A DNA stretch of 64,000 nt from Marsupella aquatica (Eukaryota > Plantae > Marchantiophyta). Made by a program: the position numbers and the translations under genes. Under the pieces are notes generated by a model. The model saw nothing but the letters and a program-made list of their open reading frames with translations, did not search any database and was not told the origin of the DNA. Shown here piece after piece: positions 1 to 64,000 of the stretch. Positions within the stretch are counted from its first letter, which is position 1; the number at the start of each line of letters is the position of its first letter. The stretch spans positions 2,049,223 to 2,113,222 of the forward strand of contig OZ316892.1 in assembly GCA_973895155.1 (NCBI GenBank). Reading direction: 5' to 3'.

Positions 1-3000
1 AATAATGACTCTCTGCCTGATTGTTGCTCCTGGATGCATAGGCAATGACGTACTCTTTACCTTCCTCATCATGCTGGCCTAGAATGGCACCAATCCCAAG
101 GGCACTCCAATCTGTGTGTAGCACAAAGACCTTGTTGAAATCAGGTCTTCTCAGCACTGGGTATTCTGAGAGCTTCTCCTTCAAAGTGGCAAATGTTGCC
201 TCAACATCTGTACTCCATGTCCAAGTCACATTCTTTTTCAACAAAGCATACAATGGGTGTGCAATGGTACTGAAATCTTTGATGTAGATCCGGTAGTAAT
301 TGCACAACCCAATAAAACTCCTCAAAGTGTGAACATCGGTAGGAGTGGGCATTTCCAAGATGGATACCACCTTGGCCCAGTGAGCCATGGTTCCATTTGG
401 AAGAATGCGATGCCCAAGATATACGACTGATCTGACAGCAAATTCACACTTCTTGGGGTGTATGTTTAGGTTCACCTTCTTAAGCCTTATGAATAGCTCC
501 TCAAGGTCAAGTAGATGCTGGTCAAATCCTTTGTTGTGGACCAACACATCATCAATGTAGCATTTCAGAAACTCAGCACCTTGAAGAACCTGGTCCATGA
601 CTCTTTGAAAGAATATGGGCGCATTCTTCAAGCCAAATGGCATCACCAACCACTCCCATAGTTGGTTACTACCATGGAAAGTTGTTTTCTTGCGGTCCTT
701 TGCAAGCAGCAAAATCTGGTTGAAGCCTTGCCTTAGATCCACAAGAGTGAAGATGTCTGAGTCTCCAATGCTGTCAAATAGCTCCTCTGGCCGCGGCATG
801 GGGTACCTGTCCTGGGGTGTGACCAGGTTCAATGGCTTGTAGTCCCCACACATGCGCTTCTCTGTCCACAATCCACTGGAATCCTTCTTTGCTGGCATCA
901 CTGTAGCTGCCGCAAAATCTGATGTAGATGGCTGAATAAGACCAGCTTCATAAAGCTCTTGGCACCTCTCATCCACCAGCTGCCACTCATGCTTACTCAA
1001 ACGGTGTCTCCGCCTAAAGATAGGTGTTTCATCAGCCAACTCAATGGAGAACTGCATAGTCTTGCACTTACCCAAGTCCTTCATAGAGAAAGCAAACACA
1101 TTCTCATGCTTGAGGAGCAAATTCAGCAGCTGGTCCCCGAGCTGGTCCTTCTGTCTTTTACTCAGGTGGTTGCCCATGATAAATGTGTAGTTGGCAACAC
1201 TAGGAATAGGACCTGATGTACTCATGCTTGAAGAGCCAGAAGTGCCAGCCTCTCCACTGTCCAAGCTGCTAGCATGCTGCTGATAAGGTGATGAGGCCTC
1301 TCCAAGGCCTGCTGTATCTGTTGCTCTGGTCTGATCCACACCATGAAACTCAGAAATAATGTCAGCCACATTACAAGGGACCTCCTCCCCCCCAACACTT
1401 GGACTGAAGCGGTGAGTGTTGAATAGAGGTAAGTGCACCTGGTCTGGATGCCATGTAGCAGCACTGTGGAGGGGTAGGGCTGGAGCTCCTAATGCTGGAG
1501 GAATGTACATCTGAAAAAGGATGCAAGTGACCAGAAGCCAAGTGAGAGCATTGAGATCCATTACCCTGCCAAGTAAAGCATTCCTGGCCAGCCTGGTGAT
1601 TTTGGTGTGACCTGTAGTACCGGGTTGGAAGCCCATAGCCCGTTCTCTCTCCTCAGGACTAGGTTCATCCCATGTACCGGTAGAATGTCGATAAACCAGC
1701 CCAGGACCATCACCCTGAAAAGCATGTGCACCTGGAAAGGACACAAATGTAGGCCAAGCAGCACGGGGTTGTCCAATGGTATTAGCTGGATACCAAGGTG
1801 CTGGCTCTTGCCGTGTAACTGGTTGGCAAGAACTGTCAGGATCCAAAATCTGGTCCACTGTAAGGTTAGTGTCCCTAGATGTGTGGTGAAGAGCCATCTC
1901 CAGCAAGGAAGGTGGTGCAAGGTTAGTCCAAAAGTTACGAAGACGATGTGCATAAGAACCACAGTGCACTGCATCAATGAGAAGGGGTGGTCCCAAGTAG
2001 TGCTGGACCACACTAAAATCCTCTTTGACCTGTGGACGCTGGTCAAACTGAGATGGAATATTATCAATGATATAACCAACAGTAGGATAAAGGGATTGAG
2101 CCCAGGTGAGAATCTGAACCAATGTTGTGAAAAGGCCAGAACGAGAATCATGCAGTCCAGCACCGTGACCAGCAGCTGAAAACCCTTGGCATTCCCAACC
2201 AGCTATGATCAAATCAAGGGAGCCAAGAAGGGTTAAGTGCCGGTGCTGGACAAGCTGGATATCTGGAGGAAAGAAAGAAAATGCAGACTTCCATGCACTG
2301 TGTGGAAACTGTTGAGGAAATTGCTCTGAAAATTCCAGCAAACGGGATTCAGCCACTTGCCTTGCACCTGGATCAATATCCACATAGATGTACTGCTTCA
2401 CCGCCATGCCAGACTGTAGGAGAGCTTCCAGGCCTGTAGAAATGCCACCAAAAAGCTCAAGCAATGTAAGGCCATCTGAAGGAGGAGTCCATGTAATTGG
2501 TGCGCTCAAGATTGGGGCTATTGGTTGTCCATGATGCTGCCCAAGGTCCTCAAATTTGTGCAATGCAGCCACCAAAGGTCCATGGGCTGCTTGGAGCCGT
2601 TGTACCACCTCTGGTTGATGATCCACGTTGCTAGAAAGTGCTGCTATACGTGCAGCAGCATGTGCAGTAGCCACCTCATCATCATCCTCCTCAATCCAAT
2701 CCTGCAATGGGTGGTTAACATAGGTAGCTGTGTGCACTGCTTTCAACACACAGTGGTGAGCCATAGGGGTATGGGCACCATGCAAATCCAGTGGAATGTA
2801 TCCCAAGTGTGAGCCATCCGTATGCCAATCAACTCTGTAGTATGCATGCTCATGCCAGTTGTCAATGGTAAAACCTGGTGGGAACAAAGCCTCCTGGCCA
2901 ATGAGCACATCATACGTAGTGGCATTGGTAACCAAACATCTGACTGGGAAATGCAGTTCCTGATCTGTACCTCCATTAAAAGTGAGAGTGAGTAAAGTAG

Positions 3001-3856
3001 AACTCTCACCCAGCACATCCTCCACAGTGCCACTAGCAGTCCGAATATGCCACCTGGATGGCTGTAAATGATCAGTCAGCAGTCCCATCTTCTTGGCAAA
3101 CTGAATGCCCAAGATTACTGGTTGAGCACCTGTGTCTAGCATGACCACCTGAGGAGTGTGACCCTCCAACTTGACTGTTGAATTCCTGTTGTCAACAATG
3201 GCAATGGTGGTGGAAACTAAAGTCCTGTCACTAGGCACCACTTTTGGCAAATGATGAGGTACCTTGTGAAGGGAGTTAGTGTCCATGGTCTTCCCACTCA
3301 ACAACATAGCCAGGAAAGATGGAGCAGCATGACCAGAATCAAGTGTAGCTCTGGTCACACAATCTGCAGCAATACTGTCATCTCTACCACTAGAAATCGG
3401 TACTGGGATAGCCAAACCAGTGGAAGCATGCAATGGAGAAGAAGAAGGTCCAGTACTAACATGAGATTGGACCTCCAAAACCGGTGTCACAGGGGCTGAT
3501 GAAGAATGCAGTGAGCCCTCTAGCGCTCTGATGACAGCTCTAGCATCCAACTGTAAATCATGGCAATTGAAAAGTGGAGTGGTAAGAATCCTTTGTGCCA
3601 TACCGGAGGTGAAATGCTCAAGCAGCTCAGGAAAAACAACTCCCTGTGAAATGTCAGTAGCACCTGGTGGTGGAATGGATGTAGCTGCAGCTCCCTCCCC
3701 CCTCGCCAACAAGGTGTGCTCTTCAGCAAGTGTGAGTGGCTGAAAAGATTGGGGCATGACAGCCCGAGCTCCCCGGGCTGTAGTCATAGGACCAGCAGCA
3801 AGACCATCAGCGTGTACAATGCGGCGTGTGGGAGCAATACGGGAGGCAGCACTGGC
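1..3856 (-). CDS. pol polyprotein: aspartic protease - DNMT3-like C5-MTase - reverse transcriptase - RNase H (open, truncated by window)
   Basis: Manual translation found no stop from 3856 to base 2. VMLDTGAQPVILG (D at 3134-3136); RMCGDYKPLN, DLRQGFNQI, MPFGLKNAP, CYIDDVLVH (YIDD 548-559), YLGH, LRSFIGLCNYYR; FVLHTDWSALGIGAIL and VIAYASR near 1-130. Confidence 0.93.
1520..2480 (-). other. DNMT3-like C5-cytosine DNA methyltransferase catalytic domain inside pol
   Basis: Ordered motifs: I LLELFGGISTG (~2435-2465); II YVDID; IV DLIIAGWECQGFS (Cys 2189-2191); V GLHDSRSGLF; VI YIIDNIP (~2055-2075); VIII AHRLRNFWTN (1922-1951; DNMT3 AHRARYFWGN); IX ERERAMGFQPG; X RLARNALLGRVM (DNMT3 RLARQRLLGRSW). 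Confidence 0.9.
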
Positions 3857-4303
3857 CTACTGGTAAGCAAAATAGGAAGGACAGAATGAATCTGAAAATT
3901 CTGCTGTAAGGCCAGGCTGTGTAGCACAGGACAGCACCCACTCACCCATATGAGCATCAAATGGCAAGCCATAGAAAGAGCGGGGTAGGGGTGCTGAACT
4001 GTCAGTGGTGCCTGGGCGAGGGATGGGTTGCACGTGACCAGCCGGTTGAGAAGGACCAACAGAGGCAGTGGACTTGCCTTTGATGTTGGCAAGTTGGGCA
4101 CGTAATGACTCAGCCTCATGAGTCAGAGACTGGAGTTGAGTTGCCTGTGCGTTGTGAGCCTCCTTCTGAGCGGGTTGCTTCTGTTGCTGCTTGGGCAATT
4201 TGTTAGCACTGGATGCTTTGCCACTGGAAGGAGGAGCAACTGATGCAGTAGGAGCCCTCCTAGCTGGTGGGGGAGTGGAAACAGGAGCAGGATGAGTGGC
4301 CTG

Positions 4304-5587
4304 CTATCGTAGCTGCTTCCTCTCGGGGAATTTGGCAAAACAAACTGCCTCCAAGTGGCCCACTTTCCCGCAAAAATCACAAGATAGGTCCTCAGCAACA
4401 ATATCACATTCATTAGCCTTGTGATTAGGGTTACCACAGTAGTTGCAAGATGGCAGCATGAAAGTAGCATGTGCGGGCTTGGTCTTGAAACCATACTGTG
4501 GCACACGGGAAGGAGTGGCCAGTGTAGGAGCAGCAGCCTGGTACCTGGATCGCGGTGGACGCGCAATACTGGCCTCATAATGTGCATGGGCCAACTCAAG
4601 TTTCTCAGTAGTGTCATAGACATTGAGCAGGGTGTAGCTGTCTCCAAACTCTGAGAATACTTGCTGCAACACTTGCGAATGGAGAGCTGGGGTGCCCTCC
4701 AACGCGCGAAGATAGCGATGAGCAGCTTCCAGGTCAGTGATGCTCTGGGTGTCTTCCTTCAGCTTGAGAAGCCGGCGATACAACATCTTCAATGTTTCAT
4801 CGCGCTGCCTCACAAATGTGGCCAACTGCATGATTTTGTCAGCACTCTTGATTGGGAATTCCAATTCAAGAACCTGGAAAAACTCAGCCACTGGATTAGC
4901 AAAGGCAGGGGAATCAATGGTGGGAGAAATGCCTGATGTAGCCTGTGCCAAGACAGTGGGAGTAACTGGTGCAGTGGTGGGAACTGGAGTAGGAGGGGAA
5001 GTGGCAGGAGTAGCAGCATGGGCTGCAATGGCATTCTGTAATGCCAGTTGTGAGGCAGCCACAATTGCAGTGGCATAGGCAGGGTTAGGCAATTGTGTGA
5101 CAGCAAGCAGCCGTTGAGAATGCTGCTCATACACATCCAAAGCCTCGTGGTGCACATACCTGGCTAGCTGCTTAAATGCAAAAGCATTTGTGAAATTGCT
5201 GCCATACTTCAACTCCAATTCGTAAACGACAGTGTAGAAAGTGGATTTGAACTCGCGCAAAGAGACAGTGCCTGGCCGCCCGCTGAAGCGCTCAATGCGG
5301 CTAGATGAGTGACTGGCATCCATGCTGTATGTCGGTGAAGCTGGAACAATCACTGATGTAGAAGGAGAAAAAGGCAAAGAAGTGATAGCAGGCTTCGGGG
5401 TAGAGGTGAAGCGACCGCCAAATGTAGCAGAAGGGTTGCGTGGTGTGGGTGCTGCTGCTGTCTGCTGACGTCGTCGAAATTGCCAAGACTCCAATGAAAT
5501 TGGCACCAACGGTCGTGGATCACTCCGTAAGTGGTACCGGGGTGTCGGTGGCGATGAGCTGCTACCTCCCGGCTCGTCGGCTGACAT
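4304..5587 (-). CDS. retrotransposon gag (capsid-like region plus two CCHC zinc knuckles)
   Basis: 427-aa ORF with IERFSG, RQRDETLKMLYRRL, CNYCGNPNHKANEC and CDFCGKVGHLEAVC; same frame as the downstream pol. Confidence 0.88.
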   Translation of the reverse strand: MSADEPGGSSSSPPTPRYHLRSDPRPLVPISLESWQFRRRQQTAAAPTPRNPSATFGGRFTSTPKPAITSLPFSPSTSVIVPASPTYSMDASHSSSRIERFSGRPGTVSLREFKSTFYTVVYELELKYGSNFTNAFAFKQLARYVHHEALDVYEQHSQRLLAVTQLPNPAYATAIVAASQLALQNAIAAHAATPATSPPTPVPTTAPVTPTVLAQATSGISPTIDSPAFANPVAEFFQVLELEFPIKSADKIMQLATFVRQRDETLKMLYRRLLKLKEDTQSITDLEAAHRYLRALEGTPALHSQVLQQVFSEFGDSYTLLNVYDTTEKLELAHAHYEASIARPPRSRYQAAAPTLATPSRVPQYGFKTKPAHATFMLPSCNYCGNPNHKANECDIVAEDLSCDFCGKVGHLEAVCFAKFPERKQLR

Positions 5588-5611
5588 GCTGCATGCTCAC
5601 CCGGGGTGCCA

Positions 5612-7284
5612 ATGGGAAAGAAATTGACAAGAAAAAGGAATGGCAGCCCCAAGGCTAGGAAATAAAACCCACAAAGGAGACAAACGGTACAAGGCAACAA
5701 TGTGTCAAATGTGTAAACACACAGAAAAACCGTCACAAAGAAAAATTGTCGGCAAAGGAAAACCCCTTAAAAACTCGGGAAAGGCTTAATGTTGGCGGCA
5801 ATAAAGAAATCCGGGAAAAGAAACTAGAAGTGGCCCCCCCCTTAAGTGTATACATCGGGCCCCTATGTGGACCCAAAAACTGGCAGGAAAAGGGAAACCA
5901 AAGAGGCGCGCGTCAGCGGGAAAAGAAAACCGGGCCAAGTGGGACACAGAATCTGAAGTGTATACACATCAGCCCGATGTGGACCCGAGAGATGGAAACA
6001 GGTCGATCGTCGCGCGGCGAAAAAGCGAGACAAGTCGAAAAAGGCGAAAAGAAAACGGGAAGAGTGAGGCGAAGAAAAAGAAATGAGCCCTGTGCATAGG
6101 GCTTCGCACCCCCCTCCTTATGAGCTCCTGAAGAGGTGGGGCTACGAGCTCCCCCTCCCCTCTTAAATGTGCTGGGTGCCTTGTGCCTGGCAGGACTCCT
6201 GAGGGGAGTCGACGTGAACTCCCCCTCTCCCCTTTAATTCTTCATAGGGCCTCGTGCCCACTCCTTGCGCTCTGCCTTGGCTCTGTCTCCCCCCTCTTTA
6301 ATGCTGCTATCTGGGCTTCGTGCCCTGCAGGAGGACTCCCGAGAAGGGAGTCGTATGTACTCCCCCTCCCCCTTTAATGCAGCATAGGGGCTCGTGCCCT
6401 ATCCTGGCACACTCGCTCCCCTCCCCTCCTTAAATTGCAGCATAGGGCCTCGTGCCCTCTCCTTGCACACTCGCTCCCCCTTCATCTAAGTGCTTTAATT
6501 GCTGATAACGGTAAGGAAAAGAAGGAAGGAAAATGGGCGAGGCAAAGGCAAAAATGGCAGCAAAGGGCGAAGAGAAAACGGGCGCGAGGCCCTATGTAGT
6601 CGAGAAGCAGTCGCACGGTGGCCGAGGCAATGCGGAAGTTGTCGCGCGGCAGCCGATGCAGGATGGCAGCCGTGGCCGGGAAATGGAAAACCCTGAAAGC
6701 AAAGTGGAAGGAAAAAAGTGAGGGGGGGGGCCTGTTTGACTTAAGTGTATATACTTAAGTGTATACACAAAAGCCATAACTTCCACCCCATCGCTCAACG
6801 TTTTTCCATAGAAATTGCACCGGCATCAGCGGAAAAGCGTCAACTGTCTCGAGCAATTGAGAAGCACAGCGTCTTCGATCTTCTTCCCTTCACCGCTAAC
6901 CCGGCGACAGAGTTCTTCTTGAATAAAAGGCGTGATAGAAACAAACGTGCTGAAATCGAATTGAAAACCGGCGAGATGCCAAGATCGGCCGGGAGCATCT
7001 AACGAATCACTGTGTGAATTCCGTGTACGGAACCGACGAGCAGCCTCTGAAAAACTCTGTCTCACAGCGATTCAAGAAGAACTGAAGAACGGCAAAGAAA
7101 AACATGCCCTAAGTAGGACCGGGTCCAGGCGTCACACTAACAAACCCCTTTTGCTTCAAGAACAGCCCAGACTCGCTACAAGAACATGACACTAACTCAA
7201 GTAGTACACTAGCCCTAACCATACCTAGCGGGCATGCGAGGGACATGCCGATGTGCACAAGCGGCACTGTCCCTCGGCATGACA
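5612..7284 (-). repeat. putative 5' LTR / 5' leader of the retroelement with internal repeats
   Basis: Non-coding, CG-rich region upstream of gag. Begins TGTCA on the minus strand at 7284; PBS-like TGGCACCCCGGGTGAG at ~5595-5610; imperfect repeats at 6090-6480. The second LTR is not in the window, so it cannot be confirmed. Confidence 0.5.
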
Positions 7285-8239
7285 AACATTTAGTCTCAAC
7301 ATTTAGTCTAGTTCTTGCAAGCTAACAATATTTTCTCGTTATGATTGACTCCTTGGTGTCTTTGTTTCACACGTAAACAATTTTGGAAAGTTGTAAGGGA
7401 AAACAGCCAAGAGTAAAAGATCCTTGGTTCCTTCCATACTTGACAAATTTGGGGTCTAGATGTGAGAAGACAACATCCATGATGTGTTTGTTCCACACTT
7501 GGACAATGTTTAAATGTTGCAGTAGGGACCAATGGCCAAAAGTAGAGGATTCATTCCATACTTAAACAAAAGAACAAAGAGAAATGTCAAAACATCATGC
7601 ATACCCTGTGCATAGGTTTTGTGAAAGCAACCCAAAGATACAATTCAAACATGAAGACATGAACCATATTGTCTTCACGTAGGAACTTGCTTCGCGCGAC
7701 AGCTGCCATTACTCGGGCCATTACTCCACAATTCCCCCAACAGTGTAGTTTGTCATTGAGCATGGTTTGACTCTAAACTTTTATTACATTAGCTCTTATT
7801 GGTGATAATATCAAGCCAAAACTCCTTATAGGAACTTTACAAGAACATCTGACACAAAAGTGTGAGAGGGGCCTAGTTTTGTAACCAAAGTTTCATAACT
7901 AAGGGCCTATACCCTAAATGCCATCATCCATAATTTCCAAGCTTTGAAACTCCCTAATTTTGACTTGAGAGCAAATGACATTGCCCTGCTCTGTTGCTGT
8001 AATACATTATACAAAGGGCAGGTTGAGTTCAATAGGAGTGTGAAAAAAAATCATACTCCCTACTGCATATTTGTACACCCCTCAATCCCTGGAAAAACTG
8101 TAATTTTATTGGCTCAAACATTCTGACACATATCTATACTCATTCTCGGCCCCATGGAACATAGCCCTTAGTATATATTACACTCCCCAAAAAAGAGGCG
8201 CTCAACTGGGATATAATATAGCATGTTCATCCTGGAACA

Positions 8240-9022
8240 TGGTTCATTTTTATAAAGTGATGTGTAGATGATCTAATTTTCTTGTGACTAGTGCATATTT
8301 GTTAAGATTGAGTGGGATAAAATACAAGTCAGATAATGACTAGGAAAAGTATTAAGTGGTATGTAAATGATCTACACTGTTCACCGTAATTAGTGTTATG
8401 CAAGAATTAGTGTTAGTGCAAAATTAGTGTTAGTAACACTAATTTTGGTAAAAATGATTTTTTGAGTCCAAGTAGCACTAATTTTTGTCGGTTTTCAAAA
8501 TGAATTTTTTTCAGTTTAGTTTAAATTGCTTGTAAAAAACGGATGATCTCTAGTCCAAAGTAACACTAATTGTTGTGGATTTTTTTAAATAGTTTTTTTC
8601 TTTGTATTTTGCCACTTTTAAGACCATAGTAACACTAATTCATGTGCGCAAAAATAGTGTTAGCACAAAATTAGTGTGACTAACACTAATTCGCGAGTAG
8701 ACCCTGAAAATGGGCGCTCTCGAATTAGTGTTACTCACACTAATTACGGGACAGTGTATATTTATGGTGGCTAGGGCAAGTGTATATTTATGGTGGCTAG
8801 AGCAATTTTGTTAAGATTTGAGTGGGATAAAATACAAGTCAGGTAATGATTAGGAAGAGTACAACTTTATGATACTAGGATGAACGTGTTTCATTTTTTT
8901 ACAAAGTGATATGTACATTATCTAATTTTTGTTACTAGTGCATATTTGTTAAGATTGAGTAGGATTAAATACAAACCAGATATTGACTAGGAAAAGTATT
9001 AAGTTGATATGTAAATGATCTA
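8240..9022 (+). repeat. direct duplication of a ~135-bp AT-rich unit, first copy followed by a MITE insertion
   Basis: actagtgcatatttgttaagattgagt...gactaggaaaagtattaagt...atgtaaatgatcta occurs at ~8240-8374 and ~8890-9022. Confidence 0.75.
8375..8756. mobile_element. MITE with TA target duplication and internal AATTAGTGTTA arrays
   Basis: Imperfect TIRs CACTGTtcaCCGTAATTAGTGT / ACACTAATTACGGgACAGTG, flanked by TA on both sides; the corresponding empty site is visible at ~9010-9040. Confidence 0.8.
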
Positions 9023-11534
9023 TTTTTTTGGTGGCTAGTGCAAATTCATGATAAAATTCAAGTCACGTAATGATTAGGAAAAGTACAAGTTTGATATGGA
9101 AAAGTTGTGCACAGTGCACATGAGATACAAGAGTATAAGTACGACAGATGTAAAGGAATGTAATAATGACAAGGAAAAGTTTAAAGTCTGTAATATTGGG
9201 TGGTGCACATAATGTTACTTATGAACTTACCTGTACTTAATAACACTCAAATCAATTAAAATCATAAATTTAAGAAACAAAACCGTGAGAAGAACTTAAA
9301 GATCACTAGGTGTGCGCTTTGTTTAGAGTAATTTCCTTTCTCACTCATGAGAAGAAATGCCAAAAATTCCATGAGAGTTGCTACAAGGTTGGATGCACAT
9401 TATTGGAATCTAGAATGATCAGGAAAGGAGAGCATTAGGATAGCAAGGGTTAAAAGTATTTAGAGAAGTGCCAATATAGATTGAAAATCTGAACGATACT
9501 AAGGATGCACCTTGTGAAGATCCATTGAACTACAATACACAGAAAAAAGTCTCAATAAAACTAAATGTTGAAGGTGTATTTGCCAGTAGCAGCATCAAAT
9601 CTAATCTCATATAGAGGGTTACTCCAACTTTAAGCAATCTCCCTCAAATGGTAATAACAGGTTGTTAGGACTATTCTTCTAGATAAATGAGAAAAGAAAT
9701 ATTCTTCAAGGTACCTAAAGGAAAGAAATATTCTTCATGTTACCTATAAGTGTGAAGAATCCCCCAAAAGGGACAATAGTTTGTCTTGTAGGCAGTGTTC
9801 CCGTGCAAAAGAATTCCCATGTTTACCCATATCGCAAGGATGAATTTTTTAGTACTTTGAGTGACTTGGTACTTGTGCTTCAATGCTTATTCCTTTACAA
9901 AGTGTGGGCCCCACTTCTATCCCTACATGTCATTTTACTAGTAGTCAATTGTTTAACTTCTAAACTATTGTGAATCCCTTTCCAAAAATTGGTGGGACTT
10001 TCATGTTTTTGTCATAATGACTTAGTATAGCCACACATATAATTATGTCGTTCAAAACCATAAACTTAGGAGCTGTAGTTAAGAGGGGAGAAACCAGGAA
10101 GACCAAAAACTGCAGTAGTGAACTAAGGACAAACAAACTGAAGAGCCTAGCTGGTAGCTCGCTTGGTAGAACTCTGTGGTGAATTGTGGTTATTATTGTG
10201 GGACTCTTGGGCTTATTGTTTCTGGTTATTATTGTGGGACTCTTGGGCTTGCTTGGATTTCCCTTGTTTCCTGTACCTTTATTGGGTTTCTTGTATACAA
10301 GCATGTCTCCTGGTTGGGCACCTTTTGATTAATTTTCTGGCAGTGTGACATATTTATATATTTTTCCAACAGCCAATGTTCCCAAAATGCTGGCCCTGCA
10401 CTAGGGTCAACTACAATTGAAACTACAGTTGATGACACTTGCTTTGACGCCAAGCTCAATGACAACATGAATGTGCAGAATTGGTTTTGCCGGACATGTC
10501 ACAATGCAATTGTAAGTTTCACACTCTAAAATACATACATGTACCAGTGTTTTTTTTAGAGGCTAAAATTTGCAATGCAAGATCCACATCTCTACAAAGT
10601 CTTTGCCAATTTAATGCAAATATAGTGAGTAGATTTTCTGTTTTCAGTTAGACAGTTTTTGACCTAGCCACACACCTCATTAGCAAGAACCTGCAGACCC
10701 ATTAGCCAGATTCTAATGGCCATCCTCAAATCTAGGCACATATAGTTCCTGGCAGAGTGTATCTTAAAGTTAACCCTGGAAAATTTTTAAAAATCTTTAA
10801 ATAAGGTAAGATACACTCTGCCGTGAACTAAAAGTGCCCAATCAAGAGTCAGAGGGGATCCCAACTTCCAGAGGCACAATAAAGTGGAGAACATAAAGAA
10901 TAAAGGAGAAACACAATGGACAATTCCCAAGAGATCAAAGACTGAGCCAAGAAATGCCAAAAAGCCTGACACAGTGCAATACATACTAAGGTAATTTTCA
11001 AGGTGTTGTCTTGATTTTCAGGTTACCTTGTCTGAAGGCAAAGATCACACTCTCTGTTCCCGAGCTAATATAGACAACCTTGATTACGGAACCGTGTGGG
11101 AAGCTCCTTCCAAAATTTATAGCACCACGTTGAGCCACATCATCAGTTTCACTCACAAACACCTGTTCCCGAGCTAATGAGGGCTGTAGACAAACTTGAT
11201 TACGGAACCCCATGGTTTCTATAAGTGTGACGGGGTCCCCGTCTCAAAAAGTCACCATTAGGTGTTATTGGCAAGATGCATGTAAATAAATAAGCCAATA
11301 TACACAAGAGTTTTTCAATTTTTTTTAATTTCTTAAAAGTTAATCATCCCGGTGTGTGTTCATGTTGCTCTGGAGGGCCGGAGCTATTTGAACCCGGGAG
11401 GAACTATTTTTTTAATTGACCCTTTGCTCTCGTGGGTCTTGTCGTTGTGGGAGAAGAAAATTAGGCATCTTAAGGGGATACCACCAATTAATATTTGGAG
11501 ACCCCGACAGTTTTTCTTGGCCCCGGTGTAATAT

Positions 11535-11632
11535 GGTGGAGTCAGCCAGGGAGGAGGAGCCCGCGAGCCATGGGGCGCCAGGTGGAGTCAGCCGGGGAGG
11601 AGGAGCCCGCGAGCCGTGGGGCGCCAGGTGGA
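11535..11632 (+). repeat. 46-bp tandem repeat (2 copies plus a partial)
   Basis: ggtggagtcagccagggaggaggagcccgcgagccatggggcgcca / ggtggagtcagccggggaggaggagcccgcgagccgtggggcgcca / ggtggag. Confidence 0.85.
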
Positions 11633-11799
11633 GGGCCCAGCGTAAGGCTGCGTGTGACGGGGTTCCCGTCACTGAAAATCCTCAATAATTGTTTACTGTG
11701 TGCCATGTAAATAACCATTGTAAATAAGCCATTTTTTGGTTTTTTAGTTAATTCCATCATTATCGGTTGCTATGCCCGGAGGTCTCTACTTACTTTTAT

Positions 11800-13750
11800 A
11801 TCCTAATAGTTTGGATGCCTAAGGTTCCCCAACAAGCAAGCATGTTGGGACCTTTAAAATAGGGTCGGTCTAATCGGACACCCCGTTTCCCTTAGGCCAT
11901 TATTTCCTTGTTATTTTCTTGAGACCCCAATAGCCAGGTCTAAGTGGGGGAGTGCTAATTTTTAGTGTTGAGAGGTTTAAAACAAACCAAGAGAGGGAAA
12001 CCCCTGGTAAATAACGAGGTTTGGGGGGGGGGGGTCATAAGGGGCAGCTCTAAACACTGCCATGTGGAATCTCCCAAGCCAAGACCGGGAGCGTAAGAAT
12101 GAGGGTGGGCTGCCGCGACTGTTGGGGGGAGAATTAAAACCCCCGACATAGAGTAGGCAGCCGTGAGGAAAACCAAGTCGCAGCCGGGGTGCAGGGTCGA
12201 ACGGTGGCGCCAAGGCAGGGGTGCCAGGGGATTAGAGGGAAACGGGGGGTTTAAAACCCCAATAAGAGCCCCCGCGAGCTGAAGGCAGCGGGGCGCTACG
12301 GAGGGCCAGGAAGGCCATAAGGCCGGGGCGAGCCGAGGCGCAGCCGGGGGGGAGTCACATTATACCCTCCCGGGAGGGTACCAAGGGCAGCCGGGGCACA
12401 AGCCGATGGAGTGGGGGGGGAATTTAAATTCCCCAAGGAGTGGCAAGTCCCCTTGCATAGGGAGGCGTGCTGGGCCTGGCAAGGCGCAAGCACCAGGGCC
12501 AGTGAGACTGCCAGGGAGACTACCGGGGAGCGTAAGGGAGGAGTAGGGCAAGACGGGAGTAAGGAGGCAGCGCGCCCTCCCGCGAGCCGTGAGCATTGAG
12601 GGGGGGGGGAACTCAGTCTAGTGTTGGTGTTTGGGAAGTTAGCTCATAGCCAGAAGGGGAATTCGAGCCAGAGTAGTGAGGTAGAGGTGTAGCGCTTGCC
12701 CCAATGAAGCAGGAGTTGGGCAGACGGCAGGAGACCGGGTTGTCCTTGCAATGTGTTACCACTTTTTGCCAAAAGATATGGATTTGGCTTGATTCCTCAA
12801 GTTTTGGTGTGGCGTTATCTTTTCCGGCTCACAATTGTGTTCTTTCCCAAGAAGTGTCTAAGGAATACTTGCACGGATTGGTCGACCATGTGAGTAGGGG
12901 GCGTGGTGACAGCACTCCACCAGCGACCAGTAGGAGTGTGTGTGTGGCGTAGTCCATGGGACTTGATCAAAAGCAGCGGGACTAGTCGGTAGACTTGATC
13001 AAAAACTACATTTCCGGGAGCGGAAATAAACATACTCATCCTACATGCAATAGAATCCGAATAGCGTCCCTCCACGTTCCCGTTATACGATAACAAACGA
13101 TTTTAGTAGGAGTAAATATATATTTGTCATGTAAATCGTTTGATAAGCAGGTGACACTGCGTGCCCGCAAGTTGGGAGGCAGCAGGCGCGAGACGGAGGG
13201 CCGCCCCGGGAGTAGCGAGCCCCGGCAGGAGAAGGCAAGTAGGAGTAAAAGCTCCCACGAGTGGGGTAGTAGGCGCAAGGAGGAGGCCGCAAGGCGGGAG
13301 TAACTCACCCAAGTGCCGAAAGCAAATGCATTTTCTTTCCCACACCTCATTGCGGAAAGCTCTCGACATATCTCCCCATTTTTTTAAGTAAATTCCCTTG
13401 GCGCTTGGCTTGGAGAGCTATGAAATTTGATTTAGATCTTGTGACGATAGCAACAGTGGCAGCATTGGGTGACTGGGAATTGAGAGTGGTTCTTGATCGG
13501 GAGACGGGGAGCCTCTGGCCAGGCCCCGGGAAGGACTCCCCTGGCAAGGAGAATAGTAGGTGTTACCCCCATATCAGCGGAGGGCGCCGGCAGTGAGGAT
13601 TCCCGGGGGTGGAGTCCCGGTTCCGTGAGCGAGTCGGGGGAAGACTAGTGAGGCGTACGGATGTTGGTCGTACAGATTTTGAATTATGCAATACCTTGGA
13701 TGAGGGGAATCACGGGCTTGTTGGAAGGAGCTCGAGGAGTTGATTCCGGC
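11800..13750 (-). pseudogene. possible highly decayed Penelope-like reverse transcriptase relic
   Basis: Scattered frame-shifted motifs in plausible order: LHDKYIFTP (~13130), GNVVF, ATPKL, an APRL..VFL-like stretch (~12180), HLDLAI (~11940). No intact catalytic DD. Confidence 0.3.
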
Positions 13751-16174
13751 AAGGTGTGGCACGCCCAGAACGGAGTTAGGATGAAGAAGTTATGAGCTCG
13801 GGCTTATTACGGATTCAAACATCCGTAACTTGGTCATCCGGAGTCCGTTTACGGATTCGTAATCAGGAGGAGCAGAGCTATCCAGGGCCCCCCTCGGGGG
13901 AGTAGTTCAAAATGGTTGAGGGTTTCAACCTTGAGTGGCCCCCTCACTTCCCCGTGACTACCAAGTACGGTTGGCATCGTCGAAGGCACCGACGGTCCCA
14001 TAGTTAGATTAGGGTGTTAGGAGCATGTGTGTGCCGCATGTTTTGTCGTGGAAGGACAATTAGCTTCAATGATCATGAAGGTACAAGAAATTCAAAATTA
14101 GTGAGAAGTAGGATGAGCAAAGCAGGATGAGCACTAATACCAAGTTGCAAATCCATTCTCTTCCAAGTTGCTCCATGATCTTGCTTGTCTTGTCCACATA
14201 ATCATAGGTGGTGAAGTAAGACTCATGCAACAAAGCATATGGATGACCCCACACATAACTTTGATACAACACTTACAAATATTTCCAAGGACTTGTCTCT
14301 AATTGAATTTAAGAATTTTTGTTTGTGCATATGCCCCGTGTACAGGGGAAAGTGCTGGGTGGGCAAGCTGAAGCCTTGAGTCACTATAAGTCAAGCACAA
14401 TCATTCAACGGGAGGAGTCCCCATCAGCAGCTAAGAGTTTAGCAGATTGAAAAAATGTACCAGCCCAGGGGAGCATTGGGCCAAAGTGCATTTGAAGGAT
14501 TTTTCTTTTTAGCTAGGGTCAGTGGCAGATCTCATGTTTCGTGAAGGAGAAGACGCTAAGAATATTCCTTATTGACTAACCCAAACTAACTTTTGACTGG
14601 GTCATTTGATCTTTGTATAGTTGGATGAACAAATGAGTGCCCCCTCTAGCTAGCTCAGCCTAGATTAACATCTTTGCTTAGTTCTACAACCTTAGAAATA
14701 TTATGGTGGAGCCCATGGTGGACTGCCAGGTTGGGTACTATAGTAATATGTGCCGAGATGAAGAATTTTTATGTCGTACTCAAATTTAAGGACATATATA
14801 TACCGCCTAATGGACCTCTTTTGGTTATTCTTTTGTACTCTGTTTGGCCCTTTTCTGTAAAATGGTTGTGTATATTTTTCAAAAAAGGAAGAGTCAAACT
14901 GTTTTTTTTTGGGACAAAAGTGAGTCCCTGACCCTCTAGTAGGCAATCTGTTGTGATAGTCATAAGCAAATTAATATGCTTTTTGAAGTGAAACATTGAG
15001 GGCAATCTTGCATGTGGTGGTCCTGAGAAAATTGGCCTTTGAAGTGTTCAGGTGACATCTTTGCACTGCGCAAGACTTTCCTGCCTCACCCCCTTGTCAA
15101 CCAATCCTCACGGCATTAGTAGCAGCCCTCCCCCCTGACCTTTGAATCTTACATAAAACAAAACAATCTTTACACATGTTGTCCTGCCTGCTCTTATGTG
15201 TGCAAATTTGAGGCAACACTGTTTACCGACATTTGCGGGCTGGTAAGAGCCACTTTTTTTAGAACCTTCCACATGCAAGACAACTCTGATACATATGCTA
15301 GGATCCTGTGGCAAAACCAGTGAGGGAGTAGTGTGGAGATTTACACAAATTATACAAAATATGAAAACCCAGATTTCCATCCGCAATCCATTTGCATAGG
15401 CTGTTCATGAGAGGTTTTCTCTTAAAGAGTTTTTTTGTAAAACAGGGCAAAGAAAGGTAAAGCAAATAAAGGAGAAGTTCAATGAATTTTCTAGTCAAGA
15501 TTGCTTCATTACTTCAGTTGATGCTCAAATGGACACAATGTTTTACCTTGGGATTGCAATTAGACCATACACTTGTTGACACCCGTAACAATGAGCACTC
15601 AAAAGAAAGGAAAAAAACATCTTAGTGACACTTGTCAGAGGACATTTTAGAATGGTCTCAGTCTGCAGATTGCACTGTAGTAGCCTGTCCAATCATATAT
15701 CAAACAAGATGGTCCGGGAGTTTCTCACTTCACCCTTGAATCAAAGAGTTATTGAGGGTAGTTTCAAAGGGGTCTAGGGCCCATTCTCTCCTTTAATTTG
15801 ATTCCCTTTAATTAAGATACATCTGGACCATGTAATGAGTGGAAACTACCCTAGTTTAGGGCCATCCCAGGGCCTATTCAGGTATTGTATATACTTATGT
15901 GTCCTACATGCCCCCACATGGCAAACAGGGAGCACTAGTAAATGCTGATGCGGAGTATTAATTTGTCCCAAATTTTAGACCACCTCCAGAGATGGCCTAA
16001 ATGTTTCCAAGTTTTGGCCCCTTCATTCAAGCGATTTGTATTTTCAAACTTTAATTAGCTCCTCGATTAGCTCCTTCTTTGAATGTGACTGCATTGCCTG
16101 AAGTTAGTTTAGAAGACTTTTGATCTGAAATGTTGTCTGAAATCTACCCTCCACTTTATTTAGGTGGATGTTTC

Positions 16175-16419
16175 CTCGGGGGGGTCACTATATGAAGGGT
16201 TATACATCACGTGCGACGGTTTGGGTCATTTATGACCCCCCTAAGTCACTTTCTAGAAAGTTATACGGCACCAATCATGTGATGACACATATGCATTTTG
16301 CAATTAAACAACCCTATATTTCCATAGAAGACTTAATAAGTCTTCCGCCAAAACCATTTAAATGGCCCTATACTTCGTCGCACATGATATGCCACTTCCA
16401 TGAAAGTGACCCCCCCGAG
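16175..16419. mobile_element. non-autonomous DNA transposon (hAT-like, 8-bp TSD)
   Basis: Perfect 15-bp TIR CTCGGGGGGGTCACT / AGTGACCCCCCCGAG; identical GATGTTTC at 16167-16174 and 16420-16427. Confidence 0.88.
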
Positions 16420-17213
16420 GATGTTTCATGGGAAATTTTATTTTTTACAACCCCTTGAGTTGCACTCCTAGATGCTGGTTGCTTGCCCTTGATATTTAGG
16501 TGATAAGAGAGTGACCTCCAAATTTTCTAAGTGTCAAGTTTCTGCTCACAAAGGGCTTTGGTGAACCCCACTTTGAGAGAGGGTTTGTGCAAAATCTGGT
16601 TGGCTTATGAAACTTGAACCTCACTTGTCGCAATGAAGACTGCTGGGCTACACTTAATATTAAGAAAACTTAGCTTGTTGGGATGATATATCAAGAAAAC
16701 TCTGCACAGTTTATGTGGATCCCCCATAGGTAGCAATAGAATATGTGAAGACATATACCCTCATGTCTTCACTTTCTATGCATGATGGGCAAATGGGCAG
16801 TGTCTATGGGCAACATTGAATGGCACGCGGGACCCAATTGTAGGCTGCAACGGGGGCTGCAATAAATGAGCTTATGATAGACTCTAGTCCCTAATTCCAA
16901 TTTGGTTTGGTGAGAAAAAGTCACAATAATTCACCACTTCTTGTTAAGGAAAGACTTGATGGGCCCTGGAGGGACACAAATCCATGATGAAGCCCATTCT
17001 TTGGAAAGGGACTTGCTGACCCCCCCCCCCCCCCCACCCCCCGCCGGCCCTGTCCCTCCCACCCTTGTACATCACCTGCCATGCCAGTCCCCAATGAAGT
17101 TGTCACTACACGCCCCTAACTCTCCAGCATGGTCATGGTGCTCTGTAGGCAACTAGGTCACTATAGAATGCTTTGTCCCTGGTCGGCTGCCTTCCTTCCC
17201 CTTGCGCACAACA

Positions 17214-17501
17214 TGAAGGAGGGGTGCCCAGACTTACAAAGGGTGCCCCTACTATTCTGAAGGGCACCCTAGCTTGTGAAGGGTCTTTTTTACTCTTCCC
17301 ATTGTGATTTCTCACTCTACCCTGTGTAAAATGAAATTTGTAGCACCTTTAGCATATCTTGCAACGTGAAGGAGGGGTGCCCAGACTTACAAAGAAGGGT
17401 GCCCCTACTATTCTGAAGGGCACCCTTGCGGAGGGTCTTTCTTACTCTTCCCTTCGTGATTTCTCACTCTACCCTACGTAAAATGAAATTTGTAGCACCT
17501 T
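17214..17501 (+). repeat. ~150-bp tandem duplication
   Basis: tgaaggaggggtgcccagacttacaaag...gggtgcccctactattctgaagggcaccc...gatttctcactctaccct...aaatgaaatttgtagcacctt occurs twice. Confidence 0.85.
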
Positions 17502-20500
17502 GAGCACATCAAAATCCGCAACATGGACGAGCAAAGGCAAAGGTCCCTTGGGGGTTTGTTTCCTTCCAGACCACATCAAATCTTTCGTTGCACTTCTCGT
17601 AAATGGATGGAATAGAACAGAATCGAGTAATAACGATAAGACGAGCAGGAGCCCTGAGTGACGGACGGTCCAAAGTCCCCCTTCCCAGGAATTTGACCGG
17701 GAAAGCCGGGATCCGCGTGGAGCTGTCACCGTTGAAAAACCGCGATCGCAAACTCGTACTGCGACGAGAAACCGTGCGACCGGGCAAGTCACGCCAACCG
17801 GAGATCCGTCCTTTTCGCAGCCGACAAACGAGCCCTCCATTATTATTATCCTCTCAAAAAGCATCGCTCTCATCGTATTCGCAAATTCCGCCCCACTCAA
17901 AGTATTCGCCACTTTTTCCGAAAAATTAGCCGGGCTTTATTCTTCGATTACCCAGTTTCATAACCTGGCTATTAGCCAGATGATTCCCTTACTAATTGAC
18001 CCAAGACCCCTTCAGCCATAATCTGACGGCCATGAATTAAGCTGAGACAATTATATAAAGAATCCTCTCATTCACTTGACATTCGCCACTCGGCGAAAAA
18101 GAAAAATCCACTGGTCGCTAGGATCACCGTAAAATTGGGTCTGTAATCTAGTGCGGTATAGTTGCCGTAGGCGGCTGAGTCTCCGCCAGTCCACAATCAT
18201 TGCTCATTCATCTTCGCCTTCTCATCTGATCATAGAGCAGGCAAGTTCAAATCTTACTACATGATCAGCGGGACGGAAGAGCTGGGACCGAGCCACTTTG
18301 GTTCAGCTACTCCTGATGATTTTAGATTTAAGGAGCTGCTGCAGCTGTTGTTCATGGCTTTTTACTCCTCTAATCTAAATAGGCAGCAGCAGCATCCGTG
18401 ACTGAGTGTTAGATTCCTTTGTCTTGTGTGGCCTCGATCTACCTCTTTTATTATTTTGGGGCTCTTCCGCTCTTGTGTAAGTTCTCCACCTTTTTGCTGG
18501 GCCTGAGGTTCAGCTCTCACTGGTGGTCTCCCACCTTTCACTGGGTATCTTCGCGTGGACCTCTTCACCTCATGGACGTTGCTTGTTTCACGGTTTTGGT
18601 GTCCAGACCTGACTTTGTAGCTTTTTGAGTGGAGCATAGTAATTAAAAACTGGTCTACAAGGACTTTCTAGCTCTCTGATCCAATAATCTAACCGGTGGG
18701 AAAGCAGTGTCTGATGGACTGAGTCCAGAAACAGCTTTTGATTGAAACCAATCTGTAGAACTCTCTTTCGCCGTCGCGCTAAAGCTATGGATATATATAA
18801 ACTCTTTTCCATAAACTCATCAGCGGGACTAAATATGTTCAGAGTGTTACACTCCGGACCAGTAACTGTCAGCTTCGTGGAGGGCATGGTAGAGTTGTGA
18901 ATTTTCCGGGCGCTAGAATCCAGAGTCAGCAAAAGCAAAAATGGGGATCCCGGCTGACTTGCAGCTGAGGAGAAAAAATAGCTTTGTCGATCGGTCTATA
19001 CCAGGGCATTGGAGGAAATCAAGATCCGATTCTCACCTGGGGGTACAGCCGGGAGCACCTTGGCATTTTGTTCCCCCAAACATTATTCATTATTGAAATC
19101 CGTACTATACTGCTGCCCTGAAGGTCAAGGATTGACATGAATCTCAGTCATCAGTTACGTTTAGGTGCATTGACTTTTGGTGGACAAAAGTCCATTGGCC
19201 GCACTAAAGCAAGGGAACGAAGTCGTTGCTGAAAGGGCACTGGTGTAAACATTCTGATCCTTCCTTTTGTTCGTCTTCTGGAAACCTAGCTTGCATGTGT
19301 GGTGGTGCTCGGCATTCATTTGGTAACCATCCAAATCGGGATCCCAAATTGGGACAGAAAGACAACTTGGTTAGGCAGGTTGGGGGATCAAGTACGTGGT
19401 GGCGGGACTGGACACACCGACACACCATTAGATTCTGCACGACTTTGCTGGGCGGAGGGGTATACAGTCAGACAGACAGGTGCTCAGTCAACATTGAGGC
19501 GGGAAGGGATTCGGGTCGGGTGCGAGAGTCGACAAAGAAAATTCACGGAAGAGGCATCATCGGCGTTCCGTTAGAGCGGTCTAAGCGAGAAAGAACCCTC
19601 CCAGATTTCCAAAGCTTAGGTGGCCAGGTCTTCCTCAAAGAAGTCTTGGATTGTGAAGGAAACAATTCATCTCGTACAAGATTGGAGTTACCTGCAGACT
19701 GTTTTTCCGACCGTTGTTGACTCTGACTTCGTCCGGAAGGTACAGTGGATTGGAAACGGTTTCGGTAATTATTGATTCATGATGTTGTTTGGAGAGAAAA
19801 AGAGGCTTTCGGGTGAGGTGAGACAGAAAGTACAAGGAGTGCGTCGCTAGACTGGCTTGGAACTAGTAGCGTCCCGGATTTACAGGAAGTGGAAGGTTTT
19901 CGAAAGGCAGGGGAGAGTTGTTCCTTCGCCAGTAGCGCGCCAATAGTCCTAGACTGCTGGTTTTCCTTCCTTCCGCAGAAACGAGAAACGGCACTTCAAG
20001 TTTTCTAGGACTATCGAGAAAACAATTCTGGACTGAGTTCCTGCAGAACGTGAAGACTGTCGTCGGCTTCCTGGGTTTAGTAAGTCTACTAGTTGTCAAC
20101 GCCTGTAGAAGAGGTACAGGTTAGAGTCCGAAAGCAATTGCAGCTATCGATGAGGAATGCCTGAAATCGCCACAATATGGTGCGTTCGAGACCGACAATT
20201 TGAGCGAATTTTCAGCAAGAAAGGAATGGCAGGGAATCCTTCTTACCATATCGATGCCTTCCGTGAATCAGACGTGGCGGTTGAATGCAAAGAACAGGCT
20301 GGGATATAGATAGAATCATCAATGCTCCAAAGGTATCAGTTGGATGAAAGAACGTACTGGTTCTCACTAACATCGTCTTCTGCATAGCCTCGCTCTCTAC
20401 AAAAGGGCTAATGTCCCAGTTGTCACGTTGCTCGCTCAGGGTCACTTTGTTCCTGTATGGGTTTTTCAGCCGAACGAGTTGAATTGAGTTGTTTGATGGT

Positions 20501-21428
20501 CAATGTCTCCTTCTGCATGTTTGCCAATGATCGGTTATGTAGCATTTAGAACCTAACCGGATACTTTCAAACCCCAGCGACTGTACTATGTCATCCGAAC
20601 TGTCCTGACTCTATGTAAGCGGATGAGATTAATATGTGCGTGGGGTTTGTCCGCACAGGGTACTTAGCCGCAGAAGACAACAATTCGAGGAGCAGGGAGG
20701 GTTTGGAAGTCTGTAATCAACTGAACGGGCCAGGGAAGCTGAAAGTCTAGCTAGACATGGTTAATGGTAACTGTCGATCAAGAGGGCAATGACCGAAGCT
20801 AGGGACGCTTATGGTTGTGGCAATGGATGCGCGCATCTTGTATGCACTATAAGGATTATGGGGCGGTACATGGAGAAATTGATCATCGTCGTAATCTGCC
20901 AGCCGGTGACTAGCTAACTATATCTATCCAGGGCCTGGCCAAACCGCTGTTGATAGACTGGTGCCGGACAACTAACAGGAAATAGCTAGCTTGCGCTCTT
21001 AAAGGTCAGGAACATGCGTATGGCAGCACCTTGTCGTCGACCTTGTAGATCAAGTCTTCCAAAGTAGCTCAGGGCCAGGGTAGCTGTAACGAGTACAACA
21101 CTAGAATTTCACACCCACGGGAAGAGTTATCTAACATTTATTAGCAGACTGGTTAGTGGGCGGCACAGAATGAACTTGGAATTTCAGGTTGCAGCTCGGA
21201 CAGGAATGTACACGTTCAGGTGGATATTAGTATATCTGAGCAAGAAAGGGTGAAGTTGTTAATGAGGCTGACAAGCCGGAGGACAAGTAGAGTTTGACTT
21301 GGGTCCATCTCATGGAAAGCTAGTGAATTCAGGTTGGGGTTCTTTTAGTACTTAGCAATTGGAATACCAGAGAAGACAAGTAGAAAGGCCTCGAGGTCAG
21401 GTAACTGACAGGCACTCGTGTTGGTCCA

Positions 21429-24400
21429 ATGGTAGACATCATGGACCGGCGAGTGACTCGTAGCCTCTCGAACGAGCTGGCGGCTCGGCAAGCCGCAGCA
21501 GCTCAGCAGGCAGCCTCCCAGTCGTCTGTAGTTCAGAGCAGCTATCACGCACAGAATTATCAACAGCAACAGCACAACAACTTCGTAGGGCAGGGCTACC
21601 AGCCACATCCCCAGCAGCAGCTGCAACATCACGAACCCAGCAGGAGCGGCATAAATCATCATCACCACCATCAGCAGCAGCAGCAGTCGCCTGTGGGCAT
21701 GAATGGGGGAGGTTTGGGAATCAGCATGGGTGGGGGTCCACCTTATCCTCGCACCACGAGTGATGAGATGTTTCTAAACACGCTGATGAACACACAATTG
21801 TCGCCAGGGACACCCACCATGGAGGCTGCATCGCTAGGATTCTTGGAAACTTTACAACCCCAGCCGGCCATCCCACATACGATGAGAGGAAATAGCGAGG
21901 AGCTCTTCACCAGCTGGCTGAGTACGACTACCCCCGAGGTAGGGTATATATTTCCGTTGAAGTCCTTGAGGTTCGCCAACTCAATTAAGTCGAGCTAGAA
22001 ATGTTCACACTATCCTGGACGTTTATGCACATTCTTCCATGTTGCAGAATTCAAACCAATTCCAAAACAGTGTGTATTCTGGCCCACCGTCAAATGGAAA
22101 TCGTCCTCGGCACTCGCCTCGGCAAAACTCTCGAAGGTATCGTGTTATCTCAACTTATATTATGCAAACGTAACTTCCCCCCTGAGCGAACGGGAGGACG
22201 CTCAATCCGCGCGACTTTTAGATAAGCGGCATGATTACTTTGGCTCTATCACTTTAAAACAGCCTGCATCTATATGCCAAGAGCATGACCATACCACAAG
22301 TGCGCCAGTACTTTAGCGGAAGTTATTTAGGGGTTATGAATGGCTCTCTTAAGTAATATAACAAGAGATAGCATCACTAGTTTGAAATCTTCCATTTCAG
22401 TTACGGTTGATGCGCAGATAGGCAGTAGTGCATTCTATTGACAGGGATTTGTGGGTCATCTGCCTTATATTGAAGACAACCAGTAGGAAGTCGGACATTC
22501 TTCGCACAAAGATTAGTTGAATCATAATTACATGAGTGTAGTTTAATGGTTTGACTTTCTTTGGCTCACATCGGTCGTAATCTGAGAGAATGCAAAATTC
22601 GCCACATCAATTTGCAATGGGAATTTAGATACGGAGTATTTTCGGAGCGGTTCACATGTTGTGCTTAAGTGTAACTTGCAATTGTTGTATGATAAACCAG
22701 GGTGGCCAGCGAGCTGCAAGCCATTATTGCCCAGCAGAATGGAACAACGTGGGCTCCACGAGCTGACAATGTCGAGCAGGCCTACATGCAAACAAACTCC
22801 TATCTCTCTGATGATATCATACAGTCCAATGAGAATAGCGATCAGAAGGCATACAGGTTGATAACTCTCCCAATTCAACTGAATTAGTTGCCATGTGGAG
22901 GAAAAGGAATGAGAATGCTTGACAAATTCCCCGATGAAAGACCAATATAATTTCTTAATATTAACGGTCTGCCAACTATGTACAATATTTGATCTAACCA
23001 TGCTCCCATTTTGATATTTTCCATTCTTACTACAAGCTTTCACTCTTGCTAGGCTGATGGACCACCCACTTCACCCCCCTTCTTTCATTCCAACTTCCAC
23101 TTTTTGTGTGTTGGTTTCTGTCCCATTGTTTCGTAAGAAGCTGTTGGATACATCAGCCTTATCTCACACTTCGCTCGACTTAGGCCAGGGTGCCTTTTCC
23201 CCGACTTTCTATGGCCTGCTTCATCTGAACATTGTTATGGCCTTCTGTTCAGATCCAATCCTCCCGAAGACAAGTCTGGGCCGGCTAATCACAGCAATGC
23301 AGGTTCATTGAAAGTGAGTATCTCAAATGAGACTTGCAGTTTGTTGACATTTCGTTCTGCCTTACGTACTTCCACTCAAATCATGACAGTTCAAATACAG
23401 AGTCTGATTTGGTACTGTTGATTTCTTGCGTTTGTGCAGAACATGTTTTTCAATTCCACCTCTCCCATGACCAGAAGTCGGTCTTCTGAACTTTGGTAAG
23501 TGATGGACTTGTTTTCCCTCAATCGCAGTATGTTTGTGTGCCATTGTGGGTTCAAAGCGAGAGATTGCTCCTACCAAGAATAACGTAGTTCCTAAGAATC
23601 GTTTTGCATCCTGATACTGTGGTGTCAGTCGGAGATACGCACAAATGGAAGGATTAGCTGTTCCGCCACCTGCAGACGTATTCCAGAAACCGGCCACACA
23701 GGGAACCCTGGAGGGTTTAGTGAACCCAGCCATGGCATCAGTGGGAACTTTTACACGAGGAGTTGGTCCAATTGGAAACAACGGGAGACACCAGAACAAC
23801 CCAGACTCAAGAGAAACGGGCATGCATGGTCGTCTAGTGCCCACTTTGTCTACTCCTGCCCCTGTGAACCGCAAGCAACAAATGCAACAACAACAAAGTC
23901 AGCAGCAACAAGTCCAGCAGCAGCTACCAGCAGCAACCAATGCATTAACAGATGTAGTTGGCTTGCTGAAAGGCAGCTTGGAACGCAAAAAGCTCCAGAC
24001 AAAGCAGCAGCAGATGCCTCCCCAGCAGCAGCAGATGCCTCAGCAAAGGCAGATGCTTCCGCAGCAGCAGGAGCCACAGCAAGGCGTGAGGAACAGGCCA
24101 CCATCCATGTCCTCTCCTCAGGTTAGTGCTGGGGTAAGGGCTCGCCAGGATGAATCGCTTGACAACCCTCAAGACCATAGACAACATCTTCATGGAGATA
24201 GCGGGATGGCACAGTCAGGACAAGTGCAGCAAAATAGTGGTATGGTACGTGTTCGGTCTCCAGACGAGTCTTCCTGTGGAGCTCCTGCTCCTTCTCATTC
24301 TGCTGGCATAGCTACCAGCGATGGGCCCTCGACTTCAGCCATGTCGGTACACAGACAAGCACTCAAGCGTGGTAGTGGTAGTGGAGCCGTGGATCAGCCT

Positions 24401-26288
24401 TTGCCCAAGCGCCAGCAGGCCTTCACTGACAGCGGTCCCTGTGAGCTCTCAATTTTCCTAAAAATCTGCTTTCTTAATGGCTGACTTGAATAAAATCATT
24501 TCCATACGTATTCTGTTATCCAAGAATTTGAAGCTGGAATGAACAATTACATGTCATCATGATGAACCATTAAGGCAGTGGCAGTTTCATGTATTTTCAA
24601 ATGGCTCTCGTTCATTGGAAATGTTTGAGTCCACTGGCAGGTAGAGCCCGAAAGGTTATCTAACATTAGTATCTGTGCGCACAGGTATTGGGGAAAATGG
24701 TGTTACAAAATCAGACTTGCAGAAGGTATATGACTTACTAATCTTGGTACTATTATTACATAGTTCCGATACCTTTCAGTAATCCACGTGCATGAGAGGA
24801 ACAGTATTCTTAGGAGATTCTTGAGGCTTACAGTAGTGAGTTTCCTGCTTGCAGAAGCCAGACCAGCTTACCCGCGCAGGCTCCATCACTTCGTCTCTTC
24901 GAAACGGTAGGATGTGGCCTTTTCTCGTCCCAGCTATTTTTCGCAACTTGCCAACTTCGGGTCAAGGATGAAGGGTTACTGAACCTCTGCTGTTGAAAAA
25001 TGAAAGTTTCTGATGTAGCTGGTGGTGAATAAGACCTTCAGATTCATGCTAGTAAAGTGGCCAAGCCGCACTTTGCACATATGCTTCTTCTGTATGGCCA
25101 ATCATTTCATGGGGACCTTGAACTGCTTCAATGCCAGAATTAGTTTGGCGGCACAGACGATCAGTTGTCTTTGAGCCTCATTCTTTGATGGGCGCTCTGC
25201 AGGGTTTCAATTGAATGAACTCGATGGGGATACCAGAAAGCGCAGAGTGGAAAGGCAGAGGAAGTAAGGCTGTTTTTCATCATAAACTCGTGCTTGTTGG
25301 CATAATCATAGATTTGTGGAACGGCATGTGACATTCAGCTTTGCGCTTAAACCACAGATAAAGCAATGGAAACTGAATGTCTCGATCGCTTTCATCAGCC
25401 GTGCTTGAATTCGTAATTGTGGGATAGTGATTTCAACCCTCGAATGATCCCGTTGTTTTCCTCTGAGCTGGGTGGAGCAAAAAGATGGAGGCTTTGTCTA
25501 ACCTTGGTCTAAATGCCGAGTGGCAGGATGGCAGAAGCGAAGGGTAGGGGTAATGCACCACCAATGCCAGCAGATATGCAGGTAGCTGTCAAGCGCTGTG
25601 AGGCTTTGGAGAAGGAGGTTAGGTCGTTGAAGCTCAACCTCTCGTTTATGAACAGGTATCGATCTGAATTGATGGGGTAGGCTGTTGATAATCTCCAGCA
25701 TTTTTTGTCTACCACCTGTCCTTCTCTAGAACTATGTTGCAAAAATTTGATGTTTAAGCACTGCAACGCTCTTTTGGTAAAGTCCGTGATTTGATCCTGA
25801 GCAAGAAGCACTAACTTAATTGAAGGTGTAATATATATTCATTAACAGTTACATGGTCTAATATATGATTTATAAGACATTTACATAAGTTGAAATTTAC
25901 TTGAAATCTACATATATGATTATGTCGACACAAGATTCGATCGGTTATATGGAGCGTATAATATACTTAATCATGATGTATTAAGTTTGAGGTGCTGACT
26001 TTCACTCTGGCAAAGCAAAATGAGTGCCGACTTGAAGCGATGAACGACTCTAGTCTGCTAATTCTTGTTCATCCTAAAGCCTGTCTGACAAGCGAGCGAA
26101 ACTATGGATAAAGCTCGCTTCGAGCATGCATCGGCCTGGCAAATTGACATTGCATATTGGTGGCCAACAGGAAGGATTCAGAGCAAACGAAAAAAATCGA
26201 GGAGCTGGAGCTGCAAAACGACGAGTTGAAGGAAGAAAGAGACAGATTACTAGACGAGCTAGACCGGGTGTCTACCATTCATGACTAG
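21429..26288 (+). CDS. CYCLOPS: CYCLOPS/IPD3 common-symbiosis-pathway transcription factor (about 11 coding exons)
   Basis: Spliced translation gives YPRTTSDEMFLNTLM, MRGNSEELFTSWL, PMTRSRSSEL, VVGLLKGSLERKKL, LTRAGSITS, RKRRVERQRKMAEAKGR, KRCEALEKEVRSLKLNLSFMNRKDSEQTKKIEELELQNDELKEERDRLLDEL. GT-AG introns are in phase (e.g. 21938/22048, 22136/22701, 25655/26171); TAG at 26286-26288. Confidence 0.96.
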
Positions 26289-26514
26289 GTGGAACATAGC
26301 AGTAGGATCAGCAGCAAAACGATGAGTCGAAGGAAGAAAGAGACAGATTACTAGACGAGCTAGATAGGGTGTCTGCCATTCATGACTAGGTAGAAACATA
26401 GCAGTAGAATCAGCTGCAAAACGATGAGTTGAAGGAAAGAAGGAGACAGATTTCTGGACGAGCTAGACGGGGTGCCTGCCATTCATGACTAGGTGGAACA
26501 TAGCAGTAGGATCA
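26209..26514 (+). repeat. tandem triplication (~101-102 bp) of the CYCLOPS coding 3' end plus stop
   Basis: c[ta]gcaaaacga..gag...gacgagctaga...ccattcatgactaggt..aacatagcagtag.atca begins at 26211, 26312 and 26414. Confidence 0.93.
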
Positions 26515-27776
26515 TTCTTGAGACTTAGCGACATTCCCTGTAGGGTAGAAGAAATGGTCTAACAGGGGACAAGCGCTTCTGTTTTAGCTTTCAGTTTTGC
26601 AGCATACCCTTTGTTGGGGTGGCTCACACTTGACCGAGGATCAAACGTGTTTAGGCAGGCCACGGTGCACATGATTACGCTCCCAAGTGGAACAGTGTCT
26701 TATCTTTCATGCAAAAGCTCTGTCAACAAGGGAACTTGTGAGAAAAATTTTACTCCTTCCCAACCGAGACGAGGAATTGAAGACTCTTGAGGAAACTCAT
26801 ACCCTAGTAGCGAGGTAGAAAGCAGAGACTAGCACGGCTATCGTAAAGGAGTCGCCGTTGTCTAATATGTGTAAGATATATCTCGGTAGGTCCCTGTAAT
26901 TATCAGCAAATTTACTCTATAATTAGCCACAACTTTGTCTTGTGAACCGTGACATGAAAGATATGTTGTAGTTTCTAAAGTTTAAAAAGATTGAGTTTTT
27001 AGTTTTTGGAGTTTTTTATTCCAGCACTCTTGGAACACTTTAGTCATGTATTACAGGAGCTTGGTCATAGCTTAAATTCGGCGTTTGCAAATGCGTATGA
27101 GCCCCTGGAAGCGTTGTCCTTGAAGGTTGTAGCTGGAATGGATCACAGAAACTTAGCGTTCAGGAACCATTTGCACGCATTTACGTTAAGTCTCTTCTCG
27201 CTGACCAGTAGGAGCATTGGAAACGAGAATGTTCCCGGAATTGTAGGCGCAACTACCCCATGATGATGGCACCAGTTGCATTCCTAGAGTTGACTACGCG
27301 GTAACCTCGGTCGAGGAGTCAAATTCCATTTGAAGTTCGACACATCGTTCAAATTATCGAAAGGCCCTTGCATTAGTTGTGCTCCTGTTTTATGGGAGTC
27401 TCTCGCTCAAAGAGACCCCAATGCAGAAATCGGCCATCTGCAATGACCAATATGGTGTTCTCTCTCTTTTGTTTTACAAATGGCTTTCCAGCTTGTTACC
27501 ACGTGCGTTAACAGTCGCCCTTATGCCTACGGTGCACGAGCAGGGATGAAAACCAGGGGATGTACAATTTTTATCAAACCGCTCTGCGAATTTTGAATCT
27601 GTGCGTCTAATAAGAGAGCAAACTAAAAAGCGCTTGAGCTCAAACTGTCAATTTCCAGTGTTAACCGGGAGTAAACACCGCGTGCCAAAAGGTAAGGAGA
27701 TATAATCAGAGCATCAAACAGGTCATAATTATATACGATAGGAACATAAGCAAAGGGACATGGTTCCTCATCGGTG

Positions 27777-30263
27777 TTATCTGCATGACACGCCCTGTTG
27801 GCTTATCACAGACTCCTCAGCGACAGCAAAAGTAAAACCACTTCCACAAAAAGTTCTCCACCTCACCTGCCCTTCCAATGGAATTGATACCACCTCTGGA
27901 TACAGCTGATCGTCAACAATGCCCAGTCCAAGCTGACCATGTTCTCCCCAACCCCAGACCATGATCCTTCCATCATCTGCACCATTGGAAACGTCATGCA
28001 AACGAAGAAACAGTTGTCCTCAGTATGTTTGAGTGAGGATTAAGTTGGTTGAGCGCTCAGTTTACTTACTGTACTTAATTATACAGATGTGCATGTCTAC
28101 CCAAATCACTCCCCGGAATGAAACTAAACTTTGGTGATTCACTGATGGTCAGAAGTCTTACCAAGGACAACTGCAGAGTGCTCTGCTCCTGCAGATAGCC
28201 ATCTCACGAGATTCCCTTCAAATCCATCAACCCTTCTCAACTCAGGCCGGTCATTCCCTAATGTACTACTGTCCACATCAGCTTGATCTTCGGATACAAC
28301 CGCCGATGAAGACTGCAGATCCACTGACGTCGATTCTGACGAAGAGCCCTTCAGAATCCCAAGCTGCCCACGGTCATTGCTGCCCCAGGCCCAGAGTTCT
28401 CCATCTGGAAAACCATCAAATTAGCTCGAAACCCGAAAGAGAAGTTTCTGAACAAATTACATGCTCACGTGAAAAAAACGGTGGATCTGCTTGACGTGTA
28501 AGAATGACTGACGCATTGAATATCGAAACTGGACATTAAAGTATGTTCTCAGAATAATCAGAATAATACCTGCAAGGGCAATACCATGGTTCCAACCAAG
28601 AGCCAACTCGGAAAATCGTAATTGATTTCCTATTCGCAAGGGAACAAAATCATCTGGACTAGAATTGAATCCTCGTCCCCAGATATGTAGGGTTCCGTCC
28701 TCTGCAGAACCATCAACAAATTTCCCCTAATCATATTTCTAGGTGTCCTTAGGCTACAAGTTGTGTGTTGGGTCAGGGGGACCCCGAGGGTAAGGGGGAT
28801 AAGGGGTAGGTATTGAGATACATTATAAAATATAGCTAAAAAAATCCTGAAAGCATGGCAAGCTTACCACTAAGGGCTGCGCTGTGGTCTCCATTGGCAG
28901 CAAGGAGCACAACCTGGTTTTCCTCTAGTCCACTGATCCTCTGAGGTACAGAAGCTTTCCCTGTGCTCTTGAAATTCACCTGACTGGTATTAAGGTTGTC
29001 CAAAGGCCCGATGCCCAGCTGCCCACGCTTACACGATCCAAATGCATAAACTTCCCGTTCTCCTCTTTGCCCTGACCCAGAAGCAGTCATCTTTCAACAC
29101 ATATTGAGAGGTCAGAGACATCCAACCAACTCCAAAGGACTATCGGACCTGTCGGGAACCTTGGGCAAGAGTAATATGGACTTAAAAGCACTATGTTTCT
29201 CGCACGCCAACAACAAAACTTCAACATCAATTTGTTCTTGGCATATGCTCATAACTTCATTGGAAAACATGTTATATTTGAGGGATTTACTCACCGTATG
29301 CGAGAACAAGGGTATGACGCATACCACAAGCTACCATAGAAACTGATTTACATGGTAAAGCTTTGACTTTGGAGGGAACCAAGCGAGCATTAAAGTCTCC
29401 ATGTCCAAGCTGTCCAAATGACCCATTCCCACTAGTGTAAAGCTCTCCAGAATCTACAGAAGCAATTCAAACTTTACGTCATCTACAAACCATAAAGTTG
29501 AGAATACGAGGCTCTGAATCAGCAATCCTGGGTAGTATTTTTGTTATCCATAAACTAATTTCGATGCTGATCCTAAGAAGAGCGTAGAGAGCAAAAAATG
29601 TTACATGAAACAAATGCGGTGTGACTCCATCCAGCAGCAACAGATCCGATTGCGATGCCCTGAAAGTATTTCACGAGCTTTGGAATACTGAGATCCGACT
29701 CATCTCCATGCCCAAGGGCACCTGAGTGTCCATTCCCCCAAGTCACAACTTGCCCATGCCCTACAATTCGCCAAATTCGCCATGCAGGGGGTCAATTTTC
29801 ATGAATTGCATTAGATCAAAGACAGAAAGCTAACATTCTGAGGAATCTTCTATTTCATTTTATACATGATCCATACATTTTCACGGTCAATGTTCCACCG
29901 AGGATCTTCAGGAGTGGACAGAATCTGGTGACAGCGACAGCTAAATCTTTTGAGAGTTCGTCAAGCCACAACCCGACCTCTCTTGACAGCATATCACGAG
30001 CAAACAAGGCTGGGGCCCAGCAATGAAAAGGATGAGAGTGAAGGACCTTTCGGGCCCAAAATAGCCACAGCATGTGCACCGCCACCGGCCATATCAAGAA
30101 CCTTACGGCTGCTGAAAGCATTGCTAAAATCGCCACTGTCCACAGCAAACGAAGTCAATGGCAGAGGCTGCAAGTGGTCATTGAAATCCCCAGATGCTAG
30201 TTGGCCATGAGTTCCCGCGCCCCAACTCCAAATCCGTGTGCGGGGCAATCCCTGGTGGGTCAT
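27777..30263 (-). CDS. RCC1-repeat (regulator of chromosome condensation / UVR8-like fold) protein, multi-exon
   Basis: Repeats across exons: WSWGAGTHGQL, AGGGAHAV, TWGNGHSGALGHG, AAGWSHT, YAFGSCKRGQLG, AANGDHSA, ALGWNHG, SAGAEHSA, VWGWGEHGQLG, FCGSGFT. Confidence 0.92.
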
Positions 30264-30965
30264 TGTGCTTCCAGCCTACAGAAATCCCTTCCTTTGACAA
30301 TTGATCACTTCCAAACACCGGATCCCTTCTACCAGCCAGGAAATCTCATGCTTTCGTAACCTGATCCTCAAACACTCGCGCGAGAAATGGTGGAGGCATT
30401 CAAATTTTGTTGCACATTGGACGAATTGTAGAGAGAAGGGTGGGACTCACTCAAAATCCCATAATGCCAATTTCCCAGAGGCAGCCACTCTGAATTAAAT
30501 ATAACCGATTTGTTCAATGCCTTCTGTGCCTTATTAAAGACCTGTTTCGATTTCTAGCTTTCCACACAAAATAAACCCACCTTCCAGAAAAATAGGTTTG
30601 CTCCCAGTTTCCTCTCTGTCCCCCTTAACCCTACATCTCACAGTGTCCCTGAACTTGGACATTCCCTTCCACAGTTCATCGAATTCTTGAATTTTATTGT
30701 AGCAGTCAGATGATGGCACAACCCAGCGACGACCAGGCCCAGGCAGAATCGAGCCCAACGGCACCAAACTGAGGCCACGAAGACGATCCAAGTACTAATC
30801 AGCAGCGCCTCAGTAGCGCAGACATGATTCGATCCGTTGCTTACTTGTTTGCAGGAAGGAAGAAGACTGTGCTGGAGCTCGGCTTCGCCTTCGGTGGTGA
30901 GCCTTCACCGCTAATACCCGGCGGACCTATCATGGCACCGGCTATCACCAGTCACTTTATGGTCT

Positions 30966-30986
30966 GGGTTTGGGTTTGGGTTTGGG
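30966..30986 (+). other. (GGGTTT)n G-quadruplex-capable motif followed by an A-run, in a divergent intergenic region
   Basis: GGGTTTGGGTTTGGGTTTGGG between the divergent RCC1 and METTL4-like start codons. Confidence 0.55.
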
Positions 30987-31665
30987 TTTAAAAAAAAAAA
31001 AATTTAACAAATTATCAAGTCCAGGGCATACAAGATTTCCCGGTTTCCTTATTGCACTTAAGTCACTGACTGCTGACTATTCCTCTGTGCATGTAATGTG
31101 CTTTTACCTTCCTTTGCACATTCTTTTGCGCCAAGTTTTTCGTTAAAGGACGAAGCCGCCAGTTTGTCGGTCGAAGGGTACAGATTTTGATTCCCTGGGC
31201 TCTCTCCTGCCATTCTCACCGTTCCTGGGCTTCTCCTAGGTCCCCATTTACAATCCGCTTGCCTAGACTTGGACTTGTTCAAGCCCGTCTCAAACTCTTC
31301 TGTTGAGAACCCTTTCGTATACACATGCGGCTGAAATCCCTTTAAACCCCAAACCCTGAACGAGCGTTTGAAGGAGAGCTTCATGCCCTAGACAGGAAGT
31401 AGATTCTCATTGGGTGGGCGCGTAATTGAGGAAGTGAAAACCCAGCCTCCTGTGTTATGTACCAACCGGTGAATTGTTTTTCAAAAGCGACTTCTGGTTG
31501 AAAACGAGATGGTAGGAGTCTCCCATAATGTACCTTAAACCCTTAACAACAGCGTGAAGAATAGATTGATAACCTGACAACCGAGTCGATTCTTATATGA
31601 TCAGCAGTCCATTGAGGACATAATGATTTAGCGTCTAGGGTGATAACTCTTCAAGCGTTGCAGGA

Positions 31666-34752
<3,087 letters not shown>

Positions 34753-36780
34753 ATTTCATTCAAGAACTTAGACCCTCACGGTCAGTGCTTCTGGACGACA
34801 ACGCAGGCTGGTTTGGCGTTGAAGAGCTGTGATATTCTTTGTAACCACTTCCTGAATGGCCCTTGGAAGAATAGTTTGTACTCCTCGCGCGGAGTGTGCA
34901 TGACAGCTAAAACTTTCCTTACCATCAATGTTTCTATCCTGACCCTCCACATGGTCAGGATGGGCTGGAGACATTGACGCTAAATAATCGAACGAGTTCG
35001 TCAGAGTTTTCAATGTAAACGGTTCCAATTTGAGGACCGAGTGTCAGTGATTATTTTGAAATCCCCACCGTGGGAGTGATTGTGATTGCCTTCGAACAGT
35101 GGGATTCTGAAGAGTTGTACTGGGAGCTTCGTCCTCCCGGTAATGTGCGTGCCCGCCTCCACAGTGCCAGGTCGGTCATTCGTCGAGAGACACAACCTTT
35201 AAAATCTGAATTACCAGTTCTGCCTGATGTAATGCACTCTGTTTTCGAGTCTTATCGTTTCAATCTTTGAGTCTTGTTTAGATCCCGAATTCAGTTCTAT
35301 GTCTATTGAATTTCAGGCTGACTCAGTCAAGGGGATGCTGCAGGCAGGGAAATGAATTTCATGATCATCAGGAGTGAGTGGTAACGTTAACTGCTTAGCC
35401 TAGAGGCGTACCCACTCACTCAATTACCCCGAGTACTTCTGGCATTTAGATCATGATTGATAAGGGGATAGAGCTCATGATTGTAAGCTAGCTAGCTAAA
35501 GTTGGTCGATCAATTCAAGTGAATTTTCTATTAGGGTTTGCCGCTCGGGGTCTTTCGTCTCGAGCAATTTTCAGACTTTTTTGGTACCCTTGTGAAAATC
35601 TTCTTCATAATTTGATAGTGTTTCCAATCTTTCTGGAACTAAATGGTGTGCGTCTACCCTTGCGATTTGGTCTGACAGCACCTTCTGAATGACCATGAAT
35701 TATATATCTAACTGGAGGACGTGAGTACGGCTGGATGCAGGAAGAGCATAGACCGCATCATGGACCCCTTTGGAATTTAATCATCGATTGGACCTATGTG
35801 AAAGTGAAACGCAAGGGTCACCTGTCTTATTCTATTTCTGCTTTTGACGGCAGATCTGGGTCTGATTCTCTGATGCTCAAGAACAGCTCAATCATTGCTG
35901 TTGAGCTCAAATAGCAATTAGACAAGTTTTTACCCATCATGCTTAAACATTCTTGACTCCCTACTTCGAAGAATTGTGCAGTCTGTATGCACGCCTTAGA
36001 AAACATGGAGGAAATCACAAGGGCCGACAACTCTGACCAGGTGAAATCTCTATGAATTAGAAGATTCCTGCCTTTCAAAGCATCGGCATTATGAAATCTG
36101 CAGAAGGTCGAAGATTCCCGACGGCCAAACTATCGAACATTAACATCTCAAGAACGTCTGAAATTTCCACAAATCAAATGATTGGATGGGTCTGAAGTTT
36201 GACCATGGCTCGAATCGATTCCGGAGGAATTGCTCGGACAAACACTAGCCGTGGGTCCCTTGCCGTCAAAGAACATTATACAGCAGATAGCCAGCACTTT
36301 CGGTGGACTCAATGCAGAGCAATTCCAGTCTTGAATTGAACAAATTGGTCTCTGTAGGTAGCCCCCTTCAAAAATGTTCCATAACAAATCACGGTTCTCA
36401 ATTGCTTCACCACCAAGCATGGCAAGGATGATGACGATCAGAGTCCTGTAATGTAGGGTAATGTAGGGTTCAGCCTAAAACCCGTCCTTGGATTTCTCTA
36501 ATGTCTCCCTTACATTCTTCCATGGCATTTCAGTCCTTCTGTGTGACGTGCAATTTCTGTCCTTAACACATCAATTTTCCACCTCCAAGACTACACAGGA
36601 AGACCGAAAGAACATTTGTACTCTTTTTGCCTTGAAAGATCAATTTGAATTCCATCCAAAAATTCAGCATACAATCAACACCTGTACTCTGTACGCAATC
36701 AATTCATCTGCTGGACCATCACTGCTGGTGAAGCTCATCCCATAATTTTGTCTCAGTAATCCTAATTCTCCATCTCCAGA

Positions 36781-39700
36781 ATGGAGGAACTCAACGCCAT
36801 GTTGGACGACTTAGCTGAGAGGGTTTCCGAACACTCAGACTTCTCTGTTGCTAATGATGACGACATAGTCAACAATAACAACACCCACCTCAACAACAAC
36901 CAGACGGGCAACGATCATGAGAAATCCAAACGCCAGGAACCCGATTCTGGAGCCCAAGACACCAACCAGGGCTTCAAAGTGTACTCAGGATATGGGGGGG
37001 ACTACAATCCCGGCAGCAACGAGACAAAGAGGCCGTCCCCTGTCCCAGGGACGGTGCAGTCATGGCCTGAAGCATCAGCAACGTGGACATCTGCGACGGC
37101 AACACCAACGACAGGCACAGAGACGGCGGTGGCGATGGCGACATTGAAGCCAGTAAAGGACGTCTGGGCGTCGACGGCAAGGACACCTTTGGCAACTCCG
37201 AGAGATGGGGTACACTGTGGGAGAAAGCACAAGTGGGACACCACACATTGGGGGCCAGGAAAGGGTTGGAACATCTCCACTCTGCCAGTGTATAGAAGTC
37301 CTTCTAGCCCATGCAACCGCCTCTTCAGCGCCATCAAAGAAACTCGCCCAGGTGAGATGTCTTGTTCAGTTGTCTCTCTTCATAACATGACAGATAGATG
37401 ATGTGTGAGAAAACAGGAGATGGAAACCCAGGAAAGAGATCCAATATCTATCACCTCAGATGAGAATTCGAGAGATCGAAACCATCAAGAGACGAAAGAA
37501 AGAACGGGCATGTATTACCTCAAATGAGTGTACAAGAGAAGTAAACAACTAGTATGTTTACTGACATTTGATTCGAGATCCACTTTCAAGGTTTACTCTG
37601 GTCCTGTTTGGACTCTTCACTTTCTTTGTTAGCCTCGTTTGGTCCCTCGCTGAGGGAAGAAGGGAGGAACTAGGCCCTAGAAAGACTAAGCAAACGCCAA
37701 TTTCGTACTGCTATAAAAGTCTAAAAGGAAGAATAGTTGGAGCACATCGAAGAACAAAGTACATAAGAGGAATGAAATGGACTCTACTAGGACCCTGCTT
37801 TGCTAATGCAACAGCCTCTCAGGTTCATCGACGCAATTTGCCAGCTTGTCCATGGCATTACAGACAACTCTGACAACTGCAAAATCTTAGCTGAAAAGAG
37901 GATGTAGAAGTTAGTTTTAGATGGAAATATACTATAATCAAGCGCGTCCTAACAGAAGTGCAACAATCCCAATGCAGGGAGAGACAAACCAAAAGCCAAA
38001 GGAACGCAAGGCAGTGGGGATGAAAACGACCAAGCAAGCACTGCAGCAGAGAACAGCTACTTTTAGATCCATGCTGATGAATCAGCTGACTTTAACGGCT
38101 TGCTATAATTATCAGCAATGAAAGTTCATCAATGGCCCTTAACCAACTGTAGATCAAACGAACTTCAGATCCATCAACTTACAAAGCTTACTTAGTGAAG
38201 TTTGTCGATGTTGTTCACCGATTATGGCTCTCAGCCAGTTTTGAATTAAGTTTTTCGGATCAAGTTTGGATCAATGAATTCATCCAGTTAATGGATTAAA
38301 GACACGACGAACAATCCTGTCAGCAAGTTATAAGAAACGCACCGCAATAGCATCTTCGTCGCTCCTGCCCAATTGAATGACCCGTAGATCAACGTTCGAT
38401 GCAGCAATTTACTCAGACAAAGACGAGTGAAGAGTGCTGGGTGTCTGAAAACATACTACTCCGAATAGTTTTATAATTGGAAAGTGATTATGAATGAGTA
38501 AACTCTACAGCAATCAGAATGGTCTGTGATATATAACACAGTTCCGATCAATGGGGCAACTGTGCATTTGTATACTCCCAGTTTGCTTTCCATCTTTCAC
38601 TTAATTTTAGACCTGCAGTGGATTCCCTGCCAGGTGCTTTCTGCATTCTTCAATCTTCATTCTGAATGAGACAGTTTCCCCGCTGATGATTCGTTAAAAA
38701 AACTGCATCATTCTGAATTAATAAACATTTGTTCATTGATGATAGTCTTCTACATAAAAACCGAAAATCACTGTCTGGATGATTTAAGTACAGCCCATTG
38801 ACAATTTATTATACGTTAAGATTATCCTGAGTGCATTCTATGTCTAAATTTCCCCCATTGATGATGAGGCACTACAGATCACTCTAAATAATCTTCAACC
38901 TTCCCAACAGGTAGAGAGCCCAAAGAACTGCTGGAGTGGCTCACTTACACACCACGGCCGACTTCACGAAATACGCCAGCTCATTCCTGGCTGAGTGTGG
39001 AGGGCTGGAACTCGTCCACCTCTCTGTCAGCACCACCGACACCCAGGAAGAAACCTCCCAGCGGCGGTACCCAAACTTCTTCACTGGACGGCAGATCCTC
39101 AGGCCGAAGACAATGGCATCATCAGCAGCAAAATGTGGAGCAAGCCTTCACGCCATCCAAAAATGTGAGACCCGAGTAAACAACCAAACAAAATCTGTCT
39201 CAAAAAGAAGCTCACAATTTGGTAAGATCTCGTCGGTATTGCAGACACCTCACTGAGTAGGGAAAACTATTTGGGATAATCATCAACGGACGAATCTCCT
39301 GCACAAAGCATGAACTCCGTTGGATGCAAAAACTAGCCATCCCCATTTACGAGACGAATGATTGTATGCGGCCCTTAATCTGTTTCTTTCCTCAAGATCG
39401 AATATCCTTTCTTTTTTGTTTAATTATCCGTTGAATTATTCTTAAACTTAGACATGTAAGTACCACAGAGTCCACACGAAAGATCCATCCCTTTCAACGA
39501 GCGAGCAATTTATATAATTAGGTTAAATGCAGTTTGTATCAATCTTTAGAAAGGGATGAAGTAATACCAGTCATATCTATTAAAGTCTACTAGGTTCTGT
39601 CATCATAGCCTTCGGGCATAGCTTTGTCAGTTCATGCCTCCGTCAGAATACGTAAAACACTAGATTCTGTTGACGACTCCAGTTTCAATTTGAACTGTTT

Positions 39701-40263
39701 CCGGTGAGCATTTGGGATACATGTCCACAAAAAGCGTTCAAAAATGCAGTCAGCATTATGTTACTAATTGGGTGTAGTGGCTCAACAAAGAGGTCCTCCT
39801 GAGCTGCTTAGAGTCAAGAAAATTGGGCTTACATTTGTGAGACGCAGCAAATCTGTCTACTGACTTCATGTGACATTTCTATAATGGCAAATAGGCTGAA
39901 AGTACCAGCAAAGGAAGCAACGGCCAGCAGCAGCCTGGATCCAAACTTTCCAAAGCGATGAAGGAATGGAAACTCTCCACGAGGCCGCAATGGAAGAACA
40001 CCGTCAAATGGAACCAGTTTGAGAACATAACGGAGATTGGAAGGCCACCGCGAGTGAACAACAGCTACACAGCCGTGAAGGCTCTATACATGAAGCCCTC
40101 GCATAAGTACTTGCAGCTGAAAAAAGAGAGGGAATTGGAGGCCCAACACCGAGATAATCTCCGAGAGCTCGATATGAAATACTACTATGTCTACCGTGAC
40201 AGAAGAGCAAAATCGGCTAAACAGAAAAGTTTTCTCGAAGAGATTGGTCGGGTAGTCAGCTAG
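36781..40263 (+). CDS. hypothetical protein, predicted 3 exons (36781-37351, 38911-39164, 39895-40263)
   Basis: Open exons join in phase through GTGAG donors and AG acceptors; repeated W-x-x-(x)-S/T motifs; basic helical C-terminus. No family recognised. Confidence 0.55.
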
Positions 40264-43200
40264 GCTTCATCGATCATGATCTGGGGACAACCATAACTCA
40301 TTCTCTGGGAGGATCTTCATGAACTGGTTTTAGCCTGCATCGAAGAGGTGGGTGCAAACTTAATCTAAACGATACCTGAGCACTCCCAAAGAAGTCCAGG
40401 CTTTGTACTTAACAGCCATCTGCAGAGCAGAAATAGGTTCCCACTCAAGACATGGAGGGTCTGATATGAAGCGCGACCTTTCTGTGTAACTTCAGTGATT
40501 TCATACGATTCATACGAAAGAATTCAGTGTGCAACTTATTGGTGGAACTTATTGGTGGAATTAATGAATGAATTCTCAAGGAATGACATCCCTGCTTTTT
40601 CAGTAGAGATGGATTGAAGTGAGAATTGTATCTATGTCTTAGTGGTTTAATGGACCTACTAATTCAGAGTTACCAGTCCTCTATAATAGCCTTCATTGAG
40701 TACCGTTTTGGTCTACTTTTACAGTAAAGCTGACACTTCCTGCTGTTGGTTTCATATTTTTGGTTAATGCGTGCCTTATAGCAAGCTAAGAGTGTGAGGA
40801 TCTACGAGGCTTTACTTTTCCCTTTTCTTGGGAGGAGCTGGTTGGGGGTTGGGGGCGGTGTGGAAAGATTGTGTGGGCCTGATGTGAGTTTGGTCACAGC
40901 CTTCTTTTCCACTTATGAAACGCATATCAAACGCATGTCAAACCCATATCTCCTAATAAAGCGCATTTAAAAGTTACTCCTTGGGTCTCCGTCTAGAGTG
41001 AAGTCTCTATAGACTCTAACTGAGGGCATAAGTGAAAGTGAAGATGACTATATATGCAGATGGTGCAAAGATGAATTATAGTAAATAGCATAAAATTCCA
41101 CCATTTTATGCAAGTTTTTTTTTTCTCTACATCTCTGTTTACGTGGTAATCAGGCTAGTTACATTCACCCAACAGGAGAGGGTTAGGAACAGAACCCCCA
41201 TCTTCAGATGCAAGATCAGAACCCTGGAGCAAGAGAACTCTGGTAGTTCCCTGAATGAACACTTGGGGGAATGAATATGAGAAGTATGAACTTGAGCACT
41301 GTTTGTTGGAGTCAGAAATGAACTTGAGACTCGCTCATTACAAGTCACCACTGTGGCAATTGTACATCTCAATCAAGTTGAGGTGTGACTTCTGAATTCC
41401 ATGTTTGATTAAACTATCCCCAGTATTTTCAACCCGTCACTCACCTGACAATTACAATTCATGATGCCAATCGCCACGAGGTCCACTCTTGACAAGTAAA
41501 TGATGGTCACGTTGAAGTACTCAAAAGAAATTATTACACTGCTGATTCATGAAATCCAGCTCGAGGCCAGGGGATAAGATCTTGATGTCCTTGTCCCGGT
41601 CCTTGTTTCCTGACGGTGATCCGTCATTTTCTGATCACAGCGAATGCTACCTAGTTTCTCGTTCTAAATATTGGATCATATTTCAATCTATGAATAGCTC
41701 TGTCACAGAAACGTAAGGGTGGTCCCGCAGACGACATGCCAATGAGAGCAGAATGGAGCTAGCTGCATCGATCAATTATGGGGGATGGCTGTCACTTGAA
41801 ACAAGGACGGAGACCGGGAGAAACCCACCGCCTGAGTCAGACGCTGAAAGATCTTTTTGACGAAATCGAGAAGGCACAAAATTAACATGCAGCCGGCCAT
41901 TAATTTTCATTGTGGGAGGACCGTAAACTCTGAACTAGTATCACCATCAGAAGATTTAGTTGGTCATTGTTATTCGACTCCCGATTCGAGTTCAATCAAA
42001 CATGCTTGTTGTCAGTGTGATGGACATCGCATGATCAATCTGTAAGCTTCAATCTGCGTTTCGTAAATCAATAATGAGGTCGGGTAGGAAGCACTGTACA
42101 GCTTGATCGCATTTCATATCAAGGAAATTAATTAAGACTTTGAGGGCCCTCTTAATTGGTGCTGGAGAGAAGGATAGACATACACGGAGCTTCCATTTCA
42201 GTACTGAAAGTAATTTAATCTACTGTCCCAATTCAATTCAATTCCGGACAGATCTTAGCTACTCTAGCTGGAACTACGGTGCTTCGCTCATGATGCGTTA
42301 GTATTCAGAGAGCGCAATACGACTTTCCAAATCACTCTAGGGCCAGAGTCTACGAGCAGTGATTTCCATGTTTGTACATTCAACAACTAAGGGCAATTAG
42401 TTGATCCATAACGAATTGGAAAATATGTTTCGCAACTCCAGTTGAAGCCTTCTTCCGCACCTATGAATCCAACAGTACGTTGAATACTTTGCGTTGTACA
42501 TTGCATCTTAACCACACAAGAATCTAAGTCAGAATGTTGAATATCGATACTAATATCGCTCTAGCCAGTAGATATTGTACGTACTCGAAATGATTGGAAG
42601 TGAGCATACAAGTAGATAAGACATTTTCTAGCTAGTGACTGCAAGTGATCAATATTAGGTGTGCGATTGATCAGATCTGATTCTAAAATGAACGTGAGTT
42701 GAGCTATCTCTGTCAAATATGCCTTACGTTCACTGAATGTGCTGGAGTCGAAATCTGCACAGATTTCATGAGCTCACTTTAATGATGACCAGTGATTTCA
42801 ACGTAAACTCATTCTGTACTCAAGACTTAATTGACGCCATTTCGATCGAGTTGAATCGAGCACCATATATATGCAACAAGGTCTCCGTGACGTCTCCCAT
42901 GTTGCCAGCATCCGAAAGTGGGACCGGATTTGTATTTCAAACCTCGAGGATGCTTTAGAATGGTCTTCGTAGTGCTCACGTGCCCTACCAAAAGTCAGTG
43001 TGGATCAAGGTACGTGGAGAAGATCGACGAAGAAGATCGTAAGATAAACCAGAGTTGGCTGCAAATTGGCCGACATGCTCTCTGTTCAACAACCTGGAGT
43101 GGGCTGCAAAATCAAGGGCCGGCATTCTTCCTATTCTTCAAGAAGCATTTCCCAGACAAGCAACTGCAAACCAATCATCGTCATCGATATTGCCAGGCCT

Positions 43201-45748
43201 TTGAAATCACTGAAAAAAATGCAATGTATGTATCTCGGTATGTATACTCCAAACACAACTACCCTTTTCAGGATTCTCCACTCGACTGGAATGATAAATG
43301 TGAGGAAGACGATAAGATTGAGAAGTAAGATGCAAGAAGAATGTAAGTCGACGGCCATCTGAGAACTGGTATTCAAGCCTTACTGGTATGCACCAGGTTG
43401 TCCGAGAAATTAAAGAGCTATCGATGAAGAATGAGTAGCAAATTGAATGGATTTGGCCCCATCAATTACGAGGCATGTAATGATTCCAGATGCAAACTAA
43501 AATGTACATATAAACAAACCACACAATGGTTCCAGCGACCGTCGACCGGGCCATCGACTCCCAGGGAAGCCTTTGGATAAAATAGACAAACGACAAGGCG
43601 AACAGAAAACTGAAAAGATCGTCAAAAGGAAACTCTGCTACGGCCATCAGAGGAGCCCGATATATATATTTTGAGTTCGGAGATGGTCTTTCCTACGAGC
43701 TTGCCTAGACTTTGTATAGATCTATGAACTAGTAGATCGATCGAGCAATCTGCTCAATAGTGACGTTGTGGATGATCGATGTATGAATCGAACAGCGGCG
43801 TGTAGGTCTCTTCGCGTTCCATCTTTCCGAAACTGCTCCAGATTATGTCCGTTCCATTTTGAAGTCTTTGGAAGTCTTCAGTGTCATTTTGACCTTCTAC
43901 ACGTAACATTGAGGTACGTGGAATTGAAGGTGGTCGTAATTTCCTAGGATATAGATTGATTGGAAGATCACTTGAACACAGACTAGTCTGCTCGAACAAT
44001 GAAGATCTCGATGGTATGTAAAACGAACAGTTGCATGGAGATCTTTTCATGTTCTACCTTCCCCTCCCTACTTCTTATCACGTCCGACATGTTGGTTCCA
44101 CTTCTAGTTGTTTGCAGGCAGAAAGATTATTTTACTCTACCTAGCTAGCTTGAACGTAGACGGATCAGTTCCTTGCGACAAATTAAATTCGTGAATGATC
44201 CAACTCAGCAAACAACGTTTCAATCTCCAGTTGATCGATCTCTACATGAGGACAATCAACTCGTTCTTCTAGATCTTTCAATGCCCAAAATTGTATAATA
44301 TTGATACCTCGATCTGCTTCCCGTTCTGGTTTCGCCATGGAAACCGGGATGGAAGCAAAGAGCGTGATATATATCGAAGATGATGTTTTCACGGGGGAGG
44401 TGGAGGTCCCCGTGCATTTCCTCTCCCAAGTTTTCTTTCCTAGTATAATTTCAATCAGTTACATGTCCTGTGGGGCTATCCATTCCCCTCAGACACATAC
44501 TAGCTAGCGTTTTCATCATATCAGCAGGATTTGAGTGATAGCGGGTTTCAATTGTACGGACGGATTTGAGATCAAAAGGCTTGGCCTGAAGTCCTCTCGG
44601 GCCTCAATTGCGACTAACGTACGTTACGAAAGTGAGAGGTGTCGTCCTTGACCAAAGTATCAAATCTGGTACGTGGATCTAGTACTCCGAGAGCTCCTAG
44701 TTCTTTCAATCGACATAAGATCGAGGATGGCTGTTCAATTATACTTAATTATACGGGATCAACTGAATAGATAGATTCCAATCTCGGAGAATCAATGAGA
44801 CGTGTGTGAAGCCGATCTCCCTGGTACGTGCTCTCGCTAAGACTTAATCCGTGCAACACGCTCTCTGATTCGCTCAAGTGGTTCCTTGATTTCTCCGATA
44901 AAGCTGGAATTGCACCCAAGCGTTCATTTGTGCTCGATCATGTCACTGCTCTGTCCTCGGGTCGTAGCCGAGCTTGCTTGCTGGCAATCATCTCCGAGCA
45001 TCCTGGATGAATCCTGGCCCTGCTTTTTGTGCTCTTCTCAGTCGCCCCTTCTTGCATGCCCCTTCACGCTTTTCATCCAGTGCTACGGTAGTACTGGCAG
45101 CTTACTGCTATATAGCTAGGGACAGGGGATCGTCAGTCAGACCTTTCTGGAACTTAGATCAAAGATCTTTCACCATGGTGTGGTGAATTGTGGTGACCAA
45201 TAGAGGCTAACATGACAACTCTAAAACCTCAGGTTGATTTTTGTCAATGCTACTTCTGATATACATCTCGTCTGAGCAGTTGGTATGGACGATTCTTCTA
45301 ATGTAGCGAGATGGTGAATGCACACGTTAGACATAAATGTACCTGCCCCACACATTACTACCGTAACCTGACGAAGCTTATGGTCTCGTGATGTAGATCA
45401 GAAAACCTGGTGATCCTTTCAAGGAACGGCGCATCTCTCAATTCGATCCCTGTTGCTGTTTTCCTAATGTTCAGGTCATGTCATCACCATTTGACCACAC
45501 ACGTTGAATCTTAGAGGTCCCTGTTGACTTGAATATAGTTAGCGAAGATTGACATATCATACATTAGAATTATAGTGGACCGATCAGCCTATCGACATGC
45601 ACGTACTAGAATTGACTTCAGTAATCGATCACAATGCGTGATTAAAACAGGACACTGTCACATACGTACGCTGTCTTGATTCTTTATGTACAGTACTCGT
45701 CCGCCTACAGTTGGGAGCGACCCTGCGATTCTCATCGATCGTGAATAA

Positions 45749-45937
45749 ACTGAAGATATTTGAGGTAACCATAAACGTACTGTCGCCAGAGATATGTTCG
45801 AGCCAGATAAAGTACAACTACTACGACTCAAGACTGACACTGAAGATATTTGAGGTAACCATAAACTTGTTGTCGTCGTCAGAGATATGTTCGAGCCACA
45901 TAAAGTACAACTACTAACAACTCAAGACTCAAGACTG
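45749..45937 (+). repeat. ~90-bp tandem duplication
   Basis: actgaagatatttgaggtaaccataaac...cagagatatgttcgagcca.ataaagtacaactact...actcaagact occurs twice. Confidence 0.85.
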
Positions 45938-48679
45938 CTCGACTGAAGATGCTTATCGTACATTCTACTATGGGTATGAAGGATCGATCGACACAGCCCA
46001 GCCAAGATCAGCACATGCACATGCGAAATTTTGGCGGGGTCTGAGGTCGAATCACGAACCACAATCTGAGCGAAATAATAAGGCGCTACTTATGTATGAT
46101 CGAATGAGTTCGATTCAGTTGTGTATTACCCATACAATGCAAGGTACAGCGATAGACATCGACAACGAAGCACAATCTAAGCCAGACGATAAGGCGCGGA
46201 TGATGTTTGAACGAGTTCGATTCACTTGCATTGTTCGACATACATACAATGAAAGGAACATTGACAGACATCGAGATCGAGAGGTGATACCAGTTGTGCA
46301 AACACTCGGTTGCCCCAGATCGACCCGTATACACATTTAATGGCCAGGACTTCACGACTTGTGCCCAGTCTTTTCAGTGTACAGCGAGTTGCGACGACGA
46401 TTGCATAGTCTTGCTCCAGGACTCTTGCGCAGTGAGCAAGCGTTGCTCAGGTGGAACGTGCGTGGTTGGCCGTTGCAGCAGAACTGGCTCACACGGTCTC
46501 CGAAATCTCAGGTGAACTATTCTGTTGTTACTAACGTTCGATAGAAATTAGCGTGACAGTTTCTTGCTCAGTTACCAAGATAGAGCAGATATACTAATTG
46601 ATTAATTCAGGTCGTGTTGTATGGATTACTTTCTCTAGCCGTAAAGGAACAGATCGACAATGGTGGTTTCTTGGCAACTTGACCTCTGTCGACCATGAGT
46701 CTGTGATTATTTGTGACATATGAAGTCCTTCAATCTGTCTTGTGATTTGTGATTAACGACAGAACTGACTTGTGACTTCTCGACTTGACTATGTATTGAC
46801 TAGCTATCTTGTATCGTCTGAGTCAGATACGCCCGTGAGAGCGAACTGATTGACTAGAATTGTGAATAACTTACTTACAGACTCTAGTATAGACTCGATT
46901 AGTTCTCATATTACCAGGCCTCGACGTAATTAATGGATGTTAAGTCTCGTGTCTCTGTGCCTCTCCTCGACCGCTCTCACACATGCACAAAGGGAATTCC
47001 TCTCCGTCTCTCTCGTGCGCACGTACGTAGAGGGTTCTTTCTATGATCTGGTCTGATAACTCGTCAATGTTCCAATTAATAACCTGCAGAAAGGTGGCTT
47101 CGTGACAATTTCCGACGACACAGCGATCTAAGAATCCGAGGAAGCAGCTATTGAGAGGCGTGTTGGTGGAAGCCAAAAGGGCAGTGAGGAGATCAAAATA
47201 GTGAGGTAAATAGGCGTTGTTCACGAGGATGGCCGGGTGGAAAATGGATATTCTGAGGTGGTCGAGGCGTCTAGGGAGGATGCTCCCTCCGCTCGTCATG
47301 ACTCTCATAACTTTGTGGATTCTAGATTCTTTGCTCCTACCGCTACCCCCGGGAATGAAGGTTAATCCCGTCCGGATCGAGATTACTCCTTCAAAATTAG
47401 CTTGCCTAGCTGTGTTGCTAATTAGCTTTGGATGGTACGAGCTCGCGATACTGCGGCGAGAACGCAGGCCCGCGAACTGAATCACAGAAGGCTGCATGCA
47501 AATTGGTCGAAGGAAGCAATTCGTTGCTGCCGCAACTGCCTTTTGCCATACCAAGATCAGATGTCGCTTTTACAGCTGCTTGCGTTCGGTGCGTTCGGTG
47601 CGCTCGATGCTCGCCCTTAGTTGACGGTACAGGTGATAAGAACTTCGTCAGACGTAGCCGCAATGCAGAGGCAGACCAAGATTGCTCTCACCAGTAAGTT
47701 GGTGTTAATGGCATTTCCGCTCGTATACTTCGAAATTAGAAGTCGCAGTGGTTTAGCGTGCGGAGACAAGCTGTATAGTAGCTAGCTGTCAAAGCAACGA
47801 TAGCGCATTTTAATTTTGCTTTTCGAATCCAAGTGCTTAGCGAATGTCTCAAGTTTAGCACCAATCTCTATTGCTTTGGTCGTTCTCGGGCAATAAACTC
47901 TTGTGAAGCTCATTCACGTACTTTGCACCATTTCCGCAGTTGATTGTTGCAGATCCAGTGATTGATTCAGACTCTTCCTATCAGTTCATGCAATGCATTC
48001 TCAACGCCCGCTGCTCTCTCAAACGTCAAGATTAGTGTAGAGCATTTGGTAGCCATCATGCAAGTATAGTTGTACAGCTCAATTACATGCACGAACGGTG
48101 CCAGTGCTTCCGACATGGATATGACCTCAAAAGCTCGCCGTATAGTCCATGTAACACACGGGCCCTGCTGCAATCGTCAGGGACAGAGTTGCTAGTATGA
48201 TCGGATTACAACTTTTTAAGTCAAGGAGCTCCTTGAGTCGTCCTTGCCAGACCAGCACGTACTCGTCTGTGAGCTCCCGTAATTCGACCACCTTGCAGCA
48301 CACATTTTCAATCGAATTGCAATCCATTAAGTTGAAGGTTCATTCGACTTGATCGAGTAAGAACTGACCTGGCTGGCACGTTGTCGATGATCTCGGAGGC
48401 TCATCATGGTCGAGGAAGAACGATCACGAGTCCTTAGATGTGCTCCATGCTCGCGATTCGGGTCGAAGCTCAATACAGAGCAATTGGAAAGGACATAACC
48501 TCTACTCGGTGCAAACAATCAGCATGGAAAACTAGTGTACTCTGAGGTCTCACGAGCACATCTGCCCTTGCAAAGATCAGGACAGGAGGCAGTATGATGA
48601 CTGATGCTACTTTGCCAGAAGTGAATCCTCTCGCCGAATGCCACACATTTGTACAAAACTAACTACTCGAACGGTGGCC

Positions 48680-49020
48680 AATTAACCCCATACAAAATCC
48701 CCTGGGCCACATATCACAGTGCAAAAGGACAAAAACGCCAAAAACGCCAAACTGATTAACCCCATACAAATTCAACCTCTGGGCTATATATGAGAGTGCA
48801 AAAGGACAAAAATGCCAAGCAAAGCAACCCAAATCAAGAGGAGTGAAAAGAAAAGAAACGGGGACAGAGACAGGGTCCCCAACTAAGGCAAAGGAACCCA
48901 AGAAAGGTAGGAATTGAAAAGGTAAGGGAAAAAACCCCAGAAGACCAAAGAGGTCCCAGGTCCAACAAGCCCCGGAGTCCCCCACAACCAAAAAGGAACC
49001 CAAAAAAACCAAACATTTAG
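48680..49020 (-). mobile_element. short relic similar to the 3' tail of the non-LTR element at 52.4-53.2 kb
   Basis: Shared blocks gagtgcaaaag.acaaaaa, gagacagggtccc, aagacc.aagag and gtcccccacaaccaaaa also occur at 52384-52550. Confidence 0.6.
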
Positions 49021-52000
49021 ACAACTAACACCTACTGGGCAGTGAATTGAAAAGCCAGCTGGCCAATTTGTGACACTTGTTTTGCACAGAGAATTGTAGC
49101 AAGCAATGGGAATTTTTAGTTCTCACCCAACGAGCGAGGCAACGAGCGAGGATTGGGAAGGATTCTCTTGGCTCACCTGAATCAGCAGGTTGACAAGTGG
49201 CCATCAGGAGTCCCCCTAATTGCACATCAAAAACCTAGAGCCAGAGTCAGATACTTATGTAGAATCACTGAGTGATATAAACAAACAGTTTTTTACGAAC
49301 CTAAATACTTGCGTTAATAAGCATGGTATCAAGTGACATAGTATGCCATATATTATCATATCACATTTCGATGTGCAACCGGTGCATGGGTTGAAGGACG
49401 GTGAAGAATGTTCAATCACAATTCTTGAATCCCCCCTTAGACAAATACTTTCATATATTGTACTTTGTTTTAAAAAAATACATTAATAATATGAAAAACT
49501 TTCCTTTGTGTTTTCATTCATGCAAATTAGATCTAAACTCTTAGATTTTAGGATCTAGGAGTCCAATGCACTATTGTCCTTATAGCCTTTCCATTGTTAT
49601 AATTAATGTTGCAATTAATTTATCATTGAGGCGTGCCATCTCAATTGTTGTGGTCATCTCATTCTTGTGGCCATTGTGTCATTAGTCAATGATGTTATTG
49701 CAAAGAAGAACTTAGGATCTAGGGTTAATGTTTCTTCAAAAGAATACTCCACAGAGGAATAGAAAAAATAAGAAAATTTCTACTCTCAACAAATTTAATT
49801 TTTAAATCACATTTTTAGAAATAGTGTCTTTTCAACCTGCTTTTCAATTTAAAACTCTGATGTGTCTGGCTCTCTTTCTATCATTTCCTTTATGTGAATG
49901 GGGGCAAGCATATGTACAGTTGTTTTTGAATGTGATGTGAGCCTAGTTAGATTTTCTTTCCAGGTCACCCACTTACCCAAAAATCTAGCCCCATGTTGAA
50001 TCAACTTACACTTAATTTCAAAAGACCTTAAGATTAGAATCTTTTTAGAGATGTCGGTGAGTGTGTCGGTGCAAGTGCATCTATGCCCTAAGGTAGGATT
50101 TCTTGTTTACAACATTTTACTAACCTGTACCCCAAACTACCTGATATTACTAACTTGCCCCCCAAACAAAAATGGGAACAAAAATAATTATAATAATCTT
50201 TTTCCTATTCTGGTCAGTATTAATTTGCATATGGCAGGGTATATGGGTTCCCATTGCCATATGGGAGGTCAGCATTCGCTAGCGTTAACCGGCTGCCATT
50301 CCCCCAGCCCCCTTCCCTGGTGTATTTTCTTGAGTAAAACTGAGGGCCCAAAGTTCCGGGTTTTTGTGAGGGGAGTTGGAGCAAAATGACCTATATTTGC
50401 CCCTCCCAGACCTGCAACTGTGCCCTGCAACAGGGAAGGGGAAGGGGGGCTGAGGGGGTGGTTAAAGATAGCCAATAGGGAGTTGCCACATGGCATCAGG
50501 AACGCGTATGCTATTTAACTCTGAAGTGACAATAATTAATTTTGTTTGGGAGCATGTTAATAATATGGAGTAGTTTTGGGGACAAGTTAAGTAAAAATTG
50601 TTCTGGTTTATCTTACTTTCACCAAATCTGATGGCTAGGGCACTTTATTATTTAAATCCAATAGTCAAAATGAGTACACTCCAAAAGTGCACTTTGTAAA
50701 GTACAATTAGGGGAAAAGGGTGTGATCGGAAATTCCTTGAATTCATTATCCTGGTTTCATGTAAACCACTTTGAATTATTTGTAGACCTTCTTTCTATTC
50801 CACATTATTCCCAATTTGAAATTGGCACAAACAGGAATCGGGACAGGAATGAGCACACATTCAAGTCTCCCTCAATAAAAGTTATCACAGAAATTGTGAT
50901 TAGATTGTGTGATGTGAGACATGGACTCCACATTTTGATTGGTAGAGACCATGCAGAATTGGACTAAGATTCAACAAGAAAATTCCTTACTCACATACTA
51001 CCCCACATTTCTTTGCATGAACTGTCCTTATTGCCCAAGCTAGGGACAAATTTTACTCTTACTTTGGGCTTGAACATAAATAGATGTAAGCAAAAACAAT
51101 TCTGTCAGATAGGAATATAATTTATTTTTAAATTCAGCTCGTTGTGTATTAAGATCAAATATTTGTACTCTTAGTTTACTACAATACAAATAAAGAATTT
51201 AGTTCCAGGATGCTACAAGATATCCAATCACATGGGCTAAAAATATGTGTTCCTCTCGTGTTGAATTTTTTCTATCTTTTTGCAAGAGAAGGGAAACCTT
51301 TGGTGTGCAACTGGGTGAGGCCTGTAGGTGGGCTCAAGTGTCTTATCTTGAAATTGAAACTTAGTTTACTGAGCAACAAAGAGTCAAACACCCTTTATCT
51401 GTATTTGATCATTAATTTGTTCCAGTCTAGCTTTATTTCCAACATAAAATGAAGAGTCATCTACAGGCTCTAGAAGGCCAATGCCACAAAGACTATGGCA
51501 CCCAGATGGCATGGTTATGCAACCAACTGACAGGTGATTTGTGACCACCGGTCTCTAAATACAAAGCATCACATTTGTATACTCTTGTCTACCACTTGTG
51601 CATTGCATTCTTGTAGTTGCAGTCATGTGGCCATTGTGATGACATAGTCATTGCAACCATGTTGTTGTTGGTGTGGCATGCGCATTGCACAGAAAGTTTT
51701 AAAAGTGGGGCAAAGAAGTGTGTAACTAAGGAAATGTTTCAAGTCAAGTTGTGCAGTCATGTTGTGGCTGCAGAATTTTGTCATTTCAGTTGAATGGGTG
51801 GTTGTACCAGAAATGTTGTCACTTGGTTGCAAAATTTTGTCATTTTGGTTGGGTGATTTGTACCGGAAGTGTTGTCATTCTGGTTGATGTTGTTGCAAAA
51901 TTGATGTTACTAGCCCCGATGACCCGTTCCTTGAACGTAAATAGATATGCAGGAAAATCTTGCACTTTATAATTTATATGCTATTTTGGTTAGTCTTTGA

Positions 52001-52379
52001 TTCATCCTTGTTAGTTGTCCATCCTCATTTCAATTTTGCCTTTATTTAGAGTCAATGTCACTTTTGTCCTCGTTTAAAATTTTGACCTCTCACCCGCGTT
52101 TCTCTTCTACTATAGGTGCTCCATTGGGTCTTTCTATTTTACGTGTTATTATTATTAAGGTGTAGAAACCTTTATGTTGTGACATATTATTCTTTACTAG
52201 GGCTACTTGCACAATTGCAATTTATCCTCTAGTAGCTACATACAGTTAGCTGATTTGTCAAGACAAAAAAGACCCTTCCTTTGGCTCCCCATTGGAGACT
52301 AAAAAAAACCATGGAAACCATCTGACCACTGGCGTTGGATCACTCCTTTCAAGTATGTCAAGGGACAATGGAATATATA

Positions 52380-53240
52380 TGTAAGAGTGCAAAAGCACAA
52401 AAACACCAACAAAAACACCAAACCGGGAGACAGGGTCCCAAAGGCAAAGAAACCCTATAAAGGGGAAAAGGGAGGGGACAAAGCCCAAAGAAGACCGAAG
52501 AGACCCAAAAGCTAAGCTCAAAGCCAAGGGGTCCCCCACAACCAAAAGGAAACAACCAACCAGAGATACCACTAAGTGGCCTAGTAGTATAACAATATTT
52601 TGGGCAGAAAAAGGGAAAGTCTGGTAGAGCTCCAAAGTAAGCTCCAAAGTAAACTACATAGGAGGGTGACAAAGTGAAATCTGTCTAGAGTCCCTAAAAC
52701 CAACTGTCTTGGCTCTACAAAGGATACTGTATGCTTGATCCCTGTGAAGTGCATGGATACCCTCTGTCTAAAGGAGGTGGTGAGGACAGAGACAGGGGGA
52801 TAAGGCCTCCCCTGAATATAAAAAACCGCACAAGCCCTAAGGAACTGGTCAAACATAGGCCTCTTCCTTGAGCCAGCATCCTTGGCTGCTGCATGGCCTG
52901 GAACATGAGCAGCAACCACAACGTGGCCTGGATCTGCAACAACCACATCATCAAGAAAACAAACTCCAGCCCAAGAAAAGACCAAATCGACATGTCACCG
53001 ATCAGGCACACCATCACATACGGGGAGGAATGTTGTTGCCAGTAGCAACATGGTATCCAGAGTCCCGGACAATGGCTGCCTCTCACAAATGTTATCATGT
53101 GTTGCAGTATGTCCACTCACTCTTGTGGCCACACCTGAGAATATGGACTCCTCCCAGATTCCAAAGTCGCCCCACATACACAAGTGGGTTGACCGAGGAG
53201 GCAAGGGGGTGAGGTAGTCCAAGGCAAAGGCGCATACATG
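52380..53240 (-). pseudogene. 3' fragment of a non-LTR retrotransposon with CCHC finger and restriction-like endonuclease (CRE-like)
   Basis: Frame-shifted MRLCLGLPHPL, C-x-C...GVHILRCGH...HD, then VDLVF...DDVVVADP, HAAAKDA, FRQRVS, followed by a pyrimidine-rich 3' tail. Confidence 0.65.
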
Positions 53241-53877
53241 TAGTAAAGAGTTAAATTAATTTGTTGCACTTTTCCTACAATGTGCAAAACTTTTACTCAG
53301 TTGTGTATATGAATCAAAAAGTCCCAGAGAAATATGTTAAAATATCTGGTAAGGTTTTAATTTGGTATTGATAACAATTTCCTTACAAGGTCTTTTTTAA
53401 CTTTTTGTCACATCCTTAGCAGCATCGTAATGAATATCTGATTAAAGGTATTCCTGTCTCGGAACAATAATTTTGTTTTTTGTGAATTCAACAAAGGCTA
53501 TTTAGTGGGACATCATCTGTGAAACGGATTTTAAGAGAATCTGGACCACTAGAATGGAAAGGTGGGAGCAGGTTTTCCTGCTCGCATGCATGCAGCACAT
53601 GGGTGCAATTGAAGGAGGAATAATATTAATCCATGTGGCAATGTAAGCACACCGAAAGAAGCACAGGCTTTGCACCTAGCAAAGTGGCCCGTTAAAATTA
53701 TATGTATCTCAGTTCCAATCGACAAAAACCGCGAAAGCCCTAAAGCGAGGATCCCAAAGGCATGAGACCAATAAAGGTTTTGGTGTTTGCATCCGAAAGG
53801 CACCACATCCAATAAAGGTTTTTGGGTTTGCAGTGGCCCGGTTGTGTTGTTAACTGTCGACCGTTTTGCTTCTATTC

Positions 53878-54056
53878 CAGTGTACTTTGTCCTTGTTTGG
53901 TAGTTTTTAGTAAATTGGTCCTTCTTCAAAAAATATTGTAAGGGGGCAACCAAGGAAAATGTTTACCTTTTTTGCTTTTACTTCAGTGTACTTTGTGCTT
54001 ATTTGATATTTTTTAGTAAATTGGTCCTTTTTTCAAAAATATTTTAAGGGGGCAAA
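53878..54056 (+). repeat. ~107-bp imperfect tandem duplication
   Basis: cagtgtactttgt.ctt.tttg...tttttagtaaattggtcctt...caaaaatatt.taagggggcaa occurs twice. Confidence 0.75.
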
Positions 54057-54703
54057 GAAGGGAAAAACCAAAAGGGTACCTTGGATGTTGCTTTTTTTGG
54101 GACATAGATTTCCTGAGATCTAAGTTTTCTGAGCTCTAGACAATGCCCTACTTTGAACTAATGAGATGACATTGAAAACTCAAAAAATTCCAAAAAACAC
54201 CATATTCTTTCAATAAACCATAACTTTTTATTGAAACTTGTGATTTAATCTGAGCCAATTTTGTAAGTGTGTCCCTTTATCCTCCCACTTCCCCCAAACA
54301 CACCGCCATGGGCGCTCTTTTAAAATAGTGCGCCCCGGGCTTGGAAGTCAAGTTTTGCCTATCTGTTTTATATTCTATACAGTAGTGTTCAAAATGGATG
54401 TTGTGCTTGAATATTGACATTGTCATATGATTCATGAATGTTGTATCTTTTGTGCTCAACATTGACTAAATTAAAGTCAAAACTCAGACATAATGCCCAA
54501 ACATTTGGTTAGATAGACGTAGTGTTTGAGTTCAAATGTCTTTTTGTCATTGGACCGGAAAACATTCCATTTACAAACACAGTATTTGGGCAAGACTGTA
54601 GTTGTGCACCCTTCCTTCCCTCTCAGAGGGGGTTAAAGTTCTGTCACCTTAACTTTTGGGTGGAGGTCCCGTCCTCCCTTTCCCCCTTGAAGCTACATTT
54701 GCA

Positions 54704-55132
54704 AGCAATCTCCAACCCAACTGGGTTTTGCTATTGTAACTGGGTGTTGACTAAACCCAGTAAAGAAAATCAAAAAACTCAGGTCCAACCCATTCACTGT
54801 AAAGAAAATCTAAAATTCAGGTCTAACCCATTCAGTGTAACGCTATCTGGATTTCAAGAATGGGGTTTTTGGTTATAGATCAATTATACAGTAGTCGACT
54901 CAGTTGACTCCATACTGGGGTTAGTTACTGGATGACACAGACTGGGTATTTAATGTACCCACTAAACAAAACCCCATTGGAGATGCAGACTGGGTATTTC
55001 TTGTACCCACTAAACAAAACCCCTTTGGAGATGCTCTAAGTGCTAGTTTTGAACATCAAACGCCAATGTTACCCACTAAACAAAACCCCTTTGAAGATGC
55101 TCTGAGTGCTAATTTTGAACATCAACGCCAAC
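54704..55132. mobile_element. Tourist/PIF-Harbinger-like MITE with locally triplicated right end
   Basis: Left agcaatctccaa (~54704), right ttggagatgctct (~55025-55037); tacccactaaacaaaacccc..tg.agatgc present three times (~54956, 55004, 55070). Confidence 0.55.
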
Positions 55133-56139
55133 GTCATTTCTTTTCAGCGGATTGTGAAACACAATTCGATTATTAATATAAATAAATAAAACAATTCGAT
55201 TGGTTACATCCGCAAGTGATAGTTTGAGTATCAACGACATTTGTTCTCAATGCTGGTTTTGAGTGTCAACGACATGTGTTTTCAGCAAATTGTGGGGAAC
55301 AGTTGCGTGATGGAGAAATGGATTCGCTTGCGAATGTCATGATTTGGCTTCGGCTACGCCATTGACACGTTCAGCTCTCGAATGTATGGGGACGGGCCTA
55401 CTGTAGTCCCCTGCGCTACAGTCGAAGATCCTCATTCTGCAATTACAAATATTATAATCTGGATTCGACTGCTGTTAATGATGCTCAGCTCCCGAACCTC
55501 TTTCCAATCGCACGGGAATGGGTTCAGTATGGTGGGCTACGCTCGCAGCTGCGTTCTTCGCTCCTCCACTGATTCCAAATGGTCCGAAAGTAGTTCCATC
55601 TCTAACCAGCATGGCTTGCTGTCAGCAAGTGCGTCAGTTGACACCGATGAAATAGAATCAGCGCTTTTTCATGTGATTGAACGAGGTGGCCTGTCCTGGC
55701 TCCCGCAAATCCTGTCAATTCAATTTAGATAGTTTGCAGAGTTCACCATCGCAACGACGTGATGGATGAGATATTACGTGTTACCGTGTTTCGACCGTAT
55801 CGGCCTGCTTTCGAATCTGTTCTTCGTAATGAAATTGTGCTGCAGACGTAATCACATGTCACCCAACGCTAAACCGGAGGTAAGGGCTGAAAAGGTGCCG
55901 CATCTTGAGGATCGCTTGTATTCCAATTCTACAACTCATAGGGTTGTGAAAGCGATGAAAAGTCCGGTTTGTAGAGAGTGGGCCACTCCACTACCCCTTC
56001 ATGACATACAGTCATGACGATTTCGGACTAGAGATACAAAAAACTTTTGTTTTGCCTCGGAAAACCAAAAGAATGGATACAAAAAACTTTCGTCATCACA
56101 CGGACCTCGCTATACCTGACATTCATATTGAAATACAGT

Positions 56140-56338
56140 GTGGCAAAGAGCTATCCTGTGGATTGAAATGGAAGGACCAGACAGTTATGTTAAGATAAAA
56201 TATAATTACGGCAAAGATCTACCTGTAAATTGACATGAACTGACCAAACATCTATGTTGAAGTACAACATGGCAAAGCTCTACCTGCAAATTGACTTGAA
56301 AGGACCAAACATCTATGCTGAAATACAATATGGCAAAG
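56140..56338 (+). repeat. ~61-bp degenerate tandem repeat (~3 copies)
   Basis: ggcaaag..ctacctg.aaattgac.tgaa..gaccaaacatctatg.tgaa.tacaa repeated. Confidence 0.75.
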
Positions 56339-57110
56339 AATACAGTCCAGCTGACTAGTCCCTTTGCAGAGAATTCCAACTCAGGTAACACACAAAGGAC
56401 AGTGAAAATCATGCATTGCTAGAGGGGAGAACGTATTCATGTTCCCACCAGACAAAATTTTCTTAACAACAACGTTTCGAGAGATCTCTCATTATATTTC
56501 TGTACAAGAAGTCCATTTGGATTACAAGAGATTCCGCCTCAAACAGGGCTAGAATCATTCAGATCTATATTACATCTGGCAGCTCCGACTGGTAAATTAC
56601 GGAAGTTCGTAGATCAAGCTCAGCCATCGCTCAGAAGACGATGATCCACGATAGTTCGAAGTTATTTAGGGAGGGAACCATACTTCATCACTTTTCCGAT
56701 AACCCAGCATCAATCGCTCAGAAGACGATGATCCACGATCGTTCGGACCCAGTTAGAGGTGAAACCCATATTACCGCCCTTTCCCAAATACTCCAGCTGC
56801 TTCGGACCTAAACCGTCTTAGTATAACTTCGATAACAAATCTTTCATTGATCCACAACGGTTTATAACATTTCGCATGGAGAATATCACACACCGGCATT
56901 TCCGGTGCGAATCCGAGCTTTACCAAGCCGCGAGTGCTATTTCACCCTCGGGCCTGAGATGGCACCATCACAACAGAGAGCACATATGCTTTACAAAGGT
57001 CGGCAAAAAAGTCGAGACACGCGAGAGGGCCTGCTTTGCAGCCCATGCAGCCGGGAATGATGTGGCCTCCAAACTGCTGTTGTCAATTAACAGCTGTGTC
57101 TTGAAACAAC

Positions 57111-60100
57111 CTATGCACTGAAACCTTCTGTCAGAGGCTGCCATGTTCCATGACCATAAGTGCTCCTTCTGCAGGCCTCCTCCGCAGCATGGCTCACTTT
57201 CTCAATTTCGGCACCAGCATTGCAAATATTGGCAAAGGCCCGCATATGCTTCATTCCATATTGAGTCAACTGTCCGCACCTGCTCTCAAATTTCCGCACC
57301 TGGAGGACAAAACCAGAGTTAATTACAGGTCGTTGTAAATCTCAGGTGTCTTTTAAAGACAATTATCGATTCCAAGCAAGTTATTCACCAGAATGATGTG
57401 AACGAACTCTGCTAGTAGGATCTACTGACTTCTAACATGGCAAGATATTCCACAGCTACGTCCAAAAGCGGTAAAAACGACAACAACTTGTGATGAGTAG
57501 AACAATCGATTCTGGGACAAAACCGTACCACTTGCTTCATGCAGTCCCAGTCGTCTACCAGAGGATGTCCACTGGGAACAACATAGTCCAGTACTAATGA
57601 ACTCTCAACTCCAAAAAGCAACTCGCCCATCAGTTGCACACTTGTGTCGAGATGCAGGCGGTGAGATATGGTATCCATCAATTTCTTCCCAGCCTCCAGC
57701 TTGCGGGTCGATCCTTCAGCAGCATTGCTGAACTGTACATGCCGATCGGTAAAAAGTCAAGGGCCGGTTGTTTTCACGGAAATAAAATTATTTGTCAAAT
57801 CTCGCAATCAAAAGCTCCTTTCAAGTCACTTGCAAAACTATCCCATGTGCTACCCTTCACCCCCTCATGTGAGCAGAGACTGATGGAGAAACTCTTCACA
57901 TCAAGACTCAAATTTACCCCTCACGGAAGCATTGACCCATCGAATTGGCGAGATCTGTCCATCGAAAGGACAAATTTAAACGGAAGCTATTGAGACAAAG
58001 CCCTCGCAGGTCAATTACCTTAGTCCACAAATGAACCATATCAGCGTCACGCTGGCTAATGCCAAGTCCTCCAGATTCAAGCTTATTCTCAGCCAGCCAG
58101 TCCGAAAACGCTGGAAATCTGATCTTTTCGTTCGCTGGATCGAAGCCAAGGTACAGAGAAAGCTGGTCTGTGTTTTGCTGCAGATCACCGTACTGCATGA
58201 CGTGTGATCCTGACCTGTATGTGTTGTGGTTCGAAGTTCTCGTCTTCACCTGATGGAGCAAGCCAAAACCGAATATCAGTACATAGTCGTGATGATCGTC
58301 CGATCAATATCATACACTTTGATCGGATCAAAATGGAAGCAACTCCAGTTTGAAGTAAGAAGCACGAAAGACTTTTGACATAGCTATCAGGAAGCCTGTC
58401 GTCCACTTCATCAGACGTACAAAACCCATGAATCACCCGGAGCACAATCGATCCCAAGTCACTCGTTCCAGAACCAGACACTGAAGATAGTTGTGCAGAA
58501 GCGCATGACAACATGGAAGAACATTTTCAGTCGGCTAAGAATTGGAGCCTGGAATTCCACATCCCAGGACAACGCAACAACAGCGAAAGATAGTTCGTGT
58601 TACACTTACGATGCCGTATTGATCTGCCAAAGTTTCCTGCTTCAGGTTCTGGATCTCAGAATCTTCCATCCAAGCGACACTGTAGAGATCACCAAGGCAG
58701 GTCTCAAACTCCGGCGGGGGAGGAGGGATCATTCCTGGGCAGTACGTTCCCCAGCTACTCTCGTCAGCGTTGGACGCGGTGGTTACGTAAACATTCCAGC
58801 CTTTCGGAAGAAGTCCTTCAAAGATGCTTCCGCTCTCGCATGCTTCCAAGTAGAAAACCAGCTTCGAGTACGCGTTAGCCTCGTGCTTCCTCCTAAGAAC
58901 GTCGATCAAATCCACCGCATACAAATTGGGTGTGGTAGGCATGCCTGCGATGAGAGCACAGAGTTTCAGCACGTATACAAGAGCATTCGGCAATAGGAAT
59001 TCTCCCTCAAACGGTAGCGGGTCAGACAATCTTCGATACTAGGATAAACTTGGCTCTGCTGAAAGCTAAATGTATATCAAAGACATCCCATGGCCGGAAT
59101 TAATATCTTAGCTAACATTACAGGCCAAAGATAAAGATGTTAGTAAACATTAGCTGGTAACATAATGGAGAGGAGGCTAAGACATTAGAAGTACTAACAA
59201 ATTCGCTCACACGAAAGATAAGGCATCCTACTACATCTCGAGGCTGGATTAGCAGTTCGGCTGAAACTGATAGGGAGGAGCTAACAACGTCCTGTCTGAC
59301 TTTGACGCCCACGGTCCATAGCAGGAACTCGAAGTACAGAGTGGCCACGTACCGAGAACACCTGGACCTCCGTGGTCAGTGTAATAGATGAAGATGTGGT
59401 CATCGGGACCACTGTCAACCACCTTCCCACTGCCGCCTTTGAGAGCAGCCTTATCCCCGAGGATGACAGCGAAGAGGTTACCGACAGTCACTTCTTTACC
59501 GGTGTAGTCCTACAACATACAATCCAACCAACGGCAAATTGTTAAGACAGTTTTGAGTAGTCTACCACGGGCATATGGAAATCAATGATCGCGACTAGAA
59601 ACGCCACATCATCCCCTGACCCCTCCCAAAGCAGGACAAGCATCAAGACAGTCCTACCCTCCCAGTGATGCATGTAAATCACATTGGCAAGCGATTGGGC
59701 AGAAGAGCCGGTCCTCACCTTGGGCACGCCTTCGTACAAATCGCTGCCGTGAGGAGAATTGATAACCTGCCCAGGACGCGGGTTCTCCGGGTTGTTCGCA
59801 ATGTCGTCATACATGAACACGATAATGTTCTCCTCCTTCACACCATTCCTCCTTAGAATTTGGTATGCATGACACACATCCGCCTGCCAAACCAAGCCGA
59901 CGTCAGAAAGACCCATAAGTAAAATCTATGCCGCCAATTCTGAAGAAAATAACACCGAACGAGTCCTACAGCCTGGCTGAATTGTGAAAGAACCAACCTA
60001 CGTCGATCTTTCTAGGACACCAGAGCTTATGCAACCTTTTCCCTCAGACCACAGAATAGTCAACCCCAACAACCCGCACAGGAAACGTTGCCTTCACAAG

Positions 60101-60703
60101 CTTTGAGCCACCACATACGGAGGACAGATAAAACAGAGCCAAGTCAAGGAGTAGAACCCACATCCTCAACGCGCCAGTCCTTCCATGCAAATTTCCTCAT
60201 GCTTCTTGACATACACCTAAAATCGTTCCCACTCTCTCCACGGAAGAATTGAATGCTACGACACGACTATGAACTGCGGAGGAAACGGTGTAGAGAAATC
60301 CACTGCACGGATATCGAGATGATAGACAAGACCGGAGGAGATTGTAGACAGGAAGCTGCCTAATCAAACTCGTTTCTTGACTAATAATTCGACTCCGTCT
60401 TTCCCACTGGTACACCAGGACGTTTTCAGCACCATTAGCCTCTTCACACAACCTGCACTAGACACTGGTAAGGAGTCTCTCCACAGTCCAACCAACCTGA
60501 TGGCGGTAGTTCCAGTATCCATTAGAGCCCGCAATGAGAACAGCCCAACGGGTCCCGGCGAACTCCACATCGTCAGCTACTGCCTGTTCAAGATCGGTTG
60601 GCATCTTAATCCTCCAATCATCGAGGCCAAGGCGCGCAGCTCCAGCCGAGGCAGCCAACGCCAGCAAAACACACAACACCGTGACGGTCCTCATCTCTAC
60701 CAT
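57111..60703 (-). CDS. VPE: vacuolar processing enzyme / legumain (peptidase C13, asparaginyl endopeptidase), multi-exon
   Basis: Signal peptide, [33 protein letters not shown], catalytic YYTDHGGPG and [54 protein letters not shown]; ends GFSA-TAG. Confidence 0.97.
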
Positions 60704-63700
60704 CACTACTCTCCACTCCGCCTTGCGAGCTCGGGCGCGCGTTACTGCTCCTTGGAGGCAAGGGTTTTAATTCTAGAAACAGGAACCCACCCAATGAATC
60801 TAACAATGCGAAGCAGGGCACTCACTGCACCGATATACCCGGCGATGCAAATCGCCCTCGCATTGACTGAACTCTCCTCTCTCGTTCTCGCTGTGTCCCT
60901 CTCTACCTGCTACCGTTCCTCTCTTCCACTTTGCGCTAAAAGGTCCTCCTCCGCTCATTTTAAAGCTCCTCGATGGAGTGCGAAACCCACTCTCCACTCC
61001 ACTGCGGACAAAATCTTCCATGCCTCCTCCCTCCACTCTCGCCCTCCCTTGCTGAGGGGGCGAATTACCGGGCGGCCGCTAGCTAGTAGACACAACAACC
61101 CAGAATGGACGCTTCCGAACATTGACATGAGCGTACCGTATGAATCAACGTAATAATACTACGTTCGAGCTGATCGTACAAGCAACGGCAGCGTACGCAA
61201 ACGAGAGCACCAACATACTGTAGGTTTTTCCAAGGTACTCGCCCACACTAATGGAAGAACGGGCGGGCCCAAGCCAATTTTTTAAGTGCGAATTTTAGCC
61301 AAATTCTCCCTCCCCAAAAAAATTTTAAATCACTTTTGGTTATTCGTTACATTTATCTGATACCATTAGCCACTCTTCCATCAAATCATGGACCCCATTA
61401 ACTAGAATCTAAAGGCCCTCCTTAAATCTAGGGATATGTGACAATCACAATTTAATTCAGTAAAATCTGACAGAGAATTTTTCTAGAATCTCCTCCCTTA
61501 GAGAAACAAACATTCGCCACACTAGCTAAAAATTAAAAAACCTTAAAAAATACACTGGTGGGCTCGCCATCCCCCTATGCCCCTATTCCCCTAGTCCCAC
61601 AACAAATTTGTAATAGGGTGTCTCAAGGGAATTCGAAGAAACAATGTTGGCCCTAAATTATCAGTTTTGGTCATCCTCAGGATTGTGCGGACATGTATTT
61701 TTTTTGTGTGGGTCACATTGGGAATTTATCTTTGACAGCAATGAGAGGCAGAAATGAGAGATTTGAGTCACTCTACCAGGGCATTTCAATTTAACTCCTT
61801 TTAGGAAGTTTTCTGCCACCAAAATATTTCCGGTTGGGTCACACGACCAGAAATCTGTGGTTCCCACAAAATATGATCATCATTAATTTGCGTGGTCGAT
61901 GCACTCTATAATTCACTCCACATGATATGCATCGCCCTTCAAGAATAGTTTTTGCCCATTCCAAAACTGTCAGCACCCATGACCCGCAGAAAACCCATCT
62001 CAACCCTAAAACTATCTAGGATAAAATTGCCCTCAATTTGGGTTTCCATCTAGGTCATGGACCTAAATTTATTAAAGTAGCTTACTGAAAAAGGTGGGGG
62101 GGGGGGACAGCAAACAGGCGAGACAGCCAAATTTAAATTTCGGGTTCTGCTAGGAATCAAGGATATTAAAAATATTTTCAAAGCAGGTTCCACTGGGAAG
62201 CAAATATATCAAAATCTCACTCGAGGAAGGAGGAGCCAGAGCGGGTCCCGCGAAAATCTTTCCACCAAGACCAGAGCTGTTCGCGCAGTGAACTAACCAA
62301 TTGAAAATCGCATCGAGGAAGGAAGGAAGAGCCTCGGAAGTGGAGGCCTCGAATCCAAGACAGCGGCAGGCGGACGGACATGATGGCCACTGTTGCTAAA
62401 TAGAAATGTGTGCGCTCCAGGTCTCGACACAGCGACGACGCAACGACGGAGTGGAGTAGGACCGGCGACTTTAGTGCGAGAGGGAGGGCTGAGCGATGGA
62501 GGACGCGACAGAGGGGATCGCGGTTGAGTGGTGACGCATCGGAGCCCTCCTTTTTTAATCGAATAACTCATCTTTTAATGTTTCTGGCCTTCAAGGATCG
62601 GAAGCTATCTGCCTCCGGAATCTAATAGGGAGTGTCAAAGTCGTATAGTTCACAGTCTTTGGTAATTCATGAATTGTGACTTGTATTATACTACTGTACT
62701 TTGGTAGCGAGATTCAGATGCGATGCACAAATCCAGATGAGGACGAAAGATATCAAGCACAAAAAGTTTCAAGCTTGGGAAAGATGTCAAGCAAACAGCT
62801 TTAACTATTTGGTCACTAAAATTATTCTAATTGACAATATTATCACATTCTTTTTTTATTTACAAAAATATAAGTTTCATATATGGATGACAAGTTCACC
62901 AAGTTAATTGGGGAACTATATATGGAACCATATTTGTAAATATAAATTAAATAATGGTAGAATTGTAAATTCAAACATCTTTAGTGACAATGTACTTAAA
63001 AGTTGATCAAGCAAACTGATGTTGAGTGGAAAAAATTGTCAAACTGATGTCCAACAACAAAGGTGTCAAAGGAGAAGATGTCTAAGGAAGAAAGCGTCAA
63101 GACAAAAAGATGCAGTGAGAAAAATATGGTAAGCAAAAAAGTTGATGATTGAAAAGAGCTCTTGAATGGAAGTGTTGTTGAGAGAAAGTGTAGTCTAGTG
63201 GAAATGTTTTACAGGAGAAGTGTTGCTGGTCAAAAGTTTCCTCGAGAAAAGTGTTGTAGTGTGGAAAGCAAAGGGAGTAGATCATAGTGGGATGAGTAAG
63301 GGAGGAGAACCTTTAGTGTGAGCTGCAAAGAGACTTATTGCATCCACATCACTGACGGTTGAAACATATGTTACAAATGAAAATAATAGCCAAAAGGTAA
63401 GGGATGAATTATGGACATATATTAAATGAGGACACAGAAGTGTTGGCATGATGGAAAGTAAGTCCTTGTGAAATGTGTAATTATGTTGTGAAAGTGTGTG
63501 AATATATGCAAAACTTTTGACATCACAAACAATGTGCTAACTCATGATATGCTCATTGCAAAAATTGTAGCTTTCCATAGAATCTGTGTTGTCAATGATG
63601 TAGAAGATGATAGACATCATGGTTTGGAATCAGGTGTGGTGGATGCAAGGTGCCAAAGTTCTCATTAGGGCATCTCAAAGCTTCAAACTTGTGGATGATA

Positions 63701-64000
63701 GCTTTTGGCCAGAAATAAATGGCCATAGAATTTTCACAGGTTATGGAAAATAAAATAAAATTCCCTAGCCTCTAACTTATTATGGGCATGGCATATGACC
63801 AGTCTATATGACAAAAGTTATGTATTATGAATTTGGTTACCATAACTCTGTCCATAACCTTAATATCTACTAAGTTAAGGTCAATCAAATGTTGAAGTTT
63901 GAGAACCTGTATTGCCTTGTTTCCTAACTCTCATGCCAGATATTTAAGGCAAAGGAGTTAGATACATAAACTGAGGCAGTTCATATATCTGGCCTCAGTT

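Follow-up and report, generated by a model that had tools for sequence, protein, structure and literature searches.

Why should a retrotransposon in a land plant encode its own cytosine methyltransferase, and how is an element of this kind copied and inserted? The question is raised by a stretch of 64,000 nucleotides from Marsupella aquatica (contig OZ316892.1), referred to below as the window, in which a first-pass annotation noticed a DNMT3-like domain between the protease and reverse transcriptase (RT) of a Ty3/Gypsy element. The window element is a decayed copy of a multi-copy, DNMT3-carrying Ty3/Gypsy family in a leafy-liverwort genome. The reading that we prefer, with a probability of roughly 0.55, goes further: the copy belongs to an old streptophyte family whose DNMT3, carried in a single gag-pol frame, likely methylates the element's own cDNA, and which is predicted to prime its own reverse transcription and to insert from circular cDNA.

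Anatomy, host and relatives of the element

The recognizable parts of the element, and a host gene used as a marker, are as follows.

57114..60766, minus strand: host legumain (vacuolar processing enzyme) gene, which places the host (PF01650/PF20985 exons)
6923..7284, minus strand: 5′ terminal repeat A1, the left element end, starting with TGTCATG at 7284, a start motif as in repeat A of related loci
7070..7083, minus strand: putative self-primer and predicted RNA 5′ end, a 14-nt perfect complement of 6911-6924
6911..6924, minus strand: putative primer-binding site at the end of A1, not tRNA-like, complementary to 7070-7083
5321..6910, minus strand: 5′ untranslated region, with short tandem-like repeats at 6222-6477
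3857..5320, minus strand: gag in the frame of pol, with a zinc knuckle (4403-4450) and in-frame stops at 4304-4306 and 3857-3859
2885..3178, minus strand: aspartic protease, LDTGA at 3125-3139 (PF13975, E 1.3e-6)
1520..2479, minus strand: DNMT3-like C5 cytosine methyltransferase domain, motif IV WECQ, motif VI IDNI (Pfam, motifs, structure)
404..865, minus strand: reverse transcriptase core, YIDD at 548-559 (PF00078, E 3e-26)
2..217, minus strand: RNase H, truncated by the window edge (Pfam)

Protease, DNMT, RT and RNase H share one stop-to-stop frame, 2..3856 on the minus strand (1285 aa, open at the left window edge), so that the DNMT domain indeed lies in frame between the DTG of the protease (3139-3125) and the YIDD of the RT (559-548). 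Pfam places the gag-asp protease at aa 227-324 of this frame, RVT_1 at aa 998-1151 and RNase H at aa 1214-1285, and the best match of the RT among solved structures is the Ty3 RT (E 7.4e-54). The integrase, PHD finger and 3′ repeats would be expected outside the window, judging from the architecture of relatives. A1 aligns globally to repeat A of related loci with a score of 126 against a maximum of 105 in 100 shuffles, and the summed contig depth of related runs goes up across 6943-7476. No tRNA genes were found within the window.

The annotation had also suggested a land-plant host, which the legumain gene narrows to a leafy liverwort: its exon at 58607-58945 is 93% identical to that of Calypogeia fissa, itself a leafy liverwort, 78% to Sphagnum fallax, 76% to Physcomitrium and Riccia and 74% to Marchantia paleacea. 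Intron-rich, liverwort-like genes lie on the same contig as the element, which speaks against an algal or contaminant contig.

Relatives of the element were found in Calypogeia, Sphagnum, Closterium and chlorophytes. Related loci show the order gag-AP (aspartic protease)-DNMT-RT-RH (RNase H)-integrase-PHD; gag, AP and DNMT lie within one frame in P0123 and P0150, and in L003 Pol terminates directly after the PHD finger, with no chromodomain seen. Those relatives whose ends serve as a guide below are about 72% identical to the window copy in DNMT amino acids, and all of the 80 loci kept carry the DNMT insert. Two sequencing runs yielded 8441 and 4759 contigs at 85%; these numbers are compatible with a multi-copy family, summed depth being no measure of copy number. 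The first-pass annotation had not noted the C-terminal PHD finger, nor the split terminal repeats and putative self-primer described below. Matches in Calypogeia and Sphagnum are annotated merely as unnamed or hypothetical proteins. An atlas search returned generic C5-methylase clusters alone (phage, streptophyte), set aside for the question of origin, and none of 33 pattern matches among viral contigs was a relative.

The methyltransferase domain and its descent

Is the inserted domain a genuine DNMT3-type enzyme? Its motifs are linear and unpermuted: I LELFGGI (2461-2441), II YVDID (2386-2372), IV WECQGFS (2197-2177), VI IIDNI (2071-2057), VIII HRLRNFW (1948-1928), IX ERERAMGF (1651-1628) and X LGRVMDL (1573-1553). 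Pfam recognizes DNA_methylase at aa 532-584 (E 1.2e-5, passing the curated threshold), which is the profile match that had been anticipated. The best sequence match among solved structures is DNMT3A (E 7.8e-8), plant DRM (4onq) reaching just E 0.45, in line with the earlier view that motifs VIII-X resemble DNMT3 and are not permuted as in DRM. An AlphaFold2 model (pLDDT 95) superimposes on DNMT3A/B across the whole domain (Foldseek TMq 0.76; VIA Z 29.4, rmsd 2.4, 268 aligned), although identity to human DNMT3A is only about 22%. As modelled, then, the domain has unpermuted motifs I-X and the C5-methyltransferase fold of DNMT3, as had been supposed. Plant DNMT3 is defined by a C-terminal DUF3444 and DRM by permuted motifs, according to the accessible part of PMC6453930; neither of these, and no introns, were seen in the window frame.

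The motifs stand in canonical order, as had been stated, but not all are canonical in sequence, motif IV reading E-C instead of P-C and motif VI having Asp for Glu. The former is a family trait, since 56 of the 58 distinct loci have Glu at this position; P-C is retained in 48 of 150 distant representatives. The latter belongs to the window copy, the motif VI catalytic Glu being present in 50/58 relatives. In the distinct loci the catalytic Cys (58/58), the motif VI Asn (57/58) and the SAM-binding FxG motif are kept, and the Cys is likewise invariant in 36/36 rows of alignment A2. Median dN/dS between the window and the 58 distinct loci is 0.116 for DNMT, 0.117 for the protease and 0.25-0.35 for the linkers, far below the neutral value near 1 that had been named as a warning sign. 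By these ratios the DNMT domain is under purifying selection family-wide. Of the linkers, described earlier as low-complexity, the upstream one proved to be a conserved 90-aa segment (dN/dS about 0.35). The DNMT is free of stops in just 2 of the 58 loci, and dN/dS among these loci is 0.41, which reflects mostly post-insertion decay.

Decay is evident in the window copy as well. It is not intact, because of the two in-frame stops in its gag; these stops and the Asp at 2063-2065 (motif VI) are private to it, and most related-run contigs differ at the stops. Given these features, it is improbable that the window copy actively writes methyl marks, a role that the annotation had envisaged. Hand-picked private C-to-T differences (n=21: 4 CG, 7 CHG, 10 CHH) and differences in 2020-2240 (7 synonymous, 11 non-synonymous) are biased subsets that decide nothing. 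The coding part is CpG-depleted (o/e 0.21-0.36, against 0.53-0.67 in the remaining window), which is accounted for equally well by host methylation, and repeat A is CpG-rich (o/e 0.97).

Where did the domain come from? The AP-linker-DNMT segment is collinear with a Klebsormidium nitens protein, GAQ93235.1 (29% over 582 aa, E 2e-60), which we infer to be a copy of the described charophyte element KnitGypsy-Dnmt3, and two Closterium proteins have an equal AP-DNMT order. Because of this collinearity with the Klebsormidium protease-DNMT protein, the domain is not a fresh capture. Identity of the window DNMT to algal retroelement domains is 35-44%. Trees from quick searches, with SH-aLRT support only, grouped the window with Calypogeia (98), nested in a bryophyte-type clade (99); the RT trees, run without named references, give no placement among plant Gypsy clades. 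In an unrooted quick DNMT tree, lacking Klebsormidium RT and a host DNMT3 outgroup, 21 mostly chlorophyte-type rows stood apart from the AP-DNMT rows, but at a support of only 87. Among the distant representatives the DNMT follows RT/RH in 76/150 and precedes it in 2/150, and the bryophyte-type group is absent from the best 150 of 525 representatives at E 1e-30. On these sequence comparisons the window family is likely a land-plant branch of KnitGypsy-Dnmt3 (PMC5890265), inherited and not separately captured. The annotation knew of no such family in land plants, and neither a land-plant DNMT-Gypsy nor a circle-insertion model for one turned up in the literature searched, though records of this sort may exist in Repbase, in subscription journals or in supplementary files such as the main one of PMC5890265 and, among bioRxiv supplements, the catalogue of 823 transposon-chromatin fusions (10.1101/2021.11.30.470311).

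Terminal repeats, a putative self-primer and a proposed route of insertion

The window shows the TG end alone, and the end layout of its element is assumed from relatives because the 3′ half lies outside the window. The relatives have no two identical full LTRs around the coding region; their layout is A-coding-B-A-B or A-coding-B, with TG...CA termini. The 3′ patterns are B (28), BAB (11), BA (2) and BABB (1), or, counting distinct ends, 12 single-B and nine B-A-B or BABB, and B was upstream in none of the 28 visible 5′ ends (20 distinct flanks). Of the ten distinct insertions for which both ends are present, seven have a perfect 4-bp target duplication (5/9 called by script, plus L070 and L079 read separately), and none has one of 5 bp. 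A G-run lies just ahead of B1. At the B|A joint between B1 and A2, exactly 2 nt separate CA from TG (14/14), giving CA-NN-TG, and at the A2|B2 joint the end of A at the primer site meets the start of B at the purine tract, with small, end-joining-like variants. Two loci, L018 (BAB) and L030 (B), have a common flank and duplication and 94% DNMT identity; it is therefore likely that one single-B copy, if not more, derives from a B-A-B form through recombination or through collapse in the assembly.

In relatives, a 12-15-nt stretch inside A is complementary to the sequence directly after A; in 10 of 19 loci a 13-16-nt perfect complement occurs at one same place, about 32 nt downstream of a TATA. 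The window pair is a perfect 14 nt, compared with a longest match of 10 nt in 100 shuffles, and departs from the moss-type pair by two compensatory changes. Its duplex is worth -15.4 kcal/mol, with a pair probability of 0.17 in its own fold, and the minimum-energy fold of the predicted 5′ RNA gives it no preference (z -0.91); in eight loci selected for a perfect match the pair probability is 0.96-0.99. No TATA was seen upstream of the window's self-primer, and no tRNA-type primer site after A was apparent by eye. An alternative A end at 6960 was discarded, having no complement, and 6923 was adopted.

These features suggest the following route. The RNA would start inside A1 and end inside A2, and its 5′ end would prime reverse transcription, as in Tf1. 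The resulting linear cDNA would have the form [B-NN-A]-internal-[B-NN-A], and its ends would be joined, giving the A2|B2 fusion of primer-site end and purine-tract start. A DDE integrase would then open the circle at the internal CA-NN-TG joint, leaving A-coding-B-A-B and a 4-bp duplication. IS3-type bacterial transposons, which insert circle junctions, offer a likeness for this opening. Meanwhile DNMT carried in the particle would methylate this cDNA, probably in the CG context, and the PHD finger may steer insertion by reading chromatin. The window copy itself likely no longer does any of this. Self-methylation of cDNA has already been proposed (PMC5890265), and the same paper describes CG methylation in yeast by the related domains of SymbioDIRS-Dnmt3. 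A wider picture is tentative, and we would sooner bet against it: a green-plant-wide Gypsy lineage, still multiplying in liverworts and peat mosses, that self-primes, closes its cDNA into a circle, marks this with methyl groups by its own DNMT3 and uses a PHD-guided DDE integrase to open CA-NN-TG inside the LTR. That this route is undescribed for LTR retrotransposons is part of the same doubtful joint claim.

Several observations pull against the preferred reading. If a circle had two equivalent CA-NN-TG joints, A-B-A-coding-B copies would be expected as well, yet they number 0/28, and for the window the RNA fold and missing TATA speak against the primer. The layout may instead arise with no free circle involved, through an extra template switch on linear cDNA or through cuts at two joints of cDNA dimers arranged head to tail; A-coding-B could also be made directly, if integrase cut both internal joints of a linear cDNA. 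The lack of A-B-A-coding-B copies and the frequency of single-B 3′ ends favour this and make it a serious competitor, if short of even odds, although it leaves the composition and variants of the A2|B2 joint to be explained, and L018/L030 point to derivation of some single-B copy from B-A-B.

The enzyme itself may be doubted, since the bryophyte motif IV is E-C and the KnitGypsy-Dnmt3 domain of Klebsormidium showed no activity in yeast, a result called inconclusive there (PMC5890265, accessible text). The domain could thus be a catalytically quiet DNA-binding or structural module, holding cDNA, an LTR joint or methylated DNA, and its two different Pol positions among relatives would suit this; yet the conserved Cys, motif VI Glu/Asn and FxG speak for catalysis, and human DNMT3B was likewise inactive in the same yeast test (PMC5890265), so we consider a quiet module rather improbable. 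An active enzyme working mainly on integrated DNA (its own promoter, sister copies or host chromatin), in a self-limiting or host-manipulating way, is unlikely too, if slightly less so: the PHD finger that ends Pol may anchor it on chromatin, and self-limitation is an option discussed in PMC5890265, but the CpG-rich repeat A is unlike a long-methylated promoter, and the enzyme is embedded in Pol. In Ty3/Gypsy elements, what is embedded in Pol is produced sparingly and enters the particle together with RT. Least credible by far is a one-off capture of a host DNMT3 gene by a liverwort element, or algal contamination. Bryophytes do have true DNMT3 genes (PMC6453930, accessible part), which the trees lacked, but the domain is closer to algal retroelement domains than to human DNMT3A, has no DUF3444, occupies the same position in Klebsormidium and Closterium and sits among liverwort-like genes. 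Self-methylation of cDNA within a circle-forming, inherited element thus stays our preferred reading.

Relation to known elements

The family extends methyltransferase-carrying retrotransposons from algae to land plants with the full plant silencing system, and its hosts can be cultured, so that the question, posed in PMC5890265, of how a transposon benefits from encoding a DNMT becomes testable. In bryophyte gene sets, element-borne domains would be counted as DNMT3 and push up its numbers. LTR finders that require two identical LTRs overlook elements of this kind. Circular cDNA is usually seen as a dead end for LTR elements; if the end anatomy is read rightly, this would be a DDE-integrase retrotransposon inserting from a circular intermediate.

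The closest known element is KnitGypsy-Dnmt3, for which the accessible text of PMC5890265 reports an unpermuted Dnmt3-like domain in Gypsy Pol, purifying selection and DIRS-like A-coding-B-A-B repeats (Fig. 4c legend); GAQ93235.1, taken as such a copy, has the same gag-AP-DNMT order. Here, however, the hosts are land plants (the leafy liverwort, Calypogeia, Sphagnum) and motif IV is W-E-C instead of F-P-C, and the PHD finger, 4-bp duplications, internal CA-NN-TG joint and self-primer do not appear in the accessible part of that description. Chlorophyte relatives (Haematococcus, Tetradesmus, Scenedesmus) have a homologous DNMT (35-42% identity) and an integrase-PHD 34-45% identical to that of L003, but carry the DNMT between RNase H and integrase. 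With SymbioDIRS-Dnmt3 and split-direct-repeat DIRS-like elements the family has in common Dnmt3 in Pol, A-coding-B-A-B and, as proposed here, circle insertion. PAT, Ngaro and TOC1, also split-direct-repeat elements, insert from a circle by a tyrosine recombinase. Unlike DIRS, PAT and Ngaro, which are marked by that recombinase and by the lack of a target duplication, the family has an rve (DDE) integrase, TG...CA ends and 4-bp duplications, and its relatives therefore fall outside that group; the AP-RT-RH-IN order and TG...CA ends with a 4-6-bp duplication are those of Ty3/Gypsy, integrase and duplications being seen in relatives. Tf1/Sushi and plant Tcn1 chromoviruses, which also occur in non-seed plants, self-prime from the RNA 5′ end without a tRNA, as is predicted here, but have ordinary LTRs and a chromodomain where this family has split repeats and a PHD-ended integrase, as far as the accessible texts go (10.1101/2022.12.06.519325, PMC6317226, PMC2864245). 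EpiLTRs/DAM-LTRs are similar as LTR elements with methyltransferases and a chromatin reader, although in them a DNMT4-related enzyme is accompanied by DAM and a chromodomain, and the accessible part of the preprint, in which land plants are not named, sets 'streptophytes (Gypsy-DNMT3)' apart as an earlier case of its own (10.64898/2026.05.21.726589).

The pol frame and its DNMT3-like domain

The Ty3/Gypsy copy on the minus strand contains a single stop-free frame of 1285 aa, running from 3856 to the left edge of the window, in which Pfam recognizes an aspartic protease (AP), DNA_methylase, reverse transcriptase (RT) and RNase H (RH) in that order.

aa 227-324 of the 1285-aa frame, minus strand: aspartic protease (Pfam)
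between protease and RT in the same frame, minus strand: DNA_methylase (Pfam E 1.2e-5)

Methyltransferase motifs I, II, IV, VI, VIII, IX and X follow in linear order from 2461 to 1553 (minus strand). The open frame, the domain order and the motifs together bear out the first-pass annotation, which had placed a DNMT3-like domain in frame between protease and RT. By sequence, DNMT3A is the top solved-structure match (E 7.8e-8, against 0.45 for plant DRM). An AlphaFold2 model of the domain (pLDDT 95) superposes on DNMT3A/B across its entire length (TMq 0.76; Z 29.4, rmsd 2.4, 268 residues), with lower Z for M.MpeI (25.9), M.HhaI (22.9) and DNMT1 (19.1), so that the structure prediction proposed as a check agrees.

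Related loci in metagenome DNA with more than 250 DNMT codons number 79 (58 distinct at 98%), and all 58 retain the catalytic Cys. Between the window and these 58, median dN/dS is 0.116 for DNMT and 0.117 for protease; the linkers reach 0.25-0.35, and RT and RNase H come to about 0.06. Synonymous divergence is close to saturation in these comparisons (saturated in 35 of 47 RT pairs); read with that in mind, the DNMT value lies far below the 1 that had been named as counting against the domain. Locus-to-locus comparison gives dN/dS of 0.41 (DNMT) and 0.37 (RT), and DNMT is stop-free in only 2 of 58; most distinct loci are therefore, judged by these values, old and decayed copies. Bryophyte-group sequences have E-C at motif IV, and in the best 150 of 525 clusters from a profile search (E 1e-30) it is E-C in 87 and P-C in 48; the E-C change, these sequences suggest, is tolerated.

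In the window, gag lies upstream of pol in a shared frame interrupted by two in-frame stops (4304-4306 and 3857-3859), and motif VI is I-D-N. The Glu of this motif, catalytic in DNMT3A according to the available text of PMC10034213, is present in 50 of the 58 distinct loci. In four related sequencing runs, most contigs depart from the window sequence at each of the two stop sites, as do all covering contigs at position 2063 in motif VI, and a one-frame gag-protease-DNMT exists in relatives such as the protein records P0123 and P0150 (Calypogeia). The window copy is thus decayed and likely inactive, with defects that, on this comparison, are its own.

Family, host and origin

Relatives of the window DNMT domain comprise 161 of similar length and 21 longer; sequences from Calypogeia fissa, Sphagnum compactum and S. 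magellanicum fall in the close group (53-78%); metagenome loci are called moss-type solely from resemblance to Sphagnum proteins. The best 80 of 224 related stretches share gag-AP-linker-DNMT-RT-RH-integrase-PHD at constant spacing, which speaks against a one-off capture, the possibility raised earlier. Two full-length gag-pol records of the protease-DNMT form, P0445 and P0450 (AP-DNMT-RT-RH-IN), have no Pfam PHD match, so part of the family may lack this reader domain.

In the best 150 of the 525 clusters, DNMT stands after RT/RNase H in 76, before it in 2 and after protease in 3 more, 69 being too short to tell. Among named organisms, the RT/RH-then-DNMT form occurs in chlorophytes (Haematococcus, Tetradesmus, Scenedesmus) and the protease-DNMT form in Klebsormidium nitens and two Closterium strains. 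A Klebsormidium protein, which we infer to be a copy of the Gypsy element KnitGypsy-Dnmt3, is collinear with the window over protease, linker and DNMT (29% over 582 aa, E 2e-60); from this alignment and the named members, the window element was likely inherited from streptophyte algae and not freshly captured. The split from chlorophyte-type rows has support of only 87, in a quick unrooted tree without host DNMT3. A large chlorophyte-type group (P0128, P0129, P0133, P0309 and about 100 profile-search representatives, one with a Tudor-like match) has its homologous DNMT placed after RNase H and before integrase, with a PHD finger next; no description of this group was found in the literature. 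In P0124 a chlorophyte-like DNMT sits between protease and RT, a hint that the domain has moved more than once.

A scan of 211 frames of at least 72 aa identified intron-split RCC1, MT-A70 and legumain host genes in the window. For one legumain exon, identity is 93% with Calypogeia fissa, a leafy liverwort, 78% with Sphagnum fallax and 74-76% with Marchantia, Riccia and Physcomitrium, in support of the land-plant host suggested earlier from neighbouring genes. In trees, the window DNMT clusters with Calypogeia copies (SH-aLRT 98); taken with the legumain exon, this makes a leafy liverwort the most likely host. Other features are as follows.

27780-30275, minus strand: RCC1-repeat gene
33422-33888, plus strand: MT-A70 methyltransferase-domain gene
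21405-24484, plus strand: Gln-rich intron-split gene, by eye perhaps a bZIP-type regulator; no Pfam match in the frames scanned
8279-9092, 17209-17510, 26209-26498, 54956-55125, 56143-56331: short tandem-like repeat clusters (40-150 nt units)

Split terminal repeats and a putative self-primer

Self-comparison of long related loci revealed the terminal layout A-coding-B-A-B, an end structure that the first-pass annotation had missed. Repeat A begins TGTCATG and repeat B finishes in CA.

7284-6923, minus strand: the window's own repeat A1 (3′ end of the element beyond the window)

Of 10 distinct insertions for which both ends are present, 7 are flanked by a perfect 4-bp duplication (the script called 5 of 9; L070, mis-called by it, was read separately and L079 likewise added), the exceptions being L041 (3 of 4 bp), L008 and L043 (none). 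B upstream of A was seen at none of 28 visible 5′ ends, and 3′ ends are B (28), BAB (11), BA (2) or BABB (1). A G-run directly precedes B1, and in all 14 cases the B1-A2 junction consists of CA and TG with two bases between them. At L057 (14292-15234) and L059 (5586-6524) an inverted A-B unit adjoins the 3′ B end and may be a solo full repeat that was inserted, or left behind, the other way round; nested or adjoining family copies occur in L022 (8853-9014 and 14971-16546) and L055 (499-5856).

No tRNA-like primer site follows A1 in the loci examined. In 10 of 19 loci the sequence after A1 has 13-16 nt that are the complement of a segment within A, which itself lies about 32 nt past a TATA. The window's pair (7083-7070 with 6924-6911) spans 14 nt, where shuffles reach 10, and shows two compensatory differences from the pair in the loci. 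Duplex probability is 0.96-0.99 in eight loci, chosen for perfect match, and only 0.17 in the window, in whose repeat A no TATA is visible.

Proposed replication and known elements

Priming after A and a plus-strand start before B would yield a replicated LTR, B-NN-A, inside which the integrase signal CA-NN-TG would sit. Where A2 meets B2 in the genome, A stops at its primer-site end and B begins at its purine-tract start, apart from small variants; such a junction is what joining of the two cDNA ends predicts. Such ends could close into a circle, whose opening at the left joint would give A-coding-B-A-B and a target duplication; however, opening at the right joint should give A-B-A-coding-B, of which no copy was seen, and many 3′ ends carry a single B. 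Since L030 (single-B) and L018 (B-A-B) share flank and duplication, L030 likely arose later, through recombination or assembly collapse.

The DNMT would methylate the new cDNA of the element, as already proposed for retroelement Dnmt3 in the part of PMC5890265 available, which also reports CG activity of the related SymbioDIRS-Dnmt3 and inactivity of the Klebsormidium domain in yeast. We favour this role from the position in Pol, the conserved catalytic residues and the SymbioDIRS-Dnmt3 activity. The CpG-poor coding part (0.21-0.36; repeat A, 0.97) fits self-methylation and host methylation alike. Release of the DNMT by the protease and PHD-guided insertion targeting are putative.

In the literature searched, Repbase lying outside it, Gypsy-Dnmt3 elements appear only in PMC5890265, one 2026 preprint and PMC12344493, and the covered text of the latter two names 'streptophytes' and not land plants. 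The DNMT3-bearing Gypsy variant is real and under-described, here as a dead copy. Of its features, the split ends and self-priming anatomy most deserve further study. The A-coding-B-A-B layout is common to the relatives here and KnitGypsy-Dnmt3, according to one figure legend of PMC5890265, and the complementary pair at A resembles the self-priming of Tf1 as presented in the accessible part of 10.1101/2022.12.06.519325.
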